A stretch of DNA of 64,000 nt from contig CAZRCZ010000001.1 in NCBI GenBank assembly GCA_964598765.1, positions 342,327 to 406,326 on the forward strand, in the 5' to 3' direction. Positions 1-64,000 of the stretch are shown here, piece by piece. This DNA is from an uncultured Candidatus Sumerlaeota bacterium (lineage in GTDB: Bacteria > Sumerlaeota > Sumerlaeia > MVZB01 > JAJFLK01). The notes beneath the pieces were generated by a model. It worked only from the letters and a program-made list of their open reading frames with translations, did no database searches and was not told the DNA's origin. Each line of letters opens with the position of its first letter. Position 1 is the first letter of the stretch. Both the position numbers and the translations under genes were made by a program.

Positions 1-3000
1 GGGATGCCCGTTCAGGGCGTTCGTCATGGTCAAGTTTCCCTAACCGAGGGCGTTGCCCTCGGCTACCATGAACCAGACCTTCGGCCTGTCGGATTGAAAC
101 GGGATTTCGATGCGAGGTCGAATTCTGAGACAGAAACGCGATGATCTGATCGAGCGTGCGGAGCTTGCCCATTTGGTCGGGCTGAATCGCGGGAGCGTCG
201 GGAAGTTTTTCCTGAACGGCGGAAAGGATCTCGACCCGCTTGATGGAGTCAATGCCGAGGTCGGATTCCAAATCCATGGAGAGGTTCAGCGTTTCGACCG
301 GATAACCGGTTTTTTCGCCGACGATTTCCAAGAGAAGCGTGGCGAAATCCGTTGAGGGAATTGAATCGGACGTTGTGCCATAGCGCTCTTCGGCTGTGGG
401 CTTGACAACTTCCAACATTGAGTCACGGGCGTCTTGTGCATGAATTGAAGGATTTGTTCCCGGAGCGATCGCAGACGGGACGCCTGCGCCATTTGTGTTG
501 ATAGCGGGCTTCATTCCCAACGCCTGCTCATAGAGTCCCTGCTGGCGGGTCATCAGTTCTTGCAAGGCGCGAAGAGAAGACTCTTGTCCTTCGAGAAATC
601 TGCGATGAATTTGCGTGGTTTGCTCTTGGAGCCTTTGAACCGCGACAAGATTTTCCTGAGCGGTCCTGAGGGCTTCGAGAAGGATTGGATTGGCGGTGGA
701 GTCGGAAAAGGATGGAAGGGGAGACGTTGAAACGGAAGGCGAAGCAGGCGCGGCGGGAAAGGTTTTCGGAGGAGGCGCGGGAGTATGGCGCTTGGGCGCT
801 TCCTGCGGCGAGAATTCGATTTTCGCGGGTTGGGGCGACATCGTGGTTTGGATTTCCTCCCTTGATTCGACAATGGCCGGAGCGCCGTTGCCGTTCTTCT
901 CGGCGGATGAAATTTTCTTTGGCGAAGCGGCGCGATACTGCGCTCCGCAAATTGAAACGGTCATGCGTGAATGTTTTTTGGGTTGAGCGTCGGATTGGGA
1001 CGATTCCGGTTCCCAGAGCCGGAGGTCAACCGGATGCCCTAGAGCGGCCAGTTGTGCCAGCGCGCGAGCGAAATCGGCGATGCCGTCGCCGCGACCCGAA
1101 CTCGCGTCCGCGGCAATGGCGTGATATTCCCGCTCGCCGAGAATTGCCTTGACCAATCCGGTCAGTTTCGCGCCCGGACCCACTTCGACGAACGTTCGCG
1201 CTCCATCTTCATACATTCGCTCGATTTCCGAACGGAAATTGACGGGATTGGCGAGTTGCGTCCCGAGTAGATCCCGCGCTTGATCGGCGTCATCCGGGTA
1301 TGTCTCATTTGTGGTGTTGGAATAAACCGGAATTTTTCCGGGTGAAATCTCGGCTTCGCGCAGGGCTTCGCGGAAGGGCGCTTGCGCCGAGGCGACCAGT
1401 GCGCTGTGAAACGCCGCCCCAACGGGTAGCGTCGCGCAAGTCAGTTTTCGCTTGCGGAAAATTTCAGCCGCTCGCTCGACCTTCGGCGTCGGACCGGATA
1501 AAACAATCTGCCTCGGAGCATTGAGATTGGCGACCGTCAATCCAAGCCGCTCCTCCTCGATCACCCGTACCGCCTCTTCAAGCGACGCTTGAACGGCGAT
1601 CATCGAACCCTTGTTGTCCGAAGCCTTGGCCATCAACTCGCCGCGAACCTTGGCCAGATGCAAGAGGGTCTTGGCGTCAATGCGACCGCCGGTAAATAGC
1701 GCCATCAATTCTCCGAAGCTGTGTCCCGCCGCCATGGCCGGATGCGCGCCGAACATCGTCAGAAGACAAACCATCCCCATGCTGATCGCGCCGATGGCGG
1801 GCTGGGCGACATGCGTGGCGCGGAGCGCAAGCTCGTTAAGTTTCTTGGCTTCCTCGCTGAACGTGGCGTGGGGTAAAATGAAATCGCTCAATTGGCAGGC
1901 CAAATCGGCGACGTCGCCGTAAGCGAGATCGGCTTGCGTGAGCGCCTCCTGCATTTTAGGGAAAAGACAAATCAAATCGCGAGCCATGCCGACGTATTGC
2001 GAGCCTTGGCCGGGGAAAAGAAACGCCAGCTTGCCCGGTTTGCGCGAGCGTCCGAAATAAGCTCCCTCGGGAAGCGACCACGAAACTTTTTCCTTCTCGC
2101 GCACCAACCGATCAAGCGCGCCCCCAAAAAGTTTTTTGAAATCCGCCTTGTCTTTTTCCAAGACCACGACAAGGCGATAAGGATGAAGACTCGAAAATTC
2201 GCGGCGCGACGCGGCGGCCATTCGGCAGGCCGAATCCCACGAATCCATCGCCGACCATCGGGCGATTTCAGTTTTCAAATCGTCCAGTGATTCGGCGGAC
2301 AGCGCGGCAATTTGAACCCGCCCATCCCAATCGGCCCCGCTTTTTTCGGAGCGAAATTCCTCCAACACCGCGTGGAAATTGCTTCCCCCGAATCCGAACG
2401 CGCTGACCGCGGCTCTGCGCGGATGCCCCTTGCGCGCGAGCCACGGCCGCTTTTCCGTGCTCACGTAAAAAGGAGTTTCCTTGTCCACCAGCGCCGGAGC
2501 GGGTTTGGAAACCTTGATCGTCGGCGGAAGAATCTTGTGATGCAACGCAAGAGCGATCTTGATGAGTCCCGCAACGCCGGCCGCCGCCTTGGTGTGGCCG
2601 ATTTGCGATTTGACCGAGCCGAGCGCGCACCAAACGCCCGATTCCCTCGCGGAGCGGTAAACTTTTTTCAGCGCGGAGACCTCGGCGGCGTCTCCCGCTT
2701 TGGTTCCCGTTCCGTGCGCCTCGACCAATTCAACCGTCGCGGGAGAAACTCCGGACAGACGATACGCCTGCTCCAAGGCGCGGACCTGCCCTTCCGCGCT
2801 CGGAGCGTAAATTGCCTTGCCCCGTCCGTCGGACGAAGTGCCGATCCCCTTGATGACGGCGTAAATTTTGTCGCCGTCGCGCTCGGCGTCCTTCAAACGT
2901 TTCAAGACCACCATTCCGATTCCTTCGCCGAGCATCGTTCCGTCGGCGTCGGCGTCGAACGGACGGATGTCGCCGGTCGGCGAAAGCGCGGGGGTCTTGC

Positions 3001-3766
3001 TGAAACACATGAACATGAAAACGTCGTTGAACGTGTCCGCGCCGCCGGTGACGACCATGTCGGATCGCCCCGATGCGAGTTCGAGCGTGGCCAGATGCGC
3101 GGCGCTGATCGAACTGGCGCACGCGGCGTCCACGACGCAATTCGTCCCGCCGAGATCGAGACGATTGGCAATCCGCCCCGCGACGACGTTGCCGAGCAAA
3201 CCGGGGAACGAACCTTCCTGCCATACGACATATTGATCGCCGATGCTCTTGACGATCTCGTCTGCGGGCTTGCCTTTAATTCCGTGGTCCTCGAGCGCGC
3301 GGCGCCAGATCGGATGGCCGAGCCGTCCGCCGAGAGCGATGGAAAGCTGAAGCGTTCCGGTGACGCCGAGGATCACGCCGACGCGCTCGCGGTTGAATTG
3401 GCGGTCCGCGCCGTATCCCGCGTCGGCCAGTGCGCCCTGCGCGACGATCAAACTCAAAATTTGCGAGGAATCGGTAGCCTCAAGCGTGTGGGGAGAAATG
3501 CCGAATTCGGTTGGATCGAAATCCACCGGCGAAAGAAATCCGCCGCGACGGCAATAGGTGTGGTCCGGTTTTTTGGGATCGGCGTCATAGTAATCGTCGG
3601 CGTTCCAATGCGAAGGAGGAACGTCGGAGACCGCATCCACGCCGCGCTTGATGTTGGACCAATACCCGCCAAGGCTCTGCGCCTTGGGAAAAAGGCAACT
3701 CATCCCGACGATGGCGATGGGAGTCGGACGGATTGTTTCTTCGGAGCTAATGGAGGTCTCCCTCAA
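1..3766 (-). CDS. pfaA: PfaA-like polyunsaturated-fatty-acid/polyketide synthase, N-terminal KS-AT-ACP portion (3' end lies beyond window start)
   Basis: Minus-strand frame is open from the window edge to ~3766 (absent from ORF track because it runs off the edge). Translation gives PIAIVGMSCLFP...YCRRGGFLSPVDFDPTEFGISP...DSSQILSLIVA (as at the PfaA N-terminus), KS motifs DAACASS (~3110-3130) and HGTGT, acyltransferase motif GHSFGEL (1707-1727), and ACP motif LGIDSIKRVEILS (~240-280). Start uncertain: TTG 3766 or ATG 3703. Confidence 0.8.
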   Translation of the reverse strand, partial: MRETSISSEETIRPTPIAIVGMSCLFPKAQSLGGYWSNIKRGVDAVSDVPPSHWNADDYYDADPKKPDHTYCRRGGFLSPVDFDPTEFGISPHTLEATDSSQILSLIVAQGALADAGYGADRQFNRERVGVILGVTGTLQLSIALGGRLGHPIWRRALEDHGIKGKPADEIVKSIGDQYVVWQEGSFPGLLGNVVAGRIANRLDLGGTNCVVDAACASSISAAHLATLELASGRSDMVVTGGADTFNDVFMFMCFSKTPALSPTGDIRPFDADADGTMLGEGIGMVVLKRLKDAERDGDKIYAVIKGIGTSSDGRGKAIYAPSAEGQVRALEQAYRLSGVSPATVELVEAHGTGTKAGDAAEVSALKKVYRSARESGVWCALGSVKSQIGHTKAAAGVAGLIKIALALHHKILPPTIKVSKPAPALVDKETPFYVSTEKRPWLARKGHPRRAAVSAFGFGGSNFHAVLEEFRSEKSGADWDGRVQIAALSAESLDDLKTEIARWSAMDSWDSACRMAAASRREFSSLHPYRLVVVLEKDKADFKKLFGGALDRLVREKEKVSWSLPEGAYFGRSRKPGKLAFLFPGQGSQYVGMARDLICLFPKMQEALTQADLAYGDVADLACQLSDFILPHATFSEEAKKLNELALRATHVAQPAIGAISMGMVCLLTMFGAHPAMAAGHSFGELMALFTGGRIDAKTLLHLAKVRGELMAKASDNKGSMIAVQASLEEAVRVIEEERLGLTVANLNAPRQIVLSGPTPKVERAAEIFRKRKLTCATLPVGAAFHSALVASAQAPFREALREAEISPGKIPVYSNTTNETYPDDADQARDLLGTQLANPVNFRSEIERMYEDGARTFVEVGPGAKLTGLVKAILGEREYHAIAADASSGRGDGIADFARALAQLAALGHPVDLRLWEPESSQSDAQPKKHSRMTVSICGAQYRAASPKKISSAEKNGNGAPAIVESREEIQTTMSPQPAKIEFSPQEAPKRHTPAPPPKTFPAAPASPSVSTSPLPSFSDSTANPILLEALRTAQENLVAVQRLQEQTTQIHRRFLEGQESSLRALQELMTRQQGLYEQALGMKPAINTNGAGVPSAIAPGTNPSIHAQDARDSMLEVVKPTAEERYGTTSDSIPSTDFATLLLEIVGEKTGYPVETLNLSMDLESDLGIDSIKRVEILSAVQEKLPDAPAIQPDQMGKLRTLDQIIAFLSQNSTSHRNPVSIRQAEGLVHGSRGQRPRLGKLDHDERPERAS

Positions 3767-3946
3767 TGACCGCGTCGCTCGATGAACCTTCGGATCGCGC
3801 CCATTCTGCAAAATAACCCCCCTCAAATCAATCCTTCATTTCATTCACTCTGGAATTTACATCCGCCGCTGATCGGCGTATCTTGAAAAAGGGATTCGGA
3901 CCGGAATGAAAAGGAATCCGGTCAACGGTCCCATGCTCCCGCTCCC

Positions 3947-6415
3947 GTGAATATCCAAATGGAACCCCTGACGCCCCCCGCATCTCCCGCGCCTCCAACC
4001 ACCGGTCTTGTCGGTCTGCCGGTCATCCCGCAGAAGGACCTCGTGGTCTTTCCCAACAGCGTCATGCCCCTTTTCATCATGCGGCACAAGGATTTGGCTT
4101 CGCTCGAAGCGGGATTGGCGATCAACAAGACGGTCTTTCTGGTCGCGCAACGTTCCCCCGCCGAGGATCATCCCGGTCCCAAGGACCTCTATCGCGTCGG
4201 CACGGCGGCGGACGTCATTCAAGTTTTGCGCCTGCCGGACGGCTCGGCCAAGGTGTTGGTCGAGGGAAATTGGGTCGGGCGCATCGAAACATTCTCCAAG
4301 GATTACGAGTATTTGCGCGGCGAGATTCGGCGGCTCGACTTTTTCGTCGAGGATTCCAAGGAACTTCAGGCGTTGAAACGGGGATTGCTCGGTTTGTTCG
4401 AGCAATACGCCCAGCTCTCCGACAAATTGCCCGAGGACCTTGCCCTCTCGATCAAAGCTCTCGAAGACCCGCTTCAACTCGCCAACGCGATCGCGAACTA
4501 TTGCCGTTTCCGAACCGAGGACAAGCAGAGGGTCCTTGAAGCGCAGGACGTCGCGGAGAAGCTTCAGCTTCTATCCCAACTTCTCGCCGCCGACAACGAA
4601 CTTCTAAAAATCGAAAACAACATTTTGTCGCAGGTCAAAAACAAAATTGGAAAAAGCCAGAAGGAGTATTTCCTCAACGAGCAACTCAAGGTGATCGAGA
4701 AGGAACTGGGGCTTGCCAACGAGGAAGACATCGAGCTGGACGAGCTACAGGACAAAATCAAGAAGGCGCGCATGGGGGAAGCGGGCAAGGAAAAGGCGTA
4801 TCGGGAATTGAACCGTCTGTCGAAAATGGCTCCGCTCAGCCCCGAAGCGACGGTCTGCCGGACTTATATCGAATGGCTGACCGAACTGCCGTGGGGCAAA
4901 TTCACGAAGGATCAAATTGACCTCAAGCGGGCGCAGGAAATTCTGGACGAGGACCACTTCGGATTGGAAAAACCGAAGGAGCGGATCATCGAATATCTGG
5001 CCGTGCATCGGCTCGTCGAAAAAATGCGGGGTCCGATTCTCTGCTTCGTTGGTCCGCCGGGCGTCGGGAAAACTTCGCTGGCCCGATCCATCGCGCGGTC
5101 GCTCCGCAGAAAATTCGTCCGCATTTCTCTGGGGGGCATCCGCGACGAAGCCGAAATCCGCGGACATCGGCGAACCTACATCGGTTCCCTTCCCGGCAAA
5201 ATCATGCAGTGGATGAAGAAGGCCGGCTCGATGAATCCGGTTTTTCTTTTGGACGAAGTGGACAAGATGAGCGCCGATTTTCGCGGCGATCCCGCTTCGG
5301 CTCTGCTTGAGGTTCTCGATCCCGAACAGAACAAAGCCTTCAACGATCATTACATCGAAGTTGACTTCGATCTGTCGCACGTCATGTTCATCACGACGGC
5401 CAACACCACGGCGGGTATTCCGTTTCCGTTGCTCGACCGCATGGAGATCATTCACGTTCCCGGCTACACCGAGGACGAAAAACGGATGATCGCGCTCCAA
5501 CACCTGATCGGCAAACAAACCAAGGCGCACGGGCTTTCCCGTCGTCAAATTGCGTTCCAGCCGGAGGCGATTGACACGATCATTCGCTCTTACACGCATG
5601 AAGCGGGCGTGCGGAATCTGGAGCGCGAGATCGCCGCGATTTGCCGAAAAGCCGCGCGCGACGTCGTCAACAATCCGGCGATTCACCAAATCACCGTTAC
5701 GCCCCAACTGGCGAAGGATTATCTGGGACCGATTCGATTCCAAGACATGGAATTACACGCCGTTCAGGAAATCGGCGTCGCCACCGGATTGGCTTGGACC
5801 GAAGTCGGCGGAGAAATTCTTCCCGTCGAAACGACGCTCATGGCGGGCAAGGGAGTCTTGCTCCTGACCGGAAAGTTGGGCGAGGTCATGCAGGAATCGG
5901 CCAAGGCGGCGCTCTCCTACATTCGCGCGCACTCCGCCGAGTTTGGCGTGGACAAGGACTTTTACAAGAAGCTCGACATTCACGTTCACGTCCCCGAAGG
6001 GGCGATTCCCAAAGACGGCCCTTCGGCGGGAATCACGATGGCGGTTTCGATGCTCTCCGCGTTGACGCGCCGTCCCGTTCGCCGGGACGTCGCCATGACG
6101 GGCGAAATTACCCTTCGCGGCCGGGTTCTTAAAATCGGCGGATTGAAGGAGAAATTGGTCGCCGCGCATCGCGCCCATCTGGAAACCGTGATCATCCCCG
6201 CCGACAACGAGCCCGAACTGGCGGAAATCGGCAAGGCAACACGCGAGGCGTTTCGGTTTGTTCCGGTCAAGACGATTGACGAGGTGATCGCCGTCGCCTT
6301 TGCGCCGCAGGAAGCGAAAAAGCAGCCGGAGGAAAAACCCGCGCTTCCCGAAATTCCGATGCTCAAACCGATTCGCATTCGCGGACGATCGCGCCGCATC
6401 TCCGCCCGGCTTTGA
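3947..6415 (+). CDS. lon: ATP-dependent Lon protease
   Basis: 822-aa ORF with Lon N-domain (LPVIPQKDLVVFPNSVMPLFI), Walker A VGPPGVGKTSLARSIARSL, and C-terminal protease domain (PKDGPSAGITMAVSMLSAL). ORF-track start 3947 is GTG; ATG at 3959 is an alternative. Confidence 0.93.
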   Translation: MNIQMEPLTPPASPAPPTTGLVGLPVIPQKDLVVFPNSVMPLFIMRHKDLASLEAGLAINKTVFLVAQRSPAEDHPGPKDLYRVGTAADVIQVLRLPDGSAKVLVEGNWVGRIETFSKDYEYLRGEIRRLDFFVEDSKELQALKRGLLGLFEQYAQLSDKLPEDLALSIKALEDPLQLANAIANYCRFRTEDKQRVLEAQDVAEKLQLLSQLLAADNELLKIENNILSQVKNKIGKSQKEYFLNEQLKVIEKELGLANEEDIELDELQDKIKKARMGEAGKEKAYRELNRLSKMAPLSPEATVCRTYIEWLTELPWGKFTKDQIDLKRAQEILDEDHFGLEKPKERIIEYLAVHRLVEKMRGPILCFVGPPGVGKTSLARSIARSLRRKFVRISLGGIRDEAEIRGHRRTYIGSLPGKIMQWMKKAGSMNPVFLLDEVDKMSADFRGDPASALLEVLDPEQNKAFNDHYIEVDFDLSHVMFITTANTTAGIPFPLLDRMEIIHVPGYTEDEKRMIALQHLIGKQTKAHGLSRRQIAFQPEAIDTIIRSYTHEAGVRNLEREIAAICRKAARDVVNNPAIHQITVTPQLAKDYLGPIRFQDMELHAVQEIGVATGLAWTEVGGEILPVETTLMAGKGVLLLTGKLGEVMQESAKAALSYIRAHSAEFGVDKDFYKKLDIHVHVPEGAIPKDGPSAGITMAVSMLSALTRRPVRRDVAMTGEITLRGRVLKIGGLKEKLVAAHRAHLETVIIPADNEPELAEIGKATREAFRFVPVKTIDEVIAVAFAPQEAKKQPEEKPALPEIPMLKPIRIRGRSRRISARL

Positions 6416-8907
6416 TGAAATCTCTCATCGCCCGTGAACGCGGACTTCCGCTGTTTTGCTTGGGATCGGCGTTGATTTTGGTGTATGGGCGATTTTTCAT
6501 CGGCTTCGCTCCCGCCGGACGCGACATCGTTCTTCAATATCTCCCATATCAGCAATTGGTCCGGCAGGCGATTTGGCGCGGCCAATGGCCGCTTTGGAAT
6601 CCGGCGACGTTTTGCGGGCGTCCGCTCATGGCCGACATTCAGGTCGGCGTTCTCTATCCTCCGAATTGGCTCCACTGGGTTCTTCCGCTCCCCGTTTCGT
6701 TTGCGATTCTTTTTCTCGCGCACACGGCTTGGTCGCTTTGGGGTTGCTTTCGGTTGGGGAAGACTTGGAATTTCAGTTCTCCGGCTTCTTGCCTCACGGC
6801 GGTTCTTTACACTTTCTGTGGATTTCTCTCGGTCAAACTTCAGACCGGAATCATTTTGTTTCACTACGCGGCGTCGTGGCTTCCGTGGTCCGTGCTCGCC
6901 TTGACGGCGTTGTATCGCGCTCCGTCGCTACGGAGCGCGATTGTTCTGGGGCTCGCTCTTGCCATGTCGTTGTTGGCCGGCGCGCCGCAGATCGCGTTTT
7001 ATTCGTGGCTTCTGGTTGGGGGATTGGCGGTGGGATTGACGTTGGGAGGGAAAAGGGTGGAAGGCGAGGAGCAAAAGGCGATAATCGGAGCGAAAGGAAA
7101 ATTTCTCTGTGGCGTCGCGGGGGCGTTTGGCTTGGCGGTTGCGTTGACGCTGATCCAAACCTATCAGACCTATCAAATGACGAGCGTTTCATTTGATCGG
7201 GGATTGAACGTCGGGATATCGAAACGCTGGGAGACGATGACGGAAGGCTCTTTGCGTCCTGATTTGATGTCCTTGATCCTCGATCCCGATTGGTTCGGTC
7301 CGGGAAATGACGAGATGCAATACGCCGGACCGGAAACGGGCTTCTCCGAGGCGTGCGCTTATCTCCCTTGGCTCGCGTGGGGACTCTTGCTTCCGCTGGG
7401 AGAGTTGATGTGGCGTTCTCTTTCCACTCGGGCGCGCCGAATATTTATTTGTTCGCTCCTCCTTGCAATTTTTTCAGTTTTGATGGCGATGGGACATTAT
7501 TCGCCGATTTTCCGTTTCTTCTTCGATCATGTTCCCGGATTCGATCTTTTCCGCGTTCCCGCGCGATGGATGTTCGGATTCAACGTCGCCGTCTCCGTCG
7601 CCTCCGGAGCGGTTTTCGACGAACTTCTCCGCGCGCGCCCTTTGACGGAAAAATCAAAGTGGACCCTTTTAATTGTGGTTGGTTTGTCTCTTGCCGGCCT
7701 TGCGGCTGTCCGCCTTGGTGTCCGGCAATCGAATTCAGCGCGCGGCGTTGAGACCTTTGCTCCGATTTTCAAACTCTCCATTCCCATCCTTGTAGCAATA
7801 TTCTCGGTGTGGTTATTCGCTTTTTTCCCTGTCCACGTAGGTCGGGCTTGTAGCCAGGCGAATGGTCGCCTTGAAAGGCCGACGTACAATCTTCTCCAAT
7901 TTCTTATTCCGCTATTGGCGACATTGGACCTCGCGCTTGTCGCATGGCCGAATCAAGCCGCCGTCCGCGCCGACAAGTTTTATTCGACCTTCTATTCTCA
8001 AACCCCTCTGGTGAAAAAGTTGAAGGAGATGTCAGCCGGAGGCAGAGTTCTCTGGACCGACGGACTCCTCGACTGGCATCTGGATCAAAACACGCCCGAA
8101 GTCGTCACCAATACCCTCATCATGCAAGGGATGACCGACGCGCGCGGATACGATCCGGTCAACGCGTGGTGGATCGGGACGTGGTTCAATCGTCTCGCGG
8201 GCCTGCCGCCGGAAAATAATCCGAGAGGCTATATGCGCGTCCCGAAAATCGCGCTACCCCCGTGGCTGACGTTGATGGGAGTCGAAACGATTCTGAGCTA
8301 TGAAGACTTGTCATCCCTGCCTGAACTTCAACTTGCGGACCGCGTTGATTTTCCCGAAGGACCGTTGGGGATTTGGACAAACAAAAATTATCGCGGCCTT
8401 GCCTTTGCGGTTCCCTCCGATTCCTCGGAAACAAACGTGGAACTTGATGATCGCGCGAAGGCTCAATCCCTCTCCCAACGCGCCGCTCTTTCGAATCCGA
8501 CCGATCCTCTCAAAGCCGTAGTCTTCGATTCTCTCAATTTTCATCCTTCATCCTTCATCCCTCATCCTTTCGGCGTCCGCGCCGTTGAGGAGGGTCCGAA
8601 TCGTTTTGCCTATCAAACCGATTTCCCCGACGCCGCCCCGTTGCTTTTCGCGCAAAGCGCGTATCCCGGCTGGAGCGTCAAGGTCAACGGCGCTTACGCA
8701 CCGCTTTCCGTCGTGTGCGGCACGTTTTTGGCGGTCGCGGTCCCCGCCGGAAAAAGTCTTGTGGAGTTCGAATATTATCCGCCGTCGGGATTTGAATGGG
8801 CCGAACTGACGAGCCTTGCGACGGCAATCGTCATGATCTTTTGCTTGATCCGCGATTGGCGAAAGGGGAAAACAGACGCTCCGATCAAACCGCAAACTCA
8901 ACCATGA
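6415..8907 (+). CDS. YfhO-family polytopic membrane protein (GT-C-like)
   Basis: ~830-aa ORF, multiple hydrophobic segments, N-terminal region QYLPYQQ...GQWPLWNPATFCGRPLMADIQVGVLYPPNWL resembles YfhO family. ATG at 6415 overlaps the lon stop (TGA 6413-6415); ORF-track start 6412 is TTG. Confidence 0.6.
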   Translation: MKSLIARERGLPLFCLGSALILVYGRFFIGFAPAGRDIVLQYLPYQQLVRQAIWRGQWPLWNPATFCGRPLMADIQVGVLYPPNWLHWVLPLPVSFAILFLAHTAWSLWGCFRLGKTWNFSSPASCLTAVLYTFCGFLSVKLQTGIILFHYAASWLPWSVLALTALYRAPSLRSAIVLGLALAMSLLAGAPQIAFYSWLLVGGLAVGLTLGGKRVEGEEQKAIIGAKGKFLCGVAGAFGLAVALTLIQTYQTYQMTSVSFDRGLNVGISKRWETMTEGSLRPDLMSLILDPDWFGPGNDEMQYAGPETGFSEACAYLPWLAWGLLLPLGELMWRSLSTRARRIFICSLLLAIFSVLMAMGHYSPIFRFFFDHVPGFDLFRVPARWMFGFNVAVSVASGAVFDELLRARPLTEKSKWTLLIVVGLSLAGLAAVRLGVRQSNSARGVETFAPIFKLSIPILVAIFSVWLFAFFPVHVGRACSQANGRLERPTYNLLQFLIPLLATLDLALVAWPNQAAVRADKFYSTFYSQTPLVKKLKEMSAGGRVLWTDGLLDWHLDQNTPEVVTNTLIMQGMTDARGYDPVNAWWIGTWFNRLAGLPPENNPRGYMRVPKIALPPWLTLMGVETILSYEDLSSLPELQLADRVDFPEGPLGIWTNKNYRGLAFAVPSDSSETNVELDDRAKAQSLSQRAALSNPTDPLKAVVFDSLNFHPSSFIPHPFGVRAVEEGPNRFAYQTDFPDAAPLLFAQSAYPGWSVKVNGAYAPLSVVCGTFLAVAVPAGKSLVEFEYYPPSGFEWAELTSLATAIVMIFCLIRDWRKGKTDAPIKPQTQP

Positions 8908-9212
8908 ACAAAACTCCCCCACCCAAAACCCTCAATCACCCATCCAATCTGCCGGATCGCCTCTCGATGGACCGCACGTTGTTATCCAATGAGCGCACCC
9001 TGCTCGCTTACATTCGGACGGCGCTGACGGCGGTGATCGTCGGCATCTCTCTCATCAAATTATTCGCCACCGTGCTGGTTATTGTCATTGGTTGGGCGTT
9101 TTTGGGTCTGGGGATTTTGATTACATGGTGGGGTCTGGTCCGATACCAACAAGTCAAACGCCTCGTGCGAAAAATGGAGGAAGAGGACTTCGGTCCGCGC
9201 GATCCGACGTAA
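8904..9212 (+). CDS. DUF202 (YidH-like) small membrane protein
   Basis: Motif LSNERTLLAYIRTAL followed by two hydrophobic helices. ATG 8904 overlaps the stop of the upstream gene (ATGA). Confidence 0.65.
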   Translation: MNKTPPPKTLNHPSNLPDRLSMDRTLLSNERTLLAYIRTALTAVIVGISLIKLFATVLVIVIGWAFLGLGILITWWGLVRYQQVKRLVRKMEEEDFGPRDPT

Positions 9213-9258
9213 GAATTGGCCTGCGAAAGACGCGAAGGATGCGAAAATTGAATTTGAA

Positions 9259-11223
9259 TTACGGCTTGGACGAAGTCGGTTTCTTCTCGGACGCTTCCGC
9301 AAGCCGATTAACAACCATCGAGACGGTAAGCAATCCATCCGGTAGCACGATTGGCTCGCCCGGGCGTCCAGCGGGAAAAACCACATAGAGCGGCACGCCG
9401 CTCCTGCCGAACTGATGCAGGACTCGGGTGATTTCCGGCGAGCGGTTTGTGTAATCCGCCTTGAGCGTAATTACATTGTATTTCGCAAGAGCGTCTTGAA
9501 TCGCCTGAGTGGCGAGAACGGCTTTTTCATTCACCTTGCATGTCAAGCACCAATCGGCGGTGAAATCCACGAAGACGGTTTTATTTTCCGCCGCCAGCTT
9601 TTCGACCAAATCCACGCTGAACGATTGCCATTGGATTTTGCCATCGGCGATTGAAACTGTTTGGCGCGCGTCAATTCCGGGTTTTTCCTTTACTCTCAGA
9701 AATCTTTCGGGAAAATAAAGATAGGACACAAGAATCAACGCCGATGCTGAAGCGGCGAAGGTGAGCCGCTTCTTATTTGTTGCTCGCAGATCAAATCCGA
9801 GACCGAGCAACCAGCAAGCCAATCCTACCACCGTCAAAAAAGCCAGCGTTTGAATGATACCCTCCGAACCGATTTGTCCTCCCACGACCGACAACAACCA
9901 CACCACAGTCGCCATCAAAAGAAATCCCATTATCTGTTTGAAGACGTCCATCCACGCGCCCGGTTTGGGCATGAATTTGAGCCAGCCCGGTTTGGCGGTC
10001 AGCAAAACGTAAGGCGAGGCTAGCCCGCCGGCAATGGCGAGAAAAAAAAGATAAATGACGAGCGGCGGTTGCGCGAAGGCAAATCCCAAGGCGGGAGCCA
10101 GTAGGGGAGCCGTGCAGGGCGTCGCTAAAGCCGTGGCTAGTACGCCGTTGAAAAACGCCCCAGCCGCCCCCTCACGTCTTTGCAATCCTTCCACCCCTTC
10201 GATGGCCGTCCCGGGCAGTTCGACGGTGAAGACTCCGAAGAGGCTCAACCCGAACGCGAAGACAATCGCGCACATGAGAATCACGAAGCGCGGTTCTTGG
10301 AATTGAAATCCCCACCCGATTTGCGTTCCCGCGCCTTGAACCGCAACGACCACCGACGCCAAGGCGGCGAAGGATGCGAAAACTCCCAAGGCAAAAACAA
10401 GACCGAGCCGGAAAACACGCTTCGGTTCTTCGCCCGATTGTCGGACAAAACTCAAAATTTTGATCGAAAGGACGGGCAAAACGCAGGGCATGATGTTCAG
10501 CAACAGCCCGCCCAAAAACGCGAAGACCAAGAAACCGATCGTTGATTTCTCCGCTTTCGATTCCTTTTTCTCCTTCAAAAAAGAAAATACCTGTCCCTGC
10601 TCCGTCGCCTTGATCCCTTGCTCTTTTGGCGGAGTCGCCGTCGTCGCGACAGGGGTGGAGATCGGAGTCTCGCGTGGAACAGTCTCCGCGTAGTGATCGA
10701 ACAAAGAGGAGAAAGCCGAAGCGGCCGCTTTGCCGGCGGAAAGCGAAAGTTCAATTTCCATTTCTCCCGGAATACATTGGCCGTCCAGCTTGCAGACGAG
10801 CCAGTTCGTCTTGGCGGAAAGCTTATATTTCTTGTCGGACTCCAAATTCGTCGTCGGCGTCACGGAGGCGAAAATCAAAACCTCACTCTCGTAGCCGATA
10901 TTGACGATCCCGGCGGTTTCGATTCTTTTCGGCTCCGGCCATTGCAAGGGTCCGGCGGTGAATCCCTCGGGGAGTTCCCAATGGATTTCGGTCGGCAGGC
11001 CGATTTCTCCCGGCGTGTGCCAATAGATGTGCCACTGTGGGTCTATCTTGAACAACGCGCCGAGCCGGAACGGTTTCCCCGGCTCGATGGCGTCGGTATC
11101 GGCGATCAGCGAAACTTGAACGTGTTCTTCCTTTGCCGAAACCGCCGACGCAAAGCAAAAAGCGGCCATAAAAATTAGCAACGACGTTCGGCCGGTCTGT
11201 GAGCCTTGTTGCATCGAGTTCAT
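9259..11223 (-). CDS. dsbD: Thiol:disulfide interchange protein DsbD
   Basis: Signal peptide, central cytochrome-c-biogenesis-type transmembrane region (NIMPCVLPVLSIK), C-terminal thioredoxin fold with WCLTC motif. Start taken at ATG 11223 (signal peptide MNSMQQ...). Confidence 0.85.
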   Translation of the reverse strand: MNSMQQGSQTGRTSLLIFMAAFCFASAVSAKEEHVQVSLIADTDAIEPGKPFRLGALFKIDPQWHIYWHTPGEIGLPTEIHWELPEGFTAGPLQWPEPKRIETAGIVNIGYESEVLIFASVTPTTNLESDKKYKLSAKTNWLVCKLDGQCIPGEMEIELSLSAGKAAASAFSSLFDHYAETVPRETPISTPVATTATPPKEQGIKATEQGQVFSFLKEKKESKAEKSTIGFLVFAFLGGLLLNIMPCVLPVLSIKILSFVRQSGEEPKRVFRLGLVFALGVFASFAALASVVVAVQGAGTQIGWGFQFQEPRFVILMCAIVFAFGLSLFGVFTVELPGTAIEGVEGLQRREGAAGAFFNGVLATALATPCTAPLLAPALGFAFAQPPLVIYLFFLAIAGGLASPYVLLTAKPGWLKFMPKPGAWMDVFKQIMGFLLMATVVWLLSVVGGQIGSEGIIQTLAFLTVVGLACWLLGLGFDLRATNKKRLTFAASASALILVSYLYFPERFLRVKEKPGIDARQTVSIADGKIQWQSFSVDLVEKLAAENKTVFVDFTADWCLTCKVNEKAVLATQAIQDALAKYNVITLKADYTNRSPEITRVLHQFGRSGVPLYVVFPAGRPGEPIVLPDGLLTVSMVVNRLAEASEKKPTSSKP

Positions 11224-11930
11224 TTTGCCAGCCGCTTTTCTCTCGCGTTCTTGGTGTCCGCCGGGCAATACCGAAAATGGCGTTGAATCGGCGCCCATTC
11301 GTCGAGGCGATGGGATTCGCTTGTGCGCGGCGGATAGGAATCAATAACGAACGGCACTCCGTCGCGGTCGTGTTTATCCGAAACAATTGCGACGTGCCAA
11401 GGATGGCTGGCTTTGGGTTGGATGTAAAAAACAACGTCTCCCGCTTTCCACTCTCCCAACGACGAAGAGTCCATGGCAGTTGCGAGAGATTTGGCGTGGC
11501 GATTGAACCAAACGACAAGGTTTTGGCATCGGCGATGATCTATATTGGGATCGGGTTGTTTGTAATCCCAGATTTGGATTGGATAGGCTTCGGGATGTTC
11601 CCGCCGGTCTTCATGCAACAGTTTTTGAAGGTCAACGCCCGCATTACGAAATGCGCGAATGATCAAGTCGGTGCAAACTCCGGTGTCTCCGGGCACGTCG
11701 CCGCCGGGATATTTTATCGTTTGATATTCCATGATGTAAGGCGTGGCTTTGGCCGCCTCCCGTCTTGCTCCTTCAAGAATCAAGCCGGCAAATTGAGATT
11801 CATTGATTGACGAAGACGAAACAGGATCCGTCCACGCGCGCAAGGGAATAAATTGAGCGAGCGAGCCATACGCCAAGAATAAACAACCAAGAGGAAGCCG
11901 TATGGGAAAACCAGAAACTTTTAGCCGCAT
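11220..11930 (-). CDS. DUF1287 domain protein
   Basis: Motifs GVCTDLIIRAFRNAGVDLQ and PDPNIDHRR typical of DUF1287. Stop overlaps dsbD start (ATGA). Start chosen at ATG 11930 (signal-peptide-like MRLKVSGFPIRLPLGCLFLA), uncertain. Confidence 0.6.
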   Translation of the reverse strand: MRLKVSGFPIRLPLGCLFLAYGSLAQFIPLRAWTDPVSSSSINESQFAGLILEGARREAAKATPYIMEYQTIKYPGGDVPGDTGVCTDLIIRAFRNAGVDLQKLLHEDRREHPEAYPIQIWDYKQPDPNIDHRRCQNLVVWFNRHAKSLATAMDSSSLGEWKAGDVVFYIQPKASHPWHVAIVSDKHDRDGVPFVIDSYPPRTSESHRLDEWAPIQRHFRYCPADTKNAREKRLAK

Positions 11931-12045
11931 GGGTTCGATTCCAAGACGTTGAATTCTCAAGGCTAATCCTGCTAAAAAATAAAGACATTGGCCGCCATAT
12001 GCAAGTTTGGGGTTAAATCGGATCATTGTCTTGGAATCGGAAGTC

Positions 12046-12942
12046 ATGAAATTGCAGGAGGGCGAGGAAACAAAAGTGCGCGAACTGTTCAAGCGTGTCG
12101 GTCTCACGCTCGACATGATCAAATTTCCTCACACGATTTTCGCCCTCCCGTTCGCCCTTCTCTCCATGATCGTCGCCGCCGGAGGATGGCCGATCGGGCG
12201 CGAATTTTTCTGGATCGTCGCGGCGTGCGTCTTCGCCCGGTCGGCGGCGATGGCGTTCAACCGCCTCCATGACGAGCCTTTCGACCGGCAAAACCCCCGA
12301 ACAAAAAATTGGGCGTTGCCGTCCGGCAAACTCTCCCATCGTTTCGTTCTCGTCTTTCTTTTCATCTGCGTCGGCGGATTCGTCCTCTCCGCCGCGATGC
12401 TGAACACGCTGGCGTTATTGCTGTCCCCCGTCGCGCTCGCCATTCTTCTCGGATATTCCGTCACCAAGCGATTCACGGCGGCCAGCCATTTTTTTCTGGG
12501 GCTTGCGCTGGCCATCGCGCCGGTCGGAGCGTGGATTGCGATCCGGGGATCGTTCGCCTTGGCTCCGGTGGTTCTGGCGTTGGGGGTTCTTCTGTGGACC
12601 TCCGGCTTCGACATCATCTATTCCTGTCAGGACGCCGAAATAGACCGCAAACTTGGCCTCTTTTCGCTTCCGTCTAGGTGGGGGTTAAGACGCGCATTGG
12701 CGATTTCGGCGATGTGTCACGTTCTCGCGCTTGGGTCGTTTCTCGCCTTTTGGTGGTTGGTTCCTCTCGGTGGATGGTTTCTTTTCGCGCTCGCGGCTTG
12801 CGGGTGGTTGCTGGCGTATGAGCAGGAAATCATCTCGCCGGATGACCTCTCGCGGGTGGGTCAGGCGTTCTTCACGCTCAACGGCGTGGTCAGCATCGTG
12901 ATCTTCCTCGGCGGTTTGCTGGACATCTTGCTTGCCGGGTAA
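12046..12942 (+). CDS. UbiA-family aromatic prenyltransferase (possibly menaquinone/futalosine pathway)
   Basis: Polytopic membrane protein with NRLHDEPFD (NxxxDxxxD) prenyltransferase motif and a second Asp-rich region (YSCQDAEIDRK). ATG at 12046. Confidence 0.7.
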   Translation: MKLQEGEETKVRELFKRVGLTLDMIKFPHTIFALPFALLSMIVAAGGWPIGREFFWIVAACVFARSAAMAFNRLHDEPFDRQNPRTKNWALPSGKLSHRFVLVFLFICVGGFVLSAAMLNTLALLLSPVALAILLGYSVTKRFTAASHFFLGLALAIAPVGAWIAIRGSFALAPVVLALGVLLWTSGFDIIYSCQDAEIDRKLGLFSLPSRWGLRRALAISAMCHVLALGSFLAFWWLVPLGGWFLFALAACGWLLAYEQEIISPDDLSRVGQAFFTLNGVVSIVIFLGGLLDILLAG

Positions 12943-13042
12943 TTTTACTGGGTAATATTGTTGGATAAGATCGGTTTGGTCCAAGAGGAAACGCTCGCGT
13001 CTCGGTTGGCTCTACCATGCCTGAATTCAAGAAGACGCCCTC

Positions 13043-14485
13043 TCAACTACGCCCGAATCCTTTTCGGAGTTTCATCGCGGCGCGGACCAGAGACGATCCT
13101 TTAAGTGTTTTCATTTCCTTTTCCAGCCGCGCGAGTCCGGCGACCAGTTCCTGATTTTCGGCCATCAGCGAGGATTCTTCATTGCCGCGGCGCCAAAGCT
13201 CGGAGGGCGTCGCGCCTCCGACTCGCCGCCATTCGCGCAGATCTCCAGCGGATTGCGGATTGGAAGCCCAGCGCATGAGGGGACTGAGACATTTTTCCGG
13301 CGAGTATTCCTCCCGAAGATATTTTTGCGCGCCGAGCGTTTGCGCTCGGAACTTTTCGGGGCGTTCCGCGATTTGAACGATGGCGGATGCGACTGCCTCG
13401 GCGTCTGCTTGTTCAACGCCGACAACGTAATCTATCTCGGCCAAATCCAGCGTCAGCTCGCAACCGATGGTCGAGACCACGGGCAATCGCCCCATGATCC
13501 AATCCATGATGCGATTTCGCGTGCCGAGCCAACCTTCCGCCGAGGGGAGGTCCACGTTCAGTCCGAGATCACACTCCTGAATGATTCGGGGAACGCGACC
13601 CAGCGGAATCCAACCGAGCAGATGATAGCGATCTTTATTCGGCGATGAGGCGACGAGGGACTGAAACCGCGCGAACGATTTTTCGTTGTGGCCGGGGATC
13701 GCGCCGCCGGTGCAGGCGAACCGCAATTTGGGAAGGCGCCGCATTGCTATTTCCAGCGCGGCGAACAACGTCTCCACGTCGAGCCAAGTGTTGAAGCCTC
13801 CGGATTGAAAGACGAGGAAGGAATCGGCGGGCGCCGCAACGCCCCTCAAAAAAGGACCCGGCTCCGACGCGGGAGGAATCGGCTCAAGCCAAGGCGGAAC
13901 GAGATTGGCGAGTCGTTCGGCGGCGGTGTGCCGATTGAGCCGCCCCAGCGTCGCCATTTCCCCCAAGAGCGCCCCTACCTGAAACGTCGAACATCCCGAA
14001 ACTCGGTCGGCCCGGCGGAGCGCCGGAGCGAGGGTTTTCCATTGATCCGCTAATCCGTCGTCGCTCTCGTGCAGACGGGCGAGCATTTGCCGCTCGGCCA
14101 TCGGATCGCCGAAGTAATCGCACCAGAGAGGGATATCGGTTTCCATTTGCGCGAGTTCGCGGTTGACCAGATCGGTCGAGCCGATGGCGGCAACCGCGCC
14201 GAATTCACGGGCTTCATTGGCAAAAACTTCGGCGAGCTTGCGCCGTTGGAGATCAAGGACGCGAGGTTTAGGGAAATCGCAACCCGGAGACAAATCGAAC
14301 ACAAAAACTTTTTCGAGCGGCGCTCCCCAAAATTGAACCGTGGCCAAACGAAGGCGATGTCCCCGCGCCAGCAACTGCCGGGCGATTCCCCAAATCCGCA
14401 ATCCGGGCGCGAAGAGCCGGTCCGGATTTTCCGGCGGCAGGGGACCGACTCCGGCGCAAAAGATGGGAGGACGCGGCTCTTTCAT
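13043..14485 (-). CDS. Glycosyltransferase family 1/4-like protein with C-terminal coiled-coil tail
   Basis: 480-aa ORF; central region (LVFQSGGFNTWLDVETLFAAL...LLGWIPLGRVPRIIQECDLGLN) resembles GT-B C-terminal domain. Start taken at ATG 14485; assignment tentative. Confidence 0.45.
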   Translation of the reverse strand: MKEPRPPIFCAGVGPLPPENPDRLFAPGLRIWGIARQLLARGHRLRLATVQFWGAPLEKVFVFDLSPGCDFPKPRVLDLQRRKLAEVFANEAREFGAVAAIGSTDLVNRELAQMETDIPLWCDYFGDPMAERQMLARLHESDDGLADQWKTLAPALRRADRVSGCSTFQVGALLGEMATLGRLNRHTAAERLANLVPPWLEPIPPASEPGPFLRGVAAPADSFLVFQSGGFNTWLDVETLFAALEIAMRRLPKLRFACTGGAIPGHNEKSFARFQSLVASSPNKDRYHLLGWIPLGRVPRIIQECDLGLNVDLPSAEGWLGTRNRIMDWIMGRLPVVSTIGCELTLDLAEIDYVVGVEQADAEAVASAIVQIAERPEKFRAQTLGAQKYLREEYSPEKCLSPLMRWASNPQSAGDLREWRRVGGATPSELWRRGNEESSLMAENQELVAGLARLEKEMKTLKGSSLVRAAMKLRKGFGRS

Positions 14486-14611
14486 CCCCCCAGCTTGGAA
14501 CGATCCCGCGCAAGGCTCAAATCTTTTTTTTGTCACGGATTTTGCGGATTAAACAGATTATGTTTCGAAAAGTCCAAGGCAATATCTGTGTAATCCGCGA
14601 AATCCGCGACT

Positions 14612-14658
14612 TGAAAGAAAAAGCGGGGAGACCGAAGCTTGGACTTCGATCTCCCCGC
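14612..14658 (-). terminator. Intrinsic terminator downstream of sigma-factor gene
   Basis: 15-bp stem gcggggagaccgaag / cttcgatctccccgc (1 mismatch) with 6-nt loop at 14623-14658, followed on the minus strand by a U-rich run (plus-strand gaaagaaaaa 14612-14622). Confidence 0.6.
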
Positions 14659-14694
14659 CGGTTGATGGCCGCGCGTCCTTTGCCGCGCAGACGC

Positions 14695-15522
14695 TCAGAG
14701 CAGTCCGACGACGGCCTCCCGAATCGAAGGCCGGCGGAGCTTGGCGAGGGCGCGTTGTTCGACGCGACGGATTCCCTCCTGACTCATGCCCAGCCGGGCG
14801 CTGACCTTGCGCAGACTGCGCCCCTTGCCGTTGTTCAACCCAAATCGCTCGCTAATGACGGCCGATTCGCGTTCGTTCAAGTTTTGAATGATGGATATAA
14901 TTTTGGCCGACCGCTCGTGCTCCAGACTTTCGTTTTGGGTCGGGCGGTTCCGATTGTCGGGGATAAACTCCAGCAGAGGCGTGCCCTCCTCGTCTATCGG
15001 CGCGTCGAGCGAAAGGACCGTGTCGCCCAAACGAGCCAATTCGCGCGCCTGTGGCTGGGTGATTTTCAACCGCTCGGCCAATTCCCGTTCGGTCGGCGGG
15101 CGCCCCTTGATTGCCCATGACTCCTGAATGAATTCACTCATGAATCCGAGTTGCCGCGCCTTGCGGATGGGGATGCGGATCAGCGAACCGCGTTGGCGGA
15201 TCGCCAATTGAATGGCTTGGCGAATCCAGTAGGCGGCGTAGGTGGAGAAACGATAGCCAAGTTTGTAATCGAATTTTTCAATCGCTTCCAGCAGGCCGAC
15301 GTTTCCCTCTTGGATCAGATCCTCCAAGGGAAGACCCTTGGAGCGAAAGCGCTGGCAAATTTGGACAACGAACTTAAGATTGCACTTGACTAGTTCTTCG
15401 CGCGCGTCGGCGATTCCATCGGCCATTCGCTTGAAAAGGGAGACCTCTTCCTCCCGCGTTAGGACCCGGTTTTGGCTGACCTCGCTCAAATAAAACTGAA
15501 GGCTGGTGACCGTTTCGGACAT
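14695..15522 (-). CDS. RNA polymerase sigma factor, sigma-70 family
   Basis: Region 2 (DLIQEGNVGLLEAIEKFDYKLGYRFSTYAAYWIRQAI) and region 4 HTH (RESAVISERFGL...SLRKVSARLGMSQEGIRRVEQRALAKLR). ATG at 15522. Confidence 0.85.
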   Translation of the reverse strand: MSETVTSLQFYLSEVSQNRVLTREEEVSLFKRMADGIADAREELVKCNLKFVVQICQRFRSKGLPLEDLIQEGNVGLLEAIEKFDYKLGYRFSTYAAYWIRQAIQLAIRQRGSLIRIPIRKARQLGFMSEFIQESWAIKGRPPTERELAERLKITQPQARELARLGDTVLSLDAPIDEEGTPLLEFIPDNRNRPTQNESLEHERSAKIISIIQNLNERESAVISERFGLNNGKGRSLRKVSARLGMSQEGIRRVEQRALAKLRRPSIREAVVGLL

Positions 15523-15805
15523 TCTTGAAAAACCTCACTGAGTCTGTAAAGCAAGTTGGATACCATCGGCGGCCTTAGTTGGCATTAGCTTTGTATGACG
15601 ATATAAAGCTATAATTCACAACAATTTAAGACCAATTTCGGTCCGAAGATTTTGGTGATGGGGAAATAGTCTTCGCACATAATTTGTGCTTTTTTGAGTG
15701 CTACGCCGCCTGCTGTGCGAAAAATCGCACATTGCCGCCGATCCGTGAAATCTCTATAAGGACGGAAAGATTTGGTGTAGATTTCTGAAAGCGAAAGGCA
15801 GACCC

Positions 15806-16081
15806 ATGAACATTTCAAAGACCAGCCGTAACATCATCTTCGGGGCATTGGGGATGGTGGGATTTTGGGCTGGGTTAGTATGTATAGGTTTGTTCTTCGG
15901 TCCACGAATTTTGGACAGCCTGAGCCGGAACGATCCCTCCGCGGAACGACAACAGACGAGGGCGAATTTGGAGTTGAGCCGAAGATTGCTTCAATCGTCG
16001 AAGCCACCGGAAGATGAAATAGATCAGCTTCTGGACGCGAATGGAAATTTGGGGAACGAACATGGAACTGAGCGCAGATAA
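15806..16081 (+). CDS. Hypothetical small membrane protein
   Basis: 91-aa ORF with one hydrophobic helix (IIFGALGMVGFWAGLVCIGLFF); no recognisable family. Confidence 0.3.
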   Translation: MNISKTSRNIIFGALGMVGFWAGLVCIGLFFGPRILDSLSRNDPSAERQQTRANLELSRRLLQSSKPPEDEIDQLLDANGNLGNEHGTERR

Positions 16082-16781
16082 AGTTATCGCGATCACGGGG
16101 GCCTCGAGGGGAATCGGCCGGGCGACGGCGTTGGCGCTCGCGGAGGAAGGAACGCGGCTTGCGATCATGGCGCGCTCGACGGAAGCCTTGAGCGAGCTCG
16201 ATGTTGAATTACGAAAGCGCGGAGCGGTGGATGTTTTTTATCATGCGACCGATTTGACCGAAGAGGGAAGTTGCGAAAAATGGATTCAGGCGATTTTGGA
16301 CCGTTGGGGAAGAATTGACGCGCTCATCAACAACGCGGGAATCGGAATCATGAAACCGGTTGAGCAACTCGCCGACGAAGACTGGGCGCGGGTAATCCGG
16401 ACCAACCTGACCGCGCCGTTTCGCCTGATCCGCTCGGTGATCGGTCCGATGCGCAAACAGGGGGGAGGGCACATCATCAACGTTTCCTCGATCGCCGGCG
16501 AAGTGGGATTCGCCGGAGGGGGAGCCTATTGCGCGAGCAAATTCGGATTGCAGGGACTGTCCGATTGTCTCATGCAGGAAGTCCGGCGCGACGGGATCAA
16601 GGTGACGATTCTCGGACCCGGATCGGTCAACACGAGGTTCGAGGGTAAAGGGGGCGAGGGAGCCTCATGGAAAATTCAACCCGAAGAAATTGCCCGGACC
16701 ATTGTTTATCTTCTGAAATCTCCGGATAATGTCATGGCGACGAAATTGCAAATCAGGCCGACATTGAAGGGGAAGAGTTGA
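16062..16781 (+). CDS. SDR-family short-chain dehydrogenase/reductase
   Basis: N-terminal TGASRGIGRA cofactor motif, NNAG, catalytic YCASK. Start at ATG 16062 (GGGGA 8 nt upstream). Confidence 0.85.
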   Translation: MELSADKVIAITGASRGIGRATALALAEEGTRLAIMARSTEALSELDVELRKRGAVDVFYHATDLTEEGSCEKWIQAILDRWGRIDALINNAGIGIMKPVEQLADEDWARVIRTNLTAPFRLIRSVIGPMRKQGGGHIINVSSIAGEVGFAGGGAYCASKFGLQGLSDCLMQEVRRDGIKVTILGPGSVNTRFEGKGGEGASWKIQPEEIARTIVYLLKSPDNVMATKLQIRPTLKGKS

Positions 16782-16840
16782 AAGGATTTTGGATGAGCGG
16801 GAAGAAGGCGGAGTGAAATGAGATTAAAATTAAGATTAGG

Positions 16841-16888
16841 AGCAAGAGCAAGAGCAAGAGCAAGAGTAAGAGTAAGAGTAAGAGCAAG
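16841..16888 (+). repeat. Hexanucleotide tandem repeat (AGCAAG/AGTAAG) x8 in fmt leader
   Basis: agcaag x4, agtaag x3, agcaag x1 read directly; lies 64-111 nt upstream of fmt ATG. Confidence 0.9.
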
Positions 16889-16951
16889 AGAAGCGGAATC
16901 GGAATCTTAAGTTTCCAACCTCAAAACTCGGATCTAAAATTAAAGTTTAAG

Positions 16952-17911
16952 ATGAAAATTTGTTTCATGGGAACGCCCGACTTCGCGGTGCCGGCTTTGG
17001 ATCGGTTGCTGGCAAGCCGCCACGAGGTTTGTCTCGTCGTCACGCAACCGAGCAAACCGAAAGGGAGGGGACGTAAGATCGCCGATCCGCCGATCAAGAC
17101 TCTCGCCGGCGGGCGCGGGATTCCAGTCCTTCAACCCGTGAGTCTCAAGAAGGAACCGTTGGAGGACAAAATCAAGGAATCCGGCATTGACGCCATCGTC
17201 ATCGTGGCCTACGGAAAAATTTTGCCCGAATCGCTCTTGAACGCGCCGCGATTGGGATGTCTCAACATTCACGCTTCGCTCCTTCCGAAATATCGAGGAG
17301 CCGCGCCGATCCAGCGCGCCTTGATGGACGGACAAATGGAGACCGGCGTGACGATCATGAAGGTCGTTCCGCAATTGGACGCCGGACCCATCATCGCGCA
17401 AGAGCGGGTCGAAATTCACGACGACGACGACGCGCTTTCGCTCGCCAACGTGTTGAGCGTCGTCGGAGCCGATTTGCTTCTCCGCGTGTTGGACGACATC
17501 GAACGGGAAGGGGTCATTGAAGGGGAAGCGCAAGACGAAACCGAAGCGACTTATGCGGCGATGATTTCCAAAAGCGACGGGGAGATTCCGTGGAAAGCGA
17601 CTTCGCATGAGATCATGTTTCGTCTTCGAGCGCTCTCGCCATGGCCGGGACTATTCACCACGCTCGACGGCAAACGACTGCGCGTTCACCAAGCCGAGCC
17701 GATGTCCGAAGATGAAGCGGAGAAGATTGGAGCGGATGATGCCCTCGCGCCGGGATCAGTTTCGGGATTCTTGAAGGAATTCGGATTCGCCATCCGGACG
17801 GGAGACGGGCATTTGCTAATTCGCCAACTTCAACTCGAAGGAAAACAGGCAACCGAAGCCGATGCGTTTCTCCATGGGCATCCCTTGAAGATCGGGACGA
17901 AATTGGGTTAG
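16952..17911 (+). CDS. fmt: Methionyl-tRNA formyltransferase
   Basis: MKICFMGTPDFAVPAL..., HASLLPKYRGAAPIQRAL, C-terminal domain; typical length 319 aa. Confidence 0.93.
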   Translation: MKICFMGTPDFAVPALDRLLASRHEVCLVVTQPSKPKGRGRKIADPPIKTLAGGRGIPVLQPVSLKKEPLEDKIKESGIDAIVIVAYGKILPESLLNAPRLGCLNIHASLLPKYRGAAPIQRALMDGQMETGVTIMKVVPQLDAGPIIAQERVEIHDDDDALSLANVLSVVGADLLLRVLDDIEREGVIEGEAQDETEATYAAMISKSDGEIPWKATSHEIMFRLRALSPWPGLFTTLDGKRLRVHQAEPMSEDEAEKIGADDALAPGSVSGFLKEFGFAIRTGDGHLLIRQLQLEGKQATEADAFLHGHPLKIGTKLG

Positions 17912-18019
17912 CGCGATTTCATCAAAAGAGGATGAGGCGTTCCTCCCCTGAATCAGGGCGCGTATTAATCCTTGCGGGTATTCCGCAACCCCTTCGGGGT
18001 TGAATGGGCATCGCGCCAA

Positions 18020-18081
18020 CCCAAGGTAGCTTCGCATGGCTCGGCAACCTTGGGCTTCGATTCGGGACGCCGTTGGCGTCC
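18020..18081 (+). repeat. REP-like double-hairpin element, copy 1
   Basis: cccaaggtagc...ggcaaccttggg hairpin followed by gggacgcc-gtt-ggcgtcc hairpin; ~80% identical to the reverse complement of 21185-21248. Confidence 0.8.
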
Positions 18082-18106
18082 TCGGAGCATCTTCCAGTTT
18101 ATGAAA

Positions 18107-19621
18107 TCAGCCGCGTCCGCCGGCGGAACCGGAATGAACGACGTCCACGAATTCGGTGCGGTCGCCGAAGAAGAGAAGATCGAATTCACCGGTCGGGCCG
18201 TTGCGCTGTTTGCCGATGTAAACGCGGGCGAGTTCGGCTTCCGGCTTGGCGGCGGGTCCGCCGCTTCCTTTTTCATTGGTTTTATTAAAGTCGCGTTGAA
18301 TGAACATCACGACGTCGGCGTCCTGCTCGATGGCGCCCGATTCGCGCAGATCGGAGAGTTTGGGCTTCTGATCCTTGAGCGTTCTTCCGCCGCGCTGTTC
18401 GATTTGACGGGAAAGTTGCGAGAGGGCGAGAACGGGAATCTCCAAATCGCGCGCCAACCCCTTGAGGGCGCGGGAGACGGCGGAAACTTCCTGCTGGCGA
18501 TTTTCGGTTCGGGAATTCGGCCCGCTCATGAGTTGCAAGTAATCCACGATGATCAGCGAAAGCTGGGGCACTTTCTTCTTCAGCCGACGCGAGCGCGATC
18601 TTAATTCCAGAATTGAAAGGTTGGAGGAATCGTCGAGGTAAAGCGGGGAGTTGCCGAGCCGGATTGTTTGGTCGTGCAACAAGCCGATCTCGGAGTGGGA
18701 CAGCCGATTTTCCCGGACCCTTCGCATCGAGACCCGCGCCAGCGTGCAGAGGAGACGCTGATTCAGTTCCTCGCGCGACATTTCAAGGGAGAAAATGCCG
18801 ACGGGTTTTCCGTGACGGACCGCGACGTTGGTCGCGATGTTCATGGCTAGGGCCGATTTGCCCATCGAAGGGCGCGCCGCCAAGATAATCAAATTGGAGG
18901 GATGCAATCCGGTTGTCAGGTTGTCCAAATCCTTGAACCCGGTCGCCAAGCCGGTCACCTCGGTTGCTCCCTGCTTCGCGCGAGCCTCGATGTTCATCAT
19001 CACGCGCGGGGCGATTTCCTCGACGTGAACAAAATCCCGCGACTCCATTTGTTGCGAGAGATCGAAGATTTTCTGCTCCGAGCGATCAAGAATCTGATCC
19101 ACCTCATCCTCAGAGCGGCGAACCTCGTCGGCGATGGACTCGGCGACGCGCAGGAGGGAGCGCAGACGCCATTTCTCCACGACGATGCGGGCGTATTCGG
19201 GAAGATAGATCGTCGTGACCATCTCCTCCTCCAGCCACCCGAGATAAGGCGCGCCGCCGACGGCCTCGAAGCGTCCCAAGCGGTCCAGTTCCGCGCCGAG
19301 CGTGGTCAAATCCACCGCGCGCTCGCGGGCGTAGAGATCGAGGATGGTCTCGAAGATTTCCTGATTGGCGGGATGGGAAAACAGGGGTTCGTCGGTCGAG
19401 GGGATCGGGGTTCCGCCGATGGTTCTCACGCCGCCGGAAGAGCGCTGAGCTTGCTGGGGAATGAGGGTGATGACTTCGTCAATTTTGCGGTTGTCGAACA
19501 ACATGCCGCTCAGGAGCGCGCGTTCGGCCTCCAAGTTTTGGGGGACCGGACGGGTCGAAGGGAGAGCGGGTGATGCCAGAGCCATGCAGAAAAAATTCCC
19601 GGAAGAATCCGATGCAAACAT
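18107..19621 (-). CDS. dnaB: Replicative DNA helicase DnaB
   Basis: N-terminal domain (LEAERALLSGMLFDNRKIDEV), GLATGFKDLDNLTTGLHPSNLIILAARPSMGKSALAMN Walker A region, RecA-like C-terminal domain. ATG at 19621; ATG at 19585 possible. Confidence 0.93.
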   Translation of the reverse strand: MFASDSSGNFFCMALASPALPSTRPVPQNLEAERALLSGMLFDNRKIDEVITLIPQQAQRSSGGVRTIGGTPIPSTDEPLFSHPANQEIFETILDLYARERAVDLTTLGAELDRLGRFEAVGGAPYLGWLEEEMVTTIYLPEYARIVVEKWRLRSLLRVAESIADEVRRSEDEVDQILDRSEQKIFDLSQQMESRDFVHVEEIAPRVMMNIEARAKQGATEVTGLATGFKDLDNLTTGLHPSNLIILAARPSMGKSALAMNIATNVAVRHGKPVGIFSLEMSREELNQRLLCTLARVSMRRVRENRLSHSEIGLLHDQTIRLGNSPLYLDDSSNLSILELRSRSRRLKKKVPQLSLIIVDYLQLMSGPNSRTENRQQEVSAVSRALKGLARDLEIPVLALSQLSRQIEQRGGRTLKDQKPKLSDLRESGAIEQDADVVMFIQRDFNKTNEKGSGGPAAKPEAELARVYIGKQRNGPTGEFDLLFFGDRTEFVDVVHSGSAGGRG

Positions 19622-19695
19622 TCTTGAGCACGCATCGGGCGAATTTCAATTGCATAATGATTGGGAATGCTTCAACAAAAGCGCGCTACAACAAA

Positions 19696-20994
19696 TCACG
19701 CCAATCCCGACCGTTCGGCGGAACTGATAATCCCCAACTCCAACGCTTTTTCCGCCCGCAGGATGCCCCATGACGTCGCGCGGCGGAGTCGGGCGCGGAG
19801 GTGGCGGTCGGTGGCGCGGTCGGCCATGTAGGCGGCCTTCCCTTCGCCGAGCATTGTCGCGCCGGAGCCGGAGGCGACGCTCGCGCTGTAGGCTTCGATC
19901 TCCTTGAGGTCGCTCTCGACTTGTTTGGCGGGAATCGCGTTGCGATAGGCGGCCATGACCATCAGCAACTGCGCCGGATGGCCGACCCATTTGCCGCTCA
20001 TGCCGAGCGCGATGCCGTGCATGGCGTCGTCGTAAACTTCCTTGAGCGCGCCGAGGATTTTATCTTTGTTGGCCTGCGTTTGCTCGGGCGTGAGGTTTTT
20101 GTCGCGGTAGATCGGCGTCGGGTAGTTGAGCGTCATGCAATCAATCGCCGGGACGTTGAGCGCGCCGGCAACGTTGACAATTTCATATCGCGCCCAGTCG
20201 CAGACCGGATGGTCGTTCTTGATTTTGGGGAGATTGGCGTCGGCGCTGTAATCGGCGATGCCCCAGATGATCCCGGCGAGCCGATGCGCCGAGGTCCGCG
20301 CAAGTTCGTCAATCCGATTAAGCGCGTAACCGGACTCGACGAGGAACTCCAACTTGATCTGATTTTCGGCAAGGCCGAGTTGCTTTTCGACTTTGCCGAG
20401 GATGTCGCAAACCCACGCGATCTCTTCGGGATGCTCGGCCTTGGGCCAGACGATTCCGGCGATGGGATAATTTTCGGGGGCGCGTCCCTTGGCGACTTCG
20501 GTCAGGACGATCAGAATGTCCTCGACGCAGGAATCAAGACGCAATCCCGCCGGACGGAAAAAGGGAAGTGTCGTGCCCCAGTTTTCCTGAGTGAAAACGC
20601 GGATTGCCCCTTGGCGCGCCTTGTGAATCGTGTCCTCCGTCAGCGCGACGGCGTCCTCGGCGTCCACCATGACGAAAGGAGAATTTTTGTTTTCGCCGTG
20701 GAGAATTTCAAGAACCGTGGCCAGCGGCGCGCCGGTCGCGTCGGCGATTTCGTGGGGCGTGATGTGAAACCGCTCCAAAATTTTTGCGACCGCGCTCAGA
20801 CCCTGAATCGCCTTTTCGGGCGTCCCGCTGGCCGGAGTCGTGAAATGCGCCTGCTGGTTCCAGTATCGCAGGGGCATGTCCGCGCTCAGGCGCGAGCGTT
20901 GGCGCAGAAGATCCTGCCGTCGCGCCGAGGCGGTTTCGGCGATGGCTTGATATGTCGGGGCGACTTCCAATTTGGACAAGGCGGCCTGTTCCAT
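19696..20994 (-). CDS. HpcH/HpaI aldolase / citrate-lyase beta-subunit (CitE)-like protein
   Basis: 432-aa ORF with FVMVDAEDA (DxED metal-binding motif of CitE/malyl-CoA lyase family); larger than canonical CitE. Confidence 0.6.
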   Translation of the reverse strand: MEQAALSKLEVAPTYQAIAETASARRQDLLRQRSRLSADMPLRYWNQQAHFTTPASGTPEKAIQGLSAVAKILERFHITPHEIADATGAPLATVLEILHGENKNSPFVMVDAEDAVALTEDTIHKARQGAIRVFTQENWGTTLPFFRPAGLRLDSCVEDILIVLTEVAKGRAPENYPIAGIVWPKAEHPEEIAWVCDILGKVEKQLGLAENQIKLEFLVESGYALNRIDELARTSAHRLAGIIWGIADYSADANLPKIKNDHPVCDWARYEIVNVAGALNVPAIDCMTLNYPTPIYRDKNLTPEQTQANKDKILGALKEVYDDAMHGIALGMSGKWVGHPAQLLMVMAAYRNAIPAKQVESDLKEIEAYSASVASGSGATMLGEGKAAYMADRATDRHLRARLRRATSWGILRAEKALELGIISSAERSGLA

Positions 20995-21184
20995 GCGAGC
21001 GGTTCTCCCTGCGATGCGGTTTGGCGTTCAAAATGCGAGCGGTTGAAATTATCACGCCGGAGGGGGAAGCGTCAATTGCGGGTCACAGCCGCGAGCGTCA
21101 AATCGGGATACGCTTGAATTGCCCGCCTTCATAACTCGTCGGGTTCCGAAGACGCTTGTGTCTCGAGATGCGGAAAATCTGCGG

Positions 21185-21248
21185 GGAACGCCAAGAGGCG
21201 TTCCGGAACAAAGCCCAAGGTCGCCGAGCGTAGCGAGGCTACCTTGGG
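21185..21248 (-). repeat. REP-like double-hairpin element, copy 2 (abuts RAYT gene)
   Basis: ggaacgcc-aaga-ggcgttcc hairpin plus cccaaggtcgcc...ggctaccttggg hairpin; reverse complement aligns with 18020-18081. Confidence 0.8.
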
Positions 21249-21301
21249 TCCCCAAAAGCCACGATTGCAACCTCAACGAGGTTGCGGCATGATTTTCTCC
21301 G

Positions 21302-21712
21302 ATGCCGCAGTCACTTTCCGCCGTTTATCTTCATTTGGTTTTCTCCACGAAAGACCGGCGCCCTCTTCTTCGCGACCACACCCTGCGCGAAAGGTTACAC
21401 GCCTACTTGGCCGGCATTTCCAATCAATTGGATTGTCCTGTCCTCATTGTGGGAGGCGTCGAGGATCACGTTCACTTGTTGGCGCGGTTCGGACGGACGG
21501 TGACTCAGGCTGAATGGGTGAAAGAATTGAAGCGGGTGTCGAGCATCTGGCTTAAGAAACGCGGACGCCAATACGCCGATTTTGCATGGCAATCGGGATA
21601 CGCCGTATTTTCGGTGAGCCAATCCAAATTGAATCACGCGAAAATATATATCGCGCAACAGGAGGACCACCATCGGCGATTGAGATTTCAGGACGAGAGA
21701 CGATGTCAGTGA
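21302..21712 (+). CDS. IS200-like / REP-associated tyrosine transposase (RAYT) family protein, possibly C-terminally truncated
   Basis: AVYLHLVFSTKDRRPLL, HuH motif VEDHVHLL, YAVFSVS, IAQQEDHHRRLRFQDE. Ends soon after FQDE, shorter than I would expect for this family (from memory). Confidence 0.75.
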   Translation: MPQSLSAVYLHLVFSTKDRRPLLRDHTLRERLHAYLAGISNQLDCPVLIVGGVEDHVHLLARFGRTVTQAEWVKELKRVSSIWLKKRGRQYADFAWQSGYAVFSVSQSKLNHAKIYIAQQEDHHRRLRFQDERRCQ

Positions 21713-21862
21713 TGAACGGCACAAGTTCACTTGGCAGCCACATGGTTCGCAATTCACGATCATTGAATATGTGCCGCAGGACAGACTTGCGATCCGTCTC
21801 AAGAAACCTCCCCCAAAGATCGATCGTTCCAAACTACTGAATGAATTGCAGTTTGACAGTTC

Positions 21863-22339
21863 TTGGGTGGAGATACTCAAATCCTAAAAGTGGACACGGT
21901 CAGCGCGAAAAAACGCTCATGGATAATGGCTCAGATAAAATCGGCCGGGAATGAATCAACCGAGGGGCGTCTGGCAAAGCAGTTCCGTAACCACGCAATC
22001 AAGGGTTGGAGGAGAAAATCCAAGCTACTTGGCAAACCGGATTTTGTATTTCGTCGCGCTCGCGTTGCCGTTTTCGTGGATGGATGCTTCTGGCATGGAT
22101 GTCCCACCCATTGCAGATTGCCCACTACGCGACGGGCTTATTGGACGAACAAAATTGCCAAAAACATGCGGCGAGACAGAAATATCCGTGCGGCTCTCAG
22201 GCGTGGCGGGTGGACGGTATGGCGCTTTTGGGAGCATGAAATTCGCTCACCCTCAGTAGAAGAAAAACTTCGAGGATTAAGGCGAACAATTCGAGTCAGG
22301 TCGAAAAAGATGAATCCTCGAGTCGGTCGTCAAGAATGA
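21863..22339 (+). CDS. vsr: Very-short-patch-repair endonuclease (Vsr)
   Basis: Motifs KRSWIMAQIKS, GKPDFVF, AVFVDGCFWHGC, WTVWRFWEHE match Vsr. ORF-track start is TTG; GTG 21890 or ATG 21922 possible. Confidence 0.8.
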   Translation: MGGDTQILKVDTVSAKKRSWIMAQIKSAGNESTEGRLAKQFRNHAIKGWRRKSKLLGKPDFVFRRARVAVFVDGCFWHGCPTHCRLPTTRRAYWTNKIAKNMRRDRNIRAALRRGGWTVWRFWEHEIRSPSVEEKLRGLRRTIRVRSKKMNPRVGRQE

Positions 22340-22475
22340 GACTGATGGCCACGCGGACGCTGTCGCGGCATTCCGCAATGGATTCGCCTTGGCCATTCGC
22401 GCCGGGAACTTCCGGGCAGTAGCCGATGTAAAAGTTCTTTCCCTTTTCAATGATGACGGTAAATTCGCGATGCAT
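22296..22475 (-). CDS. hicB: HicB-like antitoxin domain protein (UPF0150), no adjacent HicA
   Basis: MHREFTVIIEKGKNFYIGYCPEVPGANGQGESIAECRDSVRVAISLIL fits HicB N-terminal fold. Start at ATG 22475 with GGGAG-like RBS upstream; longer ORF-track version overlaps apbE. Confidence 0.55.
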   Translation of the reverse strand: MHREFTVIIEKGKNFYIGYCPEVPGANGQGESIAECRDSVRVAISLILDDRLEDSSFST

Positions 22476-22542
22476 TGAGAGACTCCCTTCGTCTTCGCTA
22501 ATGATATAAGGAAGCGGCAGTATCGCGCCACTCAAACGACGC

Positions 22543-23583
22543 TCACACTCTTCGATAGGATGGAAACTCTCCCACCTGAACAAACTTCAATCCGCCGTTG
22601 GCGTCGAGATCGAGGTTGAGGCCGGAGACGCCCGCCGGAAGAAGATCGGGCGATGCGTCGCGTCCGGCGACAAACAGCGCGGTCGAGGCCGCGTCGGCTT
22701 CCATGCAGGTCGCGGCGAAGGCCGACGAACTGAGATACGTGTTAGATCGTTCGCCTGATTGCGGGTTGAACTTGTCCATCCGTTCCGGCCTGATTTTGAA
22801 GTCGGAGAAATCATAGTTGCCCGACGTGGCGATGGCCTGATTGGCCAGCTCAAAAATCGCGCAGACTCCCGCGCGGGTCGGGTCCTGCAAACCGACTTTC
22901 CAACCGGGCGCGTCGGTCGGACAGCCATGCACGTAGAGGTCGCCGCCGGCCTCGACGATGGCGTTGGCGATTCCCCATTTGTCGCGCAGGACGGCGATGG
23001 CGCGATCCACGGCGTAGCCTTTGGCGATGCCGCCAAGATCAAAACCCATTCCCTTGCGTTGCAATCCCAACTGACGCCCCTCGATCCGAATTTGGCGGTA
23101 ATCCACGAGTTCGCGCGCCTCGGCGATCGTGTCCGGAATGTCGTCGGCCTCGGGATGCAATCCGCCAGCCTTGAGCAAGGGAAGCGCGGTGATGTCGAAC
23201 AGCGCGCCGGATTGTTTCGCCCAGCGCAATCCCGATCGAACGACCTCGATGATGCGGGGATCCACTTCCAACATTTCGCTCCCCGCGACGCGATTGACGC
23301 GCGAGAGGGGTGTGAACCGCCGATGAATGCTCATCAAATCCTCGACGAGTTGGATTTCCGCGATGGCGTCGAGAACGGCCTCGCGCGCCTTGTTCTCCTT
23401 CTCGCCGATGACGACGAGGTGAACGACGGTTCCCATCGCCTGCCATGCCTTGCGGCAATCCTTGTCGGCGACCGACGCCGCCCAGCTTCCTTTCGGGATT
23501 CCCAGCGAGAAAACGGACGATCCGATGCCGACCATGCCAAGTTGCTTCAAAAAATCGCGGCGATCAGGTGATTTGAATGTCAT
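22543..23583 (-). CDS. apbE: FAD:protein FMN transferase (ApbE family), Tat-exported
   Basis: Tat motif RRDFLK at N-terminus; ApbE core (GFDLGGIAKGYAVDRA, TSGNYD). Confidence 0.85.
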   Translation of the reverse strand: MTFKSPDRRDFLKQLGMVGIGSSVFSLGIPKGSWAASVADKDCRKAWQAMGTVVHLVVIGEKENKAREAVLDAIAEIQLVEDLMSIHRRFTPLSRVNRVAGSEMLEVDPRIIEVVRSGLRWAKQSGALFDITALPLLKAGGLHPEADDIPDTIAEARELVDYRQIRIEGRQLGLQRKGMGFDLGGIAKGYAVDRAIAVLRDKWGIANAIVEAGGDLYVHGCPTDAPGWKVGLQDPTRAGVCAIFELANQAIATSGNYDFSDFKIRPERMDKFNPQSGERSNTYLSSSAFAATCMEADAASTALFVAGRDASPDLLPAGVSGLNLDLDANGGLKFVQVGEFPSYRRV

Positions 23584-23615
23584 GTCTTATATCTCCCTAA
23601 ATTCTATGAATACTT

Positions 23616-23709
23616 AAACACAAAGACACAAAGAAGGCACAAAGAATGGTGAGGCCGTGTGTCTTCCTAATCCCTTGTATTCTTTGTGACTCCTTCGTGT
23701 CTTTGTGTA
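23616..23709. repeat. Imperfect palindrome of tandem CACAAAG heptamers (CACAAAG subfamily, copy 1)
   Basis: Arms aaacacaaagacacaaagaaggcacaaagaatg and cattctttgtgactccttcgtgtctttgtgt separated by ~30 nt; shares a 23-nt identical core with 57445-57571. Confidence 0.85.
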
Positions 23710-23715
23710 TAATCT

Positions 23716-25191
23716 TCAAGCGTCGTTTACAATTTTTTCCTGTTTCGAATCCCAACGGACCCGTCTGCCGCGCAGATAGGCTTGATTCGCCATGTGCGCG
23801 ATGACGGCTTCATCGAAGGCCATGTCAATGTTGCAATTCGTTTTCACGTTTCCGCTCCGGACGCACTCGACGAAATTGAGCGCGTGAAGCGCCGTGACGT
23901 TGATCTTCTTGCCGTTGACGATCTCGATGTAAATCGCCTTGCCGAACATCCAATCCAAAGAGCGACTGCTCTTGGCCTTGATCTCCTCCAGACTCTTCAA
24001 ATCCTCCGCGCTCCCGATGTCCACGAACCACTTTTTCTTTTCAAGGTTGTCCAAATAATCGGGACGGTCCGAGTCTTTGTCGAAGATCAACTGCATCCCG
24101 TGGGTCATGTCGAGCGTGGCGTCGTGGCCGAAGAGCGCCCGCTCGCGCGTCTGGCTGTTGGCGAGCGTTCCGGTGTAGGTGACCATGATCTCTTCTTTTT
24201 CATAGTTGAACGTGATTTGGAGAACGTCGGGCGTTTCGCGTCCGTCCTTGTGATAATAAATGCCGCCCGACGCGACCGCCGTGCTCGGGATGCCGAGACC
24301 GGTGATTTGCTGAATCGCGTCCATTTCGTGCGTGAGCAGATCGCCGCATTGCCCCGTGCCGTAGTCCCAGTATTTGCGGAAACGGAAAAAGCGGTCCAAG
24401 TTGAAATCGCGCTTGGGACCTTTGCCCGTGAAGCGCGCCCAATCAATGTTGTCCGGCCCGGCGCCGACGGGAATTTTGTAAATCCAAGCTCCGTTGGCGT
24501 TGTTGCGGTTGGTGTAGGTTTCGATGAGGGTGATTTTGCCGAGCGCGCCCTCGGGACCGATGGAGCCGATGGCTTTCTTGGCCTTGGCCATCGTCGTGCC
24601 GCTTCGGGTCTGGTGGCCGAGTTGGAAAACAACCCCCGCTTGTTTCACGGCGGCGCGATATTCAATGGCGGCCTCGATGGAGTTGGCGAAACTTTTCTCG
24701 GAATAAATGTGTTTTCCGGCCTGCGCGGCGGCGATCCCGACGAGCGAATGATTGTGGTCCGAAGTTCCGATGAAAATCGCGTCCACGTTTTTATCGGCGA
24801 GCAGATCCTCGAAATTGGGATAAACCTTGATGTCCGGCACGGCCCCTTTGGCCCATTCCTGATTTCCTTTGTAGCAATCGCTCATCGCATGGGCGCGGAC
24901 GTTCAGCGGGCGGGGGAGATTCGCGGTCGGGTCTTCCTTCGGCTCGTCCTTCGGAGAAGGATCCTTGGGATTGCTGAATCCGGTGTAGCGCATGTGTTGT
25001 TTGCCGCGCACGCCGACGCCGACGTATCCGAGATTGACTGTGTCGCTCGGTTGCATTTTTTTGATGAACGCCGGAGCCTTTGGTTTTTCCTCCGCGCTCA
25101 TGGCGGCTTGGCCGGCGGAAGCGGCGGTCAAGGCGACGGCGGCGGAAGTTTTCAGAAAATCGCGGCGTTGAAGCATTGCGTCTTCGGACAT
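23716..25191 (-). CDS. Gfo/Idh/MocA-family oxidoreductase, Tat-exported
   Basis: Tat signal MSEDAMLQRRDFLKTSAAVALTAA; Rossmann N-domain. Start at ATG 25191 with GGAGGAGG RBS upstream; ORF-track start 25218 is GTG. Confidence 0.8.
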   Translation of the reverse strand: MSEDAMLQRRDFLKTSAAVALTAASAGQAAMSAEEKPKAPAFIKKMQPSDTVNLGYVGVGVRGKQHMRYTGFSNPKDPSPKDEPKEDPTANLPRPLNVRAHAMSDCYKGNQEWAKGAVPDIKVYPNFEDLLADKNVDAIFIGTSDHNHSLVGIAAAQAGKHIYSEKSFANSIEAAIEYRAAVKQAGVVFQLGHQTRSGTTMAKAKKAIGSIGPEGALGKITLIETYTNRNNANGAWIYKIPVGAGPDNIDWARFTGKGPKRDFNLDRFFRFRKYWDYGTGQCGDLLTHEMDAIQQITGLGIPSTAVASGGIYYHKDGRETPDVLQITFNYEKEEIMVTYTGTLANSQTRERALFGHDATLDMTHGMQLIFDKDSDRPDYLDNLEKKKWFVDIGSAEDLKSLEEIKAKSSRSLDWMFGKAIYIEIVNGKKINVTALHALNFVECVRSGNVKTNCNIDMAFDEAVIAHMANQAYLRGRRVRWDSKQEKIVNDA

Positions 25192-25363
25192 GGAATCCTC
25201 CTCCAAGCTGATAGTCACCGAGCGGACCTTGGTCTCAATTTGATGTTACGGTTCGACGATGACGTTGGCAACGGGAAATTATCCAAGGGAAATTGAACGC
25301 GGATGAACACGCATTGCGCGGATCAAGAATCAATCCGCGCGGTCCGCGCGGAAGGATAATTCA

Positions 25364-25609
25364 CTACGCGCAATAAAACAATACAATGCCCCCGATGAGA
25401 AACGCCCATCCGAGACACATGAACCGCGCGGCTGTTCGATTTTCGCGGAGGTATCGCCAGATGACGCAAACATCATATTCCCATGCCCATACCGTAGGGA
25501 TGTTCTGGGTTTTGTCCTTCCGGCCAGCTTCTGCGCCTCTTGCCAAAAATCCGATAATAAAGATGATCAGAAAACCCCATGCCGCCATGAAAGCTCCGAT
25601 GGCTCGCAT
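25364..25609 (-). CDS. Hypothetical small membrane protein
   Basis: 81-aa ORF with two hydrophobic helices; start codon lies 1 nt after the stop of the upstream aldehyde dehydrogenase gene. Confidence 0.4.
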   Translation of the reverse strand: MRAIGAFMAAWGFLIIFIIGFLARGAEAGRKDKTQNIPTVWAWEYDVCVIWRYLRENRTAARFMCLGWAFLIGGIVLFYCA

Positions 25610-25610
25610 T

Positions 25611-27047
25611 TTACTTCACTCGCGGCTCCATTTGAAACGCCCTCGCGCGAAACAAAAATTCCACGATGTTCCCCTCGTGCGGTTGCATCCAGTCGAGTTT
25701 GATCGTCGGGATCGGACCGAGGTTGAGACGGTCAATGTGAACGGCATCGGTCAATTCGCGCCGAAACTTCGCATCAGCGGTGATCGCAGAGCAAACCAGC
25801 GTCGGTCCCATTGCTTCAATCATCTTCTCTTGCGGGCATTGAACGATCGAGACAAACGGAAACATATATTCTTTCTTGGCGATGGAGGCTTCGGGCGAAT
25901 CGCAATGAGCGACGACGGGGCGCAGATACGCGCATCGTTCTTGCTCCACGAGGCGCGGACCGAATTTTTCCGTCGAGTGCTCGACGCCGTTCTCTCTCAA
26001 ATCGGCGTCAATCATCTTCCAAACCGCCTGCGCCTGTCCCGGAACGGTGAACGCGGCGAGTCCCGCGGCCGGGTCTTCGGGGGGCTTGACGTCAACCGGT
26101 CCGAGCCGCTCGGCGAGCGCGCTGGCGATTTCGCGCGTGTGGCGCGACGCCCAAACGCCCGAACAATTGATGCACCCGCGCCCGCTGTTCAGATAAACGC
26201 TGCCGGCCATCACGTCGAGGTATTTTTCCCAATGATCCGCGGCATCGTCGCCAAGGATGATCTTGCTGAAGCCGGGCCCATGCGCCTGAACGCGGGGATT
26301 GCCCTTATACATTTCCACCGTTTGCGATCCGCCGAAAATCAAGCTTCGGTCGCACGCAGACAGCACCGCCGCGCCGACCTCGCCGCCGCCGGGATAAATC
26401 GAAATCGCCTCGCGCGGAATCCCCGCCTCAAAAAACGCCGATGCCATCCGATAGGGGGTCCACGGCTCCTGCGGTCCCGGTTTCAGGACCAATCCGACCT
26501 GCATTGGAATAATCGGAAGCCAGAGCGTATGCACTCCGGGGGAATTGGAAGGGAGGACGAGGCCGACGACGGGCGATTGCGCCTGAAAGCTGACGATGAC
26601 TTCTCCCGCCGAGCGTTTTTCGACGCCGTAGCCCCGGCTCAAAACCTCAAGCTCAAGCCCGCGCGTCAAGGCGTCCAACATCTCCCCCATGCGCGAGAGA
26701 ACAAAATGATTCTTCTGCATGTTTGCCTTGCACATGTGCTCAGGAAGCCCCGTCGAGGCCGATTGGGCGTGGGCGAATTCGTCGGGAGTTTGAGTTCCGT
26801 CGCCGAGGGGTAGCGTCGCACTGAAATAGAGGTCCGCCGCCTTCTTCACGCGGGCGATCAATTCGGCGCAGGGGATTTCGCGCAGGGCGTCGCGCGCCGC
26901 TTGCGCCTTGCGCATGTCGCGCTGGACGATCCCGCCGTTGGCTTGACTCACCTTGGCGATCGGCTCGCCGGTGATGAAATGCGCGACGGTGTCGGTTTCG
27001 AGGGATTGATACGGTTTGCCCCATCGCAGGGCGGGGATATTGAGCAT
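25611..27047 (-). CDS. Aldehyde dehydrogenase superfamily protein
   Basis: 478-aa ORF with ALDH-like architecture and candidate catalytic Cys region [10 protein letters not shown]; specific subfamily not assignable. Confidence 0.6.
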
Positions 27048-27289
27048 CGAAGCTTCCTTCCAAATACGGAATCGCCAGAATCACCCGCAAATTAGCACGG
27101 TTGGGAATTGGATGAGAAGATTTATTGACGGCGACCCTCGGATTGGGGATGATAGTGGGCTTGGCGGGAGGGGGGAAGAGTTCAAGGTCGCGTCCTACTT
27201 AGGCGACGGCTTGAATGCTTCCGCCCGAAATTTCATCTCGCGCATGGCAAGAAGACCGGGGCGCGACCCGGCAAAGGGAGGAAACTTTG

Positions 27290-27522
27290 TGAGTTTGGTC
27301 CACGTTGACTCAGACGAACCGATTGACCGGGCGTTGAGGCGATTCAAGAAGGAATGTCAAAAATCGGGTATTCTGGCGGAATTACGCCGCCGGGAGTATT
27401 ACGAAAAGCCGAGCGTCCGCAAAAAACGGAAGATGGAAGCCGCCCGCCGAAAACTCCGTCGGCGGCTGATGAAGATTCAACGCAAATTCGACGAAACTCC
27501 CCAACCCGGACGCCGACGCTAA
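27290..27522 (+). CDS. rpsU: 30S ribosomal protein S21
   Basis: [45 protein letters not shown] is typical S21. GTG start at 27290 with GGGAGG RBS 7 nt upstream; the longer ORF-track form (from 27016) is an N-terminal extension. Confidence 0.85.
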
Positions 27523-27545
27523 ACGGCGAGCCGGACCGACTTCAA

Positions 27546-27585
27546 AGCGCCGCGCGGATTTCCGCCGGCGCTTTTTTCATTTTTG
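27546..27585 (+). terminator. Rho-independent terminator after rpsU
   Basis: Stem agcgccg / cggcgct enclosing a gcgg-attt-ccgc inner hairpin, followed by cttttttcattttt. Confidence 0.7.
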
Positions 27586-27608
27586 GCCTCCGATTTGGGG
27601 CAATCTGA

Positions 27609-28262
27609 ATGAACGACCTCAATCCGACTTCCGATGAGCCTCCCTCGCTCGGTCGAACCGTTTCCTGTTTTATTCTTTCCGGTGGGTCTGCCCGCCGGGC
27701 CGAAGGGAAGAACAAGTCATTCCTGATCGCCGAGGGAGAACCGATTCTCGACCAACAAATTCACCGTCTCCGTCCCTCCTTCCACGATGGAATCTTCATT
27801 CTCACCGACCGCTCCGCCGATTTTGAAGGCTACAATCTGATTTGCATGGCCGATCCTCCTCTGCCCGGATTGGGCGATTTGCGTTGCGGCATGAGGGGAC
27901 TTTACTCGGCTCTGTCGCTTTCCCCCACTCCTTGGGTTTTCGTTCTGGCGTGCGATATGCCGTTCCCTGACATGGAGATCGCTCAATCGCTCATCCAAGG
28001 TTTGAGCTTCCAAGCGCGCGAGATGCCGACTCAGTTTCGCGGAATTTGTCTTCGCGGAGCCAAAGGTCCCGAGCCGTTTCATGCGATTTATCACCAAAGC
28101 CTCGCCGAAGATTTGCGCCTCCGCTTGACCGCGTCCGGCGATTTATCGCTCCAGAACTGGATCCGATCCGAACCGCGCATCCTCCTTACTTCCGGCAAGG
28201 AAAATGGAACGAAGAACGCGGCGATCTCGCGTTGTCTTCAGAATTTCAATCAATCATTGTAG
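27609..28262 (+). CDS. MobA-like nucleotidyltransferase (molybdenum cofactor guanylyltransferase-like)
   Basis: ILSGGSARRAEGKNKSFL N-terminal NTP-transferase motif and LACDMPF. Confidence 0.65.
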   Translation: MNDLNPTSDEPPSLGRTVSCFILSGGSARRAEGKNKSFLIAEGEPILDQQIHRLRPSFHDGIFILTDRSADFEGYNLICMADPPLPGLGDLRCGMRGLYSALSLSPTPWVFVLACDMPFPDMEIAQSLIQGLSFQAREMPTQFRGICLRGAKGPEPFHAIYHQSLAEDLRLRLTASGDLSLQNWIRSEPRILLTSGKENGTKNAAISRCLQNFNQSL

Positions 28263-28283
28263 GGGCGACCCGCAGGGTCGCCC
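28263..28283. terminator. Bidirectional hairpin between convergent genes
   Basis: Perfect 9-bp stem gggcgaccc-gca-gggtcgccc immediately after the mobA-like stop and before the kup stop. Confidence 0.55.
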
Positions 28284-28289
28284 AAGAAG

Positions 28290-30275
28290 CTACGCTTTCG
28301 CCTCATTCATCACGGCGGGAATCACGTCAAGCTGGACCGTTTCGGTCGTCAGGCGTCCGTCATCGGTGAGGCCGAAATAGACGGCGGCTGAGGGGACATT
28401 GGCGAGCATTCGCCGGAAAAATTTGAGCCGCAAACGATCCAGACCGGACAAACCGACGAGCGAGATATTTTCGGTTCCCACCAAAATGGACCACTGTCGC
28501 AGGGGAATCTGAATTTTCAATATTCCGGAATCGTTCAACTCGCGCAACGCGACATTCAAATTTGGAGATTCCATGTAACCATACATCGCTTGAACGGTGT
28601 AAAGCGTCCCCAGTTCGCTGTCCTGAAGCGTCAGGACCAAATACCGCTCCTCGGGTTTATGGATGTTCATGTATGGCGAACGATGGGAGATGACCGTCAC
28701 CATGACGAGGTGGCGATAGACGACGCCTTTCAAATGCCCCAATCTGCTTTCCAACGGAGGCGGAACCAAATCTGTCTCGGCCGAAACAGGGCGCGACGAC
28801 AGGACGACCAGAGGCGTCTCGATGTGTCCCATCGCCGGATCGGCCTTCATTCGGGCCAATTCCCCCATGGTCATTTTTCCCTTGGCCTGATACCGCTCCG
28901 CGACCAGTTTGCGTCCCCATTCCCACGTCTGCATCGTCACGAAAAAGCTGACCGCGATCAGGACGGGAACGTAGCCCCCTTGGAGGAATTTTAGGGCGTT
29001 GGCGCTGAAGAAAGTCAAATCCACCGCGATCAGCGCGGCGCAAGCCGGCCCGATGATCCATCCCTTCCATTTCCAGTGGTATCGCGCCACGACGTAAAAG
29101 GCCGCCGTCGTGATTGCCATCGTTCCGGTGACGGCGATTCCATAGGCCGAAGCCAGCGCGTCGGACGTGCGGAACCCGACGACCAGCGTGACGCATCCCG
29201 CGAAGAGCGCCCAATTGATCCAAGGAATGAAAATTTGTCCCTCGACGTTGGGGTTGGTGTGAACGATCCGGAGTCGGGGGAAAACTCCGAGCGCGATGGC
29301 TTGCTGAGTGAGCGAAAATGCGCCGGAAATCAAAGCCTGCGACGCGATGATCGTCGCCGCCGTCGCCAAGGCGATCATCGGATAAATCGCCCAGCCGGGA
29401 ACCAGCGAATAGAAAAGATTGTCGTTCGGAATCTCTCCGGGAGAGAGCAGGCGCGCTCCTTGGCCGAAGTAATTGATAATCAGGCACGGCAAAACGATGG
29501 TCAGCCACGAAAGCCGGATCGCGCGCGGCCCGAAATGCCCCATGTCGGCGTAAAGCGCCTCGGCCCCCGTCACGCAAAGCACGACGGCTCCAAGAATCGG
29601 AAGCGACCGCCCGTCCTGACGGATCAAAAATTCCAATCCGCAAAGAGGATTTAGTCCTCCCAAGACGACCGGATGCCTCCAAATCCAAGGCAATCCGATC
29701 AAGGCGTTGCACACGAGCCAGACGATGACAATCGGTCCGAACAATCCGCCGATTTTGTGCGTCCCGCTCGATTGAAAAAGAAAGAGAACCGTCAGAATCG
29801 CGATGGTTAACGGAACGACGGCGACTTGGAGCGCGGGGGCGGTCACTTCCAATCCCTCGACCGCCGAAAGGACGGAGATGGCGGGCGTAATGACGCCGTC
29901 GCCGTAGAGCAACGCCGCGCCGAGCAAAATTGCGATCCCCGCGCCGAGAAAAATTTGCCTCGGGATCGAGGAGCGTTTCATGCGGATCAAGGCCAGCAGG
30001 GCGAAGATGCCCCCTTCCCCCTCGTTGTCCGCGCGCATGATGAGAAGGACGTATTTGATCGTGACCACGACGATCAAACTCCAAAAGAAAAGCGACAACG
30101 CGCCTTGAACGTTCTCCGTTGTCCGTTCGAGCTGGAAGCGCGAACCGAAAAACGTCGCCTTCATAGCGTAAAGCACCGAGGTCCCGATGTCGCCATACAC
30201 GACGCCCAATGCGCCGAGCATTAAACCCCAAAGGGCCTGCGGCTTGCGTTCGTGCGGCATGGATGGATGGGACAT
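28290..30275 (-). CDS. kup: KUP/HAK/KT-family potassium transporter
   Basis: LGALGVVYGDIGTSVLYA N-terminal signature, 12 TM core, C-terminal cytoplasmic domain. Start at ATG 30275 (GGAG upstream); ORF-track start 30296 is TTG. Confidence 0.9.
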   Translation of the reverse strand: MSHPSMPHERKPQALWGLMLGALGVVYGDIGTSVLYAMKATFFGSRFQLERTTENVQGALSLFFWSLIVVVTIKYVLLIMRADNEGEGGIFALLALIRMKRSSIPRQIFLGAGIAILLGAALLYGDGVITPAISVLSAVEGLEVTAPALQVAVVPLTIAILTVLFLFQSSGTHKIGGLFGPIVIVWLVCNALIGLPWIWRHPVVLGGLNPLCGLEFLIRQDGRSLPILGAVVLCVTGAEALYADMGHFGPRAIRLSWLTIVLPCLIINYFGQGARLLSPGEIPNDNLFYSLVPGWAIYPMIALATAATIIASQALISGAFSLTQQAIALGVFPRLRIVHTNPNVEGQIFIPWINWALFAGCVTLVVGFRTSDALASAYGIAVTGTMAITTAAFYVVARYHWKWKGWIIGPACAALIAVDLTFFSANALKFLQGGYVPVLIAVSFFVTMQTWEWGRKLVAERYQAKGKMTMGELARMKADPAMGHIETPLVVLSSRPVSAETDLVPPPLESRLGHLKGVVYRHLVMVTVISHRSPYMNIHKPEERYLVLTLQDSELGTLYTVQAMYGYMESPNLNVALRELNDSGILKIQIPLRQWSILVGTENISLVGLSGLDRLRLKFFRRMLANVPSAAVYFGLTDDGRLTTETVQLDVIPAVMNEAKA

Positions 30276-30485
30276 GGGGAATCGGTCTCCGCTCAAAGGA
30301 GAGAGGAAGGCACATTACCATTCTAGGAACGGATGTGAAAGTGAGATGTCTTAAATATTAAATCTGCAAGGACCACTGTCGGCGCGATGCTGGTGCCGAC
30401 CGTTCATCTTGTCATGGAGTCGCTACCGGTTTTGGTCATGATCAATCCGTGCTTCTCCGCGTGCAACTGTGTCCAAATTTCCAAC

Positions 30486-30926
30486 CTAAGCCTTGGAATT
30501 CAAAATCTCGACAACCCTTACCGTAAAATTCAAATCTTCTCCCGCCATCGGATGGTTGGCGTCCAGAACGATCCGGTCCTTGCCGACGTGCGCGATGATG
30601 ACAGGCATGAACGCGCCGTTGAGCAGGCGGATTTGAAAGCGTTGCCCGACTTCGACCGGAAGCCCTTCGGGAATTTCATGCGGCTCGGCGGCGAGAATCC
30701 ACTCCTGCCGATGCGGACCGAACGCCTGATCGGAGGAAATCTTGAATTTCTTGGATTGCCCCTTCGCCATGCCGACGATGGCGTGTTCGAATGCCGGAAG
30801 AAATTTTCCCTGACCGAGCGTGAACTGCAACGGCTCACGCCCTTCGGTGCTGTCGAAGACCGCGCCGTCGTTCAGCGTCCCCATGTAGTGAATCTTGACG
30901 GTGTCGCCCTGTTTGACTTGCGCCAT
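30486..30926 (-). CDS. FKBP-type peptidyl-prolyl cis-trans isomerase
   Basis: MAQVKQGDTVKIHYMGTLNDGAVFDSTEGREPLQFTLGQGKFLPAFEHAIVGM is a typical FKBP domain. ATG at 30926. Confidence 0.8.
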   Translation of the reverse strand: MAQVKQGDTVKIHYMGTLNDGAVFDSTEGREPLQFTLGQGKFLPAFEHAIVGMAKGQSKKFKISSDQAFGPHRQEWILAAEPHEIPEGLPVEVGQRFQIRLLNGAFMPVIIAHVGKDRIVLDANHPMAGEDLNFTVRVVEILNSKA

Positions 30927-31080
30927 GGTGTCGGTATCGTGTCCTCGTCCGCCGTTTATGGCGGAATCTTTAACTGAACCGCATTCGCGGTTCAAACCCA
31001 ACCCCAAATCCTAACCATGAGGCAAACCCCTTTTCCAGAGGATATTTTACGCGGAACGTTGATTTGATTTTTTGCCACCC

Positions 31081-31180
31081 TCTTCCCATCATTGCTCCTA
31101 CTCTTACTCATTCTCCTTCTCCTGAGAAAAGCATAAACCGCAAGGTGTTGAGAATGAGGAGGAGTAGGAGTATGAGAATG
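31081..31180 (+). repeat. Purine-rich imperfect inverted repeat in leader of M28 peptidase gene
   Basis: ctcctactcttactcattctcc ... gagaatgaggaggagtaggag(tatgagaatgag); the purine-rich arm ends 9 nt before the ATG at 31189. Confidence 0.7.
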
Positions 31181-31188
31181 AGAACGAT

Positions 31189-32901
31189 ATGGAACCAACC
31201 AACACCGACAAGCGATTTTCATTACGCGACCTTCTCGCTTTCGTGCCGATTCTCGTCTTGGCGCTCTGCGCGGCGTTCGCGTTAATGCGGATCACGCCCC
31301 CCAAACCGAAACCCGCCGACGCGCCCGCCTCGGAATTTTCCGCTGAGCGTGCGCTGATCCATCTGCACCAGATCGCCAAAGCGCCGCATCCCTCCGGCTC
31401 CGAGGAACACCGCCGCGTCCGGGAATACGTCATCGGCGAATTAAAAAAATTGGGTCTGGAGCCGGAAATCCAACAATCGGTTTCGGACGAGAAATCAGGC
31501 GGCCATTCCGCCCCCGGCATGACGTTCACCAACATCATGGCGCGATGGAAGGGAACGGACAATTCCCGCGCTCTCTTGATCGCCTGTCACTACGACAGCG
31601 TGGCGATGGGACCCGGCGCGAGCGACGACGGAGCGGGCGTCGTGGCGGTTCTGGAAACGATCCGCGCCTTAAAATCCGGCGCGCCGCCCAAGAACGATCT
31701 GATCTTTCTTTTCACCGACGGCGAGGAGGTCTGCCTCTGCGGAGCGCGGGCGTTCGCGGAGAATCATCCTTGGGCGAAGGACGTCGGATTGGTCGTGAAT
31801 TTCGAGGCGCGTGGGACCGCCGGACCTTCCATCATGTTCGAGACCAGCGCCGAGAACGGTTGGCTGATCTCCCAATACGCCCGCTCCGCCGTTCATCCCT
31901 CCGCCAGTTCGCTCAGCTACGAAGTCTATAAGCGAATGCCGAACGACACCGATCTGACGGTGTTCAAGAAACGGGGATTCGCGGGATTGAATTTCGCGTT
32001 CATCAAGAACGTCAAATTTTATCACACGGCCAACGACACGGTCGAAAATCTGGACAAGCGGAGCCTCCAGCACCACGGCGAGAACGCGCTGGCCATGGCG
32101 CGATGTTTCGGCAATCTCGATCTGCGGGAAATCAAAAAAACGAACGACGTCTATTTCGACGTCCTCGGCGCGTTTGTCATTCGATATTCTGAACATTGGG
32201 CGATTCCGTTGGCGATATTCGCGGTTCTGTTTTATCTGGTGATTACAATGACGGCGATAAAACTTGGCGAGTTTTCGTGGCGGCTGGGATTATTACGATT
32301 GGGTCTGTCGCTGGCCACATTTATTCTTTGGCCGCTCTTGCTCCATCTCCTCTCACTGGTGGGTCATATCAACTCCATTTCCAAGAAGGACCCATCTGGA
32401 TTTGCTTTCACGACCAATCCCTACGCGCTCTTGGGATTTGTTTTGGCGGCGCTTGCTCCCTTTTTCGGGTACTATTTGGCATGGAAGGGGGGTTCGGTCG
32501 TGGAGAAGACGATTGCCGGAGTATTCTGGTGGGTTATTCTGACCCTCCTGACGGTCTTTTTCCTTCCCGGAGCCAGCTATCTCTTCACTTGGCCGCTCAT
32601 CTTTGCCGCGCTCGGAATAGGATTTGTCCTCCAATCCCAGCGAATAGGAGGAAGTCCGATTGTGAGATCGTTTGCTTTGCTTCCTTTCAGTATTCCCGCC
32701 ATCATCCTTTGGACCCCGACCATCTATCTTCTGTTTTTGGCAATGACGCTCAAACTAACAGGCGTGATCGTCTTATTCGTGATGTTGAATCTTGAACTTT
32801 TTGCCCCTCACTCCGCGCCTTTATCGCCGCGACTACGTTCCGTTGCAATAATCGCAACCGTGGTGATCGGCATCGGCCTTGTAACCTATATTCTCCGGTG
32901 A
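31189..32901 (+). CDS. M28-family metallopeptidase with C-terminal polytopic membrane domain
   Basis: Peptidase M28 motifs (HYDSV, SDDGAGV, DGEE, metal ligands) in N-terminal half; C-terminal half with multiple TM helices. Confidence 0.75.
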   Translation: MEPTNTDKRFSLRDLLAFVPILVLALCAAFALMRITPPKPKPADAPASEFSAERALIHLHQIAKAPHPSGSEEHRRVREYVIGELKKLGLEPEIQQSVSDEKSGGHSAPGMTFTNIMARWKGTDNSRALLIACHYDSVAMGPGASDDGAGVVAVLETIRALKSGAPPKNDLIFLFTDGEEVCLCGARAFAENHPWAKDVGLVVNFEARGTAGPSIMFETSAENGWLISQYARSAVHPSASSLSYEVYKRMPNDTDLTVFKKRGFAGLNFAFIKNVKFYHTANDTVENLDKRSLQHHGENALAMARCFGNLDLREIKKTNDVYFDVLGAFVIRYSEHWAIPLAIFAVLFYLVITMTAIKLGEFSWRLGLLRLGLSLATFILWPLLLHLLSLVGHINSISKKDPSGFAFTTNPYALLGFVLAALAPFFGYYLAWKGGSVVEKTIAGVFWWVILTLLTVFFLPGASYLFTWPLIFAALGIGFVLQSQRIGGSPIVRSFALLPFSIPAIILWTPTIYLLFLAMTLKLTGVIVLFVMLNLELFAPHSAPLSPRLRSVAIIATVVIGIGLVTYILR

Positions 32902-32938
32902 AGATCATGAAACCTGAAAGCACGCAAAGGAACCTTCC

Positions 32939-33454
32939 ATGAGCAACGCCCCCACCGCCCCATCTCTCGACGCCGAGACCGGCTGGAAACCCTTCAACCA
33001 CACCGCTTGGCTGGAGCGGCCCAATTATGTCTCCGGCGATCCGGACGGCAACCGGCTCCGCATCCGCTATTATTACCGCGAGTCGGACATGGCGCTGGTC
33101 GGCAAGGCGTGGTTCGGTCCGGGAACCGAGGGTCCTCCCGGCCATGCGCACGGCGGAAGCATGGCCGCGCTCTTGGACGAGGCGATGGGCACGGCCTCGT
33201 GGATTTCCGGCCATCTCGTCCTCGCCGCGAAGATCGAAGTCAATTTCCGCAAGAAACTCCCGCTCGGCACGGTCGTCAAGGTCGAGGCATGGCTGGAAAA
33301 AGTGAATGGGCGGAAGGTTTTCGTCCGGGGCCAATTGATCGGCCTGGACGATCTGATTTATGCGGAAAGCTCCGGTCTCTTCATCAAACTGGAACCCGAG
33401 CAATTCGGCCAGTTGGGGACTTGGATGGTGCGGAGCACGAAGCCGCGGGAGTGA
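32939..33454 (+). CDS. PaaI-family (hotdog-fold) thioesterase
   Basis: GPGTEGPPGHAHGGSMAALLDEAMG motif of 4HBT/PaaI thioesterases. Confidence 0.7.
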   Translation: MSNAPTAPSLDAETGWKPFNHTAWLERPNYVSGDPDGNRLRIRYYYRESDMALVGKAWFGPGTEGPPGHAHGGSMAALLDEAMGTASWISGHLVLAAKIEVNFRKKLPLGTVVKVEAWLEKVNGRKVFVRGQLIGLDDLIYAESSGLFIKLEPEQFGQLGTWMVRSTKPRE

Positions 33455-33461
33455 TTGACGA

Positions 33462-34625
33462 ATGAAACTCAACCCTTACCCTGCCCTCTCTCTCGGAAAG
33501 GGAGAGGGTTTGCATGGGCAAAAATCCACCCGAGCCGCGACCGTGAGGGAGCGCCCAGCCCGCGAAATTCTTGTTTTCGGGCGCTCCCTCACGGTCGCGG
33601 CTCTGATGTTGCAGTTCTTCTTTTTCTTTGCTCGCGCCGCTGAAATCGCGCTCCATCCCGGGCATCACGAAATCACGTTCAAGAACGGCAAGACCGCCCA
33701 AGGGGAAATTCTGGCCGTCGAAGGGGAAAAATTTCGCTTCCAGCCCTACGAGGGGTCCGCGTTTGTCCTTCCGTTGGATCGAATCCAAACCGCCCGTGCG
33801 CTTTCGCCGGCGGAAGGCGTGCTTTTTCAATCGCGCCAGATGGCGGAGAAGGGAAAGCTCGATGAAGCCGTGCGATTATTGACGCGGAGCGCCGGGATGG
33901 AGGGAGGAGCCGCGCTGGAAGGGGAGCTGATGAGGCGGCTGAACGAATTGAATCGCCTGATAAAAGCGTCGCAGAAAAAAGAATTGGCGGAATTCGAGAA
34001 AAAATTCGAGGAATTACTGGACCGCAATCAACTTCACGACGCGCTCGATCTGGCGAGGCAAACGCTCAAGGATCATCCCGACGATCCCGACCTGCTCGGC
34101 GACGCCGCGCTGGCGGAATTTCGGATTCATCGCGGGCAAGGGGGGATCGCGAGCGAGTTTCGCTCGTTCCATTTGGATCGTTTGAAAAAAGCCGATCCGC
34201 AATCGCCAATCCTGCTCGGGATTCAAGCGGAAATGGGGGTCTCGGAGAAGCTTCAGGCCAAATGGGAATCCGACCGTAAGGCGTTCTTGGCGACCGCCTT
34301 GGACGATGCGGCGCGCTTTTACGAGAATTTCCAACTTCAAGAAGCCAAGGACATCCTCGACAAGGCGCTGGCGCTCGATCCGCCCGATGATCTGCTTGGT
34401 CCGCTGAAGGAACTGGCGGCCAAAGTGGACGCCGAAATTGCCGGCGGGTCCAAGGATCAGGCGCTACGGGAACGCGAACGCCTCCGCGCGCTCGAAGAAA
34501 AAACAAAGATGGAAGGGGAGTCGTCGGGCAAATCGCTGAGTGAATCCGAATCCAAGAAACTGGATAAAAAGCGCGCCCGCAGAATTCAGCAACGCGCGAT
34601 TGACCAAAGCCGTGGACCGAGATGA
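33462..34625 (+). CDS. Hypothetical exported coiled-coil / TPR-like protein
   Basis: 387-aa ORF, hydrophobic N-terminal segment, helical repeat-like C-terminus. True start may be ATG 33606 because 33532-33603 forms a perfect hairpin. Confidence 0.4.
   Translation: MKLNPYPALSLGKGEGLHGQKSTRAATVRERPAREILVFGRSLTVAALMLQFFFFFARAAEIALHPGHHEITFKNGKTAQGEILAVEGEKFRFQPYEGSAFVLPLDRIQTARALSPAEGVLFQSRQMAEKGKLDEAVRLLTRSAGMEGGAALEGELMRRLNELNRLIKASQKKELAEFEKKFEELLDRNQLHDALDLARQTLKDHPDDPDLLGDAALAEFRIHRGQGGIASEFRSFHLDRLKKADPQSPILLGIQAEMGVSEKLQAKWESDRKAFLATALDDAARFYENFQLQEAKDILDKALALDPPDDLLGPLKELAAKVDAEIAGGSKDQALRERERLRALEEKTKMEGESSGKSLSESESKKLDKKRARRIQQRAIDQSRGPR
33532..33603. repeat. Perfect 25-bp inverted repeat (hairpin)
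   Basis: gagccgcgaccgtgagggagcgccc ... gggcgctccctcacggtcgcggctc with 22-nt loop; located 78 nt after the PaaI stop. Confidence 0.85.
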
Positions 34626-34644
34626 GGATTTTTGTCTTGTTGAT

Positions 34645-34962
34645 TCATCGGCGACGTTTCGATTTGGTCCGTTCGATCCAATATCCCGGCTTGCGCCGAT
34701 TATGCATCACGGCAAGAACATGGATCACGCCACCTGCGATCCGATACACGATGCTGTAAGGAAACTTGTTCAGCACGATTCGCCGCGAGCCGGCTTCAAA
34801 GATCGGCCATCGCTCCGGAGCTTCGAGGATCAACTTGATTTTGGATTCGATCTCGATCTGGAAATTTTGCGCGGCGGAAACGCTACGCGCGCGATACCAC
34901 TCGGCCCCGTAAAAAAGTTCCCGTTCGGCCCCCATGTGGAATTCGAGTTTATTTTGCGTCAA
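34645..34962 (-). CDS. Type II toxin, RelE/ParE family
   Basis: LEFHMGAERELFYGAEWY...FPYSIVYRIAGGVIHVLAVMHNRRKPGYW matches ParE/RelE-type toxins. TTG start with AGGA RBS; overlaps antitoxin stop by 14 nt. Confidence 0.7.
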   Translation of the reverse strand: MTQNKLEFHMGAERELFYGAEWYRARSVSAAQNFQIEIESKIKLILEAPERWPIFEAGSRRIVLNKFPYSIVYRIAGGVIHVLAVMHNRRKPGYWIERTKSKRRR

Positions 34963-35185
34963 CGATCCTGCGCAACTTCGCGCGAACCTGCCGCCAAGGG
35001 ATCGTCCGCGCGACGCCTTGATCCAGTTCGTTCATTCGCTTCGCCACTTCCCGTCGCCACTCCTTTTCGACGTCCGCCTCGGTCGAGCCTTCGAGTGCGT
35101 CCACCAACAAGCCGGTGAGCGCAATCCTTTCGCTCGGAGGAAGATTCGACGCTTCTCTGTAGAGTTGGTCAATCCGGTTGGCCAT
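34949..35185 (-). CDS. Addiction-module antitoxin (TIGR02574-like component)
   Basis: LPPSERIALTGLLVDALE...ADVEKEWRREVAKRMNELDQGVARTIPWRQV is typical for the antitoxin partnered with RelE/ParE toxins. Confidence 0.65.
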   Translation of the reverse strand: MANRIDQLYREASNLPPSERIALTGLLVDALEGSTEADVEKEWRREVAKRMNELDQGVARTIPWRQVRAKLRRIVDAK

Positions 35186-35198
35186 GAGCTGAGCCTAT

Positions 35199-35233
35199 CA
35201 ATTGAATGTGCTGAAAGCCATGACGAATTCAAT
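35199..35233 (-). promoter_or_regulatory. Candidate operator palindrome upstream of the antitoxin gene
   Basis: Inverted repeat aattgaat ... attcaatt with ~19-nt spacer, 14-48 nt upstream of the antitoxin ATG (35185). Confidence 0.3.
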
Positions 35234-35316
35234 TATCCGCTTCTGCCGATCACGCTCGGTCGCCATTCATCGTCAGTCACGGACGCGGATCAAATTCGTG
35301 GGTCGGAGCCGCTCCG

Positions 35317-37419
<2,103 letters not shown>

Positions 37420-37571
37420 GTTTCTTTCCACTCTTTCATTTTTCGCGCAATTCTAACTTTGGCTCCAAATGGGGCGCGACCCAAACGGATGCCGGCGCGC
37501 TACGACACAACGCGAATTTACTTCTCCGCGTCGCGCGGGCGTGCTCCATTCAAAAACATTATACCATTATT

Positions 37572-38048
37572 TTACCATCCGTAGTGCGCGAAGGCCTTGT
37601 TGGCCTCGGCCATGCGGTGGGTATCCTCGCGCTTTTTGATCGCCCCGCCGGTTTTGTTGTAGGCGTCGAGGAGTTCTCCGGCCAGACGCTCGGCCATCGT
37701 CTTCTCGCCCCGTTCGCGGGCGGCCTCACGTAACCACCGGAACGAAAGCGCCTCCCGTCTCGGTGGCGAGACTTCGACCGGAATCTGATAGTTAGCCCCG
37801 CCGACGCGCCGCGATTTCACTTCGACGGTCGGTTTGACGTTTTCAATGGCCTGATTAAAAACCTCAATCGGCTTGACGTCGGCGACTTTCTCGCCGATCC
37901 GATCCAGCGCGGTGTAGAAAATCCGCTGGGCCAGCGACTTCTTCCCCTCATACATGATGCAATTGATGAACTTGGAGGCCAGCGCGCTCCCGCATCTGGC
38001 GTCGGGGATGATTTCCCGCTTTTTGGTTTTTCGTTCTTTCCGACTCAT
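37572..38048 (-). CDS. rpsG: 30S ribosomal protein S7
   Basis: 158-aa, typical S7 sequence ([21 protein letters not shown]...). Confidence 0.95.
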
Positions 38049-38067
38049 ACGATCATTCCCTCATTGC

Positions 38068-38442
38068 TCAAGCTTTGGGCTTCTTCGCGCCGTATTTGGA
38101 CCGGCTTTTCTTTCGGTTGGCCACTCCTTGGGTGTCCAAAACGCCCCGCAGGATGTGGTAGCGGATGCCGGGCAGATCCTTGACGCGCCCTCCGCGAATC
38201 AGCACGATCGAGTGCTCTTGAAGGTTGTGCCCCTCCCCCGGAATATAGGCCGTGACCTCGTGGCCGTTGGTCAGCCTCACGCGAGCCACCTTGCGCAGGG
38301 CCGAATTCGGCTTCTTCGGCGTCTGAGTGTAAACTCTCAGGCATACCCCCCGTTTTTGCGGACAGGCGGCGAGGGCGGGAACCTTGTTTTTCTTGCGAAT
38401 GGGAACCCGTCCCTTGCGAATTAGTTGATTGATCGTCGGCAT
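38068..38442 (-). CDS. rpsL: 30S ribosomal protein S12
   Basis: [12 protein letters not shown]...[37 protein letters not shown]; start at internal ATG 38442 of the longer ORF-track entry. Confidence 0.95.
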
Positions 38443-38582
38443 CGAACCTCTCTCTGTTGGCTGGATTCCCCCGGTTTTGTTCTCCAAGGGAATTCCAAAC
38501 CCTTGATTCAACCAGCTTTGATTGCGGGAGTCAAGGGGGGATAGCGTTTTTTTTCTGCTGGGATGGGTATCAAAATTCGGAG

Positions 38583-38624
38583 CCACAACCGAGCAGTGAC
38601 CGCACGGTCGCGGCTCGGTTGTGG
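38583..38624 (-). terminator. Hairpin immediately downstream of hemA stop
   Basis: Perfect 12-bp stem ccacaaccgagc / gctcggttgtgg with 18-nt loop, directly after the hemA stop codon. Confidence 0.5.
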
Positions 38625-38629
38625 TTTCA

Positions 38630-39946
38630 TTAATCCCCGCGATGATGATTTTTCAATTCCTGCATCGAAAGATGAAGGAGCCGTTGTTTGAGGCGGTGTT
38701 GCGCGGCGCGGATTTTTTCGCGGGACGATTCGGACAGATCGCGTTCCATGTCCGTTTGGATTTCGTCAAAAACCTCGTCGAAATGTTTTTTCAAACGCTC
38801 CAGCGCCGGGGCGAGCGAAACCGCCTGAAGCTTGGATCGAAATTTTTCGATCTCCTGCTCGATTAACTCCCACGCTTTCTGCGCGGCGGCGGTCCGTTTG
38901 GCTCGATTCTCGGCGATGATTCCTTCGAGATGGCTGATGTCCAAGAGCGTGACGCCGGGGATGGATCCGATGGCGTGGTCCAGAATGCGCGGGACCGCCG
39001 CGTCAATGAGGCAGACCCGGCGATTTTCGGACCCGGGACCGCGAAGGCTCTCGAACATCGCGCGCGTGACAAGAAAATTCGGCGCGAAAGCCGCGCCGAG
39101 AATCAGATCGGCCTGACGGATCGCGGGAGCCATTTGCGGAATCGGCACGATTTCGGCGTTCAGTCCGCGCGCGACCTCCTGAGCCTTTTCCACCGTGCGG
39201 TTCACGATCAGCAACTTGGCGGGACGACGCTCGGCGATGGCTTCGGCGGCGACGCGCCCGACTTTCCCCGCGCCGATGACGACGCAAACTTTTCCCTCGA
39301 ATGATCCAAGAATTTGCTCGGCGCGGAGCGTCGCGGCCTTGGCGACGGAAAGCGTGCCGACGTTCAAATCGGTTTCGGTCCGGATGCGTTTGGAGCATCG
39401 GTTGGCCGCTTCGATGAGACGATGCAAGTTTGCTCCGGCCATGCCCGTCTGTTTGCTCATTTCATACGCCTGCCCGACCTGCGATTTGATCTCGTTTTCG
39501 CCGAGGATCATCGAATCCAATCCGGCCTCGACCGCGAAGAAATGGCGGACGGCTTCGAGGTCTTCATAATTGTAGAGCGGCGGAACGTGATCCGGCTCCA
39601 ATTTCCCTCCAGCGAGCGAGAGAAAAAATTCGCGCAAGGTTTCGATGAAATTTTCCTCCAGCGGACTATAGACGTAAATTTCGGTTCGATTGCAGGTCGA
39701 AAGAACCAAGGCCTCCCCGGCGAGTCCCTCGTTCCGCAGGCGTTCCAGCGTTTGTAGGCATCGTTCCGGCGCGAGCGCGAATTTCTCGCGGACGCCGATG
39801 GCCGCGCGATCTTGGTTCACGCCGCACACAAAAAGGGTCGAGGTGGATGTGGTCGGGACGGAGTGTGTCTCTCGATCCTTCACGCGCAAATCCTCTCCCT
39901 CGCCCGGCTGTATGGACTTCGCGGAATGTTGAGTCGGTCGGGATCT
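38630..39946 (-). CDS. hemA: Glutamyl-tRNA reductase
   Basis: [20 protein letters not shown]...[14 protein letters not shown] and NADPH-binding domain. ATG 39946 overlaps stop of upstream hemY-like gene (ATGA). Confidence 0.9.
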
Positions 39947-41394
39947 CATGAAGGTCTGCCCGCCACAACGCTGATTTTTTGCGCCTGCGTCCGCGCTAAT
40001 TCGATGCGGTCGTTGATCGAGACGCCTTGCCGCCAGTTGCCGAAAAAATGAAGCCCCGGATGGCGGCGCTCCACGCCTTCGATCAACGCTTCCACCTCGA
40101 AATAATCCATTCCATATCGCGGAATGGCCCGGTTCCATCGCTCGATGTGGATCGCCTTTGCCTTGCCGTTCCAGTCGAGCGCGAATCCGAGATCATGACG
40201 GACCACCTTGAGTATTTCTTCGTCGCTGAGGTTGATCGCGGAAGGATCGAGATCGCCGCCGAGCATGACCGTCAGCGCGGCGCAACCGGCGGGCGCGCGT
40301 CCGGGAAAGATGTTGGAATTGAAAATCGTTCCCAGAATCCGCAATCCCTGATCGCGGGCGACAAGAAATCCGAATCCGGAGGGAATTTTCAGATCGCCGA
40401 CCTCAACGCCAAGGCCGACGCAAATCAGGGGGCAATAGGGAATGGCCTTTAATCGCGACGCCAATTCCGGCTCGAAATGTTCGATCAGCTTCCCGGCCGA
40501 TTGCGTTTCGGAGCTAAGGATGACTAGCTTCGCCCGAAACACTGTTTCTTTTCCCCGCAGTCGGCCCGTGATTTGAAAACCACCGGAATCCGATCCGGCC
40601 ATGATTTCGCAAACCTCCGCTTCCGGTCGGTAGGAGTCTCCGAGAAAATCCGCAAGGGAGTCGGTCAATTGCGCAATACCCTTTTGGAATGAAACGAGAT
40701 GAGTTTCCTTGGATGAGGCGCCGTCTTTCGAGGTAGCGCGTTGCGTCTTCATTCGACTAAAGAAACCCCGGATCACGCTTCGGTGATCAGCCTCAAATTC
40801 CTTCAAGGTTGGGAACGAAGCGCGCGCGCTCATCTGCGCCGGATCGCCTGCCCAAATCCCCTGAACCATCGGCAGGAATGCTCGATGATAAATTTCCTTT
40901 CCCAACCGGCGCACGACGAAATCCTTGAGCGTTTCATCGGCGTCCACGGGGGAAATCCAAGCTTCGCGGGCGAGGCGACACTTTGCTCCAAACGAAAGCA
41001 AGGAGGAGCGGATCAAACTCAGTGGACCCGTCGGAACAATGTGAAGACGGTTGTCGCGCCAAATGTAGCGGTTCTGCGATTTCAGAGGCGCGCGAACCGT
41101 TTGATCTTCCATCCCGGCCAAGTTGAGCAGTTCGTTAAACGCCGCGGATTTGTCCAGAATCGTATTGGGGCCCCGCTCAAAGAGAAATCCGTCCGCTTCA
41201 ATCGAACCGATGACCCCGCCCGGGTGATCGGATTTTTCGAGAACCAAGACGGCCATGCCCGATTTCTTCAGCCATGCGGCGAGAGACAGACCGGAAATTC
41301 CGCCGCCGACGATCATGACGGGTTCATTCGCCGGCGCGGAATCTTCAGGCCGGGGTCTTTGCGAAGAAGAAGAGGTTGCCATCGCCGTCGCCAC
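39946..41394 (-). CDS. hemY: FAD-dependent protoporphyrinogen/coproporphyrinogen oxidase (HemY family)
   Basis: N-terminal FAD-binding VMIVGGGISGLSLAAWL and amine-oxidase-like fold in a heme operon; cannot distinguish PgoX from CgoX by eye. Confidence 0.75.
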   Translation of the reverse strand: MATAMATSSSSQRPRPEDSAPANEPVMIVGGGISGLSLAAWLKKSGMAVLVLEKSDHPGGVIGSIEADGFLFERGPNTILDKSAAFNELLNLAGMEDQTVRAPLKSQNRYIWRDNRLHIVPTGPLSLIRSSLLSFGAKCRLAREAWISPVDADETLKDFVVRRLGKEIYHRAFLPMVQGIWAGDPAQMSARASFPTLKEFEADHRSVIRGFFSRMKTQRATSKDGASSKETHLVSFQKGIAQLTDSLADFLGDSYRPEAEVCEIMAGSDSGGFQITGRLRGKETVFRAKLVILSSETQSAGKLIEHFEPELASRLKAIPYCPLICVGLGVEVGDLKIPSGFGFLVARDQGLRILGTIFNSNIFPGRAPAGCAALTVMLGGDLDPSAINLSDEEILKVVRHDLGFALDWNGKAKAIHIERWNRAIPRYGMDYFEVEALIEGVERRHPGLHFFGNWRQGVSINDRIELARTQAQKISVVAGRPS

Positions 41395-41404
41395 GTTTGA
41401 GTCC

Positions 41405-42820
41405 TCAGAGCGTCCGGGAATAAAGCGGCCGTTTGCTCGCCGCTTGTTGCCGTTTTAGATGCGCGTCAAAGAGCATCGCGACGTTGCGGACGAAAAGCCG
41501 CCCCATGAACGAAAGACGGATCGAATCGCGCTCATTGACGAGCAATTCATCGGCGATCATCGGCGCGAGCGACTGAAGTTCGTCCTCGAAGTAGCGATTG
41601 AAATCAATATGAAAATCCTCGCTGATGCGGAGTTTGTCAATGCGGTCCTTGCACATCAAATCGCCGATAACGCGACGGCGAATTTGATCGTCTTCGTTCA
41701 AGATCAGGCCGCGCTCGATTGGAAATCGCCCCGAGTCCAAAGATTCCGAATAGGCGGTCAGCTTCTTGACGTTCTGCGCGAACATCTCGCGGACCGAACT
41801 GATCGAAGAAACGCCCATCGCGATCAGATCGGTTCCTGCGCGCGTGGTGAAACCCATGAAATTGCGATGCAGGGTTCCTCCATTGAACGCCCGCGCAAGC
41901 TCGTCGTCGGGGAGAGCGAAGTGATCCATGCCGATATAACGATAACCCGCCTCGGTAAATCGGTCGTGCGCGGCGAGAAAAATTCTCAACTTCGCCTCGC
42001 CATCCGGCAAGGAGGCCGGATCGAGCGTCCGCTGATGCGCGAGTCGTTGCGGCAAAAAAGCAAAGTTGTAAAGCGCGATTCGGTCGGGGCGCGAGGTCAA
42101 AACTTTTTCGAGCGTCTCGGAAAAAGTTTCCTCCGTTTGATAGGGCAAGCCGTAAATCAAATCGTAGTTGATTCCGGAGAATCCGACCTCACGGGCGAGC
42201 CGCGTGATTGCGTCCGTTCGCTCGTAACTTTGGAGCCGATGGACAGCGCGTTGCGTCCGTTCGTTGAAATCCTGAACTCCCATCGAAAGGCGGTTGAATC
42301 CAAGTTGCGCCAGCGTCCGAATTTGCTCGTCGGTTGTGATCGGCGGATGAATCTCGATGGAATTTTCGCAGTCGGAGGCGAGATGAAACCGGTCCGCGAT
42401 CATGGCGTGGGTCCGCCGAATCTGGTCGCAATCCAAATAAGTCGGCGTTCCGCCTCCCCAATGAAATTGGACGACCGGCCGCGACGGATCATTGTGACGC
42501 GCGTGCAACTCAATCTCGCGCTCCAGCTTTTCCAAGTATGGATCGGAGACCTCGCGTCCCTTCGCGCTGATGATCACGTTGCACGCGCAAAACGTGCAGT
42601 GCTCCTCGCAGAAGGGAATATGCAGGTAGATGGAAAGGGGGCGTCCCTCCCAATCGGCCTTGACCCGATCCAGATGCCGCGCGAATTCCTCGTGGCCGAC
42701 CGATTCGTTCCACTCCGGTGCGGTCGGATAGGACGTGTAGCGCGGTCCGGCCAAATCGTATCGGCGGAGAAATTCCCGATCGAGATCGCGCAGGCGGCGC
42801 GTTTCGTTAACAGACGCCAT
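41405..42820 (-). CDS. hemN: Oxygen-independent coproporphyrinogen III oxidase-like radical SAM protein (HemN family)
   Basis: GPRYTSYPTAPEW, radical-SAM cluster motif HIPFCEEHCTFCACN, 471 aa. Confidence 0.85.
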   Translation of the reverse strand: MASVNETRRLRDLDREFLRRYDLAGPRYTSYPTAPEWNESVGHEEFARHLDRVKADWEGRPLSIYLHIPFCEEHCTFCACNVIISAKGREVSDPYLEKLEREIELHARHNDPSRPVVQFHWGGGTPTYLDCDQIRRTHAMIADRFHLASDCENSIEIHPPITTDEQIRTLAQLGFNRLSMGVQDFNERTQRAVHRLQSYERTDAITRLAREVGFSGINYDLIYGLPYQTEETFSETLEKVLTSRPDRIALYNFAFLPQRLAHQRTLDPASLPDGEAKLRIFLAAHDRFTEAGYRYIGMDHFALPDDELARAFNGGTLHRNFMGFTTRAGTDLIAMGVSSISSVREMFAQNVKKLTAYSESLDSGRFPIERGLILNEDDQIRRRVIGDLMCKDRIDKLRISEDFHIDFNRYFEDELQSLAPMIADELLVNERDSIRLSFMGRLFVRNVAMLFDAHLKRQQAASKRPLYSRTL

Positions 42821-43898
42821 AGCGTTTCACCGCCTCGACGAGCCTGCACGCATTTTCCACGGGCGTTTGGGGAAGAACGCCATGACCGAGATTGAAAACG
42901 TGTCCGGTGGCCGGAGGGAACTGCGCGAACAAATCACGGACCGCCAGTTCGACCGTGTCGGGATTGGTGTAGAGAACCAAAGGGTCGAGATTGCCTTGAA
43001 GCGACGCGCCTCCGTTGGGGCGCTGGCTTTCCAGATTGCGTTCCTCATCATTGACAATCGCGCGCGCAGAGGCGAGATCAAGTCGCCAATCAATGCTGAG
43101 GCAATCGGCTCCGATGCGGGCGAGCGACGGGAGGTAAGGCGCGCAACCGTTGACGTAAACGATTACCGGCGCGCCCAGTCCTCGGACCGATTCGATGATC
43201 CGGCGAATCCACTTTCCGGAAAATCGCTCGTAATCCGACTGCCGCAGGGCCGAACCCCACGTGTCGAAAATCTGAACGGCGTCGGCTCCGGCCTCGATCT
43301 GAATCCGAAGATACTGCGCCGCGACTTGGGTAATGCGCTCCAGAATTGAATCGAGCAGATTTGGTTTTTCCCAACGCAAGCGGAGGATGGATTCAAAATT
43401 GCGCGACATGACCCCTTCGATCCAATAGGCCGCGAGCGTCCACGGCGCGCCGACGAATCCGAGAATGGGGAAATCGCGTCCCGCGCGTTCGCGGACGGTT
43501 TGGATCGTCCGCGCGACCGGTTCCTCGGCGTCCAATGCGCGTCCGCGAAGATTCCGCAAATCTTCTTCGGAACGAATCGGGTTGAGAATCTGCGGACCGC
43601 GGTCGTCGAATTTGATCTTCGCTCCCGCCGACTCCAGCGGAATGAGGATGTCGTTGAAAATGATGATCGCGTCCGCATCGAGCGCTTCGACGGGTTGGAT
43701 CGAAACCTCCGTCGCCGCGCGAGGCGTCTTGCAAAGCGTCAGGAAATCGTATTCCTTTCGGACCTTCTGATATTGCGGCAAATAACGTCCCGCTTGCCGC
43801 ATCAACCAAACGGGAACGCGATCCACCGGTTTTCGCCGCAGTGCGTTGAGCAACCGCTCGCGCGGGGTGAGAACGGGTTTGGTTGGATTAAGATTCAT
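42807..43898 (-). CDS. hemE: Uroporphyrinogen decarboxylase
   Basis: RRKPVDRVPVWLMRQAGRYLPQY signature; start at ATG 43898 (MNLNPTK). Overlaps hemN start by 14 nt. Confidence 0.9.
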   Translation of the reverse strand: MNLNPTKPVLTPRERLLNALRRKPVDRVPVWLMRQAGRYLPQYQKVRKEYDFLTLCKTPRAATEVSIQPVEALDADAIIIFNDILIPLESAGAKIKFDDRGPQILNPIRSEEDLRNLRGRALDAEEPVARTIQTVRERAGRDFPILGFVGAPWTLAAYWIEGVMSRNFESILRLRWEKPNLLDSILERITQVAAQYLRIQIEAGADAVQIFDTWGSALRQSDYERFSGKWIRRIIESVRGLGAPVIVYVNGCAPYLPSLARIGADCLSIDWRLDLASARAIVNDEERNLESQRPNGGASLQGNLDPLVLYTNPDTVELAVRDLFAQFPPATGHVFNLGHGVLPQTPVENACRLVEAVKRYGVC

Positions 43899-44150
43899 GA
43901 TACGATCGCGGCCAAGGGAGAAGCGGGTCTGCCAAAAGCTCCTTCCCCCTAGGCACACACTTCCATCATGCCCGTCGCGCCGAATCGCGGTCAAGCGAGA
44001 AGGAACGAACGGCGATATCGCGGGAGTAATCATGGCGTTGAAAGCGGGCCTTTGACCGAAGCGCCTGCCTCACTCTCTACAACCTGTTCAAGAGTTGAAC
44101 TGAAACCGGGAAAACGCCAATATGATTTCGAGAAGCTCGCAAGACAAGGC

Positions 44151-44522
44151 ATGAAAGTTCTCAGTATTTGCATGGATACTTCAATCATCGGGGGGTCCGA
44201 CGAGGAGTTCGCCGAGGAAGGCCGCGCGTTACTCGAAAACGCCAAAGCCGGGGAGGCGAACTTGGTGGCTTCTGACCTTTAGCCGGAGGCACTTGCCAGA
44301 GCGCCTGTGGAAGTGAAATCCGTTTTCAACGCGTTGTCCGAAGAATGTCAAGAGCGGGTTCTCGCCGACGTCCAATCCGAGCCTCTGAAGGACCAATTTG
44401 CGGTGGTGGGCGTTCTCGAACCTGTTTCCAAACAGGACGCGCATCACGTCGCGCTGTCGACCGCTTCCGATTGCGCTGTGATCGTAAGTTGGAATTTCAA
44501 ACACATTGTGAATTTTAGGTAA
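44151..44522 (+). pseudogene. PIN-domain (VapC-like) gene interrupted by an in-frame TAG at 44280-44282
   Basis: ORF-track entries 43968-44282 and 44307-44522 are in the same frame, separated by one amber codon. Joined product ~123 aa with MKVLSICMDTSIIGG N-terminus, QDAHHVALSTASDCAVIVSWNFKHIV C-terminus, resembling PIN nucleases. Confidence 0.5.
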
Positions 44523-44601
44523 ATTCCGACGTATAATGCCGTCAACATCCTGAGGGGATATTTGGACGGTCCAATGTTTTCTCCTTTGGAGGTTGTAACT
44601 G

Positions 44602-44835
44602 ATGCCAAACAGGTCCAAGAGATTCGACTGCGTAGGGATGAATTGTCAAGGCGCAGACAAGATTCGCCGCGCGATCAGAGGAATGAACCAGAACGAAGAG
44701 TTGGTCTATCGGTCGCAGGGAACGGCGCGATTGCTGGAACAGCAGGCGTCAATTCGGCGGACGATGGGAAACGCTCCGAACGGAAGAAAGCCCAGTGGAA
44801 GGATTGGAGTTCGAGTTGAAGGCATCGGGAATTAG
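44602..44835 (+). CDS. Hypothetical small protein
   Basis: 77-aa ORF with GGAGG 9 nt upstream of ATG; no recognisable family. Confidence 0.25.
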   Translation: MPNRSKRFDCVGMNCQGADKIRRAIRGMNQNEELVYRSQGTARLLEQQASIRRTMGNAPNGRKPSGRIGVRVEGIGN

Positions 44836-44908
44836 GTTGGAGGTCGCTTCCTGCGCACTTGAGGATTTATTTGGGGTAAATCCCTTCGATGACTTTACGG
44901 CGATAGAG

Positions 44909-45289
44909 ATGAGTTGGATTACGACAGATAAAAAGGCGATTCGCGGTTTTCTCTACGGAAGCGTGGTCATTTCCATGCTGACCCCCAAAATCCTCTTGGC
45001 TTTGGGAGCGGAACCGTTGAAAATCGGATGGATTGTCGGTTTCTCGGTCATGGTTTACCCGTTCTTGTGCCTTGTAGTTGGGGGTTGCCTCTTGCTAAAC
45101 CGACCCGCAGAAATTCTTATATCGAAGTTCGGCTCCGGAAAATTTAGGGGCGGAGTAATTCTGCTGGTCAAGATGATGCAAGGCGCGATGGCCGCCGCAC
45201 TGATGCTCATTGTCGGGTTGATCGCTATTATTATTTTGGGATTTGCTGTGGAGGTGTTGCGTGGAACTATAAGGGGATCGCCGAATTGA
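44909..45289 (+). CDS. Small polytopic membrane protein, paralog A
   Basis: 126 aa from ATG 44909 (MSWITTDKKAIRGF...); 3-4 hydrophobic helices; paralogous to 45327-45707. Confidence 0.5.
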   Translation: MSWITTDKKAIRGFLYGSVVISMLTPKILLALGAEPLKIGWIVGFSVMVYPFLCLVVGGCLLLNRPAEILISKFGSGKFRGGVILLVKMMQGAMAAALMLIVGLIAIIILGFAVEVLRGTIRGSPN

Positions 45290-45326
45290 TGCCTCGACGC
45301 GGAGATATCGTGGGTGTCGCGAGAAC

Positions 45327-45707
45327 ATGAGTTGGATTTCCACTCGCAAAAAAGGAATCCGTGCTCTGTTCTGGGTTTCTTACCTCCTTTGCATTCTGGC
45401 CTTCTTACTTGGACCCATCAAATTGCCGTTCGATCCGGCGTGGTCTTCCCTTTTGCTCGTTATATCCATCTTTTGCGTCGTGTCTTTGTGGCTGTTGATG
45501 GTCTATGAAACGCTTTCACTCAAAATAATCCGGTGGCTCGGACCGGGGAAACCCGGCGAGAAAACGAATTGGGCGAAGAAAGCCGCTCTACAGCTATTGC
45601 TTTTGTTGTCTACTCTCGTGATCGGAATCACGTTGCCGACAATGGTAGTGATTTGTCTGTCTCTGATCTTCTTCTATGCCTCGCGAAAATTGGTAGGCTT
45701 GTTCTAG
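45327..45707 (+). CDS. Small polytopic membrane protein, paralog B
   Basis: 126 aa (MSWISTRKKGIRALF...), same length and N-terminal motif as paralog A; similar nucleotides upstream of both start codons. Confidence 0.5.
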   Translation: MSWISTRKKGIRALFWVSYLLCILAFLLGPIKLPFDPAWSSLLLVISIFCVVSLWLLMVYETLSLKIIRWLGPGKPGEKTNWAKKAALQLLLLLSTLVIGITLPTMVVICLSLIFFYASRKLVGLF

Positions 45708-45730
45708 CCGTTGACGGTAAAATCGCCTTA

Positions 45731-46876
45731 ATGAAGGGATCCTTGCAAGAACTCGCTCTCGGTTCCATCCGCGATCCTGAAATTGATCCGCTCCTCAAAC
45801 GTGCGGTTGCGGGCAGGCGTCTCTGCGACGCCGAGGCCGAGCGGCTTTTTGAGAGCCATGATCTCTTGGCAATCGGTCGCGCGGCACACGCCGTCCGGAT
45901 GCATAAGCATCCCGAACCGGTCGTCACCTTTAACGTTGACCGCAACATCAATTACACGAACATCTGTGAAATTGATTGCTCGTTTTGCGCATTCTATCGC
46001 AAAGAGGGAAACAGCGACGCCTACGTTCTGACGCGCGAGCAATTCCGCCAAAAGATCCACGAATTGATCGAGGCGGGAGGAAATCAAATCCTCATGCAGG
46101 GGGGATTGCATCCCGATCTGCCGTTCGAGTGGTATGAGGATCTTCTGCGCTGGTTGCGAACCGAATTTCCGATGATCCATCTCCATTGCTTTTCGCCGAC
46201 GGAGATTTCGTTTTTCCGCGACAAATTTGGTCTCTCGCTTGAGGAGATCATTTCGCGGCTGATGAAGGCGGGGCTTCATTCGATCCCCGGCGGCGGGGCT
46301 GAAATTTTGAGCGACCGCATCCGCGACAAAATCTCCCCCGAAAAAACCTCCGCCGACGATTGGCTGGAGGTCATGCGCGTCGCGCATCGGCTCGGTCTGC
46401 GCACCAGCGCAACGATGATGTTCGGCATCATTGAATCTTACGCCGACCGCGTCGAGCACCTGCGGAGACTGCGCGATCTGCAGGACGAAACGGGAGGCTT
46501 CACCGCGTTCATCGCTTGGACGTTCCAGCCAAAAAACACCCCCTACAAGGACCGCTTCTGCGGCGCGTTCGAGTATCTGAAAACCGTCGCCATTGCGCGG
46601 CTCTATCTCGACAACTTCGAGAATCTTCAGGCGAGTTGGGTGACGCAGGGGGAGAAAATCGCCCAGCTTTCGCTTCTGTTCGGCGTCAACGACTTGGGAT
46701 CGCTCATGCTGGAGGAAAACGTCGTCCGCGCCGCAGGAACCAACTTTATGCTGACCAAAACCGACCTCAAGGCGATGGCCGAGGAACTCGGCTTTGAACT
46801 CCGCCAGCGCAATTTCTTTTACCAGCCGTTCACCCCTCCGGCGCGTCCGATTGCCGATCCGGTATTGGCGGCGTAA
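45731..46876 (+). CDS. Radical SAM protein of the MqnC/MqnE (futalosine-pathway menaquinone biosynthesis) family
   Basis: CEIDCSFCAFYR radical-SAM cluster motif and overall similarity to MqnC/MqnE/CofH-type enzymes; subfamily not resolved. ATG at 45731. Confidence 0.65.
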   Translation: MKGSLQELALGSIRDPEIDPLLKRAVAGRRLCDAEAERLFESHDLLAIGRAAHAVRMHKHPEPVVTFNVDRNINYTNICEIDCSFCAFYRKEGNSDAYVLTREQFRQKIHELIEAGGNQILMQGGLHPDLPFEWYEDLLRWLRTEFPMIHLHCFSPTEISFFRDKFGLSLEEIISRLMKAGLHSIPGGGAEILSDRIRDKISPEKTSADDWLEVMRVAHRLGLRTSATMMFGIIESYADRVEHLRRLRDLQDETGGFTAFIAWTFQPKNTPYKDRFCGAFEYLKTVAIARLYLDNFENLQASWVTQGEKIAQLSLLFGVNDLGSLMLEENVVRAAGTNFMLTKTDLKAMAEELGFELRQRNFFYQPFTPPARPIADPVLAA

Positions 46877-46882
46877 TTAAAA

Positions 46883-46957
46883 TTCACCACAGAGACACAG
46901 AGAGGGTGAAAAAATGCGGACTCGCACTTTTCTACTTCTCTGTGTCTGCGTGGTGAA
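46883..46957. repeat. Imperfect palindrome of tandem CACAGAG heptamers (between convergent genes)
   Basis: Arms ttcaccacagagacacagagagg and cttctctgtgtctgcgtggtgaa; loop ~29 nt; sits between the mqn-like stop and the GT4 stop. Confidence 0.85.
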
Positions 46958-46958
46958 C

Positions 46959-48140
46959 TCATTCCGGCCAAGGGATGTTCTTATCGGCGAATAATCGCCG
47001 ATAGACTTTTTTTTGCTTCTCGATCACCATTTCCTCGCTGAAAAATTCCTCGGCGCGGCGTCTTCCGGCTTCGCCCACTTTTTTTCTCAGATCGGGGGAG
47101 GCGAGAAGCTCGGCCAAGGCGTCGGCCAGCGCGTCGGCGTCGCGCGGCGGGATGAGCCGTCCGGTCCGGCTGTCCACGACCTCCTCCCGGCAACCGCGAA
47201 TGTCGGACGCGATCACCGGCAATCCGCTGGCCATCGCCTCCAGAATCGAGCGCGGCATACCCTCGCGCCAAGAGGGAAGAACGAACAGGTCGCTTGCGGC
47301 CAGCAGACGCGGAACGTCACGGCGCAATCCCGCGAAAATGACGCAATCGGCCAGATGGAATTCGTTGACCTTGGCGTGGATTTCTTCAGCCGAACGGTCA
47401 TGTTCGCTCGGCAATGCCTCGCCTATGACGACGGCGCGCGCGTTGGGGAAGCGTTCTCGAATTTTTGCCCACGCCTTCAAAAATTCCAGATACCCCTTCT
47501 CCCGCACGAGCCGCCCCATCATCGTCACGACGGGACCTTCGCCGGGTTTGATTCCCAATCCGGCGCGAACCTCGGCGCGCTCGTCCACGCGCAAAAGATC
47601 GGGACGGAATTTTTGGAGGTCAACCCCGTTGCCGATGGTCATGGCGCGGTCGAGCGGCGCGATCTTGCAGGCGACGGCGGTTTGCAGGTCTTCCTCGCTC
47701 TGCGAAAAAAGAAAGTCGGCTTTGCGTTGCGCCCAACGCTCCAGCGCGATGTAAACCGCGCGGACGAGCGGACTCATCCGGTCATGAAAATAAAATCCGT
47801 GCGCAGTGTAAAGGACGAGCGGGACGCCGGAGCGTCGCGCCGCCGGACGCCCCAGCAACGCCGCGACCGGCGTGTGAACGTGAACGACCGTGTAATCCGC
47901 CGTCTTGAACAACTTGCGAAGCCCGCGATAACCTTGGATTAGTTTCAGCGGATTTTTGCTCCGGGAGATCGGCACGGCGCGGACGGGGAATCCCTCGGCC
48001 TGAATCGCCGGAACAAAAACCCCGGGCGCGCAGGCCAACTCGACTTCAAATCCCCATTCCCTCTGCGCGCGCATCAGGGGCAGGAGAAAATGATAAGCCG
48101 TGAAATCCACGGCGCAGAGCTGGAGGACGCGGGGTTTCAT
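46959..48140 (-). CDS. Glycosyltransferase family 4 (GT-B fold)
   Basis: 393-aa; GT4 C-terminal signature (GLPVIASDIRGCREEVVDSRTGRLIPP). Confidence 0.8.
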   Translation of the reverse strand: MKPRVLQLCAVDFTAYHFLLPLMRAQREWGFEVELACAPGVFVPAIQAEGFPVRAVPISRSKNPLKLIQGYRGLRKLFKTADYTVVHVHTPVAALLGRPAARRSGVPLVLYTAHGFYFHDRMSPLVRAVYIALERWAQRKADFLFSQSEEDLQTAVACKIAPLDRAMTIGNGVDLQKFRPDLLRVDERAEVRAGLGIKPGEGPVVTMMGRLVREKGYLEFLKAWAKIRERFPNARAVVIGEALPSEHDRSAEEIHAKVNEFHLADCVIFAGLRRDVPRLLAASDLFVLPSWREGMPRSILEAMASGLPVIASDIRGCREEVVDSRTGRLIPPRDADALADALAELLASPDLRKKVGEAGRRRAEEFFSEEMVIEKQKKVYRRLFADKNIPWPE

Positions 48141-48187
48141 GCGGGAGCGAGCAACTCAGAGCGGCGTGGCTTCATGCAACGTGATTT

Positions 48188-48281
48188 AACGCAGAGGCGC
48201 GGAGGACGCAGAGATTGAATGAAGGTCTTGTCTCAATTTGAAATACTCTGCGTTTCTCCGCGTTCTCTGCGCCTCTGCGTT
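48188..48281. repeat. Imperfect palindrome of tandem CGCAGAG units
   Basis: Arms aacgcagaggcgcggaggacgcagag and ctctgcgtttctccgcgttctctgcgcctctgcgtt; between MaoC-like stop and GT4 start. Confidence 0.85.
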
Positions 48282-48317
48282 GATTGTCCCTTTCAAATAT
48301 TTTACCGCCAAGATGAT

Positions 48318-49142
48318 TCACCTTAACCGCACAATCGCCGAATGTTTGATCGTCTGAATCGCCCGTTCTTCCTCGCCGAAGATCGCCAAATCGCAAACGA
48401 CGAATTCATTTCCGCGCTTCTCGAACGCATCCGCAATTTTGCCGCGCAGGGAAAGCGGCTCCCCATCGCGCGGTTCGGCGAAATGGCGGACTTCGCTTGC
48501 CGTGTGAATCCACGGACCGAGATCAACATTGTCGCGAAGAATGAAATTCGCCTGCGCCAGAAGAAAGGCGGGATGGCATGCGGCGTCGGGACCGCGATAA
48601 ATCGGAAGCGGATCGTGCACGTCGCGGACGAAGGTTCGTTCGACTTCCGATGAATCCCATCTGAAATGGAATGAACCGAGAATGCTTCCCGGGCGCAATA
48701 CTGAGATCGAAGGGTGCAGACGCTGATCCAACGGCGGAGCGGGACGGTCCGGATAATCATCCGGTTTCGGAGGATCGGTGGATCGCAGGAACGCGGCTTC
48801 TCCGACCGCGCGAAGAATTTCCATTGAATCCAAAACTTGAATCTCGATTCTCATTGGATCAATTTCGGCGACTCTCGCGCGAACCGTCACCGCCTCGCCT
48901 TCGTAAACCGGTTTCAGAGATTTCGCCTTCATCGTCCCCCGCGCGAGCCAATCGTGCCCCAGCGCCTCGACGACCGGTTTGGTCATATACGCATAGACCG
49001 CAATCCCCGGAACCAACCCGCCGGAAAAACCATGCAGGCGCGCGACCTCGTCGCCGTGGATTTTATTTTCCGAATCGGGCGCGTAGTTCCGCGAAATCAA
49101 TCGATACGGGGAAAGTTCCTCTCCAAGCGCGAGGGAATTCAT
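48318..49142 (-). CDS. MaoC-like / hotdog-fold dehydratase domain protein
   Basis: 274-aa ORF with hotdog-like regions; family call tentative. Confidence 0.45.
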   Translation of the reverse strand: MNSLALGEELSPYRLISRNYAPDSENKIHGDEVARLHGFSGGLVPGIAVYAYMTKPVVEALGHDWLARGTMKAKSLKPVYEGEAVTVRARVAEIDPMRIEIQVLDSMEILRAVGEAAFLRSTDPPKPDDYPDRPAPPLDQRLHPSISVLRPGSILGSFHFRWDSSEVERTFVRDVHDPLPIYRGPDAACHPAFLLAQANFILRDNVDLGPWIHTASEVRHFAEPRDGEPLSLRGKIADAFEKRGNEFVVCDLAIFGEEERAIQTIKHSAIVRLR

Positions 49143-49155
49143 AAAAAATCCGCGT

Positions 49156-52100
49156 TCACTTCAGCGTCGAGATGAACTCCACCAAATCGCGCAATTCGGA
49201 TTTGGCGAGATTTTCAGAAATGTCTTCGGGCATCGAGGAGAGATTGTGCTGGCGGGAGACGATTTGATCCTTGGGGAGCGTCATCTTCGTCACTCGCGGG
49301 CCTTTAGTGGCTTCCGACTCCCACTTTTCGTTCTTATCCTTCTCCTTCTCATCCTCCTTTTCGTCCTTTTTTGCTTCCGTCCCCTTCGGCGCATCCTCCT
49401 CCTCGACAAATTCCTCCCCTTCTTCTTGGACTGGAATCTCCAGTAGAATCTGGTTTCCTTCTTCTTCCAGAACCCGTCCGGCGTATTCCTTGCCGTCTTT
49501 CATCGTCAGCGTGACGTTCTCAAATCCCTCGGCGATTTGCGCGTTGGGATGAAGAATGGATTCGAGGATGTATTCGCGCCCCTTGCGTGTGCCGACGCTC
49601 GGTAGCTCCGGCCCGACTTCGCCTCCCACTTTGCTTTTAACCGTATGGCATTTCTGGCAGGTGACTTCAGTTTTCTCGAAGAAAATTTTCTCTCCCCGCT
49701 CGGCGTTGCCGCCGAAGAGCGACTCGCGGAATCCGCCGAGCGGATCATCCGTGGAAATCGCGGATTGATACCGCGCCAACTTCATTTTGATCTCATCGTT
49801 CGGATGCTTCTGGGCCGCTTCGAGCAGATCGAGTTGAATTTCGGCGGGGACTTTTTTCGCCGCCAGCGAATCGAGCCACGTCGAGAGCAGTTGATCGAAT
49901 TGCGCTCCCTCCAAATCGGCGAGCGTCGCCAGCGCCCCTTGCTTTTCGAGGATGCTTCCCCCGTTGAGCGCCGTCGCCAAGACGCTCGCCGCTCCGGCGG
50001 GATCGAGTTTGGCGAGTTGAGCGTTCCCCTCGTTGCGTAGCGCGTCGGCGGCGTCGGCGCGGGCGAGGTTCACCGCCTTGGCGAGGTTGGGGTCCTCGAA
50101 TTCGCCGAGCGCCCTCAGCGCCTCAACTCGCGCCTCGGTTGGCTTTTTCGCGTCGGAGAGCAACGCAAAGAGGGGCGCGCCCGCCTCAGCGACTTGATAC
50201 TGTCCGGCGAGTTGCGCGCAGGCCTGCAAAATTTTGTTCGGCGCGGAGCGGAGAAGTTCGGGCAGGATCGGCCTCAAGGCGCGAGCCGCGGTTTCGGGAT
50301 CGCGCTTGGGCAGAGGACGCCAGACGCCGATCACGCGGTCGCGCCCCGACGGAGACGCCCAATCTTTTAACTCGCCGAGCGCTTCGAGCCTCACGACCTC
50401 GGGCGGCTCCGAGCGCGACGCGAATTCGGCGATGGCTTTGGCGTTCTCCGCGCCGCCCAATCGGAAATTCGCGTTGAGAATCCTCAACATCACCGGCTTG
50501 CCGACCACGTCGGCGTCGGCCATTTTCAGAATGTTTTCGCTCTGGCCGATCATCCCCGCCAGTTCGGGTAGGGCGTCGGCAATCGGAACGTCGTTGATCG
50601 CATGAGCCGCCTCGCTGACGAGCGCCGGATCGCGGTCCTTGAGGAATCGCGCAATTTCCGGTTTTTGCATTCGACGCAAGGCGAGCAAAATTCCCATCCG
50701 CACCGCCGACGATTCGTCATCGGCGTGTTTCAGCAACGCCTCCGCGTCGCCAATCCCGACCAATCCCATCACTCCGGCATGGCGCAGATACGGATCGGCG
50801 TCGTTATTTTCGCGAAGCATTTCCGCCAGCGCGGAGATGTATCTGGTTTTAATTTCTTCCGATGGAGGCATCGCCGGAACGCCGGGATTGACGATCTTGC
50901 CAAGACTCATCGCCGTAAAAAAACGGACGCGAAGACTTGCATCTTTGAGTAGATCCAATAATTCCGTCAAATGTGACTCATTTGAATTTAATATTACCGA
51001 ATGTATGTCGCTCAAGACCTTGATTGCTTGGGCACGAATTTCGGCGTTTTCGTCTTTCAAGCACTCAACCAAGACGGCCTCTCCGCGATTGCGCGGATCA
51101 GACAAAAATTCTCCAAGTCCTTTGCCCAACAGTTCGCCTGCCGCTTTTTCCCCTTCTGGTCCTAACTTAAGATCGTTTCCGGAAATTAAAGTAGAGACGA
51201 CAAGAGAAAAAATGAATTGGAACTCTTTCTCTTTATCTTGGGGAGATTGGGCTACGGCTTCGGATTTCGGCTCGACCTTAGGTCCGAGTTTGCTCAGAAC
51301 TTCTCCGATTCCCCAAATTGCGTGGAGCCGTGCCCATGGGCTTCGAGAGCATTTCTCAGCCAATTGTAAAAGCGCCCGTGCTTGAGCATCCGGGTATTCT
51401 CCCGATGTCCAAGAATTTTTGAACTCCTCGGAGTAGGTTTGCGGACTTATGAATGCAATCGTGCCCAGCGTTCCAAATAGCATAAAATCCGAATCACGCC
51501 CAGTCTGGAGCCTTCTCAAATCCCTCCGTGCCAACTCATACTGCGCCTCGAACCGCACTCTTTGATCCTGGTGCGCGAGCAGTTCCCCCAACTCATAATC
51601 GCTGTAGCGATCCAGATTCCCCGCGAGGATTTCCTTTGCCTCCTTGACGAGCGGATCGTTTTTCACCGCGGGATCGAAGGCGTGATAGAGGCGTCCCTTG
51701 TGCGGCTGATCCCAACCTTCGGTCCAATCGGTCCAATAAATGCCCCCCTCAGCGCCGAAATCCACGTCGGTCACGAGGGACCCCTTGAGGAAATCCTCGC
51801 GGTCGGTCATCTCGAACGAGGCCCCCTTGGGTTGGACCTTGAAGGTGTGAATCAGGCTTATCCCCGCTCCGCCGCGAAAATCGCACAGAAAAAAATGATC
51901 CTTGTATCGTTCCGGCATTCCCGTGCCGGGATAAAACGCGAACCCCGCCGGTCCGGCGGCGACGTGCGCGACGGGAGGCACGATATACGCGGCCTGTCCC
52001 TTCCACGGGAGGTGCCAGATTTTTTCGCCGTTCCACGGACCGCGCTGGACCGGCTTTTCGATCCACTGGTAGCCGATCCGCCAGCCGCTGTCGCCCCCCT

Positions 52101-53061
52101 CGACGCAATAGACGAGCCGCGCCTTGTCGCCGGCGTCGGAGTTGTTGTCGCCGGTGAAGAGATTGCCGTAGTCGTCAAAGACGAGTTCCTGCGGGTTGCG
52201 GAGTCCGGTGCAGAACGGCTCCAATTGCGAGCCGTCGGGATTGCAACGGAAGACCGCGCCGGTGTCGGGAAGGTCAATGACGCGCCCTTCGGTTTCGATA
52301 TGCGCGCCGCGGTCGCCGATGCTGAAATAAAGTTTGCCGTCGGGGCCTTTGCGCAGACCGTGGAGATCGTGGCCGAGAAAATTAAAGTGGACGCCGTAGC
52401 CCGTGCTGAGCGATTTGCGTTCGTCGGCCTTGCCATCGCCGTCGGTGTCGCGCAGTTTCCAGAGATCCGGGATGCAGGTGTAGTAAATGTCCCCTTGATC
52501 GGCGAGTAATCCCGCGCCGACGCCGTCCTCCGCGTGGTTGAATCCGTCGGCATAAACGACGGCGCGGTCGGCTTTGCCGTCGCCGTCGGTGTCTTCGAGC
52601 AGACGGATGCGCTCGTGCTGTTTGTCGTAGTCCGCGAACGACTCGCCGAGGTTTTTCTTCATCGCGGCGAGCCGATCCGCGACGGTCCGGCTCGCCAGAT
52701 CGTCGTCGAGCCAGAGGCGGTGCGTCCGCATGTCAAGCACGCCGTCATAGAGGCGGAACGTCTCGCCGACGTAAAACCGCCCCTTGTTGTCCAAGCAGAA
52801 ACAGACCGGATTGGCGAGCATCGGCTCGGCGGCGAAAAGCTCGATCTTGAATCCGTCGGCGATTTTGAATTTCTTGATCGCCTTTTCCCCTTCGTCGGAG
52901 GCGGGGTTGATTTGGGGATGATAGGCGGGGTCTTCGGCAAAGGCGAAGGTAAAAAGGGAAAATAAAATCACCACAGAGGCGCAGAGGCACAGAGTAGGGG
53001 CGACCCGTTGAGTCGCCCGCTTTCTTCTCTGTGTCTCTGTGACTCTGTGGTTTTTCTTCAT
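49156..53061 (-). CDS. Large exported protein with beta-propeller 'membrane-bound dehydrogenase'-like domain, HEAT repeats and C-terminal cytochrome-c (CxxCH) domain
   Basis: 1301 aa; N-terminal signal-like segment, HEAT-repeat middle, CQKCH heme-binding motif near C-terminus, acidic Lys/Glu-rich tail. Confidence 0.75.
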   Translation of the reverse strand: MKKNHRVTETQRRKRATQRVAPTLCLCASVVILFSLFTFAFAEDPAYHPQINPASDEGEKAIKKFKIADGFKIELFAAEPMLANPVCFCLDNKGRFYVGETFRLYDGVLDMRTHRLWLDDDLASRTVADRLAAMKKNLGESFADYDKQHERIRLLEDTDGDGKADRAVVYADGFNHAEDGVGAGLLADQGDIYYTCIPDLWKLRDTDGDGKADERKSLSTGYGVHFNFLGHDLHGLRKGPDGKLYFSIGDRGAHIETEGRVIDLPDTGAVFRCNPDGSQLEPFCTGLRNPQELVFDDYGNLFTGDNNSDAGDKARLVYCVEGGDSGWRIGYQWIEKPVQRGPWNGEKIWHLPWKGQAAYIVPPVAHVAAGPAGFAFYPGTGMPERYKDHFFLCDFRGGAGISLIHTFKVQPKGASFEMTDREDFLKGSLVTDVDFGAEGGIYWTDWTEGWDQPHKGRLYHAFDPAVKNDPLVKEAKEILAGNLDRYSDYELGELLAHQDQRVRFEAQYELARRDLRRLQTGRDSDFMLFGTLGTIAFISPQTYSEEFKNSWTSGEYPDAQARALLQLAEKCSRSPWARLHAIWGIGEVLSKLGPKVEPKSEAVAQSPQDKEKEFQFIFSLVVSTLISGNDLKLGPEGEKAAGELLGKGLGEFLSDPRNRGEAVLVECLKDENAEIRAQAIKVLSDIHSVILNSNESHLTELLDLLKDASLRVRFFTAMSLGKIVNPGVPAMPPSEEIKTRYISALAEMLRENNDADPYLRHAGVMGLVGIGDAEALLKHADDESSAVRMGILLALRRMQKPEIARFLKDRDPALVSEAAHAINDVPIADALPELAGMIGQSENILKMADADVVGKPVMLRILNANFRLGGAENAKAIAEFASRSEPPEVVRLEALGELKDWASPSGRDRVIGVWRPLPKRDPETAARALRPILPELLRSAPNKILQACAQLAGQYQVAEAGAPLFALLSDAKKPTEARVEALRALGEFEDPNLAKAVNLARADAADALRNEGNAQLAKLDPAGAASVLATALNGGSILEKQGALATLADLEGAQFDQLLSTWLDSLAAKKVPAEIQLDLLEAAQKHPNDEIKMKLARYQSAISTDDPLGGFRESLFGGNAERGEKIFFEKTEVTCQKCHTVKSKVGGEVGPELPSVGTRKGREYILESILHPNAQIAEGFENVTLTMKDGKEYAGRVLEEEGNQILLEIPVQEEGEEFVEEEDAPKGTEAKKDEKEDEKEKDKNEKWESEATKGPRVTKMTLPKDQIVSRQHNLSSMPEDISENLAKSELRDLVEFISTLK
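52968..53052. repeat. Imperfect palindrome of tandem CACAGAG units (overlaps 5' end of the large dehydrogenase ORF)
   Basis: Arms atcaccacagaggcgcagaggcacagag and ttctctgtgtctctgtgactctgtggtt with an inner gggcgac-ccgttga-gtcgccc hairpin. Confidence 0.85.
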
Positions 53062-53064
53062 TGT

Positions 53065-54015
53065 TCAATCCTTCAAATACTTCGACAAATCGGGCGAGAT
53101 CAATTCCTTGATCTCCGGCGTCTCCAGATTTTCCTTCGTCACCAATTCCAATCGCGTGCGGATCGTCTTCTCGACTTTTTGTCCGCGCAACTGCGCGACC
53201 ATCGCCCGGACCCCTTGCTCGCCGATGTTGACGGGGTCCTGAACGACCAGACCCTGAATCTCATCCTTGCGCAGGGCTTCGATCAGGCGGTCGGTTGCGT
53301 CGAAGCCGACGAACCTGATTTTGCCCGCGCGACCGGCTCCGCGCAAAGCCAAAAGCATTCCATAGGTCACCGGCGCGTTGGGGCAAAAGACGCCGTCAAT
53401 TTGCGGAAAGCGATTGAGCAAATCCTCTCCCTTCTGTTGCGCCCCTTCGACCGTCGCTCCGGCAAATTGATTGGAGGAGATGATTTCGATTTTCGGGAAT
53501 TGTTTTTTGATCCCCGCGAGAAATCCTTCCTCCCGATTCGTGTTGCTCGCCGAGCCTTCGACGTAACGGAGAAGGACGACCTTCCCCTGACCGTTCAACA
53601 ATTTGCCGAGCCGCTCGGCCGCCAATTCGCCGCCGCGAGAATTGTCGGTCGCGACAAAACTGACATGCTCGTCCCCCTGCAAATCGGAATCAATCACGAC
53701 GGTCGGGATTCCGGCCTTTTTCGCGTCGCGCACGGGATGGACCAGCGCCTTATCGTCGAGCGGAGCCAAGACAATGCCGTTCACTTTTCGGCTGATAAAA
53801 TCCTCGACGACCTGAATCTGTTGCTCGCGGTCGTCTTCGCGCTGGGGTCCCTTCCAAATGATCTTCACGTTCAGATCGCGCGCGGCCTTTTCCGCTCCGG
53901 CATGGACTGATTTCCAAAATTCGTGCGTCGTGCCTTTGGGAATGACGGCGATGGTTTGAGCGAGCGCGAAGCGGCCCATGAGCGACAGGCTTAACAGGCA
54001 TATGTTGATCTTCAT
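53065..54015 (-). CDS. Periplasmic sugar-binding protein (ABC transporter substrate-binding, RbsB/LacI-type fold)
   Basis: Signal peptide MKINICLLSLSLMGRFALA; type I periplasmic binding fold motifs (KVNGIVLAPLD, IPTVVIDSD). Start at ATG 54015. Confidence 0.75.
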   Translation of the reverse strand: MKINICLLSLSLMGRFALAQTIAVIPKGTTHEFWKSVHAGAEKAARDLNVKIIWKGPQREDDREQQIQVVEDFISRKVNGIVLAPLDDKALVHPVRDAKKAGIPTVVIDSDLQGDEHVSFVATDNSRGGELAAERLGKLLNGQGKVVLLRYVEGSASNTNREEGFLAGIKKQFPKIEIISSNQFAGATVEGAQQKGEDLLNRFPQIDGVFCPNAPVTYGMLLALRGAGRAGKIRFVGFDATDRLIEALRKDEIQGLVVQDPVNIGEQGVRAMVAQLRGQKVEKTIRTRLELVTKENLETPEIKELISPDLSKYLKD

Positions 54016-54031
54016 GTTTATTCCCTTCTTA

Positions 54032-54113
54032 TTCACCACAGAGACGCAGAGGTACAGAGAAATACTTGGACGCTTTTCACTTCTTCTCTGTGTCTCCTTG
54101 CCTCTGTGGTGAA
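54032..54113. repeat. Imperfect palindrome of tandem CACAGAG units
   Basis: Arms ttcaccacagagacgcagaggtacagagaa and ttctctgtgtctccttgcctctgtggtgaa; immediately upstream of the sugar-binding-protein start. Confidence 0.85.
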
Positions 54114-54766
54114 TCATCTTTTACTTTTCGATACCTCCCCACAAACACCACCGGTTCCGCGGTCGCCTTATCACCGTAAATACCGCTCCCCTCAACGCAA
54201 TGCGCATCCCCCTCCACCCACTCGCGGAACGACTCAAGAACGCTCGGCGCGGAGCGGGACCAGAACAAATAATTCCCTTCGATCTTCCCAGTGCGAAAAA
54301 TCACCTCGCCGCCGTTTTTGCGGATGATCTTGCACCGGATCGTTTTCAGTTCGAAGTCCGCGCTGTAGAGCGCGCTCTCGCGTACCGTCTTGCCGGTCTT
54401 GGGATCGGTGATCTCGAAATGCCCCTCCTGCTGAAATTCCTTGTCGGCGAGGACGTGGCGATAATCCTGTCGGACTTTGACCTTGGAGACCGGCTCGCCG
54501 GTGAATTTGTAGGTGGCGAGCTCTCCCTCCCAAACTCCATCCCATGCCTTGAAGGGAGAAGCGACCGATTGCGCCGTCGCGGGAACCGAGAGGGCTTTGA
54601 TGAGCGCCAAGACGCCAAACCCCGAGATCCACAGAAGGAGAACTATGACCAACAGACGCGAAACCCAGAGGGGATAAGCGCGTTCCGATTTGTCTTCAGA
54701 AGATTCCAAGGATTTTTTTCCGTTTCTTGTCAGAGGCGGGCTTCTTTGCGTTGCCGTTTTCCGCAT
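54077..54766 (-). CDS. Hypothetical membrane-anchored protein
   Basis: 229-aa ORF with one N-terminal TM helix; overlaps upstream peptidase gene end and the 54032-54113 repeat; start uncertain. Confidence 0.4.
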   Translation of the reverse strand: MRKTATQRSPPLTRNGKKSLESSEDKSERAYPLWVSRLLVIVLLLWISGFGVLALIKALSVPATAQSVASPFKAWDGVWEGELATYKFTGEPVSKVKVRQDYRHVLADKEFQQEGHFEITDPKTGKTVRESALYSADFELKTIRCKIIRKNGGEVIFRTGKIEGNYLFWSRSAPSVLESFREWVEGDAHCVEGSGIYGDKATAEPVVFVGRYRKVKDDSPQRQGDTEKK

Positions 54767-57371
54767 CGAGTTTCTTCTTCACATCCTCCAAATCCTTCTT
54801 CATCTTTTCATTCTCTTTTTTGAGGTCCATCACTTCGGATCGGAGGTCGCCCAATTCGACGGGAACCTTCTTTACATCGCGCAGGGACTTCATCGCTTCA
54901 ATCGCCGCGCGCCCGGCCGGGTCTTTCTCTCCCGCCGAAGCGAAGGTCTCCACGACGGAAATTGCTTTTGGGTCCTTCAGGGTTCCCAGCGCGGAAATCG
55001 CCGCGATTTGCACGGCGCGCTTTTTGTGGTCCACCCGCGCTGATAAAAATTCGCGCACCGCGTCCTTTTTTTCCTCGTTACGCGCGATGTAGGCGAGAGT
55101 GTCCAGCCCGCGTCCGAATCCCCAAGAGGTGAATTCTTTTTCGCGCTCGGCGAGAACTGTCCTCAGCGGATCAATAAGCGATGGATCATCGAGTGTACGA
55201 ATCGCTCGGATCGAAGCGTCGGCGAGCGCGTTTTTATAGGAACTTGATTTGAGGAATTGAAGAATCAATTGTCGCGCGCCTTCATCCTGATACCGCCCCA
55301 AATTTTCAATCGCCGCCGCAAGAATGTCGGGATTCTTTTCCGAATCAAGCGTCTTTTTCGCCGCCGCAAGGCTTGCGTCCGAATAAAACTGCCCCAAATC
55401 CAAAGCCACTTGTCGTCGAACCCTCGCGTCGGATTGAGCCGTCGAAGTTGCCAGCGCCTCGAATGCCTCCTGCGTGTGGATTTCCCGCAGGGCTTTCGAC
55501 GCCTCAACTCGAACACCGTAAAACGGATCGTTATTCAAAACGGCTTTCAATCGCCCGACGGTCTCCTGATCCTTCTTGGCCTTGAGCAATTCAATTGCCA
55601 CAATCCGTCCCATCACATCGGATTTATCCTCCAGCTGGGCGTTCAACATCTGCGCCGGAGGATTAAACGCAATTTTGCCGAGGATGCCGTATTCGGGATC
55701 AAACCGAACCGTCGCCGGCGCTTCGCTCATCGGAAAATAAAAATCCTGCTCTTTCTCCTTGATCTCGATTTCCCGATCCACCGCGCCCGATTTGGTTTTG
55801 AACCGCACCTTGGTCGGGAGATCAAATAGAAAAACCTTGTCGGAGACCGACTGCGTTTGCTTGACGCTAACTTTCGCCAATTTCTCCGTTTCGCTCCAAC
55901 TGTAACTCACTTCCAATTCCGGGTATCGCGCATGATATACCCACTGATCGAAGAACGAATCGTACGAACGTCCCGACAATTCCTCGACGACGGCGCGAAG
56001 GTCTTCGGTCACGACGTTCCCCAAGGCGTGGCGTTCGAGATACGTCTTGATGCACCGGCGATATAACTGTTCGCCCAACTGAACCCGAAGCATTCTCAAA
56101 ATCCATCCCCCCTTGGGATAGGCGCGAAAGTCGAACTGCTCCATCGAATCCTTGTATTCCCGATAGACAATCGGCTTCGGCGAGTCTTCCCCTGCTCCCA
56201 ACACCTGCTTCGCGTCGTTCCAAAATCCATAGAGCATCGCGTCGTTTCCGTCCTGATGCCCTTCGTAAAGATGCGCGTAAAACGTGGCGAAACCCTCGTT
56301 GAGCCAGATGTGGCTCCAGTCCTTGCAAGTGACGTAATCGCCGAACCACTGATGGGCGAGTTCGTGTGCGACGAGGTTCGTGCTGGAACGGATGTTCTCG
56401 GTCGCGTCGGTGAAAAGGGTCCGGTCGGTCAGGACCGTCAGCGTTGTGTTTTCCATCCCGCCGTGATTGAAGTCGTCCACGACAACCTGATAATACTTCG
56501 TCCAAGGATACGAAACGCCGATTTCGCTCTCATAAAACGCGAGCATGTCGGCGGTGTCGCGGAAAGAATTTTGGGCTTGCGCGATTTGCGACCTCGGCGT
56601 GTAGAACGCAATCGGAACATCTTTGTATTTTCCCTCAACCTTCTCAAAATTACCTGCCGCGAGCGCGATCAGATAATTGGCGTGGGGCTTGTCCTGTGAC
56701 CATCGGACAACCTTGAGTCCCGTCTCGGGCTCGGAAGTTTCGGAAATCATTTTTCCATTGGAGAGGACCGTCATCGTCGGCGGGACGTGGCCGATCACCT
56801 CGGAGGTGAATTTTTGGTTCGGATAATCCGGACAAGGAAACCAATGCCGCGCCTCCTGTGTTTCTCCTTGCGTCCAGCAGTGAACGTCCTCTTCCTTGTA
56901 GCCCATCTCGGGCGTGCGGAAATAAAGACCCTCCTTCGGCTCGGCGCGATGGGCGAACGTGACCGTCGTCTCCGCGCCCGGCGTGATCGGCTCGGCGAAC
57001 GTCACGATCACTTCCTCGTTCGTCACCTGCCAGCCGCCGATTTTTGCGGTGGATTCAACCGAAGAAATCGTCAGATCAACGGCGTTCAACCGCAACTCGC
57101 GCAACGATTTGGCGATCGGCGCGAAGCGGATCGTCGTTTTGCCAGAGACGCTCCGCGTCTTGAAATCCGGCGTCACATCGAGAATGAAATGACGAATTTC
57201 AATCTGGCGATCCGGCGCGTATTGGCGCGATCCCACCGAAGTCGTCGCAAAACCGGATTTATCGCATCGGATTTCCGTTTCAGTTCCCTCCGAGACTGCA
57301 ACGGATAAAATTCCCGAAGTGAATATCCCCATGGCAATTTGCAGAATTTTCCAACGATTCATGGACACCAT
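54696..57371 (-). CDS. pepN: M1-family zinc aminopeptidase (aminopeptidase N-like) with C-terminal HEAT repeats
   Basis: HELAHQWFGD (HEXXH) and WLNEGFATF (downstream Glu ligand); signal peptide from ATG 57371. Confidence 0.85.
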   Translation of the reverse strand: MVSMNRWKILQIAMGIFTSGILSVAVSEGTETEIRCDKSGFATTSVGSRQYAPDRQIEIRHFILDVTPDFKTRSVSGKTTIRFAPIAKSLRELRLNAVDLTISSVESTAKIGGWQVTNEEVIVTFAEPITPGAETTVTFAHRAEPKEGLYFRTPEMGYKEEDVHCWTQGETQEARHWFPCPDYPNQKFTSEVIGHVPPTMTVLSNGKMISETSEPETGLKVVRWSQDKPHANYLIALAAGNFEKVEGKYKDVPIAFYTPRSQIAQAQNSFRDTADMLAFYESEIGVSYPWTKYYQVVVDDFNHGGMENTTLTVLTDRTLFTDATENIRSSTNLVAHELAHQWFGDYVTCKDWSHIWLNEGFATFYAHLYEGHQDGNDAMLYGFWNDAKQVLGAGEDSPKPIVYREYKDSMEQFDFRAYPKGGWILRMLRVQLGEQLYRRCIKTYLERHALGNVVTEDLRAVVEELSGRSYDSFFDQWVYHARYPELEVSYSWSETEKLAKVSVKQTQSVSDKVFLFDLPTKVRFKTKSGAVDREIEIKEKEQDFYFPMSEAPATVRFDPEYGILGKIAFNPPAQMLNAQLEDKSDVMGRIVAIELLKAKKDQETVGRLKAVLNNDPFYGVRVEASKALREIHTQEAFEALATSTAQSDARVRRQVALDLGQFYSDASLAAAKKTLDSEKNPDILAAAIENLGRYQDEGARQLILQFLKSSSYKNALADASIRAIRTLDDPSLIDPLRTVLAEREKEFTSWGFGRGLDTLAYIARNEEKKDAVREFLSARVDHKKRAVQIAAISALGTLKDPKAISVVETFASAGEKDPAGRAAIEAMKSLRDVKKVPVELGDLRSEVMDLKKENEKMKKDLEDVKKKLDAENGNAKKPASDKKRKKILGIF

Positions 57372-57444
57372 CCCTCTCTCACGCTTTAATTGCTCTGGAA
57401 TCGTGCAGAAAATCTCTGAAATCCGCAAGGGAGTTGGCAGAGGG

Positions 57445-57571
57445 ATTAAACACAAAGACACAAAGAAGGCGCAAAGGTCACAAAGAATGAAGGGATTCCG
57501 CGAATGAAAATCAGAGGCGGATGTTATTCCTTCGTGTCCTTCGTGCCTTCTTTGTGTCTTTGTGTTTAATC
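57445..57571. repeat. Imperfect palindrome of tandem CACAAAG heptamers (CACAAAG subfamily, copy 2)
   Basis: Arms gattaaacacaaagacacaaagaaggcgcaaaggtcacaaagaatgaagg and ccttcgtgtccttcgtgccttctttgtgtctttgtgtttaatc. Confidence 0.85.
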
Positions 57572-57584
57572 TTCTCCCGCCGAA

Positions 57585-59229
57585 TCACCAGCTTCCCCGC
57601 GCGATCGGCATGTGCCGCCCATAGCCGAACGCCTTGCCGGTGACCTTCAGTCCGGTCGGCATTTGCTGGCGCTTGTATTCGTTGCGGTCAATCATTCGGA
57701 CCACCCGCTGGACAAGCTCCTTGTTGCCTCGGCGGGCAACGATCTCTTGGAGGCTGACACGTTGCTCCACGTAATCCGCGATGATCGGATCGAGGAGGTC
57801 GTAGGGGGGAAGCGAATCGGTATCGAGTTGGTTGGGACGCAATTCTGCCGACGGGGGTTTCTCGATACTGTTTTTCGGGATGCGCTCTTTCTCGCGGTTG
57901 ACCCAACGCGAGAGCGAATAAACCCGCGTCTTCAAGACGTCCGAGAGAACCGCCAGCCCACCGCTCATGTCGCCGTAGAGTGTGCAGTAGCCCGTTGCCA
58001 ATTCCGATTTGTTTCCTGTGGTCAGCACCAGCCAGCCAAATTTGTTGGAGATCGTCATGAGGAAATTGCCGCGGATCCGCGCCTGCAAATTTTCTTCGGC
58101 GAGTCCGAACGGCGCGCCCTTGAAAATTTCATTCAGCGATTTCAACGCCGACTCAAAGACGGATTGAATCGGCAAGAGATGAAATTCGATTCCCAAATTC
58201 TTCGCCAGTTGTTTCGCATCGGTGCGGCTGTGCTCCGAACTGAACTGCGACGGCATGGCGACGCCGCAGACGTTTTCCGGTCCCAAGGCGTCGGCGGCGA
58301 TCACCGCCGTCAGCGCCGAATCAATCCCGCCGGAAAGTCCGATCACGACCTTCTTGAAACCGCATTTCCCGACGTAATCGCGCACACCGAGCGTCAATGC
58401 CCTGTAAATTTCTTCGTTCGAGTCTATTTCCGCAAACGTCCCATGTCCGACCGAATTGGAATCTATCCCCACGACGCTCAGGTCTTCCTGAAAAGAGGGA
58501 GATTGATGAAGGACCTTGCCCTCTATGCCCCACGCCTCGCTCCGCCCGTCAAAAATCAGATTGTCGTTTCCGCCGACCAGATTGACGAACACTAGCGGAA
58601 TTTTGTAGCGGGTCGTCGCCAGCGAATACATTTCCGCGCGGATTTTCGGTTTGCCAAGACAATAGGGCGAAGCCGAAATGTTGATCATCAAATCCGGCTT
58701 TTGTTCGGCGAGCGTTTGCACCGGATCAACGGGGTAAATGCGATTGCGCCAATAGAGTCGGTCGTTCCAGAAATCCTCGCAGATCGTCAGCGCGATGTGA
58801 AGCCCGCGAAACTCGGCGATTTGAACCGATGGAGCCGGTTGAAAATGCCGCGCCTCGTCGAAAACGTCATAGGTCGGAAGAAGTGTTTTGAAATGACGCG
58901 ATACGATTTTTCCCCGATCCAACACGGCGGCGGCGTTGTAAAGTCCTTTTCCATCTCCTTCGGCTCGCCGCTCGACGTAACCGATGATTGCGCCCGGTTT
59001 GCCTTCTCCCCGCGTCGCCTCCGCCAATTCCTCCAGCGCGCGGCGATTGGCGTCAATGAACGAAGGATGCTCAAGCAAATCCTTGGGCGGATAACCGGTG
59101 AGCGTAAGTTCGGGAAACACGACAATTTCCGCGCCTTGCTTTCCCGCGCGATCCATCGCGTCGAGGATTTTCCGTTTGTTCTCCTGAACGGCTCCAACCG
59201 TGGTGTTGATTTGTGCCAACGCGATCCGC
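57585..59229 (-). CDS. nadE: Glutamine-dependent NAD+ synthetase
   Basis: N-terminal nitrilase-like domain (LRIALAQINTTVG, VVFPELTLTGY) and C-terminal NAD-synthetase domain (VVIGLSGGIDSALTAVIA). Start chosen at TTG 59229 (AAGGA upstream); the longer ORF-track form translates the hexamer repeat as KSKSKSKK. Confidence 0.85.
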
Positions 59230-59253
59230 AATTTTTCCTTGCTCCATGCCCTT

Positions 59254-59289
59254 TTCTTGCTCTTGCTCTTACTCTTGCATCTGCTCTTA
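59254..59289 (-). repeat. Hexanucleotide (AAGAGC-like) tandem repeat in nadE leader
   Basis: Plus-strand cttgct cttgct cttact cttgca tctgct cttaat; in nadE sense it reads attaagagcagatgcaagagtaagagcaagagcaag, 25-60 nt upstream of the proposed start. Confidence 0.85.
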
Positions 59290-59431
59290 ATCCAGAAGAA
59301 ATTCGCCGGGTTTGTTTCAAAAACGGCCGGAACGCGACAATGATGAGAAGACTCACGCGAGCGGGAAATTATTGACACCCCATGTAAATTGACCGCATGA
59401 TACGGCGCATTAGGCTGGCGAGGTTGCCCCC

Positions 59432-59866
59432 ATGAAACTTGAGGAAATCCGCGAACTGATCCAATTGATGCGCGAGAACCAGATTACGGAAATTGATCTG
59501 GAGGAGGAAGGCAAGCGTATTCGCCTCGTTTCGGCTCAGGCGCAATCGTATCATCCGCAACCGATTACTGCTATCGCCGCGTCGCCCGAACCGATCGGGC
59601 CGGTTCTCGGTTCCGTGGCTCCGGCTCCCGCCTCCGACGCTCCCAAGGTTCCGACGACCACGATCAACAGCCCGATCGTCGGGACGTTCTACCGTTCCCC
59701 CTCGCCGGAAAGCGCTCCCTTCGTCAGCGTAGGCGACGAAATTGAGGAGGAATCAGTTTTGGGGATCGTCGAGGCGATGAAGGTGATGAACGAAATCAAG
59801 GCCGAGATCAAGGGGAAGATTCTCGAAGTCTTCTGCGCGAACGGACATCCGGTCGAATTCGGCTAG
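59432..59866 (+). CDS. accB: Acetyl-CoA carboxylase biotin carboxyl carrier protein
   Basis: Pro/Ala-rich linker and biotinyl domain with EAMKVMNEI biotinylation motif. Confidence 0.93.
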   Translation: MKLEEIRELIQLMRENQITEIDLEEEGKRIRLVSAQAQSYHPQPITAIAASPEPIGPVLGSVAPAPASDAPKVPTTTINSPIVGTFYRSPSPESAPFVSVGDEIEEESVLGIVEAMKVMNEIKAEIKGKILEVFCANGHPVEFG

Positions 59867-59942
59867 CCCCTGTTCCGCGTGAATCCCGCGTTTTAGGTTT
59901 CTTCGGGGTCATTGATCTTCGGTCCACGGAATTCCGGTCTGC

Positions 59943-61280
59943 ATGTTCCAAAAAATCCTCATCGCCAATCGGGGCGAAATCGCCCTCCGAATCATTCGAA
60001 CGTGCAGGGAAATGGGTATCGCCACGGTCGCCGTCTATTCCTCCGCCGACCGCGATTCGCTTCACGTCCGCTTCGCCGATCAAGAAGTCTGCATCGGTCC
60101 TCCGCCCAGCCAGCAAAGCTACCTGAACATGGCGCAGATTCTTTCGGCGGCTGAAATCACCGACTCCGAGGCGATCCATCCCGGCTACGGATTTCTCGCC
60201 GAAAACGCCGATTTCGCCCAGCTTTGCAGTCAGTGCAAGATCACCTTCATCGGTCCCAAAGCCGACTCCATCCGCAAGATGGGGGACAAAGCGATGGCGC
60301 GCAAGACGATGATGGACGTCAAGGTTCCCGTTCTCCCGGGGAGCGACGGCGTCTTGAAAACCGCCGACGAGGCGCGCGTCGTTGCCAACAAAATCGGTTA
60401 TCCCATTATCATCAAGGCGGCGGCCGGTGGAGGCGGGCGCGGCATGAGGGTCGCGCACACCGACGTCGCGCTTCCGACTGCGTTTCAGGCGGCGCAGACC
60501 GAAGCCGAAGCCGCGTTCGGCAACGGCGACGTTTACATTGAGAAATATCTGATGAATCCGCGCCACGTAGAATTTCAGATTCTCGGCGACGCGAAGGGAA
60601 ACATCGTTCATCTCGGCGAGCGCGATTGCTCGACGCAACGCCGCCACCAAAAATTGATCGAGGAATCCCCCAGCCCGGCGGTGGACGAAAAACTTCGCCG
60701 GACCATCGGCGACGCGGCGATCAAGGCCGCCAAGGCCGTCGGCTACATTGGCGCCGGGACCGTCGAGTTCCTCGTGGACGGACGCGACTATTACTTCATG
60801 GAAATGAACACGCGCATTCAGGTCGAGCATCCCGTCACTGAGGAGGTGATGGGCATGGATTTGATTCAGGAGCAAATCCGAATCGCCGCCGGAGAGCGAT
60901 TGACGATCAGCCAGAAGCACGTCAATCTGCGCGGCCACGCGATGGAGTTCCGCATCAACGCCGAGGATCCCGACCGCAATTTTGCCCCGTGCCCGGGCAA
61001 AATCACCGCCTATCACGTTCCCGGCGGTCGCGGCGTTCGCGTGGATTCGCACGTTTATGACGAATACGTCATTCCCCCCTATTACGATTCGATGATCGCC
61101 AAGCTCATCATCTCGGCCCCCTCGCGTGAGGAGGTTCTGCGCCGCGCCGAACGCGCCCTCGATGAATTCGTGATCGAAGGGATCAAGACGACCCTTCCCT
61201 TCCACCGCGCCATGTTGCGCAACGAAAAATTCCTTTCCGGCAATTTCACGACCAATTCGTTGGCGGAGATGATGAAATGA
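59943..61280 (+). CDS. accC: Acetyl-CoA carboxylase biotin carboxylase subunit
   Basis: [19 protein letters not shown]...; ATP-grasp fold, 445 aa. Confidence 0.95.
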
Positions 61281-61293
61281 TGGGGATAAAACC

Positions 61294-61842
61294 ATGACGG
61301 TAGTAAGCGAAATCATCAAGCTCTGGCGCGAGCGCGGCGGATCCAATTACGGACACGAGCCGGTGACGCAACTGGAGCACGCGCTTCAAACAGCCGCGTT
61401 CGCGTTGTGCGAAAACGCGAGCCATGAGCTTGTCGCCGCCGCGCTGTTGCACGACGTCGGGCATCTGCTCCACGATCTTCACGACGACGCCCCCGACGAG
61501 GGCATAGATGATCGGCACGAAATCCTGGGCCAACGCTGGCTGGAGCGGCACTTCGGACCCGCCGTCACCGAACCGGTCCGATTGCACGTCGCGGCCAAAC
61601 GGTTCCTTTGCGCGACCGATTCCTCATACGAATCCCAGTTGAGCGAACCATCGCGCGTGAGTTTGCGGCTTCAAGGGGGCGTGATGTCCGCCGGAGAGGT
61701 TGCGGAGTTCAACGCCTTGCCGTTCGCGCGCGACGCCGTCCGTCTGCGCCGCTGGGATGACGAGGCGAAAATGGTTGGCATGACAACTCCCGGCTTGGAG
61801 GATTTCCGTCCCCATCTCGAAGCGGCGTTGAAGGCAAACTGA
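61294..61842 (+). CDS. HD-domain phosphohydrolase-like protein
   Basis: H...HD motif region (AALLHDVGHLLHD), 182 aa. Confidence 0.6.
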   Translation: MTVVSEIIKLWRERGGSNYGHEPVTQLEHALQTAAFALCENASHELVAAALLHDVGHLLHDLHDDAPDEGIDDRHEILGQRWLERHFGPAVTEPVRLHVAAKRFLCATDSSYESQLSEPSRVSLRLQGGVMSAGEVAEFNALPFARDAVRLRRWDDEAKMVGMTTPGLEDFRPHLEAALKAN

Positions 61843-61980
61843 AGCCTGAAAACCGTTTAGCCGTTCCCAATTTCCATTCCCCGCTTGATTCTAAGACCGC
61901 TTTGGCGCACAATCTTCCGTTTGAGCCTTGGCGGAAGATCGTAAGGTCGAGGCGGAGAGAACTCCGAGGGTAATGGAACC

Positions 61981-62487
61981 ATGCTGTATTGGTGGCTGAT
62001 TTTAATTCTGCTCGTCTATTTTTTTGTCTGTCTTCTTTTAATCGGCGTCATTCTGATCCAATCGGGCAAAGGGGGAGGATTGTCGAGTCTGGCGCAGTCC
62101 ACGGGCGGAATTTCGGACGCGCTGGGCGCGACGGGAGCGGAAAGAACGCTCAACAAGATCACCTCCTTCATCGCGGTCAGTTTCATGGTGTTGGCGATTT
62201 TTCTTTCCATCGCCACAAGTTGCAATAAACAGGGACATTCGGCGTCGAAATTATTGGGCGAGCCTTCTCCGACCAAGCCGAACGCTCCGGGCGCGACGGC
62301 TCCCGCTGTCCCCCCGGCCAATCAAACCGGGGATGAAATTCCGGTTCAAGCGCCGCCAGCACCCGCGCCTCCCGCGAATCCCCCGCAACAAGGCGCGAAT
62401 GCTCCGGCAACCGTATCCGCTCCGCCGCCTGCTCCGGCTCAGCCCGCGCCCGCTTCGCCTCCGGCGGCCCCGGCGCAGGAGAAATAA
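61981..62487 (+). CDS. secG: Preprotein translocase subunit SecG with Pro/Ala-rich C-terminal extension
   Basis: N-terminal TM helix followed by ILIQSGKGGGLS (SecG signature) and second TM; ~90-aa low-complexity tail. Confidence 0.75.
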   Translation: MLYWWLILILLVYFFVCLLLIGVILIQSGKGGGLSSLAQSTGGISDALGATGAERTLNKITSFIAVSFMVLAIFLSIATSCNKQGHSASKLLGEPSPTKPNAPGATAPAVPPANQTGDEIPVQAPPAPAPPANPPQQGANAPATVSAPPPAPAQPAPASPPAAPAQEK

Positions 62488-62526
62488 TTTCGCGGCGCGG
62501 TCTTTCATTGGCCTGCGTTTTCAGCC

Positions 62527-63390
62527 ATGACCTACGGCACTCCCCTTGACGAACCCCAACTTTCCGAGTGGGAAGCCCGCGAGCAACTCTGCGAGGTGGG
62601 ACGCTGGCTTTGGCAACGTCAATACGTCGAGGCTAACGGCGGAAACATGTCGTATCGCCTATCCGACGGGCGCATCCTCGCCACGCCGACGATGATCAGC
62701 AAAGGAATGATGAAGCCCGAGGACATGGTCATTCTCGACATCAACGGCAATCAACTGGCGGGAAAACGGAACAAAACCTCCGAAATTCTCGTTCATCTCT
62801 TGATTCTCAAGAACCGTCCCGATATTCGTTGCGTGATCCATTGTCACCCGCCTCATGCGACGACCTTTGCGATTTCCGGCAAAGCGTTGCCCAAGTGCGT
62901 CCATCCGGAACAGGAGGTATTCTTGGGGGAAGTGCCGATCGCGCCCTATGAAACACCCGGAACGCAAAAAGTCGCCGACACGCTTTTGCCCTACGTCAAT
63001 GACTTCAATGTTTTTCTTCTGGCAAGCCACGGCGCGGTCTCGGCCGGTCGCGGAATTCTCGACGCCTATTGGAAAACCGAAATCGTCGAAGCCTATTGCC
63101 GCTTGATTATTTTGTCGCAGGCCCTTGGCGGACCAACGACGCTCAACCAACAACAGATGAGCGAACTTTTGCAGATCAAGCGAAACCTCGGCATCCATGA
63201 CCGCCGCCATTCGGATCCTTCCGCCGTTCCGTGTGATCGGCCTTCTCCCGCTCCACCCGAATTTTCACCCGTCGAGCCTCCCTGTTCCTGTTCGTCCGAA
63301 TCCAAGGCCCAAACCTCAGTTTTGCCGAATCCCGACGCCGAATTGGTCAAGCGCGTGACCGAAGCGGTGATGAAAAAATTACGGGGATAA
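62527..63390 (+). CDS. Class II aldolase/adducin-family protein with ~55-aa C-terminal extension
   Basis: Class II aldolase core (EANGGNMSYR, HCHPPHATTFAISG, SHGAVSAG) followed by Pro/Ser-rich linker and terminal helix DAELVKRVTEAVMKKLRG. Confidence 0.8.
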   Translation: MTYGTPLDEPQLSEWEAREQLCEVGRWLWQRQYVEANGGNMSYRLSDGRILATPTMISKGMMKPEDMVILDINGNQLAGKRNKTSEILVHLLILKNRPDIRCVIHCHPPHATTFAISGKALPKCVHPEQEVFLGEVPIAPYETPGTQKVADTLLPYVNDFNVFLLASHGAVSAGRGILDAYWKTEIVEAYCRLIILSQALGGPTTLNQQQMSELLQIKRNLGIHDRRHSDPSAVPCDRPSPAPPEFSPVEPPCSCSSESKAQTSVLPNPDAELVKRVTEAVMKKLRG

Positions 63391-63462
63391 GATTCGCCCG
63401 CCTCAACTTTTTCCGGCGATTTGCTTTCCTCTTCGAACGGGCAACCCGATGAGAAGGGTCTT

Positions 63463-64000
63463 ATGACCGAACCGACCGCCGACCGCCATCCTTCCCATCT
63501 TGCGCGTCTCTACGACCGTCTGGTTCTCGAAGGGCCGATGCCCGCGCTCATCGTGTTCTCGTTTCTCGTCGTCACGGCGCTTTTGGGGTTCCGCATCCGA
63601 AATTTTCAGGTGGACGCTTCCGCCGATTCCATCTGTCTCGAAACAGACAAGGATCTTCAGTATTACGATCAGTCGCGGCTCGTCTTCGGAAGCGATGAAT
63701 ACATCGTCGTCGTCGTGCAAGCCCCCTCGATGGAGGACCTTCTGTCAGAACATTATTTGTCCATTCTCAGCGAATTCACGGGGGAGATCGCCAAGGCTAA
63801 GGACGTGGAATCCACGCTGAGCATTCTGGACGTTCCGCTGTTCCACAGTCCCGATATTTCGGTGCTTCAGTTGGCCAAGGGCTACAACACGCTCTCGATG
63901 TTGCTCCGCCCCGACGTGAGTCCGGCGAAGAAGAAACAAATCCGCGAAGGAGCCAAACAGGAACTGATCGAAAGCCCGCTCTTCAACGATTACATCATCA
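63463..64000 (+). CDS. RND-superfamily / MMPL-like exporter, N-terminal part (continues beyond window end)
   Basis: Open frame from ATG 63463 to window end; N-terminal TM helix then periplasmic-loop-like sequence (DASADSICLETDKDLQYYDQSRLVFGSDEYIVVVVQ) typical of MMPL/HpnN-type exporters. Not in ORF track because it runs off the edge. Confidence 0.55.
   Translation, partial: MTEPTADRHPSHLARLYDRLVLEGPMPALIVFSFLVVTALLGFRIRNFQVDASADSICLETDKDLQYYDQSRLVFGSDEYIVVVVQAPSMEDLLSEHYLSILSEFTGEIAKAKDVESTLSILDVPLFHSPDISVLQLAKGYNTLSMLLRPDVSPAKKKQIREGAKQELIESPLFNDYII

What the first reader, a model, noticed from the sequence alone, without database searches (positions are those of the whole stretch)
46883..46957. 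Family of intergenic palindromes whose arms are tandem CACAGAG / CGCAGAG / CACAAAG heptamers (six loci)
Six intergenic elements share one architecture: an arm of two to three tandem heptamer/octamer units (CACAGAG-ACACAGAG, CGCAGAGG-CGCGGAGG-ACGCAGAG, CACAAAGA-CACAAAGA) and its imperfect reverse complement about 30 nt away. Loci: 23616-23709, 46883-46957, 48188-48281, 52968-53052, 54032-54113, 57445-57571. Three subfamilies are internally near-identical over 20+ nt, so these are dispersed copies of a repeat family rather than ordinary terminators. They sit between co-directional or convergent genes, most often just upstream of genes for exported proteins (apbE, pepN-like, sugar-binding protein, giant dehydrogenase). 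They could be REP/MITE-like elements, RNA stability or termination signals, or a shared regulatory site.
Basis: seen in the sequence. Interest (0 to 1): 0.72.

Follow-up and report, generated by a model that had tools for sequence, protein, structure and literature searches.

The report
Gene-less copies of a nuclease-carrying hairpin cassette
The six hairpins are real, gene-less copies of a hairpin-bounded DNA cassette found across many bacterial phyla; its full-length form carries a small nuclease gene of unknown function (GxxExxY/PDDEXK_3), a link I could not find in the literature I could search.

Summary
All six loci are long imperfect hairpins whose arms are 2-4 tandem CRCRRAG heptamers spaced 8-11 nt apart (12 double-heptamers found, 0.09 expected by chance).

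They are not ordinary terminators. They have no U-tract, no strand asymmetry and 25-45-bp stems. They are not GTAG/CGTC-tagged REPs either.

The same foot and arm (TTCACC-(CRCRRAG-N)n ... GGTGAA) occurs in at least 15 bacterial phyla and in viral contigs. It always has the purine arm 5', and usually starts 4-26 nt after a stop codon. Comparison with relatives shows the elements are discrete gains. One (E5) splits a gene pair that overlaps by 4 nt in relatives.

The main new result concerns the full-length form. The same arms bound a ~450-nt cassette carrying a PD-(D/E)XK "GxxExxY" (Pfam PDDEXK_3) gene:
- 38-54 of 77 metagenomic GxxExxY loci have such arms.
- Homology between unrelated contigs starts and stops at the arms.
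- Short hairpins and cassettes on one contig share the same heptamer variant.

The cassettes are co-oriented with their neighbours (39 of 43). The published Coxiella 23S rRNA intervening sequence has the same design: tandem heptamers, an ORF in the loop, and excision by RNase III.

The window's elements are therefore best read as ORF-less miniature members of this family. How they move, and whether RNase III cuts them, is inferred, not shown.

The parts
23614..23712 (.). E1: hairpin. Foot TTAAAC, three CACAAAG units per arm, 31-nt loop. It lies 3 nt after the stop of the GFO/IDH/MocA-TAT gene (23716, minus strand) and 30 nt before the ApbE start (23583).
46883..46957 (.). E2: hairpin. Foot TTCACC/GGTGAA; two CACAGAG units in the 5' arm and a degenerate 3' arm; 15-nt loop. 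It fills the gap between the convergent CofH/MqnC-like gene (stop 46876) and the GT4 gene (stop 46959).
48188..48281 (.). E3: hairpin. Foot TTAACG, 3-4 CGCAGAG/CGCGGAG units per arm, 40-nt loop. It lies 36 nt after the stop of the 274-aa gene and 47 nt before the GT4 start (minus strand).
52968..53052 (.). E4: hairpin. Foot ATCACC/GGT, three CACAGAG/CGCAGAG units per arm. The loop holds an inner GC-rich hairpin (52998-53018). It lies 13 nt after the stop of the Peripla_BP_4 gene (53065, minus strand).
54031..54114 (.). E5: hairpin. Foot TTCACC/GGTGAA, with units CACAGAG-CGCAGAG-TACAGAG. It sits at a junction where relatives have two genes overlapping by 4 nt. The upstream ORF (54077..54766, minus) now reads through one arm and stops in the loop. 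Peripla_BP_4 starts at ATG 54014.
57444..57571 (.). E6: the longest hairpin. Foot TTAAAC, four CACAAAG/CGCAAAG/CACGAAG units per arm, 44-nt loop. It lies 13 nt after the stop of the NAD synthase gene (57585, minus strand), upstream of the M1 peptidase gene.
14532..14610 (.). X1: a seventh, related hairpin with CRCGGAT/ACAGAT units. A GxxExxY cassette in L221 has the same unit type, and the Coxiella IVS heptamer GACAGAT resembles it. A canonical terminator-like hairpin lies next to it at ~14622-14660.
46981..47014 (+). Not part of the element: a canonical terminator-like hairpin plus T8 just beyond E2. It suggests E2 lies between the stop codon and the native terminator.

Best explanation
**What the elements are.** The six loci, plus 14532-14610, are ORF-less miniature members of a widespread family of palindrome-bounded cassettes.

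**The full-length form.** It is about 440-470 bp long and reads: foot TTCACC, then (CRCRRAG+N)x3, then a 15-25-nt leader, then a ~125-aa PD-(D/E)XK 'GxxExxY' (PDDEXK_3) gene, then (N+CTYYGYG)x3, then GGTGAA. The short form keeps the foot and arms but has only a 15-45-nt loop.

**Where they sit.** Both forms are gained as discrete units. They land in the few nucleotides after a stop codon, inside or at the end of operons. The ORF-bearing form is promoter-less and co-oriented with its neighbours, so it is probably expressed by read-through.

**Shown here**
- Shared termini and fixed polarity.
- Within-contig concordance of the heptamer variant between short and long forms.
- Arm-to-arm homology blocks between unrelated contigs.
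- Presence/absence at orthologous sites.
- Position next to stop codons.
- Retention of the D...E-x-K catalytic residues and a nuclease fold.

**Inferred**
- The conserved heptamers are the recognition sites of the GxxExxY nuclease. That would explain why the same heptamer is kept across phyla.
- The nuclease mobilises both long and short forms.
- Once transcribed, the 25-45-bp stem is an RNase III substrate or 3'-end barrier, as in rRNA intervening sequences. This would limit harm to the host operon.
For: **Distribution and architecture**
A further 26 viral loci carry it.
- Polarity: the purine arm is 5' in 190 pairs. The 6 reversed cases are only neighbouring elements lying side by side.
- The first heptamer lies 4-26 nt from the stop codon in about 110 of 149 flanks.
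- Gene context of 151 elements: 81 tandem, 34 convergent, 13 divergent.

**Gain and loss**
- E5 sits at a junction where relatives have a 4-nt gene overlap.
- In Pelomonas versus Roseateles the element is a clean ~60-nt indel.

**Link to GxxExxY genes**
- L101 has a PDDEXK_3 gene between CACAGAG arms (E = 3.9e-43).
- Of 120 homologues retrieved with the core domain only, 82 begin with an arm-encoded peptide (MNHxDTExQR) and 88 end with one (LCASVSLW).
- Of 77 metagenomic loci, 54 have flanking inverted repeats. Forty of these have two or more CRCRRAN units. Thirty-eight strict arm pairs lie 379-597 nt apart, against one such pair in 0.95 Mb of control loci.
- Short and long forms on one contig share the same unit variant.
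- BLAST homology between unrelated contigs begins and ends at the arms.
- Cassettes are co-oriented with both neighbours in 39 of 43 cases.

**The protein**
- D77 and E87 are invariant and K89 nearly invariant.

**Published parallel**
- The Coxiella IVS is a 428-nt element with tandem GACAGAT heptamers and an ORF in the loop. It is excised by RNase III (PMC4990558).
Against: - No PDDEXK_3 gene lies in the 64-kb window. The rest of the host genome could not be read, so the supposed trans-acting partner is unverified for this organism.
- No target-site duplication or defined cleavage site was found.
- No biochemical activity is known for any GxxExxY protein.
- Direction of descent is not established. 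GxxExxY genes could instead be cargo that settles in pre-existing hairpin loops.
- Some arrangements (TAV5 L153, L202) show the ORF between two complete short hairpins rather than inside one.
- Loops of short copies in one genome are unrelated. Simple copy-and-paste of a whole element does not predict that.
- About 30-50% of GxxExxY loci show no recognisable arms.
- The pattern-selected loci are a biased sample.
- Gene contexts rest on my own simple gene caller.
Confidence: 0.6

Rival explanations
1. The hairpins are the primary, possibly host-beneficial, element. They would act as bidirectional 3'-end or intercistronic RNA hairpins: transcript-end barriers or RNase III processing sites, much like REPs. 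GxxExxY genes would be secondary passengers that lodge in their loops.
For: - The elements lie immediately after stop codons, are enriched between convergent genes and depleted between divergent ones.
- Stems are long enough for RNase III.
- IVS stems of the same design are cut by RNase III.
- The ORF can also lie between two complete hairpins.
- Some cassettes are retained at orthologous sites at 70-80% identity.
Against: - There is no G.U versus A.C asymmetry on the sense strand. The sense strand is more stable in 41 cases and less stable in 38, p = 0.8.
- There is no U-tract.
- A purely structural role explains neither the cross-phylum conservation of the heptamer nor the strict arm polarity.
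- Relatives do without the elements at the same junctions.
Confidence: 0.2
2. They are REP/REPIN-type elements mobilised by a RAYT (TnpA_REP) or another IS200/IS605-like HUH transposase.
For: - They are extragenic palindromes, close to stop codons, and insert without a target-site duplication.
- REP superfamilies are also cross-phylum (PMC3733652).
Against: - There is no GTAG or CGTC tag.
- Each arm is a tandem array, not itself a palindrome, so the hairpin is not a REP doublet.
- The size is 75-128 nt.
- The element that shares these termini encodes a PD-(D/E)XK protein, not a Y1 HUH protein.
Confidence: 0.05
3. They are locally generated inverted simple-sequence repeats: slippage plus template switching around pre-existing hairpins. 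They would belong to the same loose class as the Xanthomonas GGGAATC and Nostoc GGGGAYT heptamer arrays, with no dedicated mobilising protein.
For: - Nineteen of 73 tandem-armed hairpins in the sampled loci use other 6-8-nt units.
- Unit number varies, and units within one element are homogenised.
- The Xanthomonas arrays share the same genomic niche and often occur as inverted pairs (PMC4692102).
- Some loops contain an inner GC-rich hairpin that could be the original terminator.
Against: - Local generation does not explain an identical foot and heptamer in many phyla.
- It does not explain clean unit indels, arm-to-arm homology blocks, or the specific pairing with one protein family.
Confidence: 0.1
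4. They are ordinary GC-rich Rho-independent terminators that look alike by chance.
For: They lie downstream of stop codons.
Against: - None is called by the terminator scan. That scan finds 25 sites against 25.7 expected, and a canonical terminator sits beside E2.
- The T fraction downstream is 0.29.
- The heptamer pattern is over 100-fold above chance.
Confidence: 0.02

Closest known systems
Bacterial 23S rRNA intervening sequences (IVS), e.g. the Coxiella burnetii helix-45 IVS with its S23p ORF (PMC4990558)
   Same: - A ~430-nt selfish element bounded by a long stem.
- The stem region carries 2-3 tandem heptamers (GACAGAT, close to the ACAGAT/CRCAGAT units here), and their number varies between strains.
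- A small ORF of unknown function lies in the loop, and ORF-less or decaying versions exist.
- Distribution is sporadic and looks horizontally transferred.
- The stem is cut by RNase III.
   Different: - IVSs sit in rRNA helices 25/45, not after mRNA stop codons.
- The ORF is a four-helix-bundle S23p, not a PD-(D/E)XK protein.
- The window copies have no ORF.
- RNase III cleavage is untested for the present elements.
Inverted heptamer SSRs of Xanthomonas (GGGAATC) and Nostoc (GGGGAYT) (Rehm et al. 2015, PMC4692102)
   Same: - Tandem heptamers of 2-4 or more units, with many arranged as convergent inverted pairs.
- 89-93% are intergenic.
- They lie much closer to the upstream ORF's end than to the next start.
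- They show no strand preference and are rare between divergent genes.
- They are not conserved at the same genes between sister species.
   Different: - Those units are G-rich and were interpreted as G-quadruplex formers. CRCRRAG has no G-runs.
- No associated protein-coding form was reported for them.
- Those families are lineage-restricted, whereas CRCRRAG is cross-phylum.
MITEs (miniature inverted-repeat transposable elements)
   Same: - Short and non-coding.
- Terminal inverted repeats identical to those of a longer coding element in the same genomes.
- Present or absent at orthologous sites.
   Different: - No target-site duplication was seen.
- The coding partner is a 125-aa PD-(D/E)XK protein, not a known transposase.
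- The TIRs are arrays of 7-nt units.
- Loops differ between copies.
REP/BIME/REPIN elements with RAYT transposases (PMC3733652; PMC3116915)
   Same: - Extragenic palindromes next to stop codons.
- No target-site duplication.
- Cross-phylum superfamilies.
- Thought to be mobilised in trans by a small nuclease that recognises hairpins.
   Different: - No GTAG/CGTC tag.
- The arms are tandem arrays rather than palindromic REP units.
- The associated protein fold is PD-(D/E)XK, not HUH-Y1.
TAACTGA intergenic direct repeats of Beggiatoaceae, Cyanobacteria and Bacteroidetes (PMC4679880)
   Same: - A cross-phylum heptamer array with no known transfer mechanism.
- Solo CRCRRAG arms in Gemmatimonadota likewise sit 0-10 nt upstream of start codons.
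   Different: Those are direct repeats only, lying upstream of start codons, with a different unit and no hairpin.

Membership tests
CRCRRAG-armed GxxExxY (PDDEXK_3) cassette family (defined in this analysis) | Outer foot TTCACC...GGTGAA (or a lineage variant) followed by two or more CRCRRAG units with an 8-11-nt period in both arms | tested here: met
   E2 and E5 have TTCACC, E4 has ATCACC, and E1, E6 and E3 have the variant feet TTAAAC and TTAACG. The same feet and units occur in cassettes L181, L231, L203, L163 and L219.
CRCRRAG-armed GxxExxY (PDDEXK_3) cassette family (defined in this analysis) | Fixed polarity: the purine-rich arm is 5' and the pyrimidine-rich arm 3' on either strand | tested here: met
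   All six window loci have this polarity. Across all loci there are 190 such pairs and no genuine reversed pair.
CRCRRAG-armed GxxExxY (PDDEXK_3) cassette family (defined in this analysis) | A PDDEXK_3 ORF between the arms | tested here: not met
   Window loops are 15-44 nt, and a six-frame motif scan finds no GxxExxY ORF in the window. The window copies are therefore filed as ORF-less derivatives, not full members.
CRCRRAG-armed GxxExxY (PDDEXK_3) cassette family (defined in this analysis) | Insertion a few nucleotides downstream of a stop codon, between co-directional or convergent genes | tested here: met
   In the window the elements lie 3-36 nt from the stop. Cassettes show a median 69-nt gap that includes the arm and leader, and 39 of 43 are co-oriented with both neighbours.
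MITE | Terminal inverted repeats shared with a longer coding element | tested here: met
MITE | Target-site duplication | tested here: inconclusive
   The only signal is a weak 2-nt excess: 26 observed against 10 expected by shuffling, or about 16 by my own estimate after allowing for how the hairpin foot was defined. No repeat of 3 nt or more was found.
MITE | The partner element encodes a transposase | not testable with these tools
   The partner encodes a PD-(D/E)XK protein of unknown activity.
REP/BIME (RAYT-associated) | GTAG or CGTC tetranucleotide at one end of a 20-40-nt palindromic unit | tested here: not met
   Sequences show feet TTCAC, TTAAC, TGAAC or GCTCA. The arms are not self-complementary. 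The definition comes from PMC3733652.
REP/BIME (RAYT-associated) | A RAYT gene in the genome, flanked by the repeats | not testable with these tools
   Only 64 kb of the genome is available. No transposase-like family appeared among the proteins scanned.
Intrinsic (Rho-independent) terminator | A short GC-rich stem with a 3-8-nt loop, followed by a U-tract | tested here: not met
   Stems are 25-45 bp and loops 15-44 nt. The T fraction downstream is 0.29. None of the elements was called by the terminator scan.
23S rRNA intervening sequence (IVS) | A long stem containing tandem heptamers | tested here: met
23S rRNA intervening sequence (IVS) | Located in helix 25 or 45 of 23S rRNA | tested here: not met
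   The window has no rRNA (Rfam). The elements lie between protein-coding genes.
23S rRNA intervening sequence (IVS) | Excised by RNase III | not testable with these tools
   This needs RNA-end mapping.
G-quadruplex-forming heptamer SSRs (Xanthomonas/Nostoc) | G3-4 tracts in four or more units | tested here: not met
   The CRCRRAG units have no G-runs.
Any Rfam RNA family | A match at the gathering score | tested here: not met
   There are 0 hits at the gathering threshold. The E-value search returns only sub-threshold eukaryotic miRNA-precursor hairpin models.

The most novel reading that the evidence does not exclude
CRCRRAG-armed hairpins and GxxExxY genes together form a previously unrecognised, cross-phylum class of promoter-less mobile cassette. 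In this reading:
- A ~125-aa PD-(D/E)XK nuclease recognises tandem-heptamer inverted repeats, as hairpin or cruciform DNA or as RNA.
- The nuclease spreads both itself and its ORF-less miniatures into the space behind stop codons.
- rRNA intervening sequences are a sister branch of the same design.

This would give a function to PDDEXK_3, a family with about 22,000 clusters at 50% identity. It would also explain why one heptamer is conserved from Firmicutes to Planctomycetes.
Probability: 0.4. Interest if true: 0.9.

Novelty: new variant of a known kind. Interest (0 to 1): 0.78.

Why it matters
**For annotation.** These hairpins are common in environmental bacteria. In this window there are 7 in 64 kb. 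They spawn spurious small ORFs and false N- and C-terminal extensions of the HRDTETQR / LCASVSLW type.

**For biology.**
- The work ties an abundant, uncharacterised protein family (GxxExxY/PDDEXK_3) to a specific nucleic-acid motif, which makes the protein's function directly testable.
- It offers a candidate explanation for cross-phylum conservation of a non-coding heptamer.
- It links mRNA-embedded hairpin elements to the long-unexplained rRNA intervening sequences.
- It suggests a family of selfish cassettes that live inside operons and depend on read-through transcription.

Tried and rejected
- **Rfam.** Nothing at the gathering threshold. The E-value search gives only sub-threshold miRNA-precursor hairpin models.
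- **Literal sequence search in papers.** No paper contains CACAGAGACACAGAG or its variants.
- **RNA-level strand test.** Sense and antisense folding energies and G.U counts were compared in 81 co-directional contexts. There was no asymmetry, p = 0.8.
- **Downstream U-tract and terminator scan.** Both negative.
- **Target-site duplication.** No repeat of 3 nt or more.
- **Conserved mini-ORF in the loop.** Gemmatimonadota loops often begin ATGAAG, but the reading frame is not maintained and the orientation relative to neighbouring genes is inconsistent.
- **Close relatives of the host for empty-site comparison.** The only identical contig is the same organism. The next relatives share only 73-80% amino-acid identity.
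- **Plasmid collection.** One unannotated Bacteroides hit.
- **PDB by sequence for GxxExxY.** No hit.
- **Considered by eye and dropped.** Integron attC (no RYYYAAC/GTTRRRY cores), parS, DnaA boxes, CsrA/Hfq/TRAP sites, CRISPR, and Tn5/Nextera adapter artefact. The artefact idea fails because the elements also occur in finished isolate genomes such as Sorangium So0157-2 and Opitutaceae TAV5.
- **First gene caller.** It used a GC3 rule, mis-called several window genes and was replaced.

Full report

Yes. Reading the six loci and an inverted-repeat scan show imperfect hairpins at 23614-23712, 46883-46957, 48188-48281, 52968-53052, 54031-54114 and 57444-57571.
- Arms are 27-42 nt and 81-90% complementary. 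Loops are 15-44 nt.
- Each arm is 2-4 tandem CRCRRAG units spaced 8-11 nt apart.
- The period-8 double heptamer occurs 12 times in the window against 0.09 expected, and only in these loci.
- Both strands fold with -38 to -76 kcal/mol.
- A seventh hairpin of related design lies at 14532-14610, with CRCGGAT/ACAGAT units.

The host is probably a Candidatus Sumerlaeota MAG with a 454,576-nt contig. This is inferred from the source names of the closest homologues.

**2. They are not terminators, known RNAs or classical REPs.**
- Rfam gives nothing at the gathering score. At permissive E-values it gives only generic eukaryotic miRNA-precursor hairpin models.
- A terminator scan calls none of the elements and finds no excess of terminators (25 against 25.7 expected). 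It does find a canonical hairpin plus T8 right beside E2, at 46981-47014, so E2 sits between the stop codon and a native-looking terminator.
- There is no GTAG/CGTC tag, which is the defining feature of the REP superfamilies (PMC3733652).

**3. The same element occurs across bacterial phyla.**

Phyla and groups include Acidobacteriota, Gemmatimonadota, Planctomycetota, Verrucomicrobiota, Chloroflexota, Myxococcota (Sorangium So0157-2), Beta-, Alpha- and Gammaproteobacteria, Calditrichia, Bacteroidota, Ignavibacteria, Chlamydiota, Actinomycetota and Firmicutes. Twenty-six viral-contig loci also carry it.

Across these loci:
- The loops are unrelated.
- The outermost stem bases differ by lineage and covary between the arms: ttcac/gtgaa, ttaac/gttaa, tgaac/gttca, gctca/tgagc.
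- The arrangement is strictly polar, with the purine arm 5'. There are 190 such pairs. The 6 reversed cases are only adjacent neighbouring elements.

No paper in the searchable library contains these sequences.

**4. Position and symmetry.**

I wrote a codon-likelihood gene caller and checked it against the Pfam-supported window genes. With it, 151 elements fall in these contexts: 81 co-directional, 34 convergent, 13 divergent, 8 intragenic and 15 at contig edges.

The first heptamer lies 4-26 nt after the upstream stop codon in about 110 of 149 flanks. There is no single fixed offset.

In the 81 co-directional cases the sense-strand RNA fold is more stable in 41 and less stable in 38 (Wilcoxon p = 0.8). 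G.U pairs number 143 against 123. No T-run follows the hairpin. I therefore see no evidence for selection on one RNA strand.

**5. They are gains, not ancient features.**
- In Sumerlaeota relatives (73-79% protein identity), the small gene upstream of Peripla_BP_4 overlaps it by 4 nt (ATGA or GTGA) and there is no hairpin. In the window, E5 sits exactly at that junction. The upstream ORF now runs through one arm and stops in the loop.
- Three relatives have no such hairpin in 10-20 kb. One has a variant with GATGYAGAG units.
- In Pelomonas caseinilytica versus Roseateles oligotrophus, where flanking genes are ~84% identical, the element is a clean ~60-nt indel.
- No convincing target-site duplication was found.

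**6. The link to GxxExxY genes.**

While listing arms without a nearby partner, I found a Verrucomicrobia locus (L101) where a 5' arm and a 3' arm lie 430 nt apart and enclose a PDDEXK_3 gene (Pfam E = 3.9e-43).

Protein evidence:
- Homologues retrieved with the core domain alone mostly carry translated arms. 82 of 120 begin MNHxDTExQR-like, which is ATGAAC plus CACxxAGACACAGAG. 88 of 120 end LCASVSLW-like, which is CTCTGTGCCTCTGTGTCTCTGTGG.
- The family is very large, with 22,052 clusters at 50% identity. Many diverse representatives show arm-derived termini of both the CACAGAG and CGCAGAG types.

DNA evidence from 80 metagenomic loci:
- 54 of 77 usable genes are flanked by an inverted repeat, and 40 of those have two or more CRCRRAN units.
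- By a strict pattern, 38 have arms 379-597 nt apart, against one such pair in 0.95 Mb of the earlier loci.
- The canonical unit is TTCACC-(CRCRRAG N)3-leader-ORF-(N CTYYGYG)3-GGTGAA. The foot is the same as in window E2, E4 and E5.
- Short hairpins and cassettes on one contig share the same unit variant: CGCAGAG in L232, CACGAAG in L162 and L159.
- One cassette (L221) has CRCAGAT arms like the window's 14532-14610 hairpin.
- BLAST homology between otherwise unrelated contigs starts and ends at the arms. Some cassettes are also kept at syntenic sites at 70-81% identity.

**7. Properties of the cassette and its protein.**
- Cassettes are co-oriented with their neighbours. The upstream neighbour is on the same strand in 56 of 60 cases and the downstream neighbour in 51 of 57. 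Both are co-oriented in 39 of 43. None lies antisense to both neighbours.
- In Opitutaceae TAV5 a cassette and two short hairpins sit inside a hydrogenase/complex-I-like operon.
- The alignment keeps D77 and E87 invariant and K89 nearly so.
- No solved relative is detectable by sequence.
- The literature I could search lists PDDEXK_3 only as 'unknown', with multiple transfers (PMC3424549).

**8. Comparison with known systems.**
- *rRNA intervening sequences.* The Coxiella burnetii 23S rRNA IVS is a 428-nt 'selfish' element with an ORF (S23p) in the loop. It has 2-3 tandem GACAGAT heptamers whose number varies among strains, and RNase III cuts at the start of the first repeat (PMC4990558). This is the same design in a different host RNA with a different ORF.
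- *Xanthomonas and Nostoc heptamer arrays.* The Xanthomonas GGGAATC arrays occupy the same niche, close to the upstream ORF's end, and often form inverted pairs. They were read as G-quadruplex motifs (PMC4692102).
- *Other tandem-armed hairpins.* An unbiased scan of my loci found 19 tandem-armed hairpins with other 6-8-nt units. The architecture is therefore generic, and CRCRRAG is the variant tied to GxxExxY.

**9. Interpretation and limits.**

Best reading: the window's hairpins are ORF-less miniature members of the CRCRRAG/GxxExxY cassette family.

Shown:
- Shared ends and fixed polarity.
- The same niche just after stop codons.
- Gain and loss at orthologous sites.
- Unit boundaries at the arms.
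- Within-contig concordance of the heptamer variant.

Inferred:
- The nuclease recognises the heptamers and mobilises both forms.
- Transcribed stems are processed by RNase III.

Not established:
- Whether this genome encodes a GxxExxY protein.
- The direction of descent (miniaturisation versus ORF capture).
- The insertion chemistry.

The pattern-selected loci are a biased sample, and gene contexts rest on a simple home-made gene caller.

Noticed in passing
window 31095-31187: A different tandem-armed hairpin. Its arms are CTCNTN / GAGNAN hexamers (CTCCTACTCTTACTCATTCTCCTTCTCC ... GAGAATGAGGAGGAGTAGGAGTATGAGAATGAGAA). It lies just upstream of the ORF starting at 31189 and may belong to another cassette family.
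   Followed up: partly
window 33527-33608 and 38583-38624: Two near-perfect palindromes share the core GAGCCGCGACCG...CGGTCGCGGCTC, with folding energies of -63 and -39 kcal/mol. The second lies between rpsL and the upstream gene. This looks like a second dispersed palindrome family without tandem units.
   Followed up: no
window 14622-14660 (minus strand): A GC-rich hairpin (GCGGGGAGA...TCTCCCCGC) followed by a T-run lies right after the sigma-70 gene stop, next to hairpin 14532-14610. It shows that this genome does use canonical terminators.
   Followed up: partly
L042, L057, L088, L095, L098, L104 (Gemmatimonadota); L101: Solo 5' arms (gctcaCACAGAGACACAGAGGCACAGAG) with no partner arm lie 0-10 nt upstream of start codons, always in sense orientation (at least 10 cases). 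This places GAGG about 7 nt before the ATG, so the arm seems to serve as a Shine-Dalgarno-bearing leader.
   Followed up: partly
L127, L128, L133-L135, L141, L144, L149 (GC-rich IMG/VR contigs): In these viral contigs the loop of the element carries an inner GC-rich mini-hairpin with a GCGAAGC / GCGCAGC / GCGTAGC-type apex. Some contigs hold 3-4 elements.
   Followed up: no
L153 9853-10635 (Opitutaceae TAV5) and L202 89-652: Here the GxxExxY ORF, with decayed arms of its own, sits between two complete short hairpins in direct orientation that resemble each other. This could be a large duplication of the target hairpin or a recombination product.
   Followed up: partly
P0241-P0259: The best-scoring 50%-cluster representatives are 260-295 aa long with two PDDEXK_3 stretches. 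These are tandem or fused GxxExxY copies.
   Followed up: no
L092 1977-2198; L113 5016-5900: Whole elements together with their flanks are tandemly duplicated: two copies of ~103 nt in L092 and three copies of 394 nt in L113.
   Followed up: no
window 34645-34962 (minus strand): A ParE-family toxin gene (Pfam E = 2.3e-8).
   Followed up: no
window 49156-53061 and 23716-25218: A DUF7133-HEAT-cytochrome c giant protein and a TAT-signal GFO/IDH/MocA oxidoreductase. To my knowledge these are typical of PVC-like and Sumerlaeota gene content. Their long-ORF starts run into E4 and E6, so the true starts lie downstream of the hairpins.
   Followed up: partly

Follow-up and report, generated by a model that had tools for sequence, protein, structure and literature searches.

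The start of the gene for a 1301-aa dehydrogenase-like protein coincides with a long palindrome (palindrome A), which is read here, at somewhat better than even confidence, as an in-frame insertion in the signal peptide of the enzyme, with ATG 53061 as the start codon. Translation from this codon, a working export peptide and the mode of copying of the palindrome are all deduced from the DNA and its predicted products. Palindrome A belongs to a family of hairpins that is widespread and, in the literature found, apparently undescribed. Comparison with related loci indicates that the palindromes were gained in this lineage, probably Candidatus Sumerlaeota, after its split from sequenced relatives.

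Palindromes of the window and their absence from related loci

The window, that is, the whole 64-kb stretch of DNA that was analysed, holds six palindromes of the family, to which no strand is assigned, and a smaller hairpin nested in one of them:

52970..53051, no strand: palindrome A, with arms at 52970-52997 and 53024-53051 (28 nt, 86% complementary) and a 26-nt loop
54031..54114, no strand: palindrome B, with 31-nt arms (81% complementary) and a 22-nt loop
46883..46957, no strand: copy between convergent radical-SAM and GT4 genes
48188..48281, no strand: copy of the CGCAGAG variant in both arms, between a gene for a 274-aa hypothetical protein and the GT4 gene
57444..57571, no strand: copy of the CACAAAG variant with arms of 42 nt, in the gap from the NAD synthase stop codon to the start codon of the M1 peptidase gene
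23614..23712, no strand: copy of the CACAAAG variant, at a distance of 3 nt from the preceding GFO/IDH/MocA oxidoreductase stop and of 30 nt from the following ApbE start
52994..53018, + strand: GTAG-tagged REP-like hairpin (GTAG followed by GGGCGAC-CCGTTGA-GTCGCCC), nested in the loop of palindrome A

The arms of these palindromes consist of two to four tandem octamers, either CACAGAGN or its CACAAAG and CGCAGAG variants. Palindrome A, located inside codons 4-31 of the dehydrogenase open reading frame (ORF), has three CACAGAGN-type octamers per arm, and palindrome B has the canonical ends ATTCACC...GGTGAAT. The window contains 12 occurrences of the CACAGAG motif where 2.9 are expected, and none of 100 shuffles reaches 12; all 12 tandem runs of the CRCRRAG octamer fall within the six palindromes (0.1 expected). 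Folded as RNA, palindromes A and B reach -52.1 and -42.1 kcal/mol (z-scores of -8.9 and -7.5 against shuffled sequence), and the copy at 57444-57571 reaches -77.4 kcal/mol (z -12.5). The centre of the copy at 46883-46957 forms a weak bidirectional terminator-like hairpin (AAAA-GUGCG..CGCAU-UUUUUU). The sequence of the locus is identical in independent Logan contigs from run SRR12313479, which excludes an assembly artefact of the window, and exact-protein look-ups for strain variants returned matches from the same sample only.

A preliminary description had placed two palindromes, at 54032-54113 and 52968-53052, around the gene at 53065-54015, and had seen the GT4 gene (46959-48140) flanked in the same manner. 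Both observations hold, the first with borders shifted by one or two nucleotides and the second with the copies at 46883-46957 and 48188-48281. It had also likened the loop of palindrome A to a hairpin at 28263-28283. This loop carries GTAGGGGCGACCCGTTGAGTCGCCC, whose first 13 nt recur exactly at a single other place in the window, position 28259 (GTAGGGGCGACCCGCAGGGTCGCCC), so that the hairpin at 28259-28283 is the sole sibling of the nested one; GGGCGAC by itself is not enriched in the window.

Two genes lie against palindrome B:

53065..54015, - strand: gene for a periplasmic sugar-binding protein (Peripla_BP_4), with start ATG 54015 and Shine-Dalgarno site GAAGGG at 54028-54023
54077..54766, - strand: hypothetical gene whose 3' end runs into palindrome B

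The public call of a 350-aa sugar-binding protein from ATG 54117 was rejected as a false extension through palindrome B. With this gene bracketed by inverted-repeat elements, and with synteny breaking just downstream of it, gene and palindromes could be taken for a mobile cassette, integron-like or composite, an idea to which very little probability is given. Five of the six copies are clustered in 46.9-57.6 kb, where they fill five of seven consecutive gene junctions (p about 0.002-0.02), and at such a local density the bracketing of a gene is an expected by-product. Neither attC core sites (R''/R', RYYYAAC ... GTTRRRY) nor a target duplication are present, no integrase or transposase was found among the 38 ORFs of the window in a Pfam scan, and the genes flanked by the copies are preserved as members of the operon in relatives; the assignment to integron attC sites and gene cassettes was rejected.

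The comparison of related loci bears on the same question. Three loci with the sugar-binding gene (L141-L143, probably Candidatus Sumerlaeota) lack palindromes on both sides of it, and their 31 kb contain neither long hairpins nor octamer runs. Two of them, L142 and L143, keep the order M1 peptidase, hypothetical protein and binding protein, with stop overlapping start (ATGA, GTGA); in both, the gene that reaches into the start of the sugar-binding gene is an orthologue of the hypothetical gene at 54077-54766. The palindromes are therefore lineage-specific additions and no cassette, and the idea that gene and palindromes make up a conserved unit is refuted by the very condition that the preliminary description had set, absence of the flanking elements from related loci with this gene. 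In the relatives, the sugar-binding gene is tightly coupled to a downstream gene of their own (TAAATG, TAATG). Compared with them, its junction with the dehydrogenase gene is a synteny break. The copies of the window fall at the edges of conserved gene blocks.

The start of the dehydrogenase gene

The gene that palindrome A enters and the start codons that compete for it are the following:

49156..53061, - strand: PVC-type heme-binding CxxCH dehydrogenase-like protein, 1301 aa, with DUF7133, HEAT and cytochrome c domains (Pfam)
52969..52974, - strand: alternative GTG-GTG start codons (52974-52972 and 52971-52969), which belong to the 3' arm of palindrome A and are not preceded by a Shine-Dalgarno site

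The protein matches the TIGR02604 N-terminal domain with 189 bits (cut-off 122) and the TIGR02603 heme-binding domain with 81.5 bits (cut-off 68). From ATG 53061, its N-terminus reads MKKNHRVTETQRRKRATQRVAPTLCLCASVVILFSLFTFAFAEDP, where residues 4-31 are encoded by palindrome A, as the preliminary description had noticed for the n-region of the signal peptide. A Shine-Dalgarno site (GAAGGA, 53074-53069) lies 7 nt upstream of this ATG, and the codon itself stands 3 nt past the stop of the sugar-binding gene (TGA-ACA-ATG), an arrangement resembling the TAAATG and TAATG of the relatives. Removal of 84 nt restores MKKILFSLFTFAFA|EDP, a textbook short signal peptide. Cleavage is proposed at AFA|ED, and the resulting mature end EDPAYHPQINPASDEGEKAIKKF aligns with that of the homologue P0079 (...LLA|EDKPYSPKLAKASDEGEKAIKRF). 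As a point against the insertion, the reconstructed signal peptide, of 14-15 residues, is shorter than that of any homologue, and the present form of 42 residues is longer than most. The two best homologues start with MHKN and MHKK, which resemble MKKN, a likeness not counted as evidence. No NCBIfam match supports a Tat signal in QRRKRA.

A different reading, considered rather improbable, leaves palindrome A between the genes, as a hairpin 3' of the sugar-binding gene, and lets the dehydrogenase begin as M(V)VILFSLFTFAFA from a GTG within the terminal CTCTGTGGTGA. The ATG further upstream and its open frame would then be a coincidence or the relic of a former neighbouring gene, and the synteny break at this junction would fit an ATG 53061 left by a lost gene. 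Read-through of such an element is indeed a coin toss, since elements of 82 nt, like random segments, leave about half of all frames open, and the like extension of the neighbouring sugar-binding ORF by the gene caller is demonstrably wrong; both facts count against an in-frame insertion. The missing Shine-Dalgarno site before the GTG codons is weak evidence, because about half of the genes of the window do without one.

The GTG start would, however, produce a signal peptide of 13-14 residues without any basic residue, whereas a K or R stands in the n-region of nearly all homologues examined visually (about 60). The GTG codons are moreover paired within the base of the -52 kcal/mol stem, and neither a start codon nor a Shine-Dalgarno site is found between palindrome A and the hydrophobic core. 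An in-frame ATG with a Shine-Dalgarno site in the four codons available past the stop has an estimated chance of about 1%, given that about 10% of internal start codons carry such a site as background. Finally, a spacer of 15-81 nt with a start codon follows the four other co-directional copies, and only palindrome A adjoins coding sequence without a spacer.

The in-frame insertion is also a rarity. Among 170 elements scanned, palindrome A is the single case that clearly adjoins a hydrophobic core in frame; L260 is one doubtful further candidate, and the apparently intragenic copies L091, L102 and L107 were rejected as spurious ORFs or 5' leaders. A genome scan and a protein search for orthologous dehydrogenase loci gave a best match of 64-67% identity, with neither synteny nor palindromes; the two best homologues lie in unrelated surroundings, and their genes are fragmented. 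Neither a closely related dehydrogenase locus nor, in consequence, an empty site for palindrome A was found. Of the two options raised at the outset, a recruited palindrome or an internal GTG start, the evidence favours recruitment without closing the question.

The insertion into the signal peptide could have come about as follows. Elements of this family normally settle in the few bases past stop codons. In this operon, the genes would have overlapped or stood only 3 nt apart, leaving no free space, and for want of spacers at these junctions the elements would have entered the gene ends. Palindrome B would have come to lie in the terminal part of the preceding gene, at 54077-54766, and now supplies its final 11 codons and stop: the residues SPQRQGDTEKK are read from the 5' arm of the palindrome (- strand), and the stop lies inside the loop. 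Palindrome A would have landed 10 nt into the dehydrogenase gene, past codon 3-4, as an in-frame block of 84 nt (or 81 nt) that splits the basic start (MKK) from the hydrophobic core (ILFSLFTFAFA). The uninterrupted sequence would have been GGATTGAACAATGAAGAAAATTTTATTTTCCCTTTTTACC, or its variant with AAC. Since the purine-rich 5' arm would be translated into the basic HRVTETQRRKR and the pyrimidine-rich 3' arm into the hydrophobic LCLCASVV, the insert would lengthen the n- and h-regions and break neither. With the whole signal peptide cut off at AFA|ED, the mature enzyme would remain unchanged. The copies themselves may arise by transposition through some enzyme, or by slippage of octamers followed by quasipalindrome template switching that makes the arms symmetrical. 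A point against the insertion is the position of the -52 kcal/mol hairpin, from +11 of the ORF onwards, where it might impede translation initiation from ATG 53061 or become a target of RNase III.

Structure, spread and position of the family

The palindromes of the family have conserved ends (TTCACC-ACAGAG...CTCTGT-GGTGAA) and arms of the form TTCACC-(ACAGAGNC)n ... (GNCTCTGT)n-GGTGAA; the consensus of the end across 54 aligned copies is TTCA|CCACAGAG, and the family end form is TTCACCACAGAG. Their loops measure 4-194 nt and are unrelated in the window and at most loci, with a common GC-rich core in a phage subgroup. Metagenomes yielded at least 120 stretches with copies, and phages (viral sequences) likewise at least 120; genuine phage head and packaging modules hold several each. 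The same motif spans GC contents of 0.42-0.75. An inverted partner lies downstream of 67 of 102 units.

Both in metagenomes and in phages, the elements are found near the ends of genes. A stop of a long ORF lies within -45..+40 nt of 36 of the 66 hairpins from metagenomes and the window (55%, against 6% of random positions) and of 34 of the 98 viral hairpins (against 8.5%). This strongly non-random position just past stop codons, in bacteria and phages alike, is a point for selected RNA elements, which would be cut by RNase III or block 3' exonucleases and would here give a stable mRNA segment for the sugar-binding protein. REPs downstream of malE in E. coli stabilise an mRNA segment, and stems of 27-42 bp, such as those of the family, are expected substrates of RNase III. 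Related phages also carry different hairpin classes at one and the same intergenic site (L238 vs L161), and the stems would suit RNase III in the way of the Correia/NEMIS elements of Neisseria, long RNA hairpins that this enzyme binds or cuts (PMC2649163).

Selection at the RNA level is nevertheless considered unlikely. The arms covary, with 92.8% of positions paired against 83.4% after shuffling and 104 double changes against 45 (none of 500 shuffles as high), yet G·U pairs on the sense strand are not in excess over A·C (25:23 in the family, p = 0.89; 9:10 in the window), and the symmetry of the stems thus looks like a property of the DNA. Related loci do without hairpins at these junctions, and cleavage of palindrome A would sever the dehydrogenase ORF from its start codon. 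No U-tract follows the stem, and the flanks of the 54 copies are T-rich on the 5' side and A-rich on the 3' side; on the same grounds an intrinsic (Rho-independent) terminator was rejected, and the only terminator-like call in palindrome A is on the antisense strand.

The flanks beyond TTCA/TGAA are unrelated across the 54 copies, with no target-site duplication, and the sole near-empty site (L250 vs L228) involves strongly diverged sequences. A search for a transposase between distant inverted units, or for an autonomous element, gave nothing convincing and no master copy. Rfam has no match in the whole window at the gathering threshold, and an E-value scan of 46.8-57.7 kb returned only generic matches resembling miRNA precursors. 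Six exact 15-mers from the arms occur in no paper, and keyword matches lead to general REP and MITE papers.

More broadly, it is conceivable, if doubtful, that the hairpins represent a hitherto undescribed type of cross-lineage 'tandem-unit palindromes', common to environmental bacteria and their phages, which would grow at the DNA level and could be absorbed into signal peptides. Related classes would be built from other units of 6-9 nt, such as GCGGATTT, AGTTCCG, TCGGGTG and CACGGATG. They would grow around existing 3' hairpins, by octamer slippage and template switching or by means of some enzyme, and their translation into a basic and then a hydrophobic stretch might allow them to be absorbed into signal peptides or even to seed them.

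Known systems and biological meaning

Among known repeats, the REP/BIME/REPIN elements of Enterobacteria and Pseudomonas, with GTAG- and CGTC-tagged families (PMC3733652), come close in several respects. They are likewise short, high-copy extragenic repeats, mostly in inverted pairs whose folding yields a long hairpin, and lie past stop codons where neighbouring genes run in the same direction or converge, and now and then within a gene; a GTAG-tagged hairpin is even nested in palindrome A (52994-53018 only). Their unit, however, is an imperfect palindrome of 20-40 nt, whereas here arrays of (CACAGAGN)2-4 lack internal dyad symmetry, end in TTCACC instead of GTAG or CGTC, are separated by an unrelated spacer of 4-194 nt, and extend over GC 0.42-0.75 and into phages. 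No gene for a RAYT (Y1 HUH transposase) was detected by Pfam scan among the 38 ORFs of the 64-kb window.

The terminal inverted repeats recall MITEs, although the family has neither a target-site duplication, nor conserved internal sequence, nor a parent IS with the same ends. Correia/NEMIS elements share terminal inverted repeats, co-transcription with neighbours and presence/absence differences between related genomes, but unlike the present palindromes they possess a conserved core, IHF sites and a duplicated TA target. The Foldback transposons of Drosophila also have long inverted arms of tandem short repeats around a variable centre. This likeness is one of arm architecture and implies no homology, as they are eukaryotic, of kilobase scale and linked to a transposase. 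A parallel to the candidate in-frame insertion, inasmuch as an 81/84-nt deletion restores a signal peptide, is given by the Rickettsia palindromic elements and other intragenic MITEs, which enter protein-coding genes in frame and whose additional stretch of peptide is tolerated (review PMC10969869). The Rickettsia elements are set apart by their description, with another sequence and host (Rfam gave no match here), and measure about 100-150 bp, encode a conserved peptide and commonly lie inside ORFs, whereas here an in-frame coding insertion is exceptional (about one in 170) and would fall in a cleavable signal peptide.

For annotation, elements that are open in many frames mislead gene callers, as the falsely extended 350-aa sugar-binding call illustrates, and translated hairpins probably account for many of the 'hypothetical proteins' that contain an HRGTE.QR or LCLC.SV motif. 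At this locus, selfish or structural DNA would have entered coding sequence where it does least harm, in a variable C-terminal tail and in a cleaved signal peptide. A family common to diverse uncultured bacteria and phages, with no mobilising enzyme known, raises the question of what copies it, and also of its effect on operon expression or genome rearrangement.

Palindromes in a co-directional gene block

Every gene from 46959 to 59378 lies on the minus strand, and the remainder of the window is core chromosome (Lon, DsbD, sigma-70, DnaB, EF-G, S7, S12, and heme genes), in which no transposase was found. Logan contigs of run SRR12313479 carry the identical sequence; a 454-kb NCBI contig likewise includes the sugar-binding protein, whose closest named relatives, at 78% identity, belong to Candidatus Sumerlaeota.

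Genes of the 46959-59378 block and palindromes of the window
46959-48140, minus strand: GT4 glycosyltransferase, at the start of the block
49156-53061, minus strand: 1301-aa protein (the dehydrogenase) with DUF7133, HEAT, and cytochrome c domains
53065-54015, minus strand: Peripla_BP_4 sugar-binding protein
54077-54766, minus strand: hypothetical gene
Within the block, minus strand: NAD synthase
Within the block, minus strand: M1 peptidase
Within the block, minus strand: 274-aa hypothetical gene
52970-53051: copy A, long imperfect palindrome (28-nt arms, 86% complementary, 26-nt loop)
54031-54114: copy B, long imperfect palindrome (31-nt arms, 81% complementary, 22-nt loop)
46883-46957: further copy, design as in copies A and B
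48188-48281: further copy, CGCAGAG variant
23614-23712: further copy, CACAAAG variant
57444-57571: further copy, CACAAAG variant

Every arm of copies A and B is an octamer series, CACAGAGN. CACAGAG occurs 12 times in the window against 2.9 expected, and all 12 tandem CRCRRAG runs (0.1 expected) fall within the six palindromes, which fold as RNA at -42 to -77 kcal/mol (z-scores -6 to -12.5). Five of the six lie within 46.9-57.6 kb, where five gene junctions in a row of seven are occupied (p about 0.002-0.02), so that a gene between two copies is expected there. Both cases named in the preliminary description, the sugar-binding gene bracketed by two palindromes and the GT4 gene flanked by two copies, were recovered, the former with its palindromes at 52970-53051 and 54031-54114. 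Its proposed likeness between the copy A loop, which contains GTAGGGGCGACCCGTTGAGTCGCCC, and a hairpin at 28263-28283 also holds: an exact second occurrence of the first 13 bases exists at 28259 alone, where they too form part of a hairpin. The loop thus carries a GTAG-tagged REP-like hairpin nested within the larger palindrome. The 28259-28283 hairpin, GTAGGGGCGACCCGCAGGGTCGCCC, likewise GTAG-tagged, lies where the NTP-transferase and Kup genes converge, and its tag supplies the TAG stop codon of the NTP-transferase gene; its sole sibling in the window is the one in the copy A loop.

Other repeats are also present. A GCGGATTT-type palindrome at 14532-14610, whose unit class (GUCGCGGAUUUCGCGGAUUACACAGAU...) differs from CACAGAG, stands directly past a canonical terminator (GGGGAGA..TCTCCCC+TTTTT) 3' of the sigma-70 gene; the same class is nested within a CACAGAG element of metagenome locus L048. 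A hexamer-type palindrome at 31095-31187 (arms CTCCTA CTCTTA CTCATT ... / ...GAGTAGGAG) is directly 5' of the M28 peptidase gene start (31189). The palindromes at 33527-33608 and 38583-38624 have GAGCCGCGACCG in common. The one at 38583-38624 separates hemA from rpsL; the one at 33527-33608 falls early in ORF 33462-34625 and closes on an ATG (about 33606), after which comes MLQFFFFFARAAE. The N-terminus of this ORF is likely another false extension through a palindrome. Short tandem repeats comprise (GAGCAA/GAGTAA) x 9 at 16838-16890, between SDR and formyltransferase genes, (TCTTGC) x 3-4 at 59255-59276, and the heptamer run TTCATCC x 4 at 8539-8567.

The sugar-binding gene in related loci

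The contigs that encode homologues of the sugar-binding protein (73-79% identity) were identified. Two of these loci, L142 and L143, retain the order M1 peptidase, hypothetical gene, sugar-binding gene; the hypothetical-gene stop overlaps the binding-protein start (ATGA, GTGA), and no palindrome was found on either side of the sugar-binding gene. Neither a long hairpin nor an octamer run was found in the 31 kb of L141, L142, and L143 together, so the palindromes were gained in the window's lineage. By the refuting case that the preliminary description itself set out, a conserved unit of gene and palindromes is contradicted by these three loci, from which the elements are missing. The relatives carry different genes 3' of the one for the binding protein, and in L141 and L142 this neighbour is a tightly coupled GT2 gene (TAATG, TAAATG); the binding-protein/dehydrogenase junction is thus a synteny break, coincident with copy A.

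Copy B enters the preceding gene. Up to ...VGRYRKVKDD the hypothetical protein can be aligned with its orthologues, whose tails are variable and acidic; SPQRQGDTEKK follows, encoded by the copy B 5' arm, and the stop falls within the loop. The binding-protein gene has its own Shine-Dalgarno, GAAGGG, and an ATG at 54015, 15 nt past copy B, and the resulting signal peptide, MKINICLLSLSLMGRFALA, agrees with those of orthologues. The public gene call (protein cluster P0121, 53065-54117), 350 aa from ATG 54117 and read through copy B, is therefore a false extension; the N-termini of orthologues place the true start at ATG 54015, for a protein of 316 aa.

Copy A and the start of the dehydrogenase

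The 1301-aa protein passes the NCBIfam cut-offs for PVC-type heme-binding CxxCH proteins. Its reading through copy A is not evidence in itself, since family elements of 110 nt or less have open frames about as often as random segments (51% vs 55%). More telling is the start: ATG 53061 is the only ATG, follows the stop of the preceding gene by 3 nt, and is itself preceded, at 7 nt, by GAAGGA. With a Shine-Dalgarno found by chance at about 10% of internal start codons, and only four codons past the in-frame stop, the joint chance is estimated at about 1%. After each of the four other co-directional copies 15-81 nt remain, the next start codon included; copy A passes straight into ILFSLFTFAFA. 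In silico deletion of 84 nt (53051-52968) gives ATG AAG AAA ATT TTA TTT ..., that is MKKILFSLFTFAFA|EDP, and removal of 81 nt gives MKKNILF...; the homologue P0079, right after its signal peptide, can be aligned with the mature end EDPAY...PASDEGEKAIKKF. Two points count against the in-frame reading: the signal peptide so reconstructed is shorter than usual, and among 170 elements in the matches listed copy A is the only one clearly abutting a hydrophobic core in frame. On balance, the sequence leans towards copy A being an in-frame, translated insert.

A start at the GTG-GTG codons (52974-52969) would make copy A intergenic, and a hairpin from +11 of the ORF might block initiation or be cleaved. 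These codons, in contrast, sit in the stem base without a Shine-Dalgarno site, a weak argument given that about half of the genes here lack one, and the protein would have no K or R near its start, unlike nearly all homologues inspected by eye; such a start appears less likely. Between the two options of the preliminary description, recruitment of the palindrome and the internal GTG, the Shine-Dalgarno of ATG 53061 and the abutting core favour recruitment, without settling a single case for which the searches found neither a close orthologue nor an empty site.

A translated insert could be tolerated. Whatever the frame, basic segments (H-R-x-T-E-x-Q-R-like) are encoded by the 5' arm and hydrophobic ones (L-C-x-S-V-x-L-C-like) by the 3' arm, so insertion at the n/h boundary lengthens both regions in the right order; signal peptidase would then cut the insert off. 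The 3' arm has GCC (Ala) at one mismatched spacer position where the perfect complement would place GAC (Asp) in the hydrophobic core, a single observation that may be due to chance.

The family in metagenomes and phages

The pattern CACCACAGAGNCNCAGAG matched at least 120 metagenome stretches and at least 120 in the viral collection. Hairpins from the matches listed share the ends TTCA|CCACAGAG ... CTCTGTGG|TGAA, arms of two to four octamers, and loops of 4-194 nt, mostly unrelated, some with other hairpins nested within; no target-site duplication was found at those extracted. Among the same matches, 67 of 102 units have an inverted partner downstream, while other units are solo or paired in the opposite arrangement. 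One opposite-arrangement subfamily (TTCTCTGTGCAACCTCTGTGTTCTCTGTGTCTCTGTGGT - 7-22 nt - ACCACAGAG...GTTGCACAGAGAA; L038, L039, L135, L137, L037, L033, L117) has near-identical arms across loci and unrelated short spacers. Hairpins adjoin stop codons far above chance: in the matches listed, 36 of 66 in metagenome and window loci (6% of random positions) and 34 of 98 viral ones (8.5%). The GC content of host loci spans 0.42-0.75. No Rfam family matched these palindromes, and six arm 15-mers had no occurrence in the literature searched.

Several viral loci are real phage head/packaging modules (terminase, portal, major head protein) with multiple intergenic copies; the IMG/VR contigs L193, L147, L158, and L177 carry 3-7 CACAGAG palindromes between structural genes, and in a phage subgroup (L149, L150, L253) a conserved GC-rich core, ACTCCCGCGCCGCTGCGCGGCGCAAC, lies between the arms. 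Hairpins of the same design are built in other genomes from other units (AGTTCCG, TCGGGTG, CACGGATG, CACAGAT). At one intergenic site the related phages L161 and L238 differ, one having a CACAGAG-type hairpin and the other a GCGGATTT/CTGATCTG-type; in another pair, CACAGAG arms surround a GC-rich hairpin in one phage, and the other has GC-rich hairpins only. An element also separates the related viral loci L250:4269-4404 and L228:9040-9350, present in one and absent from the other, at an identity (about 76%) that leaves exact insertion boundaries unreadable.

In 44 copies whose two arms were aligned over their outer 22 nt, 92.8% of positions are paired against 83.4% in shuffles, with 104 double-sided changes against 45 expected; none of 500 shuffles reached either value. 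The octamer's variable eighth position covaries between arms, and variant copies in the window carry the same variant in both. Selection on RNA, if strand-specific, should favour G·U; on the upstream-gene strand, G·U and A·C mismatches number 25 and 23 (p = 0.89) in the 32 hairpins with one unambiguous upstream gene, and 9 and 10 in the window copies. The simplest reading is that the palindromes are born near-perfect as DNA, or re-symmetrised at the DNA level, and then decay neutrally. Template switching within quasipalindromes is a known mutational route, and octamer slippage followed by such switching could yield the symmetric arms.

In position and pairing the family resembles REP/BIME/REPIN elements (PMC3733652), and the in-frame entry of copy A into an ORF recalls intragenic MITEs and Rickettsia palindromic elements (PMC10969869). 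The family's unit is not a hairpin and lacks a GTAG or CGTC tag, unlike REPs; it has no target duplication or conserved core, as MITEs would, no U-tract of an intrinsic terminator, and no attC core sites of an integron. The family is classed among palindromic intergenic repeats, failing defining tests of each known family, and the coding overlaps of copies A and B follow locally from the lack of spacers in this operon.

Follow-up and report, generated by a model that had tools for sequence, protein, structure and literature searches.

The locus considered here raises the question of whether a class II aldolase whose C-terminus resembles an encapsulation peptide (EP) can be regarded as microcompartment cargo when its gene lies directly downstream of secG instead of in a locus with shell genes. 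The DNA comes from a member of the Sumerlaeota, an uncultured, polysaccharide-degrading phylum, and the window, by which we mean the whole stretch analysed, is 64 kb long. Encapsulation peptides on aldolases of the planctomycete (PVM) type are textbook knowledge in the field. The features on which the analysis is based are the following.

61981..62487, + strand: secG, encoding 168 aa with a Pro/Ala-rich C-terminal extension (PF03840), 39 bp upstream of the aldolase
62527..63390, + strand: class II aldolase CDS, complete, with an ATG start and a C-terminal extension, 287 aa
62581..63108, + strand: PF00596 class II aldolase domain, residues 19-194, Pfam E 2.4e-47
63199..63234, + strand: conserved post-core segment D225-R226-R227 ... 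C236, invariant in 28/28 orthologues
63235..63333, + strand: Pro/Ser/Cys-rich linker, hypervariable and predicted to be disordered, residues 237-269
63334..63387, + strand: terminal amphipathic helix DAELVKRVTEAVMKKLRG, residues 270-287, putative EP

The enzyme and its two-part tail

The PF00596 match scores 161.6 bits against a cut-off of 22.2 and covers profile positions 1-182 of 183, and the start of the protein, MTYGTPLDEP, is common to the aldolase orthologues; a protein 100% identical to it (P0001) is found on a contig of 454,576 bp. The nearest solved structures are those of fuculose-phosphate aldolases of ~207-222 aa (E 1e-26), which align with residues 13-222 and have no tail, and since these structures end at residue 222, residues 223-287 constitute an extension that is absent from cytosolic FucA. 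Residues E86, H105, H107 and H168, located in the motifs SEIxxHL, HCHPPHA and SHG, are invariant in the 28 orthologues and align with SELxxHL, HxHxP and NHG of the solved FucA structures, corresponding at a constant offset of 13 to Glu73, the catalytic residue of E. coli FucA, and to its three Zn-binding residues, His92, His94 and His155. Judged by these residues, the aldolase looks catalytically intact. Every NCBIfam equivalog cut-off is missed, with the top match, OxoTetrPhDc, reaching 123.7 bits against a cut-off of 250 and the best FucA models 112.6 bits (FucA_Meth) and 110.7 bits against 250 and 264; as the aldolase falls below all of these cut-offs, its substrate is not readable from sequence alone.

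Within the extension, positions 63223-63390 encode residues A233-G287 and the stop codon, comprising 37 residues (A233-P269) followed by DAELVKRVTEAVMKKLRG at 270-287. If the linker is taken to begin where the core ends, it extends over residues 223-269, and among these 47 aa are 11 Pro, 9 Ser and 3 Cys, which brings Cys to 6% of its length. The highest helical hydrophobic moment of the whole protein, calculated in 15-residue windows, is 0.69 and is located at 272-286, the value observed for AELVKRVTEAVMKKL being reached by 2.3% of shuffles. AlphaFold2, supplied with the 28-sequence alignment, predicts a helix at 271-286 with pLDDT ~80 and gives values of <50 at 240-267. A hand count of DAELVKRVTEAVMKKLR yields 29% I/L/V, 47% charged or polar residues, 0% Pro and 0% aromatic residues, and K, R, D and E together account for 8/17 residues of the helix, the aliphatic face of which is narrow. 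The initial annotation, which had called the product a class II aldolase with a Pro/Ser-rich linker and a terminal amphipathic helix, is therefore borne out by the Pfam match, by the linker and helix exactly as it had quoted them, and, as regards helical character, by both the hydrophobic moment and the predicted structure.

The two parts of the tail evolve very differently. In an alignment of 28 orthologues that are 59-85% identical, the core has a mean pairwise identity of 0.77 and the helix one of 0.61, with A280 and V281 invariant and R275 and V277 conserved at 90% or more; for the linker, the length of which varies from 24 to 55 aa, the mean is 0.23. When the window is compared at codon level with three orthologues of the secG-linked clade (L096, L001 and L007), a comparison in which synonymous sites are saturated, pN/pS is lowest in the core (0.09-0.25), intermediate in the helix (0.25-0.41) and highest in the linker (0.6-0.86). 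Purifying selection holds the helix, and the drift of the linker is close to neutral. The best 120 homologues are 259-352 aa long, apart from three of 234-244 aa that stop short of the helix and may be truncated, and tail-less FucA, at ~215 aa, is shorter than these best homologues. Their C-termini are related helices, described by D[PA]ELVRRVTEAVLKRL in the Sumerlaeota type and by FE[SA]LVQRITDQVMxAM in the planctomycete type.

These data bear directly on the simplest alternative, namely that the tail is a chance, low-complexity extension without function. The linker would fit such a description, being of low complexity and nearly neutral, but the helix is conserved over ~120 homologues, which represent two or more phyla, stands out in the shuffle tests and is predicted by AlphaFold2 with the confidence given above, and together with the selection acting on it these results effectively refute a chance tail, to which we assign a negligible probability.

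Relation of the tail to planctomycete encapsulation peptides

A class II aldolase with a C-terminal EP is the signature enzyme of PVM microcompartments according to Erbilgin et al. 2014, as cited in PMC4594438. The latter study describes the aldolase EP as an amphipathic C-terminal helix of ~17 aa found on 21/23 microcompartment-associated class II aldolases, the helix being ~12-17 aa long and preceded by an unconserved, Cys-enriched (5.5%) linker of 23-81 aa (PMC4594438). The composition of both helix and linker in the window aldolase differs from the published aldolase values by up to, or slightly more than, one SD (PMC4594438). A more specific comparison used an HMM derived from the EPs of 63 planctomycete aldolases, against which the last 30 residues of the window protein score 9.3 bits, a value matched by only 1/2000 shuffles.

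The homologues in question are, almost without exception, encoded beside shell genes. The aldolase P0075 of Singulisphaera acidiphila is 45% identical to that of the window and aligns with it end to end (residues 4-299), tail included, and its locus, with the order DeoR-PTAC-3xBMC-H-AckA-BMC-P-AldDh-BMC-P-x-BMC-P-aldolase, is a canonical PVM microcompartment locus. A scan of genome contigs with a 28-sequence profile listed matches that were all planctomycete, with none from a Sumerlaeota genome, and among the matches listed from GTDB species representatives 75/80 planctomycete-type aldolase loci have BMC-H and/or BMC-P genes in their flanks. A corresponding scan of metagenome contigs, with a single protein as query, returned one close relative (1.5 kb), the remainder being planctomycete-type, and here BMC-H or BMC-P genes flank the aldolase at 78/79 planctomycete-type loci. 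In both collections together, shell genes are present at 153/159 related loci among the matches listed, and the loci that have none are short contigs, one locus where the contig ends at the aldolase, and two genuine orphans, both with the tail retained.

These sequence comparisons establish the window tail as a genuine homologue of the encapsulation peptide on PVM aldolases. Two further proposals of the initial annotation have thereby held up, that is, the resemblance of the tail to known aldolase encapsulation peptides, with regard to both the HMM and the published description, and the association of class II aldolases with planctomycete-type microcompartments; the alternative it had kept in reserve, an unrelated tail, is excluded by the positional and sequence homology to the PVM aldolase EP.

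A probable housekeeping operon, and dispersed shell genes in the phylum

In the gap between secG and the aldolase no terminator-like or promoter-like site is found, and secG is a probable operon partner of the aldolase. The order pgk-secG-aldolase recurs in L001 (GCA_964463045.1, 68% identity) and L007 (64%), and the order secG-aldolase is probably also present in L180 (GCA_964586185.1, 81%). In clade C, clade D and the Planctomycetes secG linkage is absent and the helix is kept; in the present lineage the tagged aldolase has moved into the probable secG operon.

The linkage suggests another alternative, in which the terminal helix would have nothing to do with microcompartments and would anchor the enzyme to the membrane or translocon, or mediate oligomerisation, with the position beside secG reflecting that role. 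It is true that amphipathic terminal helices can bind membranes, and that the aldolase follows secG within 39 bp in an arrangement that is conserved. The helix, however, shares homology with the EP carried by aldolases from shell loci, it is strongly charged with a narrow aliphatic face as EPs are, and it is kept in the three groups where the linkage is missing. Since the helix both predates and outlives its association with secG, an anchoring or oligomerising role is disfavoured, and we consider it quite improbable.

The wider surroundings are of the housekeeping kind. Upstream of the aldolase lie accC, a gene for an HD protein and secG, and farther off in the window are genes for NAD synthase, peptidases, EF-G and a K+ transporter as well as a heme-synthesis cluster; a Pfam analysis of 24 window proteins revealed housekeeping genes only. 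In a tblastn search of the window with PVM proteins from Singulisphaera (14 queries) and BMC-P proteins from Sumerlaeota (5 queries), the aldolase was the sole match. Neither PTAC, AldDh, AckA and DeoR nor the 223-aa and 440-aa PVM proteins were found there, and for shell genes, searched for in the 64 kb with shell proteins of Singulisphaera (6) and Sumerlaeota (5) as queries, the best E was 0.13, in agreement with the earlier statement that the window contains none. Around the orthologues in L001, L007 and L180 no shell genes are found either, in flanks that reach up to 10 kb but cover only ~1 kb downstream in L007 and L180.

Within the phylum, shell genes are nevertheless common. The taxonomic setting is given by an 84%-identical match, MBI3735103.1, which is annotated as Candidatus Sumerlaeota bacterium. 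Microcompartments designated FRAG6 have been described from Sumerlaeota/BRC1 and Hydrogenedentes genomes (Sutter et al. 2021, PMC8217296 Suppl. Data 2), with shell genes that are scattered, comprising a BMC-P triplet whose members lie together or apart, a BMC-H gene with a flavoprotein and a PduS-T pair, with no typical microcompartment enzymes near them, no assigned function and no aldolase listed (PMC8217296). Many of the BMC-P clusters that we collected bear the names Sumerlaeota, Sumerlaeia or Sumerlaeaceae, and their contexts are of the same kind: a BMC-P triplet stands alone in L090 (GCA_964454265.1), a single BMC-P gene lies between secA and waaA-gcpE in L092 and L093, and in Ca. Sumerlaea chitinivorans BY40 (CP030759.1, L178) a lone BMC-P gene is located between an ADP-ribosylglycohydrolase gene and VanZ/gmk.

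The most direct evidence comes from Ca. Sumerlaeia GCA_026415575.1 (L006), in which an aldolase 48% identical to that of the window (P0048) is directly followed by two BMC-P genes. Seven further pairs of an aldolase and a BMC-P cluster occur on contigs of equal size, all of them belonging to clade C, and together with the adjacency in L006 this indicates that the aldolase is physically linked to shell genes within the phylum.

For the secG-linked clade itself, the contigs that carry the aldolase (454,576, 169,693, 85,499, 53,042 and 13,576 bp) were checked against ~140 Sumerlaeota-type BMC-P clusters, none of which lies on the 454,576-bp contig or on any of the others, and no accession of the MBI37... 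series is found among these clusters. This is unsurprising, because the genes, if scattered, would be spread over a genome of a few Mb. A candidate assignment of the BMC-P clusters P0188 or P0149, or of the aldolase P0003, to the same MAG as P0015 was rejected, as all four come from different assemblies (GCA_964454265.1, GCA_964608095.1, GCA_964586185.1 and GCA_964463045.1, respectively). In BY40, which holds FRAG6 and is represented by a contig of 3,289,105 bp, no aldolase is found among the best 120 homologues, so that at least some Sumerlaeota shells appear to work without this enzyme.

It is here that the main competitor of the cargo reading has to be weighed, according to which the tail is relict or independent of shells: the lineage would have lost its shells or never had them, and the helix would serve in self-association into a shell-less enzyme cluster or in binding a partner enzyme. 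EPs are in fact thought to promote aggregation of cargo besides binding to shells (PMC4594438), none of the shell genes found could be assigned to a genome of the secG-linked clade, and the distribution is so far partly complementary, with BY40 having shells and apparently no such aldolase. A housekeeping operon (secG here, pgk-secG in relatives) would also be atypical for an inducible catabolic organelle. This last point loses force, however, since FRAG-type shell genes themselves occur singly in housekeeping contexts, which makes the context of the aldolase not unusual for the system. A decaying relic, moreover, is contradicted by the clear purifying selection on the helix against the background of a drifting linker, and shell genes are widespread in the phylum and in a sister clade lie directly beside the aldolase. 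We therefore regard a relict or shell-independent tail as rather unlikely, though as the likeliest of the three alternatives.

Proposed role and comparison with known systems

In our judgement the aldolase is probably the EP-tagged satellite cargo of a fragmented microcompartment; this is a well-supported reading and the most likely one, in which the presence of shell genes in this genome and the encapsulation of the enzyme are inferred. The protein would be a FucA-like, Zn-dependent class II enzyme of the microcompartment-associated (PVM-type) lineage, the last ~18 residues of which, an amphipathic helix carried on a disordered linker of ~47 residues, would act as the encapsulation peptide. 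The disorder of the linker may allow the helix to contact shell proteins, or other cargo bearing the tag, as the compartment assembles, and by docking on the former and/or co-aggregating with the latter the helix would bring about packaging of the aldolase in the microcompartment. Inside the shell, L-fuculose-1-P or L-rhamnulose-1-P would be cleaved to DHAP and lactaldehyde, the substrate being suggested by analogy with the PVM system (PMC4594438), after which the aldehyde would be retained within the shell and DHAP would pass out to glycolysis. The organelle genes would be dispersed in this lineage, the aldolase representing a satellite cargo gene co-transcribed with secG and the shell genes presumably lying elsewhere in the genome, as in the FRAG6-type fragmented loci of the phylum.

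A more far-reaching proposal, which we offer tentatively as a possibility somewhat less probable than not, is that for part of the Sumerlaeota the secG-linked EP-aldolase is the missing signature enzyme of the FRAG6-type organelle. On this view the organelle would be a fully dispersed, PVM-like metabolosome for deoxy-sugars and lactaldehyde, with its genes wired into housekeeping operons (secG, secA/waaA, gmk) and expressed constitutively; wiring of cargo and shell genes singly into such operons would imply constitutive rather than substrate-induced expression.

The tag itself has already been described, and what is new is the scattered arrangement and the possible link to FRAG6 only. In the literature we found no paper on a fully orphaned EP-aldolase in a secG operon, and none linking Sumerlaeota microcompartments or FRAG6 to an aldolase or to fucose. 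The shell genes of fragmented microcompartments are without neighbouring enzymes or an assigned function (Sutter 2021, PMC8217296), and a genome-wide search for enzymes carrying a conserved EP under selection offers a route to their cargo. If the aldolase is confirmed as cargo, it would provide the first functional handle on FRAG6-type organelles, pointing to deoxy-sugar and aldehyde catabolism, and would document the extent to which organelle genes can be dispersed with targeting preserved; if it proves to be the FRAG6 signature enzyme, this would be of moderate interest for the microcompartment field.

With regard to known systems, cytosolic FucA (e.g., PDB 1FUA and 6BTD) shares with the window aldolase the fold family and the positions of the catalytic Glu and of the His triad, but at ~215 aa it has neither the linker nor the terminal helix, both of which the window aldolase possesses. 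The PVM aldolases (Aussignargues et al. 2015, PMC4594438) belong to the same Pfam family with 41-55% full-length identity, tail included, and consist in the same way of a core, an unconserved Cys-containing linker and a terminal amphipathic helix of ~17 aa, the helices being recognisably related. The differences concern the post-core motif, which is DRR...C...P.P in the window aldolase and ENCDLCGNSLFREGY in the Planctomycetes, and the location, as the PVM gene sits in a locus with shell, AldDh, PTAC and AckA genes, whereas that of the window follows secG with no organelle gene in 64 kb. An EP-like helix after a poorly conserved linker is thus present, and the nearest relatives are encoded in shell-gene loci and have a homologous tail, but BMC-H (PF00936) or BMC-P (PF03319) genes are found neither in nor beside the aldolase locus; because it lacks one feature of the PVM-type EP-bearing class II aldolases, location in a shell locus, the window aldolase is most suitably placed among them as a satellite or orphan.

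FRAG6 resembles the present case in the probable phylum and in having organelle genes that stand singly among housekeeping genes, as the window aldolase does, and differs from it in that BY40, a FRAG6 genome, seems to be without this aldolase. A satellite position as such is known from elsewhere: the HO type I microcompartment has a satellite locus consisting of two BMC-P genes and an aldolase (Sutter et al. 2021, PMC8217296), and in ACI microcompartments, which include a PF00596 aldolase with a C-terminal EP, a satellite locus carries AldDh (Sutter et al. 2021, PMC8217296). The split is complete in the window, where the aldolase has no adjoining shell gene, and the HO and ACI lineages are Myxococcota and Acidobacteria, but both satellites are precedents for EP-tagged class II aldolases encoded apart from the main locus, and the aldolase with its two BMC-P genes in L006 is arranged like the HO satellite.

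Genes around the aldolase and its post-core motif

The genes of the window discussed here, together with the segment that follows the core of the class II aldolase, are as follows.

38630-44033, minus strand: heme-biosynthesis cluster (glutamyl-tRNA reductase, HemY-like amine oxidase, HemN-like radical SAM protein, uroporphyrinogen decarboxylase)
49156-53061, minus strand: 1300-aa protein in which a DUF7133/GSDH-like beta-propeller and HEAT repeats are combined with a cytochrome c domain at the C-terminus
53065-54117: periplasmic sugar-binding protein, adjoining the gene for the 1300-aa protein
61981-62487, plus strand: SecG, 168 aa, with PF03840 at residues 9-77
63199-63234, plus strand: DRR motif and Cys236 (residues 225-236 of the aldolase), directly after the core
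63464-64000, plus strand, continuing past the window end: gene 3' of the aldolase

The DRR motif and Cys236 are both invariant in the orthologues (28/28), and Cys-richness is general in the linkers of this aldolase family; the post-core segment possibly has a role in metal binding or redox chemistry. Planctomycete aldolases, in contrast, carry ENCDLCGN at this position.

The SecG encoded upstream extends beyond the normal domain of about 75 residues by a Pro/Ala-rich C-terminal stretch of about 90 residues, and it is also long in the relatives, with 166 aa in L001 and 136 aa in L007, while the 176-aa protein at the L180 locus is probably another long SecG. On reading its translation by eye, the N-terminus encoded by the gene at 63464 looks like that of an MMPL/RND-type membrane transporter. 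Relatives do not keep this gene in the position 3' of the aldolase; in L001 a 371-aa uncharacterised protein is encoded there. In the heme cluster the first two ORFs listed overlap by about 190 nt, and the start codon of one of them therefore probably lies further downstream.

Tagged aldolases at loci lacking shell genes

Among the planctomycete loci, only L083 (Planctomyces sp. ACE_PLA29) and L087 (Pirellulales JTS-AC232) have an aldolase (10001-~10900) with no shell gene despite full 10-kb flanks. Both proteins have kept a C-terminal helix resembling an encapsulation peptide, and orphan tagged aldolases are thus rare but present in Planctomycetes too. A further clade of tagged aldolases (L008/L009, 10001-10792; 54% identical), with tails ending in ...IERIVRDLLRDRGITP, is encoded after a SurA-like rotamase gene, and shell genes are absent within 10 kb.

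Shell genes and shell proteins in other genomes

Three arrangements of BMC-P vertex genes were found in relatives.

L178, 10001-10312: lone BMC-P among housekeeping genes, Ca. Sumerlaea chitinivorans BY40 (CP030759.1)
L090, 10001-12262: solitary BMC-P triplet (GCA_964454265.1)
L006, 1732-3286: aldolase tagged with an encapsulation peptide, directly followed by two BMC-P genes (GCA_026415575.1, JAOAGV010000052.1)

Since BY40 (3,289,105-bp contig) has this lone BMC-P and no aldolase among the best 120 aldolase matches, shells of the fragmented FRAG6 type seem to occur in Sumerlaeaceae without the tagged aldolase. On its downstream side the L090 triplet is flanked by genes for a PIN toxin and its PhdYeFM antitoxin, and typical microcompartment enzymes are absent within 10 kb of it. 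Two further proteins with a BMC-P (PF03319) domain, P0151 and P0153, one of them from a 430,867-bp contig, have 184 aa each, about 80 residues above the usual length, and may represent a fused or extended vertex protein.

At L006 no BMC-H gene was found near the aldolase and BMC-P genes; the arrangement is the one already described in the literature for the satellite locus of HO type I microcompartments, here in a host belonging to Sumerlaeia.
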